Origin: Octopus vulgaris
Lineage: Eukaryota
Direction of reading: 5' to 3'
Length of the DNA stretch: 64,000 bases
Assembly (NCBI GenBank): GCA_951406725.2
Contig: OX597832.1
Location: 55,180,001-55,244,000, forward strand
Position numbers and translations under genes: made by a program. Shown piece after piece: positions 1 to 64,000 of this stretch (the first letter of the stretch is position 1; the number at the start of each line of letters is the position of its first letter). The notes beneath the pieces were generated by a model. The model did no database searches. It was not told the DNA's origin and was given only the letters and a program-made list of their open reading frames with translations.

Positions 1-1513
1 AGCAACACTTTCCGTCTTCGTATGTATTCTTGTTCTGCTTATTTCTTTCATTGAGAAGTTTATTTTTAGCACACTGACCTCAGTACTTTATTTTATTTAT
101 TTATTATTATTATTTTTTTGTAGTCTGTTACTTATTATATCCATTCTCTGTTGCCGAACCGCTAAATTACGAGGATGCAAACATACTAACCATTCATGGT
201 CAAGCCGCGACTGGGGGACAAATGCACACACACACACATACACACACACACACACGTCTGTGCGTGGATTATGTAGCACGAGGACGAAGAATGACAGGCT
301 TTTAATATCAAAACCTGATATCCTTCATCCTCGTGTTATATTATCCTTGTATCAATCTTATATAAAGAGGAATTCCGCCTGTGTATCCAGCCCAGGAATA
401 TATCCCACTGTAGGATATCGTGTGATAGCCAAATAACGACATAAGACCTTTTATACACGCGTTACGAGGTTTTCACCCGAATTATACTATACAAGCATGT
501 GTGTATATCTTTGTGATTGCTTTTCACCTACCGCTTGACAACCGGTGTTAGTTTGTTTACGTCCCTGTAATTTAACGGGACGACAAAAGAAGGGATCGTT
601 ATGATAAGTATCAGATTTTAAAAAAATAATAAGTACTGGATTCGATTTATTTGACTAAAGCCCTTTAAGCGGTGCTCCAGTATGACGGAAACAAATGAAA
701 GATAAACGAGAACAGGTCGTTGATGCTGTTGCTGTTACTGTTCAACCCCAGGCGAGCCCTGATCGAGGAAGCCTATGATAGTCGGCATTCCAGTCATAGC
801 CATCCCTCCTTTTTTTTTTTCTTTTTTACAAACACAGTATCCACATTCAGATAAAGATCTTTATTGATGAATAATATACTTACTCATTGCTGTCACTCTC
901 CTTACAAAACTGTATCAGATTTCTCCCCCTAACCCTTAAACGGCGGGAAAGGGTTGTTATGGATGTTTGTGCTAAACGGGCAAAACACGCAAAGTATTTC
1001 CCAAGAGGAATTTTTATACTTAATTTTCACTTTAAATACGTACAATAATAATAATAATAATAATAATAATAATTGTTAGTCTCTCGCATAATAAAATTTA
1101 CAATCTCATTATCGAAAAGAGACGTAAAAATATTCACTTTCTTTTGATGATGGCACTGTCCATATAAAATGCTTCAAACATCAATTGGCGCTGTCAGCCA
1201 TTTTAAGGGTTAAACTGGGAATTATAGTTACGTGAACGAAATATTAAGTTGTTGAAATTATCTCCCCTTTTATTTTTTTATATTTTTTATCGTTTTGGTT
1301 TGTATGAAATGCTTAACAATCGCTGCAAGGGTTTCTCGATCTAAGAGGAACATTTCGACTCATTAAGGTTTTTTTTCTTTCATTTTTTTTTTTTTAGTAT
1401 TTTTTACGTACATCATTCAGTAGATTTGTAATTTGGTGTGTATGTGTGTGAGTGAGTGTACGTGCACCGCATTAGGGTATGTGTATACATAGATTTTGGC
1501 ATGTATTTGTATA

Positions 1514-1579
<66 letters not shown>

Positions 1580-2189
1580 CGTGCTTGTGTAAGGATTGTT
1601 ATCAATAGTATAACGAAACTAGGGTGGTACAGCTTTAGAATTTAATCAGCATTTTTTAAAAAAGTTTTACTATCTCTTTTTTTTTTATTGTTGCTAACAC
1701 AATGCCGTCACTTCATGTTCATTACGAAACTAGCCACGTACCTAACACCACCACCACAACCATTACAACAACAACAACTACTATTTTTCCTTTTTTTTTC
1801 TTTTGTTTTCTTTTTCTTTCTATTTTTTTCGTTGATGTCGTGTCTGATTGTGCATAAATCGTTTCTGCCGAACATTGGAATGCAAGCCAAGGGCAATGCA
1901 CTCGATGTATGAAAGTAGTTTTTTTCAAACAGCTGCCTCTTGCTGATTGGCCGAAGGACAAGGGGAGTTCAAATTTCCGAATTCCTCTTCTTGTCGTGTA
2001 CCTACCTTGGCCGTCTGCCCTCCAAAGAGAATGCTTTGATTCGATCAGATGTTTATAGTTGCTGAAGACACACGAAAACGTGCTTCTTCAATATCCGTTT
2101 GGCTATCTGTTATTGCTTGACTAAATACATACATACATACATGCATGCATATATACAAATATACTTAGATATACAGATACATAAATACA

Positions 2190-2398
2190 GATATCACGTG
2201 ACCGACCAGGCTATCAGATGTTGTTACACATCGCTGGTCACAATGCGTTCGCATTGTTTTAGCCTTTGAATGACGCCACCCCGCTGGCTAAGTGAGCAGG
2301 CCAACATAAGAATGAGTGAGAGAAAGTTGTGGCGAAAGAGTACAGCAGGGATCACCACTCCCTGCCGGAGCCTCGTGGAGCTTTTTTTAGGTGTTTTA
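2190..2398 (-). mobile_element. SINE family C body with an alternative 3' tail, 5'-truncated
   Basis: Shares gagtacagcagggatcaccac...gcctcgtggagc with family C; the tail differs from the 38178 copy. Confidence 0.8.
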
Positions 2399-3047
2399 TA
2401 TACACACACACACACACATATACATATACATTAACACAAAGAGGAAGGAGGCTGGTTACAAATGAGAATAAATAGGTTTTGTCTTTTTTTTAACTGTTCC
2501 AACGGCCATTCGTGTCAGATGTACTTGGCTGCTGTTACAAGTTGACCATCAATGACATTAATAAAGTTTGCCATCGCCTCGATCGGACAGCCAATGGCCG
2601 GGAGTGATGTGGAAACAAAAGAGAAACATCAGAAACAAGTGTTACACTAGTTTGAATGAGCTGACAATTAAAACAAATTAACACTTTAAAGGGAAGATGG
2701 ATTAATCTTGACTCCCTGATTGAAGAGGCAACAACTTTCCTTCGAATTCAAATTGCCGCTGCACTCCTTCTCTTAAACCGCTAATTCGCTCGAGAAAATA
2801 GTGTTATTGGTCAGCTTGTTTAGCCTTCATTGAACAGGACTACAATCATCAAAGAAGGGTGCTTCAACCGTGACCACTTGGTTTATTTTTGTATCAAACA
2901 CGGTTATCTTAGACTATACTATATACTGGATCTTTTCCTTTCCAAAGCAGTAGCGGAGGTTGATTTGAGGAGGTTTGACTGCTAATTCTAGCTGTCTTGT
3001 GACCGAATAAATTCTCTCTAGGTCAGAGGTTTTCAGCCGTTTTCTTT

Positions 3048-3462
3048 GGATCTTTTCGGTTTGAACGGCAGTTTTTTCTAGCGGTGTCATATGAAATTGT
3101 CACCCATAATTATGACCCCAGTATCGATCTACTGCATTTCAATGTTTTATGGTTAGGGGTGGGGGGAATGGTATCTTTTTTTTTTCTTCACAAATGTAAA
3201 TAAACCCAATCTGTTTCTTAAACGAGGGACATATTCATACGGCACAGAATGTTTTTTTTTACCTCAATAGAATTCATTGATTGGTTAAAATTGCAGAAAT
3301 TGAAAAAAAAAATCAACAAATATCTTACAAACTATAGAATTTTCTCAATAAAGCCAAGAGAAAAAGATGTTTTATAAACAAATTCTACCAGTATACGAAG
3401 TTTAAAATTTTTTAGTTACCTAGAAATTATGTTAAAAACTGCCGTTCAAACCGAAAAGATCC
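3048..3462. mobile_element. MITE with perfect 29-bp TIRs and an 8-bp TSD
   Basis: TIR ggatcttttcggtttgaacggcagttttt (3048-3076) and its reverse complement (3434-3462); TTTTCTTT at 3040-3047 and 3463-3470. Confidence 0.93.
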
Positions 3463-3717
3463 TTTTCTTTTCTCTACGAACCCCTTTGATTACTATTTAT
3501 TCTGGTGGACCCCACCCACCAGACATTCACTGTTTAAAAACTTGTTTTATAGGATATGCCTTTCAAAATTCCTCTTTTGTTTCTCCCGGCGTCACCCGTG
3601 TAGGTTGACAAAAGCATTCTCTCAGAGAACATGTTTCAATGGCTGGAAATATGTTAAACTATGTAAAACATCAGAGAAAGAAACATTGCCGTTTCTGGCA
3701 ATAAATATTTAATTATA

Positions 3718-4085
3718 GGCGTAGGAGTGGCTGTGTGGTAAGAAGCTTGCTTACTAACCACATGGTTCCGGTTTCAGTCCAACTGCGTGGCACCTTGGGC
3801 AAGCGTCTTCTACTACAGCCTCGGGCCGACCAACGCCTTGTGAGGGGATTTAGTAGACGGAGACTGAAAGAAGCCCGTCGTATATATGTGTGTATGTGTC
3901 CCAACCATCGCTTGACAACCGATGATGGTGTGTTTACGTCCCCGTAACTTAGCGGTTCGACAAAAGAGACCGATAGAATAAGTACTTGGCTTGCAAAAGT
4001 ATAAATCCTGGGGTCGATTTGTTCGACTAAAAGGCGTTGCTCCAGCATGGCCGCCGTCAAATGACTGAAACAAATAACAATAAAA
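3718..4085 (+). mobile_element. SINE family A (tRNA head plus CORE-like domain; OR2-like), full length
   Basis: Head ggagtggctgtgtggtaag...ggttccggtttcagtcc; CORE-like accttgggcaag; internal (TA/TG)n; tail ctccagcatggccg...tgactgaaacaa. Confidence 0.9.
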
Positions 4086-4090
4086 GAATA

Positions 4091-4550
4091 CTGTAAATTC
4101 TCGAGTATAGTTCGCCCTTGAGTATAATACCAAGGGAATTTTTAGTGGGGGCTGTACCTCTGAAAAACCTAAACCTTGTGTGTAATACGCACCCCTTCTC
4201 TAACTTGAGTCAAGGAGGTCTATATAACGTCCTTGATTATTATTGTATATATAACACAATGCAAACGTGTAGCTTTTAATCGCATTTTGTTTGTAGAAAA
4301 TAAAGAAATAACAATAATAACGTTTAATAAATGTTGCTTACTGCAAGTTATGGATGATTCTTTTATGACTTCATTGCTTTCAGGCTTAGCTTAAGGTATT
4401 TTCGCACCCGACATCACAAAATGCGTCGGAATGAACATTGCCGGACAGCAAATAGAAACTCGGACATTGCTTAGAAAATAATTTTCATTTTTAACCTTGT
4501 ATATTAAGGATTTTGACCATTAAATTTTTTGGGAAAAAATGCGGATTATT
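4091..4550 (+). mobile_element. Tc1/mariner (Tc2/pogo-like) non-autonomous DNA transposon, right end truncated
   Basis: Left end TA-ctgtaaattctcgagtatag with repeated gagtataa/taatacgcaccc subterminal motifs. The right end stops at atgcggattatt where a SINE begins. Confidence 0.55.
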
Positions 4551-4690
4551 CACCACCACTCCCCGCCAAAGCCTCGTGGAGCTTAGGTGTTTTGGCTCAA
4601 TAAACATTCACAATATCCGGTCTGGGAATCGAAACCGCGTTCTTACGACCGCGAGTCCGCTGCCCTAACCACTGGGCCATTGCGCCTCCA
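4551..4690 (-). mobile_element. SINE family C head
   Basis: Reverse match to the 5' part of the 38178 element. Confidence 0.88.
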
Positions 4691-5882
4691 CTGTTATTGG
4701 TGTTCCTTTTATCGATTGTGCGACTGATCGATAACCACCGTTCGTAACTGGATTTGAACCCGGATCGGCGAAACATATTGTTTTCATTTTAATACTACCT
4801 TTAACCGAGTTGCCTGGGTATGGCAGTCATCCTCTTTTGTTGCAAAAAGAGACCTAAAACTGCTAGAAATAGCAGCTAAATCTCTTTTAGGTTACACCCA
4901 TCTTAGAAGGACATATTGAATACAGTTCCAAATAGCTTTGTCTGGAACCCGTTTGATCATAGCACGATTAGGACTGTCTTGGAACTAAAACTACATCAAC
5001 AGCAATAACAACAACGATAGTCTCTAATGGTGATACATATTGAGATTTTGTAGATGGTAAAAAGAGAAAAAAAAGTGACAAAAACCCTCGTATAGAACTT
5101 GATAATTTCAACCTAACTCGTTCTGAATTTACTGTTCCGAGAGTGAATCCAGCAAGGCTCGGATATCATCTTTCATCTTAATACTTTGCATCGACCCAGT
5201 AATAATCCAAATCGATGAAATCGATCATACTGCTACCCGAAAAAGGAAATCAATATTGACACAGTATTTTTATTCTCTTCTATTTCTGTTTGAAATGATT
5301 TCGTTGTAATCTCTTTGTGAATCAACCGGTAGCTATGGCAAAAAAAAAGAAAGAGAGATTTATATATATATTTATTTATTTATTTATTACATTTAATAGA
5401 TTCACGAGTCATCTTGGTGTAAAAAGTAAATGATTGGTTTTTATTTCAGTGTAGTTTGTGATAAGACACAATGCAATAAGCTGGTTTCTAGACAGGAAAT
5501 GAATAGCGCCTGAATGTCTAAGATGCGTTGTAACTGTTCTAAAGAGCCACAGATTTGTGAGGGAATAGTTCTCGTCTGTCAGCAGTTTCCACAAACTGTT
5601 CGCATGAGAAGAGAAAAACGTGTTCGGAACAAACGAGATCGGTTTCCCATTATATTGTTAAACCTAATGATAATGATTGCGAATGTAAGCGAAGCACAAG
5701 ACCACGAATTTAGACGAAGCGAAGTATAGTGATTCAATAGAACGAAATACTTCACTGGTACAATTTTTCTCGACCATGGAAGGATGAAAGGCAACGTCTA
5801 CGCCGGTTGGATTGACTTTGCAAATGAGATTGGCGTCAATGATATTATTCGCAGTAATAATGATTATCACAGGGTCTGAAAT

Positions 5883-5947
<65 letters not shown>

Positions 5948-5949
5948 GG

Positions 5950-6860
5950 CTATCGATTTAGTCGTCCCCGGTACTTGACTGGTACTTTATTTTATTGACA
6001 CCGGGAGGATGAACTGCAATATCGACCTCGGCGGAATTTGAACTCGGTATGTAACCACAGACGAAATACCTATTTCCTTATTACCCACAAGGGGCTAAAC
6101 ACAGAGAGGACAAACAAGGACAGACAAACGGATTAAGTCGATTACATCGACCTCAGTGCGTAACTGGTACTTATTTAATCGACCCCGAAAGGATAAAAGG
6201 CGAAGTCGACCTCGGCGGAATTTGAACTCAGAACGTAACGGCAGACGAAATACCGCAAAGTATTTCGCCCGGCGTGCTAACGTTTCTGCCACTCGCCACC
6301 TAATAATAATAATGATAATAATAACGATTTCAAATTTTGTCACGAAGGCAGCAACTTTGGGACAGGTAATGAGTCGATTACATCGAACCCGGTGTTCAAC
6401 TGGTACTTATTTTATCGACCCCTAAAGGATGAAAGGTAAAGTCGACCTCAGCGTAATTTGAACTCAGAATGTAACAACAAACGAAATACTGCTAAGCATT
6501 TCGCCTGGCTTGCTAACGATTCTTATTTCTTTATTGCCCACAAGGGGCTAAACATAGAGGGGACAAACAAGGACAGACAAACGGATTAAGTCGATTATAT
6601 CGACCCCAGTGTTCAACTGGTACTTATTTTATCGACCCGTAAAGGATGAAAGGTAAAGTCGACCTCGGTAGAATTTGAACTCGGAGCCTTAAGAGGCAGA
6701 AAAAAATGCCACTAAATATTTTATCCGACGCTTTAACGGGTCTGTCCATCCATCGCCCAAATAATGACACTGGCTTCTAATGTATGCACAAGGACAGCAA
6801 TTTTGAAGGAAGTGGGCCTAGTAGTTACCTCGGCAAGATTTGAACTCGGAATGTAAAAAG
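5950..6860 (-). mobile_element. Cluster of 4-5 full and partial family B SINEs (tRNA-like head plus Meta/MESC-like core)
   Basis: Repeated ggtacttatttaatcgaccccgaaaggatgaaaggcaaagtcgacctcggcggaatttgaactc-type segments. Confidence 0.88.
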
Positions 6861-8188
6861 CCCGAACAATGATATTGCCACGACAGTTCTGTACTATTAC
6901 ATAATAAACTCCGTAATCATTTAATCATAACCGAACGAAAGAATATTATATCGGTCGATGTATGTATCTCGGTATGTATGTATATATATATATATAGAAG
7001 TAGGTAGATAGACAGATAGATAATACAAGTATTTTTAGCCTACGGGTAAGGTGTCAGCAAGTCTTAAAAGAAGAATGCATTGTGTCGAAACATCTTGCGA
7101 GTAAATCATAAAGACCAGAACAAGACTGTACAGTACAAACCAATTAAAAAAGAAAAAAAAAAACCAGACAGCCTCTTCGTCAGCTGTCGACTGGATGTCA
7201 ATACAGTTTTGACTTCTCCCGACAGAACTGCTATCTCAGCAAGGTCATTAACTCCCAGGGAAGATGCTAAATATACAACGCATAGACACAAAAGCTGAAA
7301 TCTATTAGCATAAAATTAGAAAACAAGAAGCTATCTATCGATAGTTAGATAGAAATTTACTCTCTCTCACACACACATACACATACTATAGACTATTCTT
7401 TATTTTGTCAGACAAAAGCACGAAATTTCTAGAACTTACCTTATGTTGAGAATGTAAAGAGTGTTGATTAATATGAAATAAATATTTATCAAACCGATAA
7501 GGGTTTCGTTTCTCATTCACCGTACACATCAGTGGCTTGGAAATGGACGAACGTATATTTCACATAACTTACGTACATACATACACACACATCCGTGCCG
7601 AAATGCTTATCTTTGATCTACACACACACACACACACATCTGCACGAATACTGTATGTAAAAATGAATATGCATGTCATCGTTGTCATTTAGTAAAGACA
7701 AATACTCTAAAATACGTACGTACACGCGCCACTAATAGTTATCTGTAATTACAATACAAACATACATACGTACATACATACACACGCACGCATACACACA
7801 CACACAGGCAGGCCCATATCGCACAACAATGTCAAACCGATTATATTTCTTCGATAAAAAGCATTATCCGGTTTTACTTGAAAGTTATACTGAGTCGTGT
7901 TTATCTTCAGAACAAACGTTTCTACGTTATTACAAGGCTGTTTGTTACTCACTCTGTCTTCTACCATTACGACGATTGGGTCTCTTATGTAAGCACAAAG
8001 TGTAAAGATTTTGAAGGGAAGCAATGGCGGAGGTTAGGCGTGACTGTTCTTCTTTCTAAACGTAAACACACACACACAAAAACACACATACACACAAAAT
8101 TCATGTGCAGTAACTAGAAACACGAACTTTGCAAAGCACATACGATTTATCTACACATTTTATTTATCCAGTGTAGTATACACACACA

Positions 8189-8196
8189 TCTATCTA

Positions 8197-8243
<47 letters not shown>

Positions 8244-8276
8244 GTTTGTCTATCTGTCTGTCTATCTATCTGTTTC

Positions 8277-8307
<31 letters not shown>

Positions 8308-8544
8308 ATCTATCTATCTGTCTGTCTATCTGTCTGTCTCACTATCTCTCTCTCTATCTATATGTCTGTCTATCTATCTGTTTATTTATCTATCTGTCTG
8401 TCTCTCTATCTATCTATATGTCTGTCTGTTTGTCTATCTGTCTGTTTATCTATCAGTTTATCTATCTGTCTGTCTATCTATCTATCTATATGTCTGTCTG
8501 TTTGTCTATCTGTCTGTTTATCTATCAGTTTATCTATCTGTCTG

Positions 8545-8639
<95 letters not shown>

Positions 8640-8655
8640 GTCTGTCTGTCTGTCT
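8189..8655. repeat. (TCTA)n/(TCTG)n compound microsatellite
   Basis: Direct observation. Confidence 0.97.
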
Positions 8656-8752
8656 GGCATTTTGTTTCTCCTAAACATACTCGCTAGGCACAACACAAGT
8701 ACTGAGTTATCATCTGAGTCACCGACTTCCAGTTAAATGCTGCGTATAATCA

Positions 8753-8788
<36 letters not shown>

Positions 8789-9830
8789 TTGTTTATGTCT
8801 TAAGAATTCTAGAGACCTGAAATAATTCGTTTTTAATTATGGATCTCGAAGCAGAGAAATCTATAAATGATAGCATGTAAAATATCGGATTTAAAAATTC
8901 CTTTGTATGAAAAATGTTGAAAACAGCCTTCGATTCTTCCTATCCGAAGGTTTTTTTTAATCCATTTTTTTACATGCTATTATTTATAGCTTTATCTGCT
9001 TCGAGATCCATAATTAAAAACAAATGTGTTTTTGTGAGTGTGATAGTAAATGGAGAAAATATTGGAATTCTTTTTGAAAAGTGACTTGAGATGTAAATGC
9101 GTATTAGGTAAAAAAAAAAAAGAAAAAAAAAAAAGAGAAAAACTGTGGATGCTGGTAAAAATGCTGACCTTCATTGTGTGTTGGTCAACTGGTTTCGACG
9201 ACTTCAGAGTGTCAGATTGGACATGTTGAGGAGCAAATTAATGGCGGGGGCTCAGGTCTCTCATGCAGGTACAATACATCACGACTGGTTTTTTATAAAG
9301 TGTTCTCGTTGATCACAAGTCGTGGGTCAAGCCTAGGCTATAATAAGGTGCCACACGTCAGGAGTCGAAGTGATCGGAGGGCAACGTGAGACCAGATGTT
9401 TTACTGAAAAACACAACGCTCCACCCTGTCAAGGAATTGAAACCGAGTTCGTGAGTACAACACCCTAACCACTAGGCCATACGCCCTCACTCACACATAT
9501 AAATGTGTTATTACGGCCGCCTTCTTTTAGTTTCTGTCTGTCAAATCCACCCACAAGGCTCCGGTCGCCTTGTGACTGTAACATATGATGCTGAAACCGG
9601 AAAACACACGGTTTCTTGTAGCAGGAACGGCTGTTAGCTAATGAATTTGATTATGTAATTCCTGTTCTCTTGTCGTTTAATAACTGTGCTGTTATAGTAG
9701 TGAGATGGTTCTATACTTAGCAAGGGAACGAGATAACGAGAACTGTGGGTCGAGAATCCATTGTAGGCAATCAACATACCAGGCGATCTGGTTTTTGCCC
9801 TTCAAAGAACTTTTCTTTTTTTTTCTTTTT

Positions 9831-10227
9831 ATTTTACTTGTTTCAGTCATTTTGACTGCGGCCATGCTGGAGCACCGCTTTTAATCGAGCAACTCGACCC
9901 GGGACTTATTCTTTGTAAGCCCAGTACTTATTCTATCGATCCCTTTTGTCGAACCGCTAAGTGACGGGGACATAAACACACCAGCATCGGTTGTCAAGCA
10001 ATGCTAGGGGGACAAACACAGACACATAAACATACACGCACATACATATGTATATACATATATACGACGGGCTTCTTTCAGTTTCCGTCTATCAAATCCA
10101 CTCACAAGGCTTTGGTCGGCCCGAGGCTATAGCAGAAGACACTTGCCCAAGGTGCCACGCAGTGGGACTGAACCCGGAACCATGTGGTTGGTAAACAAGC
10201 TACTTACCACACAGCCACTCCTGCGCC
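9831..10227 (-). mobile_element. SINE family A, full length (duplicate ~24510-24906)
   Basis: Reverse-complement match to 3718-4085. Confidence 0.9.
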
Positions 10228-10683
10228 TGTATTTTATTTATTTATGTATTTTTATTTCAAGGCCACGTGGAAAAAGAAAAGGAAAAAAAAAAAAAAAGAG
10301 ATTGTATTGCATGTATGCTTAACTCTTATAAATTGGGGAAAATCTAATACTCGAATCAAACAAGCATTCACGCAAGTTAATTAAATCGCTTTAGTTCTAG
10401 TTCTTTCTACCCAAAAATATTCTTGAGGTTATTGACGAATATAATACTGCATTTCCGTTAGTTTGGAAATGTTAACAACCTCAGCGGAGAACGAATGAGT
10501 TCGTTAAGTGAATTCCGTTATTCTGTTCACGTCTCTCTAAGTTATTTCTGAAAGATATTCTTCTAAACGTTTCCTCTTGTTACCTTTCTTTTCTTAGCAT
10601 TCCGGACATTCCTTTGTCAACTGCAATACGAAATTCGAATCGCTTTTTCTTTTAACTCGCCAAGTATCTCCTTTCTGCAATAG

Positions 10684-10687
<4 letters not shown>

Positions 10688-10751
<64 letters not shown>

Positions 10752-10903
10752 ACATACATACATATATATATACACACACATACATACATATATATATACA
10801 CACACACATACATACATATATATATATACACACACATACATACATATATATATACACACACATACATACATATATATACACACACATACATATATATATA
10901 TAT

Positions 10904-10934
<31 letters not shown>

Positions 10935-11352
10935 CAACATACATACATATATATATATATACAACATACATACATATATATATATATACAACATACATAC
11001 ATATATATATATATACAACATACATACATATATATATATATACAACATACATACATATATATATATACAACATACATACATATATATATATATACAACAT
11101 ACATACATATATATATATATACAACATACATACATATATATATATATACAACATACATACATATATATATACACACACATACATACATATATATACACAC
11201 ACATACATACATATATATATACACACACATACATACATATATATATACACATACATACATACATATATATATACACATACATACATACATATATATATAC
11301 ACACACATACATACATATATATATACACACACATACATACATATATATATAT

Positions 11353-11383
<31 letters not shown>

Positions 11384-11388
11384 CACAC

Positions 11389-11429
<41 letters not shown>

Positions 11430-11588
11430 TATATATATATATATACATATATATACACACACACATACATACATATATATATATATACACATACATACAT
11501 ATATATATACACACACATACATATATATATATACACACATACATATATATATATACACACACATATATATATATATATATATGTATAT
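10688..11588. repeat. Compound TA/CA/TACA microsatellite with ~22-24 bp higher-order units
   Basis: Repeats of caacatacatacatatatatatata; source of the spurious >300-aa ORFs. Confidence 0.97.
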
Positions 11589-11812
11589 AAACTATGTCGG
11601 ATGCCTCCTTCACACATCCTTTTTGCACTTTCCTTTTCCCTAAACGCCATAGCGTTTGTGTAACAAAGGTAATCAGCGAGTTCGAGTTATTTACTTTTAT
11701 CAGGCGCTGTCAAACTCCCAGGCATGCTATCTTCTGACGATCTATATAACAACCGGACGTCGATACTCCTTACAAGTACACTTGAATTAAGCTTTCGATT
11801 TTCCATTCTTCT

Positions 11813-11893
<81 letters not shown>

Positions 11894-11982
11894 TCTTTGG
11901 TATTTTATGGAACTACATGTCGACGGTGCTTAGAAACTGCAATTACCCTGGCTTATCGCAATTCAGATAAATGACATATGTT

Positions 11983-12038
<56 letters not shown>

Positions 12039-12429
12039 GTATGTGTGTGTATGTCTGTGTAAGTATGTGTGTGTGAATATAAATATGTGTGTATATATAA
12101 ATTGTATGTATATGCATGTACATAAATATGTGTATGAATATATATGTATGTGTATGTCTATATATATATATATATATATATATTATGTATATATATATGT
12201 ACGTGTATGTATATATATGTACGTGATTGTATATGTGTATATATATATATGTACGTAATTGTATATATGTATATGTGTGTGTATGTATATATATATATAT
12301 ATGTACGTAATTGTATATATGTATATGTGTGTGTATATATATATGTGTGCGTCTGTGTCTATATGTATATGTATATATGTACGTGTATGTATATACATAC
12401 GTGTATGTATATATGTATTTATATCTGTG

Positions 12430-12464
<35 letters not shown>

Positions 12465-12818
12465 ATATGTGTGTGTAGTTGAAACCTGTTATTTATTTTT
12501 AAGGAATCAAAAAAAAGAAAGAAGCGTAAAATAAATTTTATTTAAAAAAATCGAGTAAGCAAATCTCGCCTGCGGCCTATAAAAATGTCTGACTTGCAGT
12601 AAGATGCATCGAGATCGTGTCAGAGACCAGCAGGTCGTGGACCAGACGTTTCTGACACATTACGCAGCGATTAGAATTTCAGAGTAAACAAATAAGAATG
12701 AATCTCTTGGCTTCTGTGTCTTTGTGTGTTTTTTAACCGACAACCGTGACTCTTTTGCGGTCTGTTTACACTCGCACTGGCTTACCTTAATATTGTTACC
12801 AATGTGTGTGTGTAAGCG

Positions 12819-12855
<37 letters not shown>

Positions 12856-13235
12856 ATGTGCATATATATGTATGTGCGTGTGTGTGTGTATATATATATA
12901 AATATGTATATGTGCATATATATTTATATATGCATATGTATATGTGTATATATATATATATGTGCATATGTATGTATACATATGTTTGTATATATGTATG
13001 TGTATGTATATATGTATATGTATGAATATATATATCTATGTATGTGTATGCATATATATATATACATATACAAATATATCCTTGTATATGTATGTACATA
13101 TATTTGTATAAAAATGTATATATATGTTTGTATATGTGTGTATATATATGTGTATATGCACATACATGTAATATATATGTGTGTGTGTGTATTTGTATAT
13201 ATTTTTGTGTATATATATATATCTATATAAATATG

Positions 13236-13274
<39 letters not shown>

Positions 13275-13380
13275 ATATATATATATGTATATTTCAAACA
13301 AAGACAGGTGCGGGAAGAACAGATAAGGTGTATGAGTTTGACGCTCAAGAAATATTTATGTTTGTGTGGATATATATATA

Positions 13381-13417
<37 letters not shown>

Positions 13418-13756
13418 GATCGTTTTGAGAACTGGATCTTGAAGCACATGAAGCTATAAATAAATCCATTCCACTATAGTCACAAGGCATCTCAGTACTC
13501 AATTGGTACTTCGTGAAGTTATAAATAATCCCACGTAACTATTTGGTTGAAAAACACTTTTGAATAGCAGGGACGTGGGTTCGTATCCCGCGCGCACCTT
13601 TCGAATTTTTTGTTTTATTCCAAGCGGTTTTTCAACCTGTATTTATACGCTGTCATTTGTAGCCGTTTGTGCTTCGAGATGCACTCTTCCATATATAATT
13701 ATTTCACGTTTACTCGTAAGTTTACAAATTCTTTTGAAGTTACATACATACGTACG

Positions 13757-13859
<103 letters not shown>

Positions 13860-13875
13860 ATATATATATTCAGCC

Positions 13876-14365
<490 letters not shown>

Positions 14366-14694
14366 AGACCCAATAGAGTCACGCGTGACTCATGAATGTA
14401 GCACTCAGTGCACTTGGTTGGAGTGCACATTTAATAACAGTTTGATTCAGCTCGGCATTACTTCAAGTTTTATGAGTGTTTAGGACACGTCCACCTCGTC
14501 ATATTATTTGGTTCTTTAGTGTTGATACTTATCGACCCAGCGAGTCAGAGAGAGAGGGAGAGAGACAGTGTGTGTGTGTGTGTGTGTGACTCTTCACTGT
14601 CTTTCAAATTATTAATGATAGCAGCCAAATCTCCGTCAAATCACACACTACTGTCTTAAAAAAAGAAGGCGGCTATATTTGGATAATATATTCA

Positions 14695-15074
14695 CTCTTT
14701 TACTTGTTTCAGTCATTTGACTGTGGCCATGCTGGAGCACCGCCTTTAGTCGAGCTAATCGAACCCAGGACTTATTCTTTGTAAGCCTAGTACTTATTCT
14801 ATCGGTCTCTTTTGCCGAACCGCTAAGTTACGGGGACGTAAACAGACCAGTATGGTGATTGCCAAGCGATGTTGGGGGTGGGGGGGACAAACATATATAC
14901 ACACACATACATATATATGACGGGCTTCTTTCAGTTTCCGTCTACCAAATCCACTCACAAGGTTTTGGTTGGCCCGAGGCTATAGTAGAAGACACATGCC
15001 CAAGGTGCCACGCAGTGGGACTGAACCCGGAACTGTGAGGTTCGTAAGCAAGCTACTTACCACACAGCCACTCC
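14695..15074 (-). mobile_element. SINE family A, full length
   Basis: tacttgtttcagtcatttgac...cacacagccactcc. Confidence 0.9.
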
Positions 15075-15256
15075 TATTTCCGCTGTCTGTCCCTGCTCCC
15101 ACCCCACCTCCACCAAAACAAAAAATTCCGGTGGGGATTGTCAGGACTGGAACGGTATTTCGTCACAGGTTTCTTCTTCACTTGCTCACCACTTGGCGTG
15201 GGATTAAGGAACATCGCCATCATCTCTTCCTCTCCCTCTTTCTATTTTTACTACCC

Positions 15257-15292
<36 letters not shown>

Positions 15293-15938
15293 TTCATCAG
15301 ATTTCCCATGCCACTACCGCCCGCCATACCCCATGACCGCCATATCAATGCAAACTAGTAATTGCATTGAATGGATTGTTGCATGCTTAAAGAAGATCGT
15401 GTGTGTGTGTGTGTGTGTTTGTCTGTGTGTGTGTGCGTGTGTGTGTGACGTCATTTGACTTCGATTCGTGTAATCATGCAAAAGCTCGCCAGGTTTAATA
15501 GAAATATCATTAGTGTCTTGCGAAACCAGGCTTTTTACTTCCTTATCACACGCATGCGTGCACACATACACACACACACACACACACACGCACTCGCACA
15601 CACACTCGCACATATGCACGCACGCCCGCCCGCTCACGTGCGTGCACGCACACGTAAAGCCGAGCTTTCTATTCAGAAATTATCTGAGGAAACCTGACTT
15701 AAAAGTTGTAATACGAACCAAACCACCCTAGATTGCATACTCACCGTTATCATCATCATCATCATAACCTACCATCGCCATCATCATCGTCCTGATCATC
15801 AATCCCCACCCCCATCATCATCATCATCATCACTCAACCTGATATACTAAGACACGCCTTTCTCTCTCTCTCTCTCCTCATCCTACTCTTTTTCTTTATT
15901 CTCTCTCATGTTCTCTCTCCGTTTCTCTCTCTCTTTCT

Positions 15939-15970
<32 letters not shown>

Positions 15971-16029
15971 GTATCCTGTATGTATTTTAAGCACGATAAT
16001 ATCTGTATCCAAGCAGACTTAATATGATT

Positions 16030-16508
16030 TACTCTTTTACTTGTTTCAGTCATGTGACTGTGGCCATGCTGGAGCACCGCCTTTAGTCGAGCAAATCGAA
16101 CCCAGGACTTATTCTTTGTAAGCCTAGTACTTATTCTATCGGTCTTTTTTGCCGAACCGCTCGGTTGTCAAGTGATTGGGGGGGGGGGGGCAAACGTATT
16201 CACACACAAACGTATTCACACACATACATATACATATACATATATATACATATACATATATATACATATACATACATATACATATATATACATATACATA
16301 TATATACATATATATACATATACATATATATACATATATATATACGACGGGCTTGTTTCAGTTTCTGTCTACCAAATCCACTCACAAGGCTTTGGTCGGC
16401 CTGAGGCTATAGCAGAAGACACTTGCCCAAGGTGCCACGCAGTGGGACTGAACCCGGAACCATGAGGTTCGTAAGCAAGTCTCTTGCCACACAGCCACTC
16501 CTACGCCT
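16030..16508 (-). mobile_element. SINE family A with expanded internal microsatellite
   Basis: Same head and tail as the other copies; expanded (TACATA)n. Confidence 0.9.
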
Positions 16509-16559
16509 ATACTGTTACTCTTCTCATATAAATATACATTATAGTTGTTGTTGTGACGG

Positions 16560-16760
16560 TTGTTGTTGTGATTTGTCGTTGTTTAGTCCCTGGTCAGTTC
16601 TGAGGAAACAGACCTTTGATTCAATCCGTTCCAGCAATGACATTACCGTCTTCTTTCGAACATTACATGTCAAGTAAAATCTACGTTATCCCATATTATC
16701 CTCTGTGTACATAACCATTGTGCGTTCTTCAAAGGTTTCTGGCTGGTGTTTCTTGCATAT
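16560..16760. repeat. Old dispersed repeat family E (other copies ~720-830, 2810-3010, 4820-5020, 40380-40610, 58890-59060)
   Basis: Recurrent gttgtttagccccaggtcagc-like start and ggctgc/gtatttctagca-like end in both orientations; heavily diverged. Confidence 0.55.
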
Positions 16761-16780
16761 CACACAACTACGTTGACAGT

Positions 16781-17331
16781 GATTGGCTGGTGTTTCTAGC
16801 AGGTCGAATGACTGCGTAGATGGCTGCTACCTCACTGGTTCTTACAGATTTGCGACCAACCTTATTGAACGGACGATAGTGCGTATTCGAGGGTGATTGG
16901 CTGGTGTTTCTAGCAGGTCGAGCGATTACGTAGATGGCTGCTACCTCACTGGTTCTTACAGGTTTGTTGCCAGGTTTATTGAACGGACGATAGTGCGTAT
17001 TCGAGGGTGATTGTCTGGTGTTTCTAGCAGGTCGAATGACTACGTAGATGGCTACTACCTCACTCGTTCTTACGGATTTATGTCCAGCCTTAGTTAACGG
17101 ACGATAGTGCGTATTTGAGGGTGACTGGCTGGTGTTTCTAGCAGGTCGAATGACTACGTAGATGGCTGCTACCTCACTGGTTTTTATAGATTTGCGACCA
17201 GCCTTATTTAACGGACCATAGTGCGTATTCGAGGGTGATTGGCTGGTGTTTCTAGCAGGTCGAGCGATTACGTAGATGGCTGCTACCTCACTGGTTTTTA
17301 TAGATTTGCGGCCAGGCTTATTTAACGGACG
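16781..17331 (+). repeat. 114-bp minisatellite, ~4.8 units (duplicate at ~31297-31848)
   Basis: Units beginning gattggctggtgtttctagcaggtcga (with minor variants) start at 16781, 16895, 17009, 17123 and 17237. Confidence 0.95.
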
Positions 17332-17642
17332 TTAACCTCGATCTGTGTCGAGTTAACCTTCAAATCACCATCTTTGACTCATATACGGCTTTTAACAACA
17401 CCGGAAGGAACTAATTTTCGTACGCTTACATTTAAGCCTTTAGAGTTGATAGAGATTTTTTTTTTATAGCTTTTTAAAAATTTTTAAGTTTCTCTTTTCT
17501 TTTTCGTTTCATCTTTTAATTATTGAAAGAGTATTCCATTCCAATTTACATATTTCAGCTATTAACAGTATTGCGTTTCCTGAGCCTCGTTCTCAATTTA
17601 ATTTTTTTTCTTCCTGTGTTTTTTTTTTCTTTCTAATGTATA

Positions 17643-18159
17643 TCTTTATATATAAAAGTGAAGTTGTGTGAGTGTCTGTCTCCTACGATTTAGATTCCTA
17701 GCTACTCCCACATTTTGCGGTGCAGTTTAACCAAAACCGGGTATCTTATAGTCGTGATTCATATCGAGCCCGTCTGAGTATTAGCGCGCGTCTACGATGA
17801 GTCTACGATTTTAAAAATAATTTAACATAATTTTTTATTCCATTTTAATGCATAATTTTTCGTGTGTCGATGGCGGCGGAGTTGGCGTCCACGCTCAAAC
17901 ACCTGCACCTGTTTTTGCTTCTCCCCCTTCTTCCCTCCCTCGTGAAGCTGTGGGGAAGGGAGTGTAAGGAAATCAACGTCGTAAAGCGTTGTCAAGGAGA
18001 CCAGCGTTCTTTTAGAACAACGACTTCATGGCTTGAAGACACCAAAACAGAAATGGCTAAGAAAGCCCGAATTGGCATCTATAAAGGAAGTAACTCTCTG
18101 AAAATGCTTATATAGTTATTTCCCTTACAAAACCGAGCAACGCCGGGCGATACTGCTAG
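17643..18159 (+). mobile_element. Non-autonomous Helitron, unit 1 (duplicate at 32160-32674)
   Basis: 5' TC(TTTATATATAAAAG) preceded by A; 3' GC-rich hairpin ccgagcaacgccggg ~10 bp before terminal CTAG; no TSD. Confidence 0.85.
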
Positions 18160-18545
18160 TCTTTATATATAAAAGTGAAGTTGTGTGTCTGTCTCCTACG
18201 ATTTAGATTCCTAACTACTCCCACATTTTGCGGTGCAGTTTAACCAAACCCGGGTATCTTATAGTCGTGATTCATATCGAGCCTTTCTGGGTATTAGCGC
18301 GCGTCTACGATGAGTCTACGATTTTAAAAATAATTTACCATCATTTCTTTCCATTTTAATGCATTTCTTTTGCTATTATATAAGGAAGTAACTCTCTAAA
18401 ATGTCTACGATGAGTCAACGATTTAAAAAAAAATTTACCATCATTTTCCCCCCATTTTTGATGCATTTTTTTGCAATAACTCTCTAAAAATGCTTATATA
18501 GTTATTTCCCTTACAAACCCGAGCAACGCCGGGCGATACTGCTAG
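18160..18545 (+). mobile_element. Non-autonomous Helitron, unit 2, head-to-tail with unit 1 (duplicate at 32675-33045)
   Basis: Precise CTAG|TC junction; ends cccgagcaacgccgggcgatactgCTAG followed by T. Confidence 0.85.
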
Positions 18546-18752
18546 TATCATATATAACACACTAAATTGAACGCGAGATCTATGTTTTTTGTATACGTGT
18601 GTGTGTGTGTGTGAATTCATTCGTTATGAGCTGCGCACTTTTCGCCCTTATGATGCAATATCTAATTATGCAAAAGTCTCTGAGCCGGAGACTATTTGCG
18701 TAATATGAATACATTCGAATTGGTCGGCTCTCTTTCTTTCTTTTTTTATCTT

Positions 18753-18796
<44 letters not shown>

Positions 18797-19065
18797 ACGC
18801 ACATATATTACGACTTAATTTCTTTTTTTAACTGAGAATATTGCTTTTCCTGTTTTCGAGGTCATTCTTATCGTGTTCAGTCGTGTTACCTTGAGATGAC
18901 TTACGAGTAAAGACTAAAAGTAAAAAGTTGACTAATGTAAGTAAGATCTTAGAAGACAAACTTCTGTAATGGGGGAACCAGGGCCCTTATGACCTTCGGC
19001 GGGATCCATGTTCAGAGTTCGCAGTTGAAATTTGTGCTGTAAATTGTTTATGCTTCTACAATACA

Positions 19066-19231
19066 CATGGCTGTGTGGTAAGAAGCTTGCTTCCCAACCA
19101 CATGGTTCCGGGTTCAGTCCCACTGTGTAGCACCTTGGGCAAGTTTTTTCGGGCCGACCAAAACTTTGTGAGTGGATTTGGTAGATGGAAACTGATTGAA
19201 CCCCGTCGTATACATACACAAACACACACAC

Positions 19232-19297
<66 letters not shown>

Positions 19298-19820
19298 TCG
19301 ACTTTTCCTTTCATCCTTTCGTGATCGATAAATCAAGTTCCAGTTGCGTACTAGGGTCGATCTAATCGACTAGCCCCTCCCCAACAATTTCTGGCCTTGT
19401 ACTTAGAGTAGAAAAGATTTTTGGATTTATTTGGGTTTATCAGCCTATAAACATGATAGTTCTTTCTACTCTTGACAGTTTATTTATGGGGGAAAGGATT
19501 AGTCGATTACAAGTGGCATTTATTTTATCGACATCGAAAGGATGAGAAACAAAATTGACCTCGGCGGAATTTGAATTCTAAGCATTTTCCTAGTTTGTTA
19601 ACAATTCTGTCTGCTCACCGCGTTAATAAAATTTAAAAAATATTGATTTCAAATTTTGGTATAGGGCGAGCAAATTCATAAGTGAGGAGTTAAGTCGATT
19701 AGATCGATCCTCGTGCTCTAATGTTACTTATTTTATCGATACCGATACGATGAAAGGCAAAGTCGACCTGGGCGACATTTGAACTCAGAACGTAAAGACG
19801 GACGAAATGCCGCTAGCCAT
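19066..19820. mobile_element. SINE cluster: A head (+), B 3' half (+), two diverged B copies (-)
   Basis: Family motifs as described for the other copies. Confidence 0.8.
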
Positions 19821-19866
19821 TTTGTTCAGTATTCCTAACAGTTGTTTTTTGTTTGTTCCTTCTCGA

Positions 19867-20090
19867 GCCATGCCTGGCTCATTAGGGCCGGTTTCCCGGT
19901 TTCCTTGGTGTATAGGTTCCCCGCCTGGACGGGACGCCGGTCCGTCGCTGGTGAGCTGCAAGATCCAGGAGGAGGCGCGTGGAGCTTAGGTGTTTCGCTT
20001 GTAAACACACACATCGCCCGGTCTGAGATTCGAACCCGCGATCCCTTGACTGCGAGGTCCGCTGCTCTAACCACTAGGCCACGTGCCTCC
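19867..20090 (-). mobile_element. tRNA-headed SINE with a V-domain-like body (related copy 46790-46994 -; related head ~9375-9490 -)
   Basis: Minus strand gcgacggaccggcgtcccgtccagg...ggaaaccggg resembles the V-SINE core as I recall it. Confidence 0.7.
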
Positions 20091-20752
20091 ACATTCCTAA
20101 CAGTGCCAAAGACCAAAGAATAATAGATACGGTACAGCAAATGGTTTGCAGTATTTAGTTTCCATTGCTCTGCAAGATCTAATTCCGCCTGGATAATTTT
20201 AACCTTTCCTCTCTGCAGGGTCACTGGAGTAACTTCCCAGTCCTGTATTTGTGCCATTGTGGGGAAATCAGATGGGAAATCAACTAAGCAGTTCTTAGTT
20301 CATTTTAAGTTAAATTCTCAAAGAATTTGATACAATAATTACTGAAAGAATCGGCTTCGTGGGGAACAGGAAAAAAAAAAAAAAAATATCTGTGACTAAC
20401 TGATGCAGCAGCAGCAGCAGCAGTAGTAGCAGCATTGTTGGATCGCCGAAGACTGGGTTCTGTTGATTATTTTTATTTTCCGAGTTCTTTCAAGTCGTTT
20501 TGTATTTTTAACCAATCTCTGGGGGACGAGGAAGTCATTATGAAGGAGTTGGAAGTTAGGTACATGACCTGTCGAAGATATTATATAGGATAAAGCTTTA
20601 AAGGGCCTGGGATGGGTCCATTCACCCCCACCCCTCTACCACCGTATATATAAATCGCTTATGGAGCTTATTCTTGTTTTCTTCATCCCGATACATCCGT
20701 ATATATATATAAAATATGTATGTATGTATGTATGTATTTATTTATTTATTTA

Positions 20753-20799
<47 letters not shown>

Positions 20800-20884
20800 G
20801 TATATATGTGTGTGTATGTGTGTATATATATGTGTGTGTGTATGTGTATATATATTGTGTGTGTATGCGTATATATATATATAT

Positions 20885-20931
<47 letters not shown>

Positions 20932-21036
20932 TTTTGTAAAGCCTGATACTTATTGTATCATTAGTTTTTGCTGAACCGCTAAGTTACGGGGAGGTAGACA
21001 CACCAACACCGGTTGCCAAGTGATACTGAGGCACAC

Positions 21037-21072
<36 letters not shown>

Positions 21073-22565
21073 GCGGCGGGCTTCTTTCAGTTTCCGACCA
21101 TCAAATTCACTCACAAATTCACTCCGAAGCTAGAGTAGAAGACAGCTACCCAAGTTGCCATGCAGTGGGGCTGTTTTATAGAAATTATAGAAAAAATAAT
21201 AATAAATAAACCTCATTTTCAAACTTATTTATCCAAATTTACGTCGATCTCAGAGCATAAATTTCTTTTTAAAACATCTAACAGCCGATACTGAAGTGGA
21301 TATTCGAATAAAATACGTGTGAAAAATATGTGGAAACCAATTTATTGAAATAGATAAGATATAAGCTAATGAATTTTTTTAAAGTGTTTTTCTGTTTCGT
21401 CGTTTTACGAATTAAATCACATGTCTTGGAGCCATTTACAGACATAAGCTGATATAAGCCTATATTTTTAATTACGGGACTTAAAAACAGAAATAACCAC
21501 AGCAACAGCAATAACAACAGCAGCAGTGGTGATGGAACGAGTCGGGTGGAGCTTGGGGTAATCATTTCTACAGAGCGATGAGGGATTTGTTACTCTACAG
21601 CGAAAGTAAAGGTTTCTCAAACAACGTTTAACGCTAAACTGTTTTGCAATATTAAATATCTGGCGTATGCCACGTCAACAGTTATAAGCAGACGTTTGAA
21701 CTTCAACTGGTTTTTTTCTCTTTTTTATTATTAGACACCAGTGGATCGTGTTCATTAGCAAGTTACAAAACACCATTTCGTTTTTTAACCCGTTGAATGA
21801 GAAAGCATGGGAACATGTAACACACAGACGCACACGTATCCTGCTGCTGTTGTGTGTGTCTGTTGCCGTTTTGTCTTCCCTCTTTGTGTGTGGTATTTAG
21901 GAAGGGAGAAATTGCTGTAAAGTTTTACGAGAAATGTGAGATTTTTTTCCGCCGTTCCATCTCAACTACGCACATTGTGTCTTTTGTGTTTCTGTCTCTA
22001 TCGAAAATAGATCGTAGGGAAATATTTTTTTATATAGACAAAAAGAGTTTAAAAAACCTGACGAGGAACACGTAACCAGCCTGGGTCTTTTGCTTACAGT
22101 TCGTGAGAAAAATGTAAATATCACCAACTGTTATAGCTCGGCTTTTGATGTTTAATATAATATAAGCGAATTTGTGTTATTTTAAAGATAATAAAATGAG
22201 TTAAAAATACTAATTTAAACGTGTACATTGGTAAGAGATGTAATGCTAGTCATTTTGTTTCCTTTTCTGTACGGATTTTAAAGATTTGTAAAGTCGGCTC
22301 TACGACATCAATTCTAGGCTATTCGGTGCGTTGATTCAACTGTCCTAGATATAATGGCTTCGTTATCGATGTATTTTGACTAGACCCGCAGTAATTTTGT
22401 ATTAGGAGAGACAGAGGTGTGTATGTGTGTGAGAGAGATCGATAATAATAACTGATTCTCGTATAATACCAATACCTGTTTTATTGACTTGAAGTGGATA
22501 CGAAAACTAAACTCAATCTGGACGGAAAGTCAACTAATGACAGCAGCGATATATGTGTTTGTGTA

Positions 22566-22596
<31 letters not shown>

Positions 22597-22650
22597 ATCT
22601 ATATATCTATATACACACACACATATATATGGTATATATGTATATGTATG

Positions 22651-22694
<44 letters not shown>

Positions 22695-22804
22695 TAATCC
22701 AAACAAGAAAACAAAAAGACAACAACGCGAGGATGTGGAACAAATAAAGTATTATTGGACGCTCAGGAAAAGAAGGGGGAAGAAATATATATATATACAC
22801 ACAC

Positions 22805-22853
<49 letters not shown>

Positions 22854-22978
22854 GGTATGTATGTATATATACATATGTATGTATACATATATATATATAT
22901 AGTATGTATGTATACATATATATATATAGTATATATGTATATATATATATATACGTATACATATAGTATATATGTATG

Positions 22979-23025
<47 letters not shown>

Positions 23026-23343
23026 AACTAGTTGTTGCTGTGAAGTGTTCATGTCCGTTTACTTGAAGACGCGATCGACTTAGCGGGAAAACGAATAGTT
23101 TTTTTAGGTTTTTTTCTTCTTTTTTTTTCTTTCTGACGAATACAGGGTGTGAAGTTTGAAAACCGGATATAATTTTACGGCAGTAATAAGCTCGATGTGA
23201 TGTTCGCCAATATATTTATTGTACGTATGTGTACATGTGTTATATATATACATATATATATATACGCATACACACATGTACTCATAAGCAAATACATAAA
23301 GGCAATATGCACGCAAATACATACACATCTACAAATGTGTACG

Positions 23344-23397
<54 letters not shown>

Positions 23398-23673
23398 AAA
23401 TCAATTTTAAATAAAATTAAGTATGGCCGGATTAGGATTTCAGTACAGATTAAACTTTATATTTAGTACATTAGGATTACGGTTTTAAATAAAGGCAGTT
23501 TCGGTGACGTCTCTTCTCCCCATCTCCCTACTTTCCTTTCTTTCTTTCTTTCTTTCTTTCTCCCCCCCCCTCTTATTAGCATAAACAATACGCTGTTGTA
23601 TTTTTTCCTGATAATATTATTGCCAACTGTAGGGATTTATCTGGTTATCTCATAAATACATTCGATTTTGGTG

Positions 23674-23773
23674 NNNNNNNNNNNNNNNNNNNNNNNNNNN
23701 NNNNNNNNNNNNNNNNNNNNNNNNNNNNNNNNNNNNNNNNNNNNNNNNNNNNNNNNNNNNNNNNNNNNNNNNN
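23674..23773. other. Assembly gap (100 N placeholder)
   Basis: Exactly 100 N characters. Confidence 0.99.
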
Positions 23774-25362
23774 TAAATGCGTATTAGGTAAAAAAAAAAA
23801 GAAAAAAAAAAAGAGAAAAACTGTGGATGCTGGTAAAAATGCTGACCTTCATTGTGTGTTGGTCAACTGGTTTCGACGACTTCAGAGTGTCAGATTGGAC
23901 ATGTTGAGGAGCAAATTAATGGCGGGGGCTCAGGTCTCTCATGCAGGTACAATACATCACGACTGGTTTTTTATAAAGTGTTCTCGTTGATCACAAGTCG
24001 TGGGTCAAGCCTAGGCTATAATAAGGTGCCACACGTCAGGAGTCGAAGTGATCGGAGGGCAACGTGAGACCAGATGTTTTACTGAAAAACACAACGCTCC
24101 ACCCTGTCAAGGAATTGAAACCGAGTTCGTGAGTACAACACCCTAACCACTAGGCCATACGCCCTCACTCACACATATAAATGTGTTATTACGGCCGCCT
24201 TCTTTTAGTTTCTGTCTGTCAAATTCACCCACAAGGCTCCGGTCGCCTTGTGACTGTAACATATGATGCTGAAACCGGAAAACACACGGTTTCTTGTAGC
24301 AGGAACGGCTGTTAGCTAATGAATTTGATTATGTAATTCCTGTTCTCTTGTCGTTTAATAACTGTGCTGTTATAGTAGTGAGATGGTTCTATACTTAGCA
24401 AGGGAACGAGATAACGAGAACTGTGGGTCGAGAATCCATTGTAGGCAATCAACATACCAGGCGATCTGGTTTTTGCCCTTCAAAGAACTTTTCTTTTTTT
24501 TTCTTTTTATTTTACTTGTTTCAGTCATTTTGACTGCGGCCATGCTGGAGCACCGCTTTTAATCGAGCAACTCGACCCGGGACTTATTCTTTGTAAGCCC
24601 AGTACTTATTCTATCGATCCCTTTTGTCGAACCGCTAAGTGACGGGGACATAAACACACCAGCATCGGTTGTCAAGCAATGCTAGGGGGACAAACACAGA
24701 CACATAAACATACACGCACATACATATGTATATACATATATACGACGGGCTTCTTTCAGTTTCCGTCTATCAAATCCACTCACAAGGCTTTGGTCGGCCC
24801 GAGGCTATAGCAGAAGACACTTGCCCAAGGTGCCACGCAGTGGGACTGAACCCGGAACCATGTGGTTGGTAAACAAGTTACTTACCACACAGCCACTCCT
24901 GCGCCTGTATTTTATTTATTTATGTATTTTTATTTCAAGGCCACGTGGAAAAAGAAAAAGGAAAAAAAAAAAAAAAGAGATTGTATTGCATGTATGCTTA
25001 ACTCTTATAAATTGGGGAAAATCTAATACTCGAATCAAACAAGCATTCACGCAAGTTAATTAAATCGCTTTAGTTCTAGTTCTTTCTACCCAAAAATATT
25101 CTTGAGGTTATTGACGAATATAATACTGCATTTCCGTTAGTTTGGAAATGTTAACAACCTCAGCGGAGAACGAATGAGTTCGTTAAGTGAATTCCGTTAT
25201 TCTGTTCACGTCTCTCTAAGTTATTTCTGAAAGATATTCTTCTAAACGTTTCCTCTTGTTACCTTTCTTTTCTTAGCATTCCGGACATTCCTTTGTCAAC
25301 TGCAATACGAAATTCGAATCGCTTTTTCTTTTAACTCGCCAAGTATCTCCTTTCTGCAATAG

Positions 25363-25426
<64 letters not shown>

Positions 25427-25582
25427 ACATACATACATATATATATACACACACATACATACATATATATATACACACACATACATACATATATATATAT
25501 ATATACACACACATACATACATATATATATACACACACATACATACATATATATACACACACATACATATATATATATATAT

Positions 25583-25613
<31 letters not shown>

Positions 25614-26033
25614 CAACATACATACATATATATATATATACAACATACATACATATATATATATATACAACATACATACATATATATATATATACAACAT
25701 ACATACATATATATATATACAACATACATACATATATATATATATACAACATACATACATATATATATATATACAACATACATACATATATATATATATA
25801 CAACATACATACATATATATATATATACAACATACATACATATATATATACACACACATACATACATATATACATACACACACATACATACATATATATA
25901 TACACATACATACATACATATATATATACACATACATACATACATATATATATACACATACATACATACATATATATATACACACACATACAGACATATA
26001 TATATACACACACATACATACATATATATATAT

Positions 26034-26064
<31 letters not shown>

Positions 26065-26069
26065 CACAC

Positions 26070-26110
<41 letters not shown>

Positions 26111-26165
26111 CACATACATACATACATATATATATATATACACATATATATACACACACACATAC

Positions 26166-26198
<33 letters not shown>

Positions 26199-26529
26199 CA
26201 CATACATACATATATATATACACACACATACATATATATATATACACACATACATATATATATATACACACACATATATATATATATATATATATGTATA
26301 TAAACTATGTCGGATGCCTCCTTCACACATCCTTTTTGCACTTTCCTTTTCCCTAAACGCCATAGCGTTTGTGTAACAAAGGTAATCAGCGAGTTCGAGT
26401 TATTTACTTTTATCAGGCGCTGTCAAACTCCCAGGCATGCTATCTTCTGACGATCTATATAACAACCGGACGTCGATACTCCTTACAAGTACACTTGAAT
26501 TAAGCTTTCGATTTTCCATTCTTCCTTCT

Positions 26530-26610
<81 letters not shown>

Positions 26611-26699
26611 TCTTTGGTATTTTATGGAACTACATGTCGACGGTGCTTAGAAACTGCAATTACCCTGGCTTATCGCAATTCAGATAAATGACATATGTT

Positions 26700-26763
<64 letters not shown>

Positions 26764-26879
26764 GTATGTGTGTGTATGTCTGTGTAAGTATGTGTGTGTG
26801 AATATAAATATGTGTGTATATATAAATTGTATGTATATGCATGTACATAAATATGTGTATGAATATATATGTATGTGTA

Positions 26880-26924
<45 letters not shown>

Positions 26925-27147
26925 GTATATATGTACGTGTATGTATATATATGTACGTGATTGTATATGTGTATATATATATGTACGTAATTGTATATAT
27001 GTATATGTGTGTGTATATATATATGTGTGCGTCTGTGTCTATATGTGTGTGTATATATATATGTGTGCGTCTGTGTCTATATGTATATGTATATATGTAC
27101 GTGTATGTATATACATACGTGTATGTATATATGTATTTATATCTGTG

Positions 27148-27180
<33 letters not shown>

Positions 27181-27538
27181 ATATGTGTGTGTAGTTGAAA
27201 CCTGTTATTTATTTTTAAGGAATCAAAAAAAAGAAAGAAGCGTAAAATAAATTTTATTTAAAAAAATCGAGTAAGCAAATCTCGCCTGCGGCCTATAAAA
27301 ATGTCTGACTTGCAGTAAGATGCATCGAGATCGTGTCAGAGACCAGCAGGTCGTGGACCAGACGTTTCTGACACATTACGCAGCGATTAGAATTTCAGAG
27401 TAAACAAATAAGAATGAATCTCTTGGCTTCTGTGTCTTTGTGTGTTTTTTAACCGACAACCGTGACTCTTTTGCGGTCTGTTTACACTCGCACTGGCTTA
27501 CCTTAATATTGTTACCAATGTGTGTGTGTGTGTAAGCG

Positions 27539-27577
<39 letters not shown>

Positions 27578-28092
27578 ATGTGCATATATATGTATGTGCG
27601 TGTGTGTGTGTATATATATATAAATATGTATATGTGCATATATATTTATATATGCATATGTATATGTGTATATATATATATGTGCATATGTATGTATACA
27701 TATGTTTGTATATATGTATGTGTATGTATATATGTATATGTATGAATATATATATCTATGTATGTGTATGCATATATATATATACATATACAAATATATC
27801 CTTGTATATGTATGTACATATATTTGTATAAAAATGTATATATATGTTTGTATATGTGTGTATATATATGTGTATATGCACATACATGTAATATATATGT
27901 GTGTGTGTGTATTTGTATATATTTTTGTGTATATATATATATCTATATAAATATGTATATATGTGTGTGTGTGTGTGTGTGTATGTATATATATATATGT
28001 ATATTTCAAACAAAGACAGGTGCGGGAAGAACAGATAAGGTGTATGAGTTTGACGCTCAAGAAATATTTATGTTTGTGTGGATATATATATA

Positions 28093-28136
<44 letters not shown>

Positions 28137-28468
28137 CGTTTTGAGAACTGGATCTTGAAGCACATGAAGCTATAAATAAATCCATTCCACTATAGTCACA
28201 AGGCATCTCAGTACTCAATTGGTACTTCGTGAAGTTATAAATAATCCCACGTAACTATTTGGTTGAAAAACACTTTTGAATAGCAGGGACGTGGGTTCGT
28301 ATCCCGCGCGCACCTTTCGAATTTTTTGTTTTATTCCAAGCGGTTTTTCAACCTGTATTTATACGCTGTCATTTGTAGCCGTTTGTGCTTCGAGATGCAC
28401 TCTTCCATATATAATTATTTCACGTTTACTCGTGAAGTTTACAAATTCTTTTGAAGTTATATATATAC

Positions 28469-28528
<60 letters not shown>

Positions 28529-28728
28529 ATATTATTTCAGCCAGTAGATTGTGGTCATGCTGGAGCACCGCCTTGGAGAAATTTTCGTCGAATAAATCGA
28601 CCCCAGTACTTATTTTCCAAGCCTGGTGCTTATTCTCTCGGACACCTTTCTCAAACCGCTGAGTTTCGGGGACGTAAATATACCAACATCGGTTTTTGAA
28701 GCGATGATGGGAGACAAACACACTCGTG

Positions 28729-28779
<51 letters not shown>

Positions 28780-29765
28780 CTGGCTTCTTTCAGTTTCCGT
28801 TTACCAAATCCACTCGCAAAGTGTTAGTCGGCCCAAGGCTATAGTTGGAGACACTTGCCCAAGGTGCCACACAGCGGAAGTAGACCCAATAGAGTCACGC
28901 GTGACTCATGACTGTAGCACTCAGTGCACTTGGTTGGAGTGCACATTTAATAACAGTTTGATTCAGCTCGGCATTACTTCAAGTTTTATGAGTGTTTAGG
29001 ACACGTCCACCTCGTCATATTATTTGGTTCTTTAGTGTTGATACTTATCGACCCAGCGAGTCAGAGAGAGAGGGAGAGAGACAGTGTGTGTGTGTGTGAC
29101 TCTTCACTGTCTTTCAAATTATTAATGATAGCAGCCAAATCTCCGTCATATCACACACTACTGTCTTAAAAAAAGAAGGCGGCTATATTTGGATAATATA
29201 TTCACTCTTTTACTTGTTTCAGTCATTTGACTGTGGCCATGCTGGAGCACCGCCTTTAGTCGAGCTAATCGAACCCAGGACTTATTCTTTGTAAGCCTAG
29301 TACTTATTCTATCGGTCTCTTTTGCCGAACCGCTAAGTTACGGGGACGTAAACAGACCAGTATGGTGATTGCCAAGCGATGTTGGGGGGGGGGGGACAAA
29401 CATATATACACACACATACATATATATGACGGGCTTCTTTCAGTTTCCGTCTACCAAATCCACTCACAAGGTTTTGGTTGGCCCGAGGCTATAGTAGAAG
29501 ACACATGCCCAAGGTGCCACGCAGTGGGACTGAACCCGGAACTGTGAGGTTCGTAAGCAAGCTACTTACCACACAGCCACTCCTATTTCCGCTGTCTGTC
29601 CCTGCTCCCACCCCACCTCCACCAAAACAAAAAATTCCGGTGGGGATTGTCAGGACTGGAACGGTATTTCGTCACAGGTTTCTTCTTCACTTGCTCACCA
29701 CTTGGCGTGGGATTAAGGAACATCGCCATCATCTCTTCCTCTCCCTCTTTCTATTTTTACTACCC

Positions 29766-29801
<36 letters not shown>

Positions 29802-30449
29802 TTCATCAGATTTCCCATGCCACTACCGCCCGCCATACCCCATGACCGCCATATCAATGCAAACTAGTAATTGCATTGAATGGATTGTTGCATGCTTAAA
29901 GAAGATCGTGTGTGTGTGTGTGTGTGTTTGTCTGTGTGTGTGTGCGTGTGTGTGTGACGTCATTTGACTTCGATTCGTGTAATCATGCAAAAGCTCGCCA
30001 GGTTTAATAGAAATATCATTAGTGTCTTGCGAAACCAGGCTTTTTACTTCCTTATCACACGCATGCGTGCACACATACACACACACACACACACGCACGC
30101 ACTCGCACACACACTCGCACATATGCACGCACGCCCGCCCGCTCACGTGCGTGCACGCACACGTAAAGCCGAGCTTTCTATTCAGAAATTATCTGAGGAA
30201 ACCTGACTTAAAAGTTGTAATACGAACCAAACCACCCTAGATTGCATACTCACCGTTATCATCATCATCATCATCATAACTACCATCGCCATCATCATCG
30301 TCCTGATCATCAATCCACCCCCATCATCATCATCATCATCACTCAACCTGATATACTAAGACACGCCTTTCTCTCTCTCTCTCTCCTCATCCTACTCTTT
30401 TTCTTTATTCTCTCTCATGTTCTCTCTCCGTTTCTCTCTCTCTCTTTCT

Positions 30450-30485
<36 letters not shown>

Positions 30486-33254
30486 GTATCCTGTATGTAT
30501 TTTAAGCACGATAATATCTGTATCCAAGCAGACTTAATATGATATACTCTTTTTTTTTACTTGTTTCAGTCATGTGACTGTGGCCATGCTGGAGCACCGC
30601 CTTTAGTCGAGCAAATCGAACCCAGGACTTATTCTTTGTAAGCCTAGTACTTATTCTATCGGTCTTTTTTGCCGAACCGCTCGGTTGTCAAGTGATTGGG
30701 GGGGGGGCAAACGTATTCACACACAAACGTATTCACACACATACATATACATATACATATATATACATATACATATATATACATATACATACATATACAT
30801 ATATATACATATACATATATATACATATATATACATATACATATATATACATATATATATACGACGGGCTTGTTTCAGTTTCTGTCTACCAAATCCACTC
30901 ACAAGGCTTTGGTCGGCCTGAAGCTATAGTAGAAGACACTTGCCCAAGGTGCCACGCAGTGGGACTGAACCCGGAACCATGAGGTTCGTAAGCAAGTCTC
31001 TTGCCACACAGCCACTCCTACGCCTATACTGTTACTCTTCTCATATAAATATACATTATAGTTGTTGTTGTGACGGTTGTTGTTGTGATTTGTCGTTGTT
31101 TAGTCCCTGGTCAGTTCTGAGGAAACAGACCTTTGATTCAATCCGTTCCAGCAATGACATTACCGTCTTCTTTCGAACATTACATGTCAAGTAAAATCTA
31201 CGTTATCCCATATTATCCTCTGTGTACATAACCATTGTGCGTTCTTCAAAGGTTTCTGGCTGGTGTTTCTGTATATCACACAACTACGTTGACAGTGATT
31301 GGCTGGTGTTTCTAGCAGGTCGAATGACTGCGTAGATGGCTGCTACCTCACTGGTTCTTACAGATTTGCGACCAACCTTATTGAACGGACGATAGTGCGT
31401 ATTCGAGGGTGATTGGCTGGTGTTTCTTAGCAGGTCGAGCGATTACGTAGATGGCTGCTACCTCACTGGTTCTTACAGGTTTGTTGCCAGGTTTATTGAA
31501 CGGACGATAGTGCGTATTCGAGGGTGATTGTCTGGTGTTTCTAGCAGGTCGAATGACTACGTAGATGGCTACTACCTCACTCGTTCTTACGGATTTATGT
31601 CCAGCCTTAGTTAACGGACGATAGTGCGTATTTGAGGGTGACTGGCTGGTGTTTCTAGCAGGTCGAATGACTACGTAGATGGCTGCTACCTCACTGGTTT
31701 TTATAGATTTGCGACCAGCCTTATTTAACGGACCATAGTGCGTATTCGAGGGTGATTGGCTGGTGTTTCTAGCAGGTCGAGCGATTACGTAGATGGCTGC
31801 TACCTCACTGGTTTTTATAGATTTGCGGCCAGGCTTATTTAACGGACGTTAACCTCGATCTGTGTCGAGTTAACCTTCAAATCACCATCTTTGACTCATA
31901 TACGGCTTTTAACAACACCGGAAGGAACTAATTTTCGTACGCTTACATTTAAGCCTTTAGAGTTGATAGAGATTTTTTTTTTATAGCTTTTTAAACATTT
32001 TTAAGTTTCTCTTTTCTTTTTCGTTTCATCTTTTAATTATTGAAAGAGTATTCCATTCCAATTTACATATTTCAGCTATTAACAGTATTGCGTTTCCTGA
32101 GCCTCGTTCTCAATTTAATTTTTTTTTCTTCCTGTGTTTTTTTTTCTTTCTAATGTATATCTTTATATATAAAAGTGAAGTTGTGTGAGTGTCTGTCTCC
32201 TACGATTTAGATTCCTAGCTACTCCCACATTTTGCGGTGCAGTTTAACCAAAACCGGGTATCTTATAGTCGTGATTCATATCGAGCCCGTCTGAGTATTA
32301 GCGCGCGTCTACGATGAGTCTACGATTTTAAAAATAATTTAACATAATTTTTTATTCCATTTTAATGCATAATTTTTCGTGTGTCGATGGCGGCGGAGTT
32401 GGCGTCCACGCTCAAACACCTGCACCTGTTTGCTTCTCCCCCTTCTTCCCTCCCTCGTGAAGCTGTGGGGAAGGGAGTGTAAGGAAATCAACGTCGTAAA
32501 GCGTTGTCAAGGAGACCAGCGTTCTTTTAGAACAACGACTTCATGGCTTGAAGACACCAAAACAGAAATGGCTAAGAAAGCCCGAATTGGCATCTATAAA
32601 GGAAGTAACTCTCTGAAAATGCTTATATAGTTATTTCCCTTACAAAACCGAGCAACGCCGGGCGATGTTGCTAGTGAAGTTGTGTGTCTGTCTCCTACGA
32701 TTTAGATTCCTAACTACTCCCACATTTTGCGGTGCAGTTTAACCAAACCGGGTATCTTATAGTCGTGATTCATATCGAGCCTTTCTGGGTATTAGCGCGC
32801 GTCTACGATGAGTCTACGATTTTAAAAAATATTTACCATCTTTTTTTTCCATTTGAATGCATTTTTTTCGCTATTATATAAGGGAAGTAACTCTCTAAAA
32901 GTGTCTACGATGAGTCAACGATTTAAAAAAAAATTTACCATCATTTTCCCCCCATTTTTGATGCATTTTTTTGCAATAACTCTCTAAAAATGCTTATATA
33001 GTTATTTCCCTTACAAACCCGAGCAACGCCGGGCGATACTGCTAGTATCATATATAACACACTAAATTGAACGCGAGATCTATGTTTTTTGTATACGTGT
33101 GTGTGTGTGTGTGTGAATTCATTCGTTATGAGCTGCGCACTTTTCGCCCTTATGATGCAATATCTAATTATGCAAAAGTCTCTGAGCCGGAGACTATTTG
33201 CGTAATATGAATACATTCGAATTGGTCGGCTCTCTTTCTTTCTTTTTTTATCTT

Positions 33255-33298
<44 letters not shown>

Positions 33299-33730
33299 AC
33301 GCACATATATTACGACTTAATTTCTTTTTTTAACTGAGAATATTGCTTTTCCTGTTTTCGAGGTCATTCTTATCGTGTTCGTCGTGTTACCTTGAGATGA
33401 CTTACGAGTAAAGACTAAAAGTAAAAAGTTGACTAATGTAAGTAAGATCTTAGAAGACAAACTTCTGTAATGGGGGAACCAGGGCCCTTATGACCTTCGG
33501 CGGGATCCATGTTCAGAGTTCGCAGTTGAAATTTGTGCTGTAAATTGTTTATGCTTCTACAATACACATGGCTGTGTGGTAAGAAGCTTGCTTCCCAACC
33601 ACATGGTTCCGGGTTCAGTCCCACTGTGTAGCACCTTGGGCAAGTTTTTTCGGGCCGACCAAAACCTTGTGAGTGGATTTGGTAGATGGAAACTGATTGA
33701 AACCCGTCGTATACATACACAAACACACAC

Positions 33731-33794
<64 letters not shown>

Positions 33795-35239
33795 TCGACT
33801 TTTCCTTTCATCCTTTCGTGATCGATAAATCAAGTTCCAGTTGCGTACTAGGGTCGATCTAATCGACTAGCCCCCTCCCCAACAATTTCTGGCCTTGTAC
33901 TTAGAGTAGAAAAGATTTTTGGATTTATTTGGGTTTATCAGCCTATAAACATGATAGTTCTTTCTACTCTTGACAGTTTATTTATGGGGGGAAAGGATTA
34001 GTCGATTACAAGTGGCATTTATTTTATCGACATCGAAAGGATGAGAAACAAAATTGACCTCGGCGGAATTTGAATTCTAAGCATTTTCCTAGTTTGTTAA
34101 CAATTCTGTCTGCTCACCGCGTTAATAAAATTTAAAAAATATTGATTTCAAATTTTGGTATAGGGCGAGCAAATTCATAAGTGAGGAGTTAAGTCGATTA
34201 GATCGATCCTCGTGCTCTAATGTTACTTATTTTATCGATACCGATACGATGAAAGGCAAAGTCGACCTGGGCGACATTTGAACTCAGAACGTAAAGACGG
34301 ACGAAATGCCGCTAGCCATTTTGTTCAGTATTCCTAACAGTTGTTTTTTGTTTGTTCCTTCTCGAGCCATGCCTGGCTCATTAGGGCCGGTTTCCCGGTT
34401 TCCTTGGTGTATAGGTTCCCCGCCTGGACGGGACGCCGGTCCGTCGCTGGTGAGCTGCAAGATCCAGGAGGAGGCGCGTGGAGCTTAGGTGTTTCGCTTG
34501 TAAACACACACATCGCCCGGTCTGAGATTCGAACCCGCGATCCCTTGACTGCGAGGTCCGCTGCTCTAACCACTAGGCCACGTGCCTCCACATTCCTAAC
34601 AGTGCCAAAGACCAAAGAATAATAGATACGGTACAGCAAATGGTTTGCAGTATTTAGTTTCCATTGCTCTGCAAGATCTAATTCCGCCTGGATAATTTTA
34701 ACCTTTCCTCTCTGCAGGGTCACTGGAGTAACTTCCCAGTCCTGTATTTGTGCCATTGTGGGGAAATCAGATGGGAAATCAACTAAGCAGTTCTTAGTTC
34801 ATTTTAAGTTAAATTCTCAAAGAATTTGATACAATAATTACTGAAAGAATCGGCTTCGTGGGGAACAGGAAAAAAAAAAAAAAAATATCTGTGACTAACT
34901 GATGCAGCAGCAGCAGCAGCAGTAGTAGCAGCATTGTTGGATCGCCGAAGACTGGGTTCTGTTGATTATTTTTATTTTCCGAGTTCTTTCAAGTCGTTTT
35001 GTATTTTTAACCAATCTCTGGGGGACGAGGAAGTCATTATGAAGGAGCTGGAAGTTAGGTACATGACCTGTCGAAGATATTATATAGGATAAAGCTTTAA
35101 AGGGCCTGGGATGGGTCCATTCACCCCCACCCCTCTACCACCGTATATATAAATCGCTTATGGAGCTTATTCTTGTTTTCTTCATCCCGATACATCCGTA
35201 TATATATATAAAATATGTATGTATGTATGTATTTATTTA

Positions 35240-35286
<47 letters not shown>

Positions 35287-35399
35287 GTATATATGTGTGT
35301 GTATGTGTGTATATATATATATGTGTGTGTATGTGTGTATATATATGTGTGTGTGTATGTGTATATATATTGTGTGTGTATGCGTATATATATATATAT

Positions 35400-35450
<51 letters not shown>

Positions 35451-35554
35451 TATTGTAAAGCCTGATACTTATTGTATCATTAGTTTTTGCTGAACCGCTA
35501 AGTTACGGGGAGGTAGACACACCAACACCGGTTGCCAAGTGATACTGAGGCACA

Positions 35555-35585
<31 letters not shown>

Positions 35586-37165
35586 ATGCGGCGGGCTTCT
35601 TTCAGTTTCCGACCATCAAATTCACTCACAAATTCACTCCGAAGCTAGAGTAGAAGACAGCTACCCAAGTTGCCATGCAGTGGGGCTGTTTTATAGAAAT
35701 TATAGAAAAAATAATAATAAATAAACCTCATTTTCAAACTTATTTATCCAAATTTACGTCGATCTCAGAGCATAAATTTCTTTTTAAAACATCTAACAGC
35801 CGATACTGAAGTGGATATTCGAATAAAATACGTGTGAAAAATATGTGGAAACCAATTTATTGAAATAGATAAGATATAAGCTAATGAATTTTTTAAAGTG
35901 TTTTTCTGTTTCGTCGTTTTACGAATTAAATCACATGTCTTGGAGCCATTTACAGACATAAGCTGATATAAGCCTATATTTTTAATTACGGGACTTAAAA
36001 ACAGAAATAACCACAGCAACAGCAATAACAACAGCAGCAGTGGTGATGGAACGAGTCGGGTGGAGCTTGGGGTAATCATTTCTACAGAGCGATGAGGGAT
36101 TTGTTACTCTACAGCGAAAGTAAAGGTTTCTCAAACAACGTTTAACGCTAAACTGTTTTGCAATATTAAATATCTGGCGTATGCCACGTCAACAGTTATA
36201 AGCAGACGTTTGAACTTCAACTGGTTTTTTTTTTTTCTCTTTTTTATTATTAGACACCAGTGGATCGTGTTCATTAGCAAGTTACAAAACACCATTTCGT
36301 TTTTTAACCCGTTGAATGAGAAAGCATGGGAACATGTAACACACAGACGCACACGTATCCTGCTGCTGTTGTGTGTGTCTGTTGCCGTTTTGTCTTCCCT
36401 CTTTGTGTGTGGTATTTAGGAAGGGAGAAATTGCTGTAAAGTTTTACGAGAAATGTGAGATTTTTTTCCGCCGTTCCATCTCAACTACGCACATTGTGTC
36501 TTTTGTGTTTCTGTCTCTATCGAAAATAGATCGTAGGGAAATATTTTTTTATATAGACAAAAAGAGTTTAAAAAACCTGACGAGGAACACGTAACCAGCC
36601 TGGGTCTTTTGCTTACAGTTCGTGAGAAAAATGTAAATATCACCAACTGTTATAGCTCGGCTTTTGATGTTTAATATAATATAAGCGAATTTGTGTTATT
36701 TTAAAGATAATAAAATGAGTTAAAAATACTAATTTAAACGTGTACATTGGTAAGAGATGTAATGCTAGTCATTTTGTTTCCTTTTCTGTACGGATTTTAA
36801 AGATTTGTAAAGTCGGCTCTACGACATCAATTCTAGGCTATTCGGTGCGTTGATTCAACTGTCCTAGATATAATGGCTTCGTTATCGATGTATTTTGACT
36901 AAACCCGCAGTAATTTTGTATTAGGAGAGACAGAGGTGTGTATGTGTGTGAGAGAGATCGATAATAATAACTGATTCTCGTATAATACCAATACCTGTTT
37001 TATTGACTTGAAGTGGATACGAAAACTAAACTCAATCTGGACGGAAAGTCAACTAATGACAGCAGCGATATATGTGTTTGTGTATGTATGTGTGTGTGTG
37101 TGTGTGTGTGTATCTATATATCTATATACACACACACATATATATGGTATATATGTATATGTATG

Positions 37166-37209
<44 letters not shown>

Positions 37210-37315
37210 TAATCCAAACAAGAAAACAAAAAGACAACAACGCGAGGATGTGGAACAAATAAAGTATTATTGGACGCTCAGGAAAGAAGGAAGAAATATA
37301 TATATATACACACAC

Positions 37316-37364
<49 letters not shown>

Positions 37365-37491
37365 GGTATGTATGTGTGTATATACATATGTATGTATACA
37401 TATATATATATATAGTATGTATGTATACATATATATATATAGTATATATGTATATATATATATATACGTATACATATAGTATATATGTATG

Positions 37492-37538
<47 letters not shown>

Positions 37539-37857
37539 AACTAGTTGTTGCTGTGAAGTGTTCATGTCCGTTTACTTGAAGACGCGATCGACTTAGCGGG
37601 AAAACGAATAGTTTTTTTAGGGTTTTTTTCTTCTTTTTTTTTCTTTCTGACGAATACAGGGTGTGAAGTTTGAAAACCGGATATAATTTTACGGCAGTAA
37701 TAAGCTCGATGTGATGTTCGCCAATATATTTATTGTACGTATGTGTACATGTGTTATATATATACATATATATATATACGCATACACACATGTACTCATA
37801 AGCAAATACATAAAGGCAATATGCACGCAAATACATACACATCTACAAATGTGTACG

Positions 37858-37903
<46 letters not shown>

Positions 37904-38181
37904 AAATCAATTTTAAATAAAATTAAGTATGGCCGGATTAGGATTTCAGTACAGATTAAACTTTATATTTAGTACATTAGGATTACGGTTTTAAATAAAG
38001 GCAGTTTCGGTGACGTCTCTTCTCCCCATCTCCCTACTTTCCTTTCTTTCTTTCTTTCTTTCTTTCTCCCCCCCCCCCTCTTATTAGCATAAACAATACG
38101 CTGTTGTATTTTTTCCTGATAATATTATTGCCAACTGTAGGGATTTATCTGGTTATCTCATAAATACATTCGATTTTGGTG
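23774..38181 (+). repeat. Copy 2 of the ~14.5 kb duplication; repeats every SINE, Helitron, minisatellite and microsatellite of copy 1
   Basis: Starts with the same taaatgcgtattaggt right after the gap and matches through cattcgattttggtg, then runs into a SINE. Confidence 0.97.
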
Positions 38182-38564
38182 GAGGCGCAATGGCCCAGTG
38201 GTTAGGGCAGCGGACTCGCGGTCATGGGAACGCGGTTTCGATTCCCAGACCAGGTGTTGTGAGTGTTTATTGAGCGAAAACACTTAAAGCTCCACGAGGC
38301 TCCGGCAGTGGGTGGTGGTGATCCCTGCTGTACTCTTTCACCACAACTTTTTCTCACTCTTACTTCCTGTTTCTGTTGTACCTGTATTTCAAAGGGCCGG
38401 CCTTGTCACTCTCTGTGTCACGCTGAATATCCCCGAGAACTACGTTAAGGGTACTCGTGTCTGTGGAGTGCTCAGCCACTTACACGTTAATTTCACGAGA
38501 AGGCTGTTCCGTTGATTCGGATCAACCGGAACCCTCATCGTCGTAACCGACGGAGTGTTTCTCA
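38178..38564 (+). mobile_element. SINE family C (well-preserved tRNA head; OR1-like), full length with a 12-bp TSD
   Basis: A-box tggcccagtgg and B-box gtttcgattccc; acattcgatttt at 38166-38177 and 38565-38576. Confidence 0.92.
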
Positions 38565-39042
38565 ACATTCGATTTTAAAATTTTGGGGTTTTTGAATCAG
38601 CAACACAAACGCGTGTGCGTGCGAGCGTACACACACTTTGTATTTTTAATAAACAGCACCTCACCTCCATAAAAGACACTATCTCCGAGCGAAAACCGGA
38701 GTAAATTTCCATTTTTGCAATGCATTTGCATTCAAAGTCAGAAATAGCGCTCTCTCTCTCTCACTCTCTTTCGTATATTGCTATTATGTTAAACTGTCGT
38801 ATGTCCAAATTTGGCCAAATACGTATTTTTTCAATATGTATTTTGCATACAAATAGCCGGTTCTTTTGGTCAAACTATTGTATCTCCAGCTGCTTCAGAT
38901 GCCAAGATATTAAAAATTGTCAAAGTGTAGTACAATGGTTTTGCTATGGAATGGTGGAACTACTTTTGCGCCTTCTGAAAAAGCAACGTTTTGGACTCAC
39001 GATACTTTTGCATAATAGCAACGGTGTATATATATATATATC

Positions 39043-39180
39043 TGGATTAATCAGCCGAAATTGCTAAGATGATCCGGTTCCCGACTGAAGATTAGAGGCT
39101 TCGAATGACCCGTCTGTTTTTTTTGTGTCGTCTCTTTGTGTGTTTTTGCGTTCTTGTCCCATTTTGTAATTTATATTTAA
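39043..39180 (+). mobile_element. Unclassified interspersed repeat family F (other copies ~44535-44780 and ~52035-52170)
   Basis: Shared cagccgaaattgc...gactgaagattagaggcttcgaatgacccgtc...ttttgcgttcttgtcccattttgta. Confidence 0.75.
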
Positions 39181-39203
39181 TTTCTCTCTCTATATATATA
39201 TAA

Positions 39204-39295
39204 AAATCTGCACCGGCATCTCTTCAGTTATCGAGGTAATCAAAATATGCATATTTTTATTGCCTCGATAACTGAAGAGATGCCGGTGCAGGTTT
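39204..39295. repeat. 92-bp spacerless palindrome (inverted partial duplication)
   Basis: Two 46-bp arms with 3 mismatches, centred on aaaatatg|catatttt. Confidence 0.95.
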
Positions 39296-39327
39296 CCGCC
39301 CCGACATCCGAAACTCGGAGTTTTATT
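39267..39327 (+). ncRNA. Type I hammerhead ribozyme candidate (PLE-type)
   Basis: Stem I gataa/ttatt; core CTGAAGA (39272-39278); stem II gatgccgg/ccgacatc (one mismatch, one extra C before GAAA); GAAA; stem III ACTC-G-GAGT; GTT triplet, predicted cut after 39322. Confidence 0.65.
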
Positions 39328-39430
39328 ATGGCAACCGAATAATTATCACATATTATATTACACATAAATTCCTCTATTTACATAATATCGAAGTCTCTTT
39401 CATTCTCATGTTGTCTTACCATTACTATTA

Positions 39431-39480
<50 letters not shown>

Positions 39481-39869
39481 GTATATTTTGTTCATAAGTT
39501 GGACGTAGGCGAGAAAAATATGTTTTATGTGTAACGAATTGAAAATCAGACTTCATTCACCTGAACAATAAACGGTTCTATCAGTAAGCTAAAGGTCACG
39601 TTATGCTGATATCCAATTGATAAGATACCGTTATTTGTTCAGAAAATATCCACTTAGGAAACAGCTTCGCAATTACCATATATCTGTAAGAAATAAGAAA
39701 ATAATTGGGTTAGTTCAGTATCGTCTCTTATTTCCTGTTCTGTCATCTCCAGATTCGGCATTTGTCAGCTGATCCTTTTATTCTTTCACTTGTATTAGTC
39801 ATTAGACTGCGCCCATGCTGGGCCACCGCCTTGAGGGATTTTAGTCGAATGTATCGATTCTATCGTTCT

Positions 39870-40194
39870 CTTTTGCCGAACCACATGGTTCCGGGTCCAG
39901 TCCCACTTCGTGACACTTTTGGACAGTTGTCTTCTACTATAGCCTCGAGTCGACCAAGGCCTTGTGAGTGTATTTGGTAGACGGAAACTGAAAGAAACCC
40001 GCCGAATATATGCATATGTATATATATATGTGTGTGTGTGTGGTGTTTATGTCTTTGTAACTTAGCAGTTCGGCGAAAAAGACCGATAGAATAAGTACTA
40101 GGTTTACAAAGAATAAGTCCTGATGTCGGCTTTCTTCGGACAAAAGACGCTGCTCCAGCATGGCCGCAGTCAGATGACTGAAACAAGTAAAAGA

Positions 40195-40195
<1 letters not shown>
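39870..40195 (+). mobile_element. SINE family A, fused to an oppositely oriented A fragment at ~39780-39880
   Basis: ccacatggttccggg...gactgaaacaagtaaaag. Confidence 0.85.
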
Positions 40196-40255
<60 letters not shown>

Positions 40256-40885
40256 TTGTGGAGGTGTTACGCAAGTGTACACATATTTTTTTCGTTCATA
40301 TTTCCATGTGAACAGATGTCGGCTATCTTCCTGCCACCTATCCGACAGACGACCTATAAACTAACCAACGAGACCTCCGGTGTTGTCGCACGTTGTGCTA
40401 GATATAGAAACCAAACCTCTCTTGAATTTCACAGTCGCCGCCTTTAAAACTGACTGAACAATGAAGCCTCGATATACACTACGATTAAAAAGAAGAAATA
40501 AACGAACAGAAAAAACAACAACAAGAAAAAAAAAACAGGATGTTTATTCTCTGAAATGCTTATGACTTTCCGAGACCAGGCTGACCTGGGGCTAAACTAT
40601 ATCAACTATTTATCAGCTCATCCATTCATCCGTCCATATATGAACATAATACATACATGCGTATATGTGTGAGTATAAGTATACATGTACACGCGCACAC
40701 ACACACACAGATATATAGGGTGTATGTAGCGTGTGAGTGTATGAATATATGTATTTTGTGCAGTATTTGTGTGTGTGTGTGTATGTATATATATATATAT
40801 ATGTGTGTGCGTGTGTATATATATATGTGTGTATATATATGTGTGTGTATATATGTGTGTGTGTATATATATATATGTGTATGTG

Positions 40886-40916
<31 letters not shown>

Positions 40917-41283
40917 ATATATAGGATGTATGTGTATGGATATATTTTGTGTAGTGTATATACATATATGTGTGTGTGTATTTGTATTGTATATGTGTTT
41001 ATATGTACAAATATTGTATGTATGTATTAAATTGTGTGTGTATATACGGGAATGTGCGTAAGCGAATATTTATGTGTATGTATATAAACATATATATGTA
41101 TAAATCTGTATATATGATGTATAGTGTGTATAAATGTGTGCTTAATGCATCGATATTTTTACGTATCCGACGGTATTTCGTTGCCTTCCCCAACATTTAT
41201 TTCTGCTAGCTTCCGTTTCATCATCCGGTATGCGTGGAATGCGAGGTGTACAACAGAGGAAAGCAAAAGGAAAATATATCTAC

Positions 41284-41314
<31 letters not shown>

Positions 41315-41452
41315 GTACACACGTATATTATTGTTGTTCTTTGAATGTGTGTAAAATGAAAAGATTGTCAAAAGAGGTTGAGATTTGAAAAATGATAGCG
41401 AATGCTACAAACGTGTGTAATAATTTCTGTGTGCATGCGTATAGCTAACTGG

Positions 41453-41509
<57 letters not shown>

Positions 41510-41738
41510 GGAGGCGGTGAGCTGGCAGAATCGTTAGCACACCGGGCGAAATGCATTAGCGGTATTTCGTCTGCCGCTACGTCCTGAGTTCAAATTCCGC
41601 TGAGGTCGACTTTGCCTTTAAATCCATTTCGGGGTCGATTAATTAAGTACCAGTGAAACTCTGGTGGGGTCGATCTAATCGACTAGTCAGTCCCCTTCCC
41701 CAAAATTTCAGGCTTTGTGCCTCCAGTAGAAAGGATTA

Positions 41739-41782
<44 letters not shown>

Positions 41783-42007
41783 GGAGGCGGTGAGCTGGCA
41801 GAATCGTTAGCACACCGGGCGAAATGCATTAGCGGTATTTCGTCTGCCGTTACGTTCTGAGTTCAAATTCCGCTGAGGTCGACTTTGCCTTTAAATCCAT
41901 TTCGGGGTCGATTAATTAAGTACCAGTGAAACTCTGGTGGGGTCGATCTAATCGACTAGTCAGTCCCCTTCCCCAAAATTTCAGGCTTTGTGCCTCCAGT
42001 AGAAAGG

Positions 42008-42052
<45 letters not shown>

Positions 42053-42280
42053 GGAGGCGGTGAGCTGGCAGAATCGTTAGCACACCGGGCGAAATGCATT
42101 AGCGGTATTTCGTCTGCCGTTACGTTCTGAGTTCAAATTCCGCTGAGGTCGACTTTGCCTTTAAATCCATTTCGGGGTCGATTAATTAAGTACCAGTGAA
42201 ACTCTGGGGGGTCGATCTAATCGACTAGTCAGTCCCCTTCCCCAAAATTTCAGGCTTTGTGCCTCCAGTAGAAAGGATTA

Positions 42281-42339
<59 letters not shown>

Positions 42340-42568
42340 GGAGGCGGTGAGCTGGCAGAATCGTTAGCACACCGGGCGAAATGCATTAGCGGTATTTCGT
42401 CTGCCGTTACGTTCTGAGTTCAAATTCCGCTGAGATCGACTTTGCCTTTAAATCCATTTCGGGGTCGATTAATTAAGTACCAGTGAAACTCTGGTGGGGT
42501 CGATCTAATCGACTAGTCAGTCCCCTTCCCCAAAATTTCAGGCTTTGTGCCTCCAGTAGAAAGGATTA

Positions 42569-42624
<56 letters not shown>

Positions 42625-42853
42625 GGAGGCGGTGAGCTGGCAGAATCGTTAGCACACCGGGCGAAATGCATTAGCGGTATTTCGTCTGCCGCTACGTTCT
42701 GAGTTCAAATTCCGCTGAGATCGACTTTGCCTTTAAATCCATTTCGGGGTCGATTAATTAAGTACCAGTGAAACTCTGGGGGGGTCGATCTAATCGACTA
42801 GTCAGTCCCCTTCCCCAAAATTTCAGGCTTTGTGCCTCCAGTAGAAAGGATTA

Positions 42854-42909
<56 letters not shown>

Positions 42910-43137
42910 GGAGGCGGTGAGCTGGCAGAATCGTTAGCACACCGGGCGAAATACATTAGCGGTATTTCGTCTGCCGTTACGTTCTGGGTTCAAATTCCGC
43001 TGAGATCGACTTTGCCTTTAAATCCATTTCGGGGTCGATTAATTAAGTACCAGTGAAACTCGGGGGGGTCGATGTAATCGACTGGTCAGTCCCCTTCCCC
43101 AAAATTTCAGGCTTTGTGCCTCCAGTAGAAAGGATTA

Positions 43138-43172
<35 letters not shown>
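41510..43172 (+). repeat. Tandem array of six full-length family B SINEs separated by (ATT)n
   Basis: Units start ggaggcggtgagctggcagaatcg at 41510, 41783, 42053, 42340, 42625 and 42910. Each is ~225 bp ending gtagaaaggatt. A leading (ATT)n tract lies at 41453-41509. Confidence 0.96.
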
Positions 43173-43345
43173 AGTACTGGCATACCTCAACTTACGTCTG
43201 TAAGTGGTTGCAAGACATGCAACATAAGTCGAAAAACGACGTAATACGGAAAGCTTTATGTGTTTTAATAAAAGGTTTCTACATATTTTCACATCTTTGA
43301 TTTGATTTTCTGCTTCAGAGAAGTCAACTTTAATATAAAAATCCC

Positions 43346-43425
<80 letters not shown>

Positions 43426-43467
43426 ACTAAACAGTTACCGACTTGGGATGAAAAAAATGTCAAAAAT

Positions 43468-43770
43468 GCGCGGGCGTGGTTGTATGGTAAGTAGCTTGCT
43501 TACTTACCGACCACGTGGTTCTGGGTTCTGTCTCGCTGCGTGGCACCTTGAGCAAGTGTCTTTTACTGTAGCCTCGGTAGACGGAAACTGAAGGAGTTGT
43601 ATATGTTTGTGTGTGTGTTTGTCCCCCCCGCCATCGCTTGACAACCGATGGTGGTGTGTTTAGAGTCCCCGTAACTTAGCGGTTCGACAAAAGAGACCGA
43701 TAGAATAAGTACTAGGCTTACAACAAATAAGTCCTGGGGTCGATTTGCTCGACTAAAAGTAAAAGTAAAA
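43468..43770 (+). mobile_element. SINE family A, internally deleted
   Basis: Head, CORE-like segment and the gtcctggggtcgatttgctcgac module are present. Confidence 0.85.
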
Positions 43771-44125
43771 AAAAAAAGAGTATATATATATAATGTGTAT
43801 ACTCTTTATTCTTTGATGTAAATTCCTCAACTTAGTTTAGCTTAAAAGAGATCGTATAACAATAGTATAAATCCTATAATAGTATAAATTCATTATAAGC
43901 GCACACCACATGTTCAAAATGCTTCTTTTTTTTTGTGTGTGTGTATTTATATTTTTTAATATTTTCGCAGAATTCGATGTAAAACGTCGGACAAATCGAT
44001 GTAAAATTCGAAAAAGACAAAACTAGAAGCGACGTCGGTTGAGATATGCCTAAATTTTGTACAGAAATTCTTCTATATTAATAAGATGACCGCTATTCCT
44101 AATACTGTTTTTCCATTACTTTCAG

Positions 44126-44237
44126 AATTCACTCTGCCAGAAGAAAAACGAGCAAGCTATGAAGAAGAATTGACTGATATCTGTTCGATATTTGTTATTC
44201 ATCTTAAAATGGCCGACAACGACTAGTTGATCAAACT
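44126..44237 (+). other. Candidate 112-bp exon (UTR, non-coding or stop-containing)
   Basis: Acceptor tttttccattactttcag| and donor |gtaagt; purine-rich gaagaa motifs; the longest frame ends in TAG inside the exon. Confidence 0.3.
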
Positions 44238-44300
44238 GTAAGTAAGCGCATGTTAACCAAGGAACTTGTAAAACTTGCACATCCACTCACGCACACACAC

Positions 44301-44348
<48 letters not shown>

Positions 44349-44389
44349 ATATATATATATTTCTTTTCCCTTTTTCGACTTTTCTCTTT

Positions 44390-44490
44390 CTCCTTTCCGA
44401 CGAAGAGTTGTGCTCGAAACGTCGAACTCCTTTCACCGAGCGTCAAGCTAATACGTTACTTATCCACATCCGTTTTTATTCGTTTATTTG
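44390..44490 (+). mobile_element. Short repeat with a minimal hammerhead-like motif; probable PLE terminal-repeat fragment
   Basis: ccgacgaa-GAG-ttgtg-CTC-GAAACGTC followed by gagcgtcaagctaatac...ccacatcc. The downstream part recurs on the minus strand at ~13296-13352 and ~22705-22780, always inside (TA)n tracts. Confidence 0.5.
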
Positions 44491-44499
44491 AATTGACTA

Positions 44500-44534
<35 letters not shown>

Positions 44535-44943
44535 CATCGCTGCTTTCTTCCAAGGAATCTAATGCTCTTAGATTAGTTTTTCCTTGGGGCTGGCCAGATT
44601 GGAGCAATCTCAAGTATAATCAACCGAAATTGCGAAGATAATCTGGTACTTGACTGAGGAAAGAAAATTTCGAATGACCCGTCCTTGTTTTCTTTGTATC
44701 GTCTATCTGGATGTTTTGTTGTCCCATTTTTGTATCACCTAACTATCCGGATGTTTTGCGTTCTTGTCCTATTTTGTATTATAAATATAATAGGTGATCC
44801 CAACTATGTAATTGATAGTACCTTTCAAGTAACACTTAACAATAATGTTGATTACAATATTGTTAATTATCCTGGTTTAATACTTTATTCTGAAAGTGGG
44901 ATTAGTACTAATTCGTTTAACTATGAGCACTACATACGAGTGA

Positions 44944-45387
44944 CTAAAACGCCTTTGTAATTACAAAAAAAACGAAAATATTTGTCCTTTAGAAAATCAG
45001 TGTTTAAGGAAGAATTCAGTATATGAATATAAGGTAATTGCAGACGGTCGCGCCCGTTTTTTCATAGGTTCTCTTGCTACAACTTTAAAATATAGATTAC
45101 ATCACCATTCCCCTTCGCTTAAGTTTCAAAGAAAACGTAATTCTACGGATCTTCGTAAATGCATTTCGGATTTGAAAAGACAGGAACATTTTAACTACGG
45201 TATAAAGTGGACAATTATTAGTTACGCTCCATCGTACAATACTGGTAATTTTAAATGTACTGATTGCCCAGAGGAAATGTATTATATAATTACTTCAAAA
45301 TTAGAATGATTGAATTGTCGAAACAATCATACCTTAAAATTTTCTCATAAATATAGAAAAACATTTCAATATTTCAATAGTTTATGA
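44944..45387 (+). pseudogene. Decayed GIY-YIG endonuclease C-terminus of a Penelope-like element (Naiad-like)
   Basis: Manual translation of frame +1: LKRLCNYKKNENICPLENQCLRKNSVYEYKVIADGRARFFIGSLATTLKYRLHHHSPSLKFQRKRNSTDLRKCISDLKRQEHFNYGIKWTIISYAPSYNTGNFKCTDCPEEMYYIITSKLE*LNCRNNHTLKFSHKYRKTFQYFNSL*. It fits the pattern CNC-x-CPLxxxCL, VY...(Y)IG, KxR...H, NSTxL, YxIKWxII, CxxCxEE, LNxR. No ATG start, one internal TGA at 45307. Confidence 0.88.
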
Positions 45388-45929
45388 CGCCATTATCGTA
45401 ATTGCTTTTCCTATAATCTAATAAGCATAATTTTTCTAAGATTTTAGCATATATTAATGCCCAGATAACTAAACGTCGTGGCGTAGAATTTCCATGTTCA
45501 TTTTTTTTATTCTTTCGTTATCTACTGGCGACATCAGAAGTATAGATACTAAACTAGTTTTTCAGAGAACATTATATCCCTTCTTAAGTTCTTTTTATTT
45601 GCATTCTTCCATTAGAGATATTATCTCCGTTCACATTAATTTAGCCCGTTTTGGGTTACCTTGATAACGTTGTGCTTGCATAAATTTACGGATATATTGA
45701 TTTGTCCCGTTTTTTCTTTTCTATATCTAAGTAAAGCTAGTACGAAAAAAACGATCGTCGGTTATATATAGTGCAATCATCAATCAAAGATGTGGTTTTT
45801 TCTCCATTCTAGTTCCTCTTGTCAATTACTCTGGATTTCTTGGAATTCTTCTAAGCGGTATTTCTATCTACTTGTCATACAAAATTAGGAACTATATTTG
45901 AATTTCTTGGGTGTCTGATTGTTTCATAT

Positions 45930-46331
45930 TTCTTTATTGCCCACAAGGGGCTAAACATAGAGGGGACATACAAAGGGATTAAAGTCGATTACATCTACCC
46001 CAGTGCGTAACTGGTACTTAATTTGTCGACCCCGAAAGGATGAAAGGCAATTTCAATTGGCGGAATTTGAACTCAGAATGTAGCGGCAGACGAAATACCT
46101 ATTTCTTTACTACCCAAAAGGGGCTAAACACAGAAGAGACATACAAGGACAGACAGACGGATTAAGTCGATTATATCGACCCCAGTGCGTAACTGGTACT
46201 TAATTTATCGACCCCGAAAGGATGAAAGGCAAAGTCGACCTCGGCGAAATTTGAACTCAGAACGTGGCGGCAGACGAAATAGCCCTTAGCATATTTCGCC
46301 CGGCATGCTAACGTTTCTGACAACTCGCCAC
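45930..46331 (-). mobile_element. Dimeric (1.6-mer) family B SINE within one 15-bp TSD
   Basis: ctgattgtttcatat at 45915-45929 and 46332-46346; the internal second unit lacks the head. Confidence 0.92.
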
Positions 46332-46676
46332 CTGATTGTTTCATATACTCAACCAAGTTCGCTAACACTAAGCCGTTTCAAGATCGCTGCCTGGATTTAC
46401 TGTTGTTACCGCTAGGTCTAATTCATCGTAAAGCAACTACCATTATGAATGGTGTCCAGGCTACAATGGAGAAGACAAGCCATTGGACTTGGTTAAAAAT
46501 GAAACGATGAGCAGTGGCTAGAAGAATATTGAGTGAAACCTAGTAACCAGTTGATCTAACAAGCGGGGCCTCGTCTGAGAAAACGGGGAGATCGGTGCGT
46601 AATAATACCCACGGCGGGCTTAGCATCCGGTAAGCGGAGCTTTCAACTTGTAGCACTAGCATCTGCATGTTATTTG

Positions 46677-46725
<49 letters not shown>

Positions 46726-46992
46726 ATTTATCTACTTTTATATATATATATATATTTATTTATTTAATAAATGCGCCTTTTTTAAAGCCTAGCCAGGGTC
46801 ATGGGCCCGGTTTCTATGGCGTATGTATTCCCCAGCTGGGCGGGACGCCAGTCCATCACAGCGTTGCTCATTTTGGGAGCAACGTGAAATGAAGTGTTTT
46901 ACTCAAGAACACAACGCGTCGCCTGGTCCAGGAATCGAAACCACAATCTTACGATCATGGTGCTGACACACTAACCACTAAGCCACGGTCCT

Positions 46993-47041
<49 letters not shown>

Positions 47042-47095
47042 CACTTATATACACACACACACACATATTTATGCATATTGTAAATATATATATAT

Positions 47096-47186
<91 letters not shown>

Positions 47187-47518
47187 TGAGTGTATTTTTA
47201 CCTTGTTATCAATTAACACGGAAAAAATAAATAAATAGTTACCAGGGTAGCAAAAATCTCACACGTAAAGATGTTGTAACACCTTGTTTATAAAGGTAGA
47301 AACTTCGTGTTTACGTGGAATATTTTGAATAATATATGAATAAATAAATGGAGATTAACGCAGGTGTAAATCAAATATTTTTACTTTCGACGTGTTTCGA
47401 ACTCCATAAAATAATAGGTTATCTGCCTTCATTCGCTTTGTATCGGTGCGTATGTTATGTTTGTTATCAATAATTCTTTTACGACTAGAAATCTTATCTA
47501 CAGCTTTTTAAACTCCAT

Positions 47519-47947
<429 letters not shown>

Positions 47948-48454
47948 ACGTACGTACGCGCAAATACCTATACATTAAAAAGATACGTAAATATCGGTGG
48001 TCGCTTAGGTGAAGATAGAATTCACAACCGTTGGTTAACGTCCTTTTTCGCTATTACAGTTTACACTATCGGTCATTCACCGGCTGTCACTCTCATTCTC
48101 GCTCGCTCACTCACTCTTACGTTCTCCCCGTCACTCTCACTCATTTACAAGCTCGCTCAAATTGAGTTTACACTTCCACAAATACAGACACACGAATATG
48201 AAACATATACAATCTCTGTACATGCATATTTCATATACATATACATATATATATATTTATATATGCATAAACAATTCAATATTGAAAATGGCGTCTGCCT
48301 GCTCAGCAACATATCTGCTGTTTCGTAATGTTGTTTTCCTTCTTCAATTGTTATCTATGAAAGCACTACCTCCCCTCTCCCATTTCTCCCTCTCTCTCTC
48401 TCTGTCTCTCCTTTGCTCGCGCGCATACATATTACACGCAAACAAACGCCCTTT

Positions 48455-48486
<32 letters not shown>

Positions 48487-48690
48487 TTCTATCTATCCGT
48501 CTTTCTATCTATTTCACACACTGACAAACAGACTGACGAACTCGCAATCATTTACGCTTTTAATCTAATTTTGCTTGTTTGTTTTCTTTGAAGCTTACCC
48601 CTCGTCGTCGTTGCCATATAATGGAGCTGTTGTGATTGCCAAGAGAGAGAGCGAGAGAGAGAGAGAGAGAGAGAGAATAAGCGATCGTTG

Positions 48691-48771
48691 ATGGCTGCTC
48701 CATCGTCTGCTAGGGATGACAAAAGCGACGGACTTGTTAGGTTTAAACCTTCAGCAGAGCTTAGGCGTTCA
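48691..48771 (+). CDS. Candidate first coding exon of an unidentified gene (MAAPSSARDDKSDGLVRFKPSAELRRS)
   Basis: ATGG start and 27 open codons in unique sequence, ending in phase 0 at donor CA|GTGAGT. A second donor AA|GTAAGT lies at 48811. No homology recognised. Confidence 0.3.
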
Positions 48772-48845
48772 GTGAGTTAAAACTGTCTGCACGGAAACGA
48801 AGAATTCAAAGTAAGTGCGTTTCTCGCCGTCGTCGTCTTCGTCAC

Positions 48846-48881
<36 letters not shown>

Positions 48882-49224
48882 ATTCGTCGTCGGCGTTGTT
48901 GTCTTCTTCGTCTTCGTCGTCATTTCTCACGTTTATGTTTATATGTATAAGGTATACATACGTACATACATACATACATACATTTATGGCTGCCCCCTCG
49001 TTATCGAGTATGGCCATTGCACGAAGCTTAACTGTTACTGGTGCTGTGATCGAATGTGACAATGTCTTGTACAAAATTGCCAACTAAACATACATACATA
49101 CATACATACATACATACATACATACGTACGTACGTACATACATACGTACAATATATATATATATATACACACACGCGTGCCTGTAATATATATGTATGTA
49201 TACTCTTTACTCTTTCTCTTTTGC

Positions 49225-49597
49225 TCTTTTATTTGTTTCAGTCATTTGACTGTGACCATGCTGGAGCACCAATTCGACCCCCAGGACTTATTCTTTGTAA
49301 GCCTTGTACTTATCCTATCGATCTCTTTTTGCCGAACCGCTGGTGTTATTACGGGGACGTAAACACACCAGCATCGATTGTCAAGCGATGTTGGGGGGAG
49401 GGAGGGACAAACACACACACACACACACACATGTAGACATATATACGTCGGGCTTCTTTCAGTTTCCGCCCACCAAATCCTTCACAAGCCTTTGGTCGGC
49501 CTGAGGCTATAGTAGAAGACACCACTTGCCCTAGTTGCCACGCTGTGGGACTGAACCTGCAACCTTGTGTTTGGAACGCAAACTTCTTACCACACAG
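49225..49597 (-). mobile_element. SINE family A
   Basis: Reverse match to family A. Confidence 0.88.
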
Positions 49598-49915
49598 CTC
49601 GACTGAGATCTTATTCAACTCATCGAGGATTCAGTTGGATTCAATTTAGTCCACCACAAAATTCTCGCGGCTTATTCAATATGTCGGCAACTTTAATATA
49701 AGATATTTACTTAATCTGATATTTTCTTTCCTCACTAATCTATTTATATTTAATTAACGTGTAATGTGTGTGTGTCTTTGTTTCTTTATCTTCTTCAGTT
49801 GATATGCATGAATGAATTGGGTTCTTTAAGTTGCGTTTTGCATCGTTGCGTCCCAGCTCACTTCCGTATATGAGCATGCATGCATCATGTGTTTATATAT
49901 ATATATATATATTAT

Positions 49916-50305
49916 GCAGGAGTGGCTGTGTGGTAAGTAGCTTGCTTACCAACCACATTGTTCCCGGGTTCAGTCCCACTACGTGGTGCCTTGGGCAAGT
50001 GTCTTCTACCATAGCCTCGGGCCGACCGAAGCCTTGTGAGTGTATTTGGTAGACGGAAACTGAAAGAGGCCCGTCGTAAATATACTTGTGTGTCTGTGTT
50101 TGTGTGTCTGTATGTCCCCCACCATTGCTTGACAACCGATGTTGGTGTGTTTACACCCTCGTAAGTTAGCGGTTCAGCTAAAGAAATCCGATAGAATAAG
50201 TACTAGGCTTACAAAGACCAATTCCTTCCTTGGGGTTGATTTGTTCGACTAAAAGGCGTTGCTCCAGCATGGCCGCAGTCAAATGACTGAAACAACTGAA
50301 AGAAT
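49916..50305 (+). mobile_element. SINE family A, full length
   Basis: gcaggagtggctgtgtgg...gactgaaacaa. Confidence 0.9.
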
Positions 50306-50334
50306 ATATATACATACACCTATACATTGATTAC

Positions 50335-50387
<53 letters not shown>

Positions 50388-50389
<2 letters not shown>

Positions 50390-50619
50390 CATTATTAAAT
50401 CTCAGAGCGAGATGTAAACAGAAACCGCTCGACAATGTAAAGTATAAAAGCCATCTCAATATGGCTAACCACAAAGTGGGGGTGTTACTGTAGCTTTTTA
50501 GCCCCAGGAGATCAACATCTCCAGCTGGCTTTAGACACTTTCTGTGCCCTTCAGGTATTTGCAAAGGGAGGCCATCCCTTCCTCGTAAGCGTGAGTGATA
50601 CGCACTCAGATTATTGTCT

Positions 50620-50621
<2 letters not shown>
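50388..50621. mobile_element. Hairpin-rich ~235-bp insert within a (TA)n tract, unclassified
   Basis: Pure (TA)n on both sides; six short perfect stems. Confidence 0.5.
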
Positions 50622-50669
<48 letters not shown>

Positions 50670-50854
50670 AATATAATCATGTTTATAATTATAATCATGT
50701 TTATAATATAATCATGTTTATAATTATAGAATATTTGTATAATTTTCCCTATAAAGGTTATTTTAACGTACCGATCTACTTGGTACAATTATTAATTAAT
50801 TGATTGATTGCTTAATTAATTTGTTTAATTAATTTTGCCCTTTTATTATTAATG

Positions 50855-50892
<38 letters not shown>

Positions 50893-50957
50893 TACAAATA
50901 TATTTATATGTATATATACACGCACATTGCGTACTAAATATATTGACATACATTGCG

Positions 50958-50993
<36 letters not shown>

Positions 50994-51047
50994 TACGTAA
51001 TGTTTGTTTTAAGTACAACGGTTTGTTTATACACGAAACATCTTAAC

Positions 51048-51126
<79 letters not shown>

Positions 51127-51560
51127 TCATCTCTCTCTCCACGCAAACGCACACATTTCTCTGCATGCGTGCAGATCATGTAGGGCATTTCGACTGAATT
51201 ATTTTCTCGTAACTCGAGTTGAGTTTCACGCTTCACCGATCGTCAGACGTCTGACTGTCACCCTGGCGTGAAGCTTGAAACGCAGGACCGGAATTTAAAT
51301 TAAATATATTATATACCCTGTTTGATGTATTGAGTACTCATGTTTTTCATTCGTTGACAAAAATTCACAGCAGTTGAACATACTGTGTATGTATGAGTGA
51401 CTGTGTAGTAAGTAGCTTGCTTTCCAACCACATGGTTCCGGGTTCAATCCCACTGCGTGGCACTTTGGGCAAATTTCATCGCTCTGCGCACACCTTGGGC
51501 AGGCCCGGATGACGGCAATTCCGTGCCTGTAAAGTTTCTCTCGAACAGGTAGAGCCCCTA

Positions 51561-51790
51561 GTCAAATCAAATGGTGATATTTTCAAATCATTTAACATGT
51601 GCGTTTCGGGTTTGCGCAATTTATAATAGAAAATGCATCGATTATATGAAATATTTCCATCAACTGGTTCATATTTTTAAATATTTTAACTGAGGAAGAT
51701 AATACATAATGAATCCATTTCGTATTATATATTGCGCTCATCTGAAACGTATGTATTAAATAGTTTCAGATTGTCATCATTTACTTTGAT
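51561..51790. repeat. Diverged inverted duplication (~105-bp arms) containing the hammerhead motif
   Basis: The reverse complement of 51561-51665 aligns with 51688-51790 (e.g. tattataaattgcgcaaacccgaaacgcacatgttaaat vs tattatatattgcgctcatctgaaacgtatgtattaaat). Confidence 0.8.
51685..51760 (+). ncRNA. Type I hammerhead ribozyme candidate (PLE-type)
   Basis: Stem I tttaa/ttaaa; core CTGAGGA (51690-51696); stem II AGAT/ATCT with a long loop; GAAA (51744-51747); short near-palindromic stem III ACGTATGT; GTA cleavage triplet, predicted cut after 51755. Confidence 0.7.
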
Positions 51791-51813
51791 TTCATTATTA
51801 CAACTTATATATA

Positions 51814-52030
51814 AGGCGGAGAGCTGACAGAGTCTTTAGCCCTCCTGCCACGATGCTTTGTGGCATTTCGTCCGTTTTTATCTTCAGAGTTGAAGTCCCT
51901 GCAGGATTGGCTTTGCCTTTCATCCTTTCAGGGTCTATAAAATATGTACCAATTGAGCATTGGAGTCGATATAATCGACTGGACCACGCCTCTTAAAATG
52001 TCAGGACTTGTGCTTATAATAGAAATGATT
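51814..52030 (+). mobile_element. SINE family B, diverged (other B copies: 55198-55405 +, 59224-59287 + head, 62391-62594 -)
   Basis: ggcggagagctgacaga...ctttgcctttcatcctttc...gtcgatataatcgac. Confidence 0.82.
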
Positions 52031-52196
52031 ATTACGACTCCAGCCGAAATTGCGAGGATAATCCGGTTCTTGACTGAAGATTAGAGGCTTCGAATGACCC
52101 GTCCGTTTTTTTGTGTCGTCTAATTGAATGTTTTGCGTTCTTGTCCCATTTTGTATTTTTTTTATATATTTTTTATACATATATGTATACACACAC

Positions 52197-52252
<56 letters not shown>

Positions 52253-52663
52253 CTACATCGGTTGCTTACTCTGTAGGTCCACTCTATCTCTAACTCTCTA
52301 CAAATTTTGTATTTTAAAATTTTCTGGATGCTGCTGTTTTAAGACGGTTTCCTACTTTGACAATAAAAGCTCGAAATAGGGAGTAACTAACAGTCGGCAA
52401 CTGAGGAAGGGTTAAACTTATGGTATTTTGCCTCGTACTTGTCTCTCGTTATGCGTTTACCTATTTTTCACTCGATGGTGATGTCCTGTTCTTGATATAT
52501 ATATATATATTCTTTCAAATAACTGTGTCGCCAAAAATTAGAAATCGCACTATACTTAGCTCAAGGTATAATACTATTGCGTAGCAATGTTACTTTAGTT
52601 CGAATCAACCAATATCTTGTTACACAGAAACTACGCTCTATCTTGTGGTATTTACGCGCGGGG

Positions 52664-52711
<48 letters not shown>

Positions 52712-52995
52712 TTGTTCTGAAGAGAGAGAAAAAAAAACTGGTTTTTCTATATTTCGTATTACTTTCTGCGTCTTAATTTTGGACTACGGCAAAAAGGAGA
52801 ACTCGATAAAATATATAACTGCGTCGTGCGATATGGCCGACTAAATCCTTGGAGGCGGTGCCCCAACATAGCCGCAGTCCAATGAATAGAATTAATAAAA
52901 AGCATTATGATATGCACATGTGTGTGTGTGTGCGCGCGCCTGTGTGCGTAAAATATCTAGGTTTAGGTACGGTGTGTGATGAAACAGTGTAAAAG

Positions 52996-53320
52996 CAGAT
53001 ATCTGAAACTGCAGTCTCTATGGGCCGCATTGCTCACATGCATGTTGCCATCGGAGCCGCATTGCCCACATGTATGTTGCCATTGGGGGCCGCATATTTC
53101 TAAACACGTGTTTACAATAAAGATATTTTAAAACTTTTTATTTGCTTATCAATTATCTTAATTTTATTAATTAGGTTAATATTTTTTATTATAGTTTTTT
53201 ATTTTGTTTTTTTTTTACTGAGACGGGCTGGAGTTCCTGGTTTTTAAACTTTTAGCTAAGCCAATCGCGGGCCTCACTTGTATATATGAAAAAAGGGCCG
53301 CGGTGTTTTGAACATCCCTG
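52996..53320. mobile_element. hAT-like MITE
   Basis: CAG...CTG termini (right end ttttgaacatccctg), several GGCCGC subterminal motifs, an internal ~33-bp tandem repeat, and GTGTAAAAG on both flanks (52987-52995, 53321-53329). Confidence 0.65.
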
Positions 53321-53496
53321 GTGTAAAAGAAAAGGAAAGCAATGAACTCTAAATATGTCGAATAGAAAAAGAAAAAAAAATCAACAACAACAAAGAAGAA
53401 AGAAAAAAAAATGTAGAAGGAAATTCGGTTACAACCCGTAATTATAAAAAAAACTTCGCGATGGTTTTGATGCAAGCGGATAAAGAAGGGGAAGGG

Positions 53497-53535
<39 letters not shown>

Positions 53536-53980
53536 TAGCATCCTATATGGTGGAATGTGAAATTCACGAATACGTATCTCACCCGATACTTCTCAGCAGC
53601 AGTTACAAGCAACAGCACGTAGTCTGACACACCGCACCACACAACACACACCTCCCCCTCCTTTTCCTCCTCCTCTTCTCCTTCCTCCCTCCCTTCCCCT
53701 CTCCCTTCCTCCTACACTTTGGCAATGTTTATAAGTTTGTTATTTTTCTTCTTTTTTCTTCCCTAATGTTGCTTGTTTTGTTGTTATATCGTGCTAATTA
53801 AAAAAAAAAAAAAAAAAAAACGCCGTAGAAATAATATTAAGTTCGTCTGAACTAAACAAGGACAGACAAGTTCTCTTAGTCCCCTTATTACTATAGTTTT
53901 TAGTATCACTTATTATAGTTACTTATTATTATTTACTTCTTCTTCTTCTTCTTATTATTATTATTATTATTTTATAATAA

Positions 53981-54011
<31 letters not shown>

Positions 54012-54058
54012 TATTATTATTGTTATTATTTTATTATTATTATTATTATTATTATTGT

Positions 54059-54270
54059 AGAGGCGCAATGGCCTAGTGGTTAGGGCAGCGGACTCGCGGT
54101 CGCAGGATCGCGGTTTCGTTTCTCAGACCGGGCGTTGTGTGTGTTTATTGAGCGAAAACACCTAAAAGCTCTACGAGGCTCCGGCAGGGGGTGGTGATCC
54201 CTGCTGTACTCTTTCACCACAATGGCGGTGCCCCAGCATGGCCACAGCTCAAGAGCTGAAACTGGAAAAA
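54059..54270 (+). mobile_element. Chimeric SINE: family C head with a family A-type 3' end
   Basis: C sequence up to ttcaccacaa, then ggcggtgccccagcatggccacag...ctgaaac. Confidence 0.8.
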
Positions 54271-54322
54271 CAAAAACAAACAAAAACAATTATTAATATT
54301 ATTATTATCATTATTATCACTA

Positions 54323-54378
<56 letters not shown>

Positions 54379-54413
54379 TCACTATTTTATTATTATTATC
54401 ATTATTATTATTA

Positions 54414-54458
<45 letters not shown>

Positions 54459-54652
54459 GCATCTTCTCATGCGGCCTTTTTTTTAAAATATTTTTCTTGT
54501 TTTCTCTTCTGCATTTTTTTTTTTTTTTTTTTTTACAAACACACCCTCCTTCATACTTTTTTTGTCTTTATCCGTCTGTTTCCTGCCTTTCCGCTCTCTC
54601 TTTCTCCCCCTCTCTCTCTCTCTCTCCACTTTCTCTGTCTCTCTCTTTCTCT

Positions 54653-54683
<31 letters not shown>

Positions 54684-54730
54684 CACTTTCTCTGTCTCTA
54701 TCTCGCTCACACACACACACACACATACAG

Positions 54731-54783
<53 letters not shown>

Positions 54784-55428
54784 GATACACACACACACAT
54801 CTGTCGCTCAGTCTCCAAAGATTCTAGGTCAGCGCTGTTGAATAATACCGATACATTTTTCCCTACGTCATAAGTTAGCATTCCATTTATACGCCACCAC
54901 GACCACCACCACTACTACTACCACTACTACTCCCTCCCTCCCTCTCTCTTTAACATTACTATGTCGATTTCTTGCTACGCGTTACACAATACCTCCTTTA
55001 ATTTTCAGCGCTCTCCCTCCTCACCCTTCTCCCCTTCCTCCCTCCCCGCCTATTTCTCCGTTCATTTCCTTTTGGAACGAACTTAATTTTAGAAACATTT
55101 TTCTCTCTCTCGTATCGATCGATCTTTCTTCCTCGAGTCTGTTAAAAGACTTCGGTGTAGTAAACTTCGTATGATTATTATTATTATTATCATTAAAGGC
55201 GACGAGCTGACAGAATCGTTAGCTTTAAAGGCATTTCGCCTGCCGCTAACGTCCTGAGTTCAAATTCCGCCAAGGTCGGCCATTGCCTTTTATCCTTTCC
55301 GGAGTCGATAAATTAAATACCAGTTGCGTACTCGATCAATGTAATCGATTGCCCCCCCCCCCCACCCTAAAATTTAAGGCCTTATGCCTATAGTATAAAG
55401 GATTATTATTATTATTATCATTATTATT

Positions 55429-55936
55429 GAGTGAGAGAGCAGTGCATGCCATCAAAGTGATACTGGGGTAAAATATAGGAAGCCCAATATACCCATCATG
55501 ACTACCCGTCTGATAAGGGTACACCAGGCACATGCATCACAACTATATGTGCGCGACATGGTGATCTCATATCAAGATAAACAGTACATGACCTTGCAGG
55601 TGGAGCCCAGTTAGAATTTTCTTCAGATCGAGTAACCCATCCCGCTCAAAAGGTCCCTGAATAAGGGTTGTTTAAGGACGTTGAACGAAACACCCATGTT
55701 TCCAGAGGTGAATTATTCAAACCCCAAAGAATCCCTCTCAACACATGGCTATGATGCTCCCACACTACTTCTGCTATTGATCAGAGATGCACATATCGTC
55801 AGCCATTAAGGGACATGCTCAACTGGTTAAGGTCAAACAACTGACAAGCAAATCTGTGGTATTGAGCAGAATATTTGCTGTAGCCCATCTTTTATACCAA
55901 GACAAAACAATGTATATGATAACACTTCCAATCAGT
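55429..55936 (-). mobile_element. Non-coding repeat family D embedded in (ATT)n tracts (second copy 59288-59541)
   Basis: ~200 bp shared almost identically between the two loci; outer ends abut ATT repeats. The strand is inferred from the (AAT)n tail. Confidence 0.65.
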
Positions 55937-56061
55937 ATTATGATTATTATTATTATTATCATCATCATCATTATTTTCGGAAGAGCAGTCTGCCGGACAC
56001 GTCTCTCGGTCAAAAACTGGTGTTGCATCTTTTGGTACGCGCGCACGCGCACATATGTATA

Positions 56062-56357
56062 TAGGAGTGGGTGTGATAAGAAGCTTGCTTCTCAACCACA
56101 TGGTTCTGAGTTCAGTCCCACTGCATGGCAACTTAGGCAAGTGTCTTTTTATTGTCGAACCACTAAGTTACGGGGACGTATACACATATATACAACGGGC
56201 TTCTTTCAGTTTCCGTCTTACCAAATCTACTCACAAGTCTTTGGTCGACCCGAGGCTACAGTCGAAGACGGTTGCCCAAGGTGCCACGCTGTGGGACTGA
56301 ACCCGGAACCATATAGTTGGTAAGCAAGCTACTTACGACACAGCCACTCCTGCGCCT
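56062..56357. mobile_element. Two family A SINE pieces fused in inverted orientation (+ 56062-56148; - 56150-56357)
   Basis: A plus-strand head up to ggcaagtgtctt, then a minus-strand copy ending cagccactcctgcgcc. Confidence 0.85.
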
Positions 56358-56371
56358 ATAGTATATATATG

Positions 56372-56454
<83 letters not shown>

Positions 56455-56757
56455 GACGGTCTTTTTTCTTTTTCCGTCCGCCAAATGTATTCTCAAAGAG
56501 CTCTGGTTGGTTGAGTTATAGTAGAAAGCACTTTGCGTGTGTGTGTGTGAGGACACACGTGCGTGCATACACTCGAGCAGGAGTGTGAACAAAGGAAGTA
56601 GAGTAGCACTCAACACATTTGTTTGGAGTTTTAAGTATTTGATAACGGCCTAACTCATCCCACATCACTTGAAAACGTTTTTGTGGGCGCAACGACAACT
56701 TCCACGTCGATCGGATGTACGCAATCAGGGCGAAGAGAATTTGAAAGGAATCTTAGA

Positions 56758-57105
56758 ACGGCGTGACTGTTTGGTCAGAAGCTTGCTTCCCAATCACATG
56801 GTTTCGGGTTCAGTCCCGCTGCGTGGCACCTTGAGCGAGTGTCTTCTACTATAGCTTCAAGCTGACCGAAATCTTGTGAGTGAATTTGGTTGACGGAAAC
56901 TGAAAGAAGCCCATCATATAAAGATATATGTATGTGTGTGTGTTGGTGTTGGTTTGTTTGCGTCCCCGTAATGTAGCGGTTCGGGGTAAAAGAGATCGAC
57001 TGAATACGTACCAGGCTTTAAAAATAAGTCCTGGGGTCGATTCATTCGACTAAAAATTCAAGGCGGTGCCCCAGTATGGCCGCAGTCTCATGACAAGTAA
57101 AACAT
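56758..57105 (+). mobile_element. SINE family A, diverged
   Basis: Head and tail motifs are recognisable. Confidence 0.85.
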
Positions 57106-57132
57106 AAACAGATAATGGAGACTGTTTGTTCA

Positions 57133-57353
57133 AGAAAGCCATTTAAAAAATCGATAAACCGACCCCTTATGCCCATAAGTTATGGGCATAGGGGCATTGC
57201 CGAAGTCCAATGAATATCAATTACTCTCATAAAAAGCTCCAACTCGCTCATAAGCAACAAAACTTGCCCGGGCTGAAATGTGATAAGAAATTTAGCTCTT
57301 GATTTAGTGAGAATTTTTTACTGCAACCCGGCATCGCCGGGTCATAGTGCTAG
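57133..57353 (+). mobile_element. Helitron-like 3' half
   Basis: Hairpin cccgg-catcg-ccggg (57327-57341) followed by CTAG (57350-57353) and T. Confidence 0.7.
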
Positions 57354-57354
57354 T

Positions 57355-57682
57355 GCATGCATATACAGCTGCGTGTGTGCGCACATACACGCGAGTACTG
57401 TCCAAATCTCCGACCAAACACATACAGCTAGCTGGCATTCAATTGGCGTATCAAGTTTCGGGCATTTTGATTGGGTTTTGGATAGAAAATTCACAAAAAT
57501 GTCACTTCTATTGATTTTTTAATGGCTTTGCGGGGTGACTGGGGAAATGTAAAGATGTGCACAACCACCCTTGGACGGTTTTGAATTACCATAGAAAGTG
57601 CGAGCCCTCTAACTGAAAAATTGTGGATTTGTATAAAGGACACACACACAGACATTTTGCCGTTTATATATATAGAGAGAGA
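57355..57682 (-). mobile_element. Helitron-like 5' half on the opposite strand
   Basis: Minus strand reads TC...tatatatataaacggcaaaatgtctgtgtgtg, the same style of start as the 17643 element. Confidence 0.6.
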
Positions 57683-58276
57683 TGACTCTGACGAAACAGT
57701 AAGTTGTTGCACTGTCACTCTGTCCTGGATACCAGAAACAACTGCAAGCTAATGAGGAGGATTACGTGACGCCCGTTTCTTTTGTCATTCATTAATTGAT
57801 ATTATGCTCTGTAAAATGCTGTGATTATATTGAGTTCTAGCAACTGGTTATTTGTATCGTTATGGCTAAGCAATGTATGTGTTGTGTTTTTGCTTGGACC
57901 GGTGCATCTGTGTGTAGTGTGCAGCGTATCTGCATGGAATTCGACACAGTTTAACTATTATGTAAAAATGTGTGAACAGCAAACTCGCAGACCGAAAGAC
58001 TGGGTTATATGGGACAGATGTTTCGTTAGAGAATTTCTGTAACTTGAGCCCAGTTTTCATTCCCTTCCCCCACCCCCAGCCCACCCCACCCCCCGTTATA
58101 TTATTATGAAAGTGGCGTCCTTCACATTTCACTAAAGCTGAAATATTACTATTATTAGTAATAATAATAATAGAAAAATACAATTTTTTTTTTAAATATT
58201 CCTTTGAAAATAGAAGTGTGTTTCTTGAAAGCAATTTAGCTGTTAATTGGTTATTTCGTAGTTGTTCTAACATCTG

Positions 58277-58324
<48 letters not shown>

Positions 58325-58480
58325 CAAATTCATTTAAGTCATTACGTAAATGCTTATCTTCTTATTTCTAATTATTCAAACTGATGACACGGTGACCTTA
58401 TCTCCCTTGAAATTAGTACTCTTGTTTGTCAGAAACGAAGCTATGTAATCACAACAAAAAAAAACTGCCACTTCCTTATT

Positions 58481-58551
<71 letters not shown>

Positions 58552-59939
58552 TCGGTAATATTCTGCTAGGAACTCCGCAGTTTAATGGCTGACGATTCGT
58601 CGTACATTTGTTTGTTAACCTCAAACGGTTTTCTCAGGTTATCCAAAACGTTGTTTTCCGCTTTTCCTTTTGTCAAATAAAAATTCACCCGGGAAGACTC
58701 GATTCATTTTAAAGCCGCGTTCTCCTCCGCTCTTATTCTTCCACTTGTTATTTCTTTTTCTCGCGATTATTTAATCTCGTCGAAACAATACAAAGGGATA
58801 CATGAATTCAAAATGTTACATAAAAACATTAACTATTTTCCTTCTTTGTGCTGTGCTATACTAACACAGTTTTAGTTTCACTTTTGACATTGCTGTTGTT
58901 AAAATTCCAGGCCAACTTATATTCAACAGACTCTTTATCCTTGCCTCTTTTCTGAGATACTTCTTGAAGGAATGCATTAACAATTGCGCCTTTCTCATTT
59001 TAGAACGGCACAGTGTGAAGTACTGGGGTGAAGTTGGTTGCTGTTTTTAGCAAATCAAACAACCACGTAGCGGCTACTTTGTTGCAACGTCTTCTTTTCG
59101 TTCATTACACCTTGCTTCGGTCTCCTCAACTGCGACACATGGCGTGCAAAAAGGTGAGAGGGTGACTCAGGAGTCACCATCACATTTTTGTATTCGGCGA
59201 ATGGTACAACCCTTACTATGAGAAGGCGGCGAGCTGGCAGAATCGTTAGCACGCCGCGCGAAATGCTTAGCGGTATTTCGTCTGCCGCCCTCTCAACGCA
59301 TGGCTATGATGCTCCCCCACTACTTCTACTCGTGATCAGAGATGCACATATCGTCAGCCACAAAGGGACATGCTCAATTGGTTAAGATCAAACAATTGAC
59401 AAGCAAATCTGTGGTATTGAGCAGAATATTTGCTGTAGACCATCTTTTATACCAAGACAAAACAATGTACATGATAACACTTCCAATCAGTTAAGATCAG
59501 AAGCCACGAGATCCACTGCCTGGTACTGCATCAGGGCATTTATTATTATCATTATCATTATTATCATCATTATTATTATTATTATTATTATTATAGTAGT
59601 GGTGTCGTTTGTAGCCGTCCATATTGACATTCTAGCTCGTCTCGTCATCAAAGCGACAACACACAATCAATACTGACTCTCGTAAGTAGTGCAGTTTACA
59701 TACACCGACTATAAACATACACACACACACACAAATCACTACAGTGTATTATTTATGCATATGCTTCTCAGTGTATACACACATTACACACCCTCACACT
59801 TCCATTATATACGCACACGGATGTACCTGGACGTGTTTTCCTTTTTTGTGTATCCCCCCCTCTTTTCTTTCTTCTCTCATATTGCTGACGCGACTCATCG
59901 CTGTATTCACACTTACGGTTATACAATGACGCACTGTGT

Positions 59940-60262
59940 AACACCTTGGGCACGTGTCTCCTACTATAGCCTCGAGCCGGCCAAAGGCTTGTGAGTGGAT
60001 TTGGTAGACGGAAACTGAAAGAAGCCCGTCGTATATATATATATGTTTGTGTGTCTGTGTTTGTACCCCCAACATCGCTTGACAACCGATGCTGGTGTGT
60101 TTACGTCCCCGTAACTTAGCGGTTCGGCAAAAGAGGCCGATAGAATAAGTACTTGGCTTACAAAGAATAAGTCCTGGGGGTCGATTTGCTCGACTAAAAG
60201 GCGGTGCTCCAGCATGGCCGCAGTCAAATGACTGAAACAAGTAAAAAAAAAAAAAAAAAAAG
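59940..60262 (+). mobile_element. SINE family A, 5'-truncated, with poly(A) tail
   Basis: caccttgggc...gactgaaacaagtaaaaaaaa. Confidence 0.88.
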
Positions 60263-60312
60263 AGTATTTAAAGTTACGTATTTTTAGCCAATGAATTGTA
60301 AGTCAGTCCTCA

Positions 60313-60661
60313 AAGCGGAAGTCGGAACTGTTTGTTGTCATGGTAATTCCACTTCATTAATTAATTCCCTCTCAGAAGTGTAATTTACAAGTCATTCTAT
60401 TACATTAGTTTATTTAATCATTGTTTTGTTTTATTGACTGACAGTTTTTTGTGTTTTCGTTTCATTTCGGCTGTTATTTCTAGCGGCAGGTCGAAAAATA
60501 TTATTTCATCATTGTTTTCTTTCAATTAAATTCTTTAAAAAAAGAAAAAAAAATTAAAAAAAAACAAACATTTTCCCTTCTTGTCTGCATTTTCAACGTG
60601 TTTGTTTGTTTGTTTGTTGCCATGGCAACTGTAGTTTTACAAACAACTTCGACTTCCGCTT
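60313..60661. promoter_or_regulatory. Candidate cis-regulatory module: RFX X-boxes plus inverted GCGGAAGT (ETS-like) sites
   Basis: Perfect GTTGCCATGGCAAC at 60616-60629; X-box-like GTTGTCATGGTAAT at 60334-60347; AAGCGGAAGTCG (60313-60324) and its exact reverse complement (60650-60661). Confidence 0.55.
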
Positions 60662-60890
60662 GTGATGATGACACTGGATTAATTTCATTGGTTAAAAAAT
60701 ATATAACTTTAAAAGCTTCCATCTTGTTAGCTATTAATTTTTCTAAACAATGAAAGCGACATTCATTATTCGCGTGCAAAACTACGTCTGTGTGGAGAAT
60801 TTGATAACAATCCATTAAGAATTGGAAAATCTTCAAGTGGTCGGAAAAAAAAAACCGAAAATAATAATTATAAAAATATAAAAAAAAAAG

Positions 60891-61315
60891 ATGGAGTGGC
60901 TGTGTGGTAAGTTGCTTGCTTACCAACCACATGGTTCCGTGTTCAGTCCCACTGCGTGGCACCTTGGGCTAGTGTCTTCTACTGTAGCCTCGGGCCGACC
61001 AAAGCCTTTTGAGTGGATGAGTGGATTTGGTAGACGGAAACTGAAAGAAGCCCATTGCATATATGTATGTATGTATGTATGTGTGTGTATATGTTTGTGT
61101 GTGTGCGTGTGTGTTTGTCCCCCAACATCGCTTTACAACCGATGCTGGTGTGTCTACGTCCCCGTAACTTAGCGGTTCGGCAAAAAGAGACCGATGGAAT
61201 AAGTACTAGGCTTACAAAAGAATAAAGTCCCGGGATCGATTTTTCTCGACTAAAAAAAAAAGGCGGTGCTCCAGCATGGCCTCAGTCAAATGACTGAAAC
61301 AAGTAAAAAAAGAGT
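60891..61315 (+). mobile_element. SINE family A, full length
   Basis: ggagtggctgtgtggtaag...gactgaaacaagtaaaaaa. Confidence 0.9.
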
Positions 61316-62633
61316 AAACGAGAGATAGATAGAGAGAGAGAGAGAGAGGGGGTAATCTATTTAACACCACGTAGGACATTCACCGATATAGATGGCTGCC
61401 AATTTATGAAAATATTATTTTAATAATTACCAATACACTAGAGACGAACAGAACAAATTAGATAAATAAATAAATAAATGAATGCAAATTTGCTGCGACA
61501 GACTCCCCTCCAACATGGATGCCTGCGTCTTTCAAATCCAACACCTAATTCCTTAATCCTTGATGACGTCTCCATTGTCTTATAGAGAAGGATATCGATC
61601 GTTTTTTTTTTCTATCATTATTGTTGTTTGTTTGTTGTTGTTGTTATTGTTCGTGTTTGTTTGTTTTCTCTGCACGCAAAGCAGTAACAATAGGAGTTTG
61701 TACTTGAATAAATAGGAATATCGCATCGAGACTTCTGACAGACGACACAAGCCTTCCCCGCTCTCTTCTCTTCGCTCGCTCGCTCGCTCTCTCTCTCTCT
61801 CTGTCTTTATCTCGTGCACGCGCATTCTGTCACAAATCAATCTTTCCTCTTTTTTTGTTTTGTGTTTTTTGTTTGTTTTTTGTTTTTCTTTTGCTTTCGA
61901 AATGTTTGCAACCTCACATCTATTGATTCCCTGTCTTTATTTATTCATTTATTTTGTCTATGCTTCATCTTGATGTACGCCAATAAACGAGTGTCGGTGT
62001 GTGTGTGTGTGTGTGTGTCTGTATGTCTGTGTGTTTGTGTGTACGTGCATGCGAACGTATGCGTGTGTTTTCCTGCGTTTCTGGTTCTCTTCTGTATCCG
62101 TGTATACCATTTGCGTGGTTGAGATAGAAACAACCTCTTTACAAACATCCTCGCGCACAAACAATGCACTTACTAACACACACACACACACACATACACA
62201 TGTACTCACAACTCAACACACACACACACACATTGACACTCGATTTATCCACGTAATTACACACGCATACACTCCCACGCAAACATACACAAACACACAC
62301 AAAGAACTCGTACCAATACACATACGTACATGACTACACACGGACATATTCAGCAAAGAGACACACACACACACATATACTTACATATACCTATTTCTTT
62401 ATTACCCACAAGGGGCTAAACATAGAGGGGACAAACAAGGACAGACATATGTATTAAGTCGATTACATCGACCCCAGTGCGTAACTGGTACTTAATTTAT
62501 CGACCCCGAAAGGATGAAAGGCAAAGTCGACCTCGGCGGAATTTGAACTCACAACGTAACGCAGACGAAATACCGCTAAGCATTTCGCCCGGCGTGTGTA
62601 TACATACGTACACCGACATCTTTTCAAGCATAT

Positions 62634-62696
<63 letters not shown>

Positions 62697-62734
62697 AAGA
62701 AACGCACACAGGTACACATCTATGGTCTTTTATT

Positions 62735-63265
62735 CTTTTACTTGCTTCAGTCGTTTGACTGCGGCCATGCTGGAGCACTGCCTCTTAGTCGAAGAAATTG
62801 GCCCCAAGACTTATTCTTATAGTACTTATTCATTTCTACTCTAGGCGCAAGGCTCGAAATTTTGGGGGAAGGGTGGGGGCCGAGTCGATTACATCGACCC
62901 CAATGCGTAACTGGTACTTATTTAATCGACACCGAAAGGATGAAAGGCAAAGTCGACCTCGGCGGAATTTGAACTCAGAGCGAAAAGACGGATGAAATAC
63001 CGCAAAGCATTTCGCTCGGCGTGCTAACGTTTCTGCCAGCTCGCCGCCTTCTTATAGTACTTATTCTGTCGGTCTCCTTTGCCGAACCGTTCGGTTACGG
63101 GAACGTAAACACACTAACATCGACCGTCTGGTGATGTGGGGAGACAGACAGACAGACACAGACACATACACACACAAATACGCTCACACACACACACACA
63201 CACATATATATACATATATACGACGGGCTTCTTTCAGTTTCCGTCTACCAAATCCACTCACAAGG
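62735..63265 (-). mobile_element. SINE family A interrupted by a family B SINE
   Basis: A-family sequence resumes after the B insertion. Confidence 0.85.
62832..63048 (-). mobile_element. SINE family B with an 18-bp TSD
   Basis: ttcttatagtacttattc at 62814-62831 and 63049-63066. Confidence 0.92.
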
Positions 63266-63650
63266 ATATACACCGACATCTCCAGAAAGCACGCACGCAC
63301 ACATACATACATACATACATTCACACACACACTTTCACTCGTATACAAACTTAAACTCACGCACACATACGTACACACACACACGTCCATATATTCATAC
63401 GAATATACGCATATACACGGACAACTCCACAAAGCGCCCACACACACACACACATACACACAAGCACACACACACACACACATGCTAATATGCTCGTCGG
63501 TGTAGCAGATGGTCAACAAGTTTTAAATAACTATTTGCTGTTCTATTAGTTGTTTGTCCAGTCTCAAGCTATCAACGATAAATCACAATTGTAAAACCGT
63601 GAGATGAAGAGGTAGAGTGTGCGGCGAAAGAGAGAGAGAGAGAGAAGCAC

Positions 63651-63718
<68 letters not shown>

Positions 63719-63720
63719 GG

Positions 63721-63754
<34 letters not shown>

Positions 63755-63788
63755 GGAGATAGATAGATAGATAGATAGATAGATAGGG

Positions 63789-63830
<42 letters not shown>

Positions 63831-63849
63831 GGAGATAGATAGATAGATA
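63651..63849. repeat. (GATA)n microsatellite with periodic GGGA interruptions
   Basis: Direct observation. Confidence 0.97.
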
Positions 63850-64000
63850 ATGAAAGGTATGCAAAAAGGGGGGTATTTATTGTAAGACAAAGAGAGCGGT
63901 GCAAAGGTAAGGAGGGATGGCGAGGCAAGAAAAGCGATGGCGTTTATGAAGTGTTAATAACTCTCAGTTCGAGTGTTCTAATTATTTTCCATTTCTGCGC

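What the first reader, a model, noticed from the sequence alone, without database searches (positions are those of the whole stretch)
39204..39430. Hammerhead ribozyme whose 5' half is locked in a 92-bp palindrome
Seen: a CTGAAGA/GAAA core with stems I-III, and an upstream antisense copy covering stem I, the core and half of stem II. Established: PLE terminal repeats carry minimal type I hammerheads with very short stem III that cleave as dimers, and PLE insertions often have inverted partial repeats. Inference: a read-through transcript would fold into a 46-bp hairpin that blocks the ribozyme and offers a Dicer/ADAR substrate, whereas a transcript starting at the axis could self-cleave.
Basis: partly seen in the sequence, partly recalled or inferred. 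Interest (0 to 1): 0.7.

Follow-up and report, generated by a model that had tools for sequence, protein, structure and literature searches.

The report
Hydra-clade Penelope stump with hammerhead
The mirror-image stretch and the hammerhead-shaped RNA motif are really there, but they are the cut-short end of a common Penelope-type jumping gene joined head to head with a shorter inverted copy of itself, likely a by-product of how the element inserts and not a purpose-built RNA switch.

Summary
In detail: a 92-bp palindrome (43 of 46 pairs) overlaps a type I hammerhead motif. It is the 3' end of an abundant Penelope-like retrotransposon. Longer copies run into an RT plus GIY-YIG ORF with the Hydra-clade motifs, and the stem III sequence equals published Hydra hammerheads. 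Head-to-head inverted arms are routine in this family: 32 of 69 sampled loci show both arms, always one with and one without a ~67-nt tail, and the junction lies anywhere from inside the ribozyme to 1.9 kb upstream. The 'half-locked' layout is peculiar to this copy, whose left arm is unusually short. The hairpin would block the ribozyme (55 kcal/mol predicted), but no RNA, cleavage or editing at this locus was shown. Two family-level patterns are worth keeping: arms end independently, which fits twin priming and not cDNA fold-back; and 5' ends pile up just upstream of stem I (24 of 69) and near the predicted cut (10 of 32 inverted arms). The scan has noted this kind of insertion repeatedly on other DNA of this and other genomes. 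Verdict: new family member of a known kind, low interest.

The parts
39204..39249 (-). Left (inverted) arm: 46 nt of the element's 3' region, family positions about -74 to -28 from the predicted cut; lacks GAAA, stem III and the cut site; about 70 nt shorter at its outer end than the usual tail-less arm
39250..39432 (+). Right arm: 5'-truncated 3' end (pLTR) of a Hydra-clade Penelope-like element, family positions -73 to +109, with the full tail
   Evidence: best relatives 95-96% identical
39260..39271 (+). Hammerhead stem I, 5' strand
   Evidence: inner helix 96% of cells paired; pair 39267/39327 seen as GU, AU and GC
39272..39278 (+). Core CUGANGA; N7 (39276) is A 83, C 53, T 18, G 3 among 157 arms
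39279..39309 (+). Long irregular stem II with two mismatches and one extra C before GAAA, all family traits
39310..39322 (+). GAAA, palindromic stem III (ACTC-G-GAGT) and cut triplet GUU (GUC in 38 of 157 arms); predicted cut after 39322
39323..39334 (+). Hammerhead stem I, 3' strand
39366..39432 (+). Optional tail (about 67 nt) between the two preferred 3' ends of the family
39183..39203 (.). Left flank, (TC)n(TA)n microsatellite target
39433..39480 (.). Right flank, (CA)n(TA)n microsatellite; no target-site duplication can be told apart from the repeats

Best explanation
This is a 5'-truncated insertion of a Hydra-clade Penelope-like retrotransposon in a (TA)n tract, made of a sense copy of the element's 3' end with its hammerhead motif and a shorter inverted copy joined head to head, likely formed when both cut target strands primed reverse transcription and the two cDNAs were joined. 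Shown: family membership, the two preferred 3' ends, one tailed and one tail-less arm per insertion, independent inner ends, same-subfamily arms. Inferred: the element's protein nicks both strands of (TA)n, starts one cDNA at about +109 and the other at about +40 (here, unusually, at -28, or the arm was later shortened), and the 3' ends are joined over a few bases (here a 2-nt GC overlap). The hammerhead is an inherited part of the pLTR that would cut as a dimer in tandem transcripts; this single, roughly 4% diverged copy is predicted to be inactive, with or without the hairpin.
For: 3262 first-look candidates in the own genome and 320 exact matches to a 25-nt pattern, 0 for the reversed control. 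Longer copies continue upstream into a GIY-YIG-type C-terminus and an RT region with RWK, DKT, CxCx5C, CxxC and CxH motifs; tandem-junction copies run from +109 into a leader and the ORF start. 32 of 69 pattern-chosen loci have an inverted arm with both outer ends seen, and 32 of 32 pair a tailed with a tail-less arm. The tail-less arm reaches further upstream in 15 of 31, the tailed arm in 8, and they are within 10 nt in 8. Arms agree at N7 in 37 of 37 pairs against 19.2 shuffled. One palindrome has 1.9-kb arms (L091). PMC11167929 reports nicking and extension of both strands and two RT start sites bounding the tail for another PLE.
Against: No empty-site allele or target-site duplication was seen, so the insertion steps are inferred. 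This copy's left arm ends at -28, outside the tail-less class; none of the 32 counted inverted arms does that (a few query-chosen loci do: L007, L029, L046). Six loci with inverted sequence were left out of the 32 because the outer end was unresolved or the inversion did not overlap (L100, L116, L147, L158, L161, L170). Pfam gave only a weak GIY-YIG match (E 0.015, below cut-off) and no RT family. Arms disagree at some subfamily sites (-31: 13 of 41; -36: 7 of 41). Formal covariation of the hammerhead helices was not above shuffles (60 of 500).
Confidence: 0.88

Rival explanations
1. Same element, but the palindrome arose by self-priming: one cDNA (or an antisense template) folded back and copied itself, as proposed for bdelloid Penelope elements.
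For: PMC3846280 reads head-to-head palindromes as self-priming on an antisense template. Arms share the subfamily. 8 of 31 insertions have nearly equal inner ends, as this copy does.
Against: A fold-back of one cDNA needs the tailed arm to be the template and so to reach at least as far upstream; in 15 of 31 the tail-less arm reaches more than 10 nt further, up to about 1.4 kb. Self-priming on an antisense RNA was not modelled here.
Confidence: 0.07
2. The hairpin is a regulatory switch: read-through RNA is locked and feeds Dicer or ADAR, while RNA starting at the axis self-cleaves.
For: The hairpin blocks the hammerhead fold by 55 kcal/mol. The axis lies in a hotspot of 5' ends (-56 to -76), which could be a natural start site. 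Family reads occur in RNA runs in both directions.
Against: Junctions vary from +86 to -1900 among copies. No pile-up of read starts or ends at the axis or the cut. The monomer from the axis is predicted to misfold and has no dimer partner. The copy carries ordinary private mutations in both arms.
Confidence: 0.03
3. The palindrome formed after insertion, by repair or replication slippage at the microsatellite, or is an assembly artefact.
For: The arm is unusually short and sits beside a younger repeat inserted in the same TA tract. The window has a 14.5-kb duplication across an N gap nearby.
Against: The arms differ at 3 of 46 positions, which a read-level artefact would not give; the same architecture recurs in 32 of 69 loci with a fixed tail asymmetry; the duplication ends at 38181.
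Confidence: 0.02

Closest known systems
Hydra clade of C-terminal EN+ Penelope-like elements, including Hydra-1_Obim (Craig et al. 2021, PMC8557442)
   Same: RWK, DKT, CxCx5C linker, no CCHH, CxxC and CxH motifs, (TA)n targeting, 3' hammerhead. Stem III ACTC-G-GAGT is the same as in Hydra-2_aMil and Penelope-16_HM (File S2). The protein reads by eye as a close relative of Hydra-1_Obim.
   Different: A separate family: hammerhead sequence differs from Hydra-1_Obim (other stem III, longer stem II, extra C before GAAA); 3' UTR about 0.9 kb with TG-rich repeats; tail about 67 nt against the 30-40 bp usually quoted.
PLE insertion units with an adjacent inverted 5'-truncated pLTR and a one-sided tail (Arkhipova et al. 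2013, PMC3846280; Craig et al. 2021)
   Same: Head-to-head inverted copy, palindrome at the junction, tail on one end only.
   Different: Here counted on a sample: 32 of 32 one-sided tails and independent inner ends, which argues against simple fold-back; this copy's inverted arm is shorter than the class.
PLE hammerheads (Cervera and de la Pena 2014, PMC4209133); PAc Poseidon (Frangieh et al. 2024, PMC11167929)
   Same: Type I, long stem II, short palindromic stem III; two preferred 3' ends bounding a tail.
   Different: The unpaired base lies on the 3' side of stem II, not between A9 and G10.1; U17 in most copies; no activity assay here. PAc showed no RNA ends at the cut in RNA-seq, whereas here some DNA arms end near it.

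Membership tests
Hydra-clade PLE | Single ORF with RT followed by C-terminal GIY-YIG endonuclease | tested here: met
   Order and motifs read in broken copies; 53 homologues of 612-970 aa at E <= 1e-20 align over both parts. Pfam support is weak. Not in the window copy, which is non-coding.
Hydra-clade PLE | RWK motif and DKG modified to DKT | tested here: met
   RWK in L129; DKT in L131, L140, L141
Hydra-clade PLE | CxCx5C linker, no CCHH, CxxC and CxH around the conserved E and N | tested here: met
   Linker and CxxC in L082, CxH in L083; no cysteine pair between the GIY- and YIG-like strands
Hydra-clade PLE | Insertion into (TA)n | tested here: met
   Flanks printed
Hydra-clade PLE | Placement in the Hydra clade on an RT tree | not tested
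   No reference set was available to the tools; comparison with Hydra-1_Obim was by eye only
EN+ PLE insertion unit | Partial tandems forming pLTRs, inverted 5'-truncated copy, optional tail | tested here: met
Type I hammerhead ribozyme | Core C3 U4 G5 A6 N7 G8 A9, G12 A13 A14, A15.1-U16.1, NUH | tested here: met
   All present; variation concentrated at N7 and position 17; part of the sample was chosen with a pattern that fixes -20 to +4
Type I hammerhead ribozyme | Three helices supported by covariation | tested here: inconclusive
   89.6% of cells paired against 25-58% for slid controls, but covariation score reached by 60 of 500 shuffles
Type I hammerhead ribozyme | Rfam Hammerhead_1 gathering score | tested here: not met
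   17.3 bits against 34
Type I hammerhead ribozyme | Self-cleavage at the predicted site | not testable with these tools
   No pile-up of read ends in ordinary RNA-seq, which would not be expected to show it well
Non-LTR retrozyme | Non-coding tandem units of a few hundred nt, each with a hammerhead | tested here: not met
   Copies are variably truncated ends of a coding element; one hit in the window with the family model

The most novel reading that the evidence does not exclude
The ends of these dead copies are a genomic record of the ribozyme at work: arms that stop at 0 to +4 were copied from self-cleaved RNA, the pile-up at -56 to -76 marks either the element's start site or release of the RT once it has crossed the ribozyme, and every palindrome is a twin-primed product using two start sites that share one sequence motif. 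That would give in vivo evidence for PLE hammerhead cleavage and a testable insertion mechanism.
Probability: 0.3. Interest if true: 0.6.

Novelty: new member of a known kind. Interest (0 to 1): 0.27.

Why it matters
The locus itself matters little: it is one decayed copy among many hundreds. The family statistics bear on two open points in PLE biology named in the papers read: how inverted, one-side-tailed insertions form, and whether pLTR hammerheads cut in vivo. If twin priming and cut-site ends hold up on the full copy set, they give direct predictions for the existing in vitro PLE assay. Palindromic copies inside transcribed regions could also be a source of double-stranded RNA, which was not shown here.

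Tried and rejected
Rfam over 7 kb gave only microRNA-type hairpin matches far below gathering scores; rejected as a miRNA. No RNA holder was listed by the look-up of sequencing runs; this is no evidence on expression. Raw RNA runs X22-X24 are labelled organism B, about 6 in 100 of each was read, and most reads laid are 85-95% alike, so they come from other copies; no start or end pile-up and no joint at the candidate splice acceptor. A splice acceptor at -74 (pyrimidine run then AG, by analogy with D. virilis) was considered as the cause of the hotspot: no shared upstream exon in the junctions. Tandem-junction copies did not separate 'start site' from 'RT release': by eye about 7 of 15 that pass -55 also stop at -56 to -76. 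Pairing of the tail with the core as a natural off-state: 20 of 22 copies against 119 of 176 shuffled tails, median 12.5% of shuffles as strong (38 of 51); inconclusive. RNAalifold on 60 full arms gave almost no consensus structure. Covariation was not above shuffles. The family model found no second hammerhead in the window. Lunse et al. 2017 was not held; it is cited only through PMC6765202. Searches for the end-hotspot or a twin-priming account for PLEs listed no such paper; the library lacks most subscription journals.

Full report
Observation. The palindrome is real: 39204-39295, axis at 39249/39250, 43 of 46 positions complementary, and the only non-microsatellite palindrome among the 26 best in the window. 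Rfam Hammerhead_1 aligns to 39266-39331 but weakly (17.3 bits, E 0.054 on 96 nt, gathering 34) and is not listed in a 7-kb scan. Below, positions are given relative to the predicted cut (0 = 39323).

What it belongs to. The own genome (2.8 Gb; likely an octopus, inferred from recalled repeat motifs and the scan's earlier notes) holds many copies: 3262 first-look candidates for 39195-39430, 2098 for the 3' part alone, and 320 exact matches to a 25-nt pattern with 0 for the reversed control. Walking upstream from long copies led through about 0.9 kb of 3' UTR into an endonuclease C-terminus and an RT region; 12 of the 20 loci found with the endonuclease DNA have the hammerhead region downstream in sense within the fetched stretch. 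The motifs listed for the Hydra clade in PMC8557442 (section 11 read) are all seen in broken copies: RWK, DKT, CxCx5C, no CCHH, CxxC and CxH. Pfam adds little (GIY-YIG E 0.015). File S2 of that paper lists Hydra hammerheads with the same stem III, ACTC-G-GAGT, and often U at position 17. Hydra-1_Obim is a close relative by eye but has a different hammerhead, so this is another family of that clade. Tandem-junction copies run from +109 into a leader and the ORF start.

The hammerhead. Among 157 arms the most variable core-region positions are N7 (A 83, C 53, T 18, G 3) and position 17 (T 116, C 38), the two that hammerheads leave free (established knowledge), while the fixed core letters stay at 93-99%. 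Part of the sample was chosen with queries that fix -20 to +4, so conservation there is partly built in. On 101 arms, 89.6% of cells pair against 25-58% for slid controls, and one stem I pair occurs as GU, AU and GC, but covariation does not exceed shuffles (60 of 500). The long irregular stem II and the extra C before GAAA are family traits. Stem III is unstable as a monomer hairpin (+2.1 kcal/mol) and stable as a self-duplex (-11.5), which fits the dimer mode described in PMC4209133 (parts 1-2 of 4 read), where a single minimal motif showed no cleavage. With the left arm, enforcing the hammerhead costs 55 kcal/mol; from the axis it still costs 10.6.

The palindrome is a family habit. I examined 69 loci taken from the pattern matches on contigs 1-3 (70 fetched, L106 dropped as the partner of L107), a choice blind to palindromes. 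32 have an inverted arm directly upstream with both outer ends visible (two, L096 and L121, read by eye); six more have inverted sequence that could not be classed and were left out; 31 have none upstream. In 32 of 32, one arm ends near +109 and the other at +10 to +54, mostly near +40. Both preferred ends are followed in the element by a similar motif (AAATT, optional A, CCTC). This is the known one-sided tail (PMC8557442 and PMC3846280, passages). Junctions range from +86 to about -1900 (L091, a 3.9-kb palindrome with arms 95% alike). This copy is unusual only in that the left arm stops at -28.

Mechanism. Inner ends of the two arms are independent: the tail-less arm is longer in 15 of 31, the tailed arm in 8, equal within 10 nt in 8 (L165 not resolved). 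A cDNA that folds back on itself cannot give a tail-less arm that reaches further than its tailed template, so simple fold-back is rejected for about half the cases. Arms come from the same subfamily (N7 37 of 37; position 17 40 of 45; -36 34 of 41; -31 28 of 41; -60 no better than shuffled; 60 pairs from all loci up to L184, query-chosen ones included). The best reading is twin priming: both target strands are nicked, each primes a cDNA from one of two start sites on the same or sibling RNAs, and the cDNA ends are joined. PMC11167929 (parts 1-2 of 4 read) shows both-strand extension and two start sites bounding the tail for a Poseidon element. These steps are inferred, not shown.

Where copies stop. 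5' ends of the 69 pattern-bearing arms: 10 at -21 to -55, 24 at -56 to -76, 11 at -77 to -255, 24 beyond, a per-base rate about ten times the upstream one. Seven arms with internal deletions were counted as beyond; L181 may belong near -190; the bins were drawn after seeing the data, so the p values are optimistic. This copy's axis (-74/-73) lies at the upstream edge of that cluster. Among the 32 inverted arms, 10 stop at +10 to -7, 5 of them at 0 to +4, and 9 at -56 to -76. The first cluster could record self-cleaved templates or RT stalling at the core. The second could be a start site, or RT release and microhomology joining at the U-rich stretch before stem I; tandem-junction copies did not decide it. 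I rate local release slightly above a start site.

RNA. Family-like reads occur at low depth in both directions in three raw RNA runs (306, 283 and 184 reads laid at 85% likeness, about 6 in 100 of each run read), with no pile-up of ends. At 95% likeness none covered the axis of this copy in the one raw run laid. These runs may be from a related species, so this says little.

Novelty. Architecture, clade and ribozyme type are published. The scan's own notes describe the same kind of insertion on other DNA of this and other genomes, including the twin-priming and cut-site ideas; these are unchecked AI notes, seen after my analysis of arm ends up, and are not counted as support. A look-up by this sequence found nothing. 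PMC13282606 (passages) lists Penelope-like families in an octopus genome but has no mention of hammerheads or palindromes in its main text; its repeat library was not seen and may already hold this family. bioRxiv 10.64898/2026.07.22.740005 was read in part 1 of 5 only, PMC2377424 and PMC6765202 as passages. Verdict: new member of a known kind; interest 0.27.

Noticed in passing
window 39040-39188: A second, younger (TA)n-targeting repeat sits directly left of the palindrome (2441 candidates; best relatives 98-99% identical). It is 5'-truncated, forms tandems, has an optional ~35-nt tail, and carries CTGANGA (N varies: also 44652 and L172) with a GAAA upstream of it, so it may be a PLE end with an atypical or permuted hammerhead like those in the scan's notes. 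One DNA run labelled organism A had almost no depth on it, so it may be lineage-specific. No ORF was found upstream in the fetched loci.
   Followed up: partly
window 44540-44790: An older relative of that second repeat; it matches both arms of an inverted pair in L009.
   Followed up: no
window 44944-45309 (+): Diverged endonuclease remnant that aligns with Hydra-type C-termini; no Pfam match; a different family from the finding.
   Followed up: partly
window 9094-23673 and 23774-38181: 14.5-kb tandem duplication at 97-98.5% identity across a 100-N gap; likely an assembly artefact of two haplotypes.
   Followed up: partly
window 41454-43171: Six tandem units of 270-287 nt of a SINE-like repeat separated by (ATT)n, 95-97% alike.
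   Followed up: no
L096, L234 junctions: The two arms are joined through the complementary strands of stem I, so the ribozyme's own helix supplies the microhomology.
   Followed up: partly
family positions -160 to -75 (e.g. L102, L161): Three imperfect ~35-nt repeats directly upstream of the hotspot, often lost one or two at a time; they resemble promoter motifs (recalled Myb-type and initiator-like words), untested.
   Followed up: no
L116, L158: Inversions in which the inverted piece lies upstream of and does not overlap the sense arm, as in L1 twin priming.
   Followed up: partly
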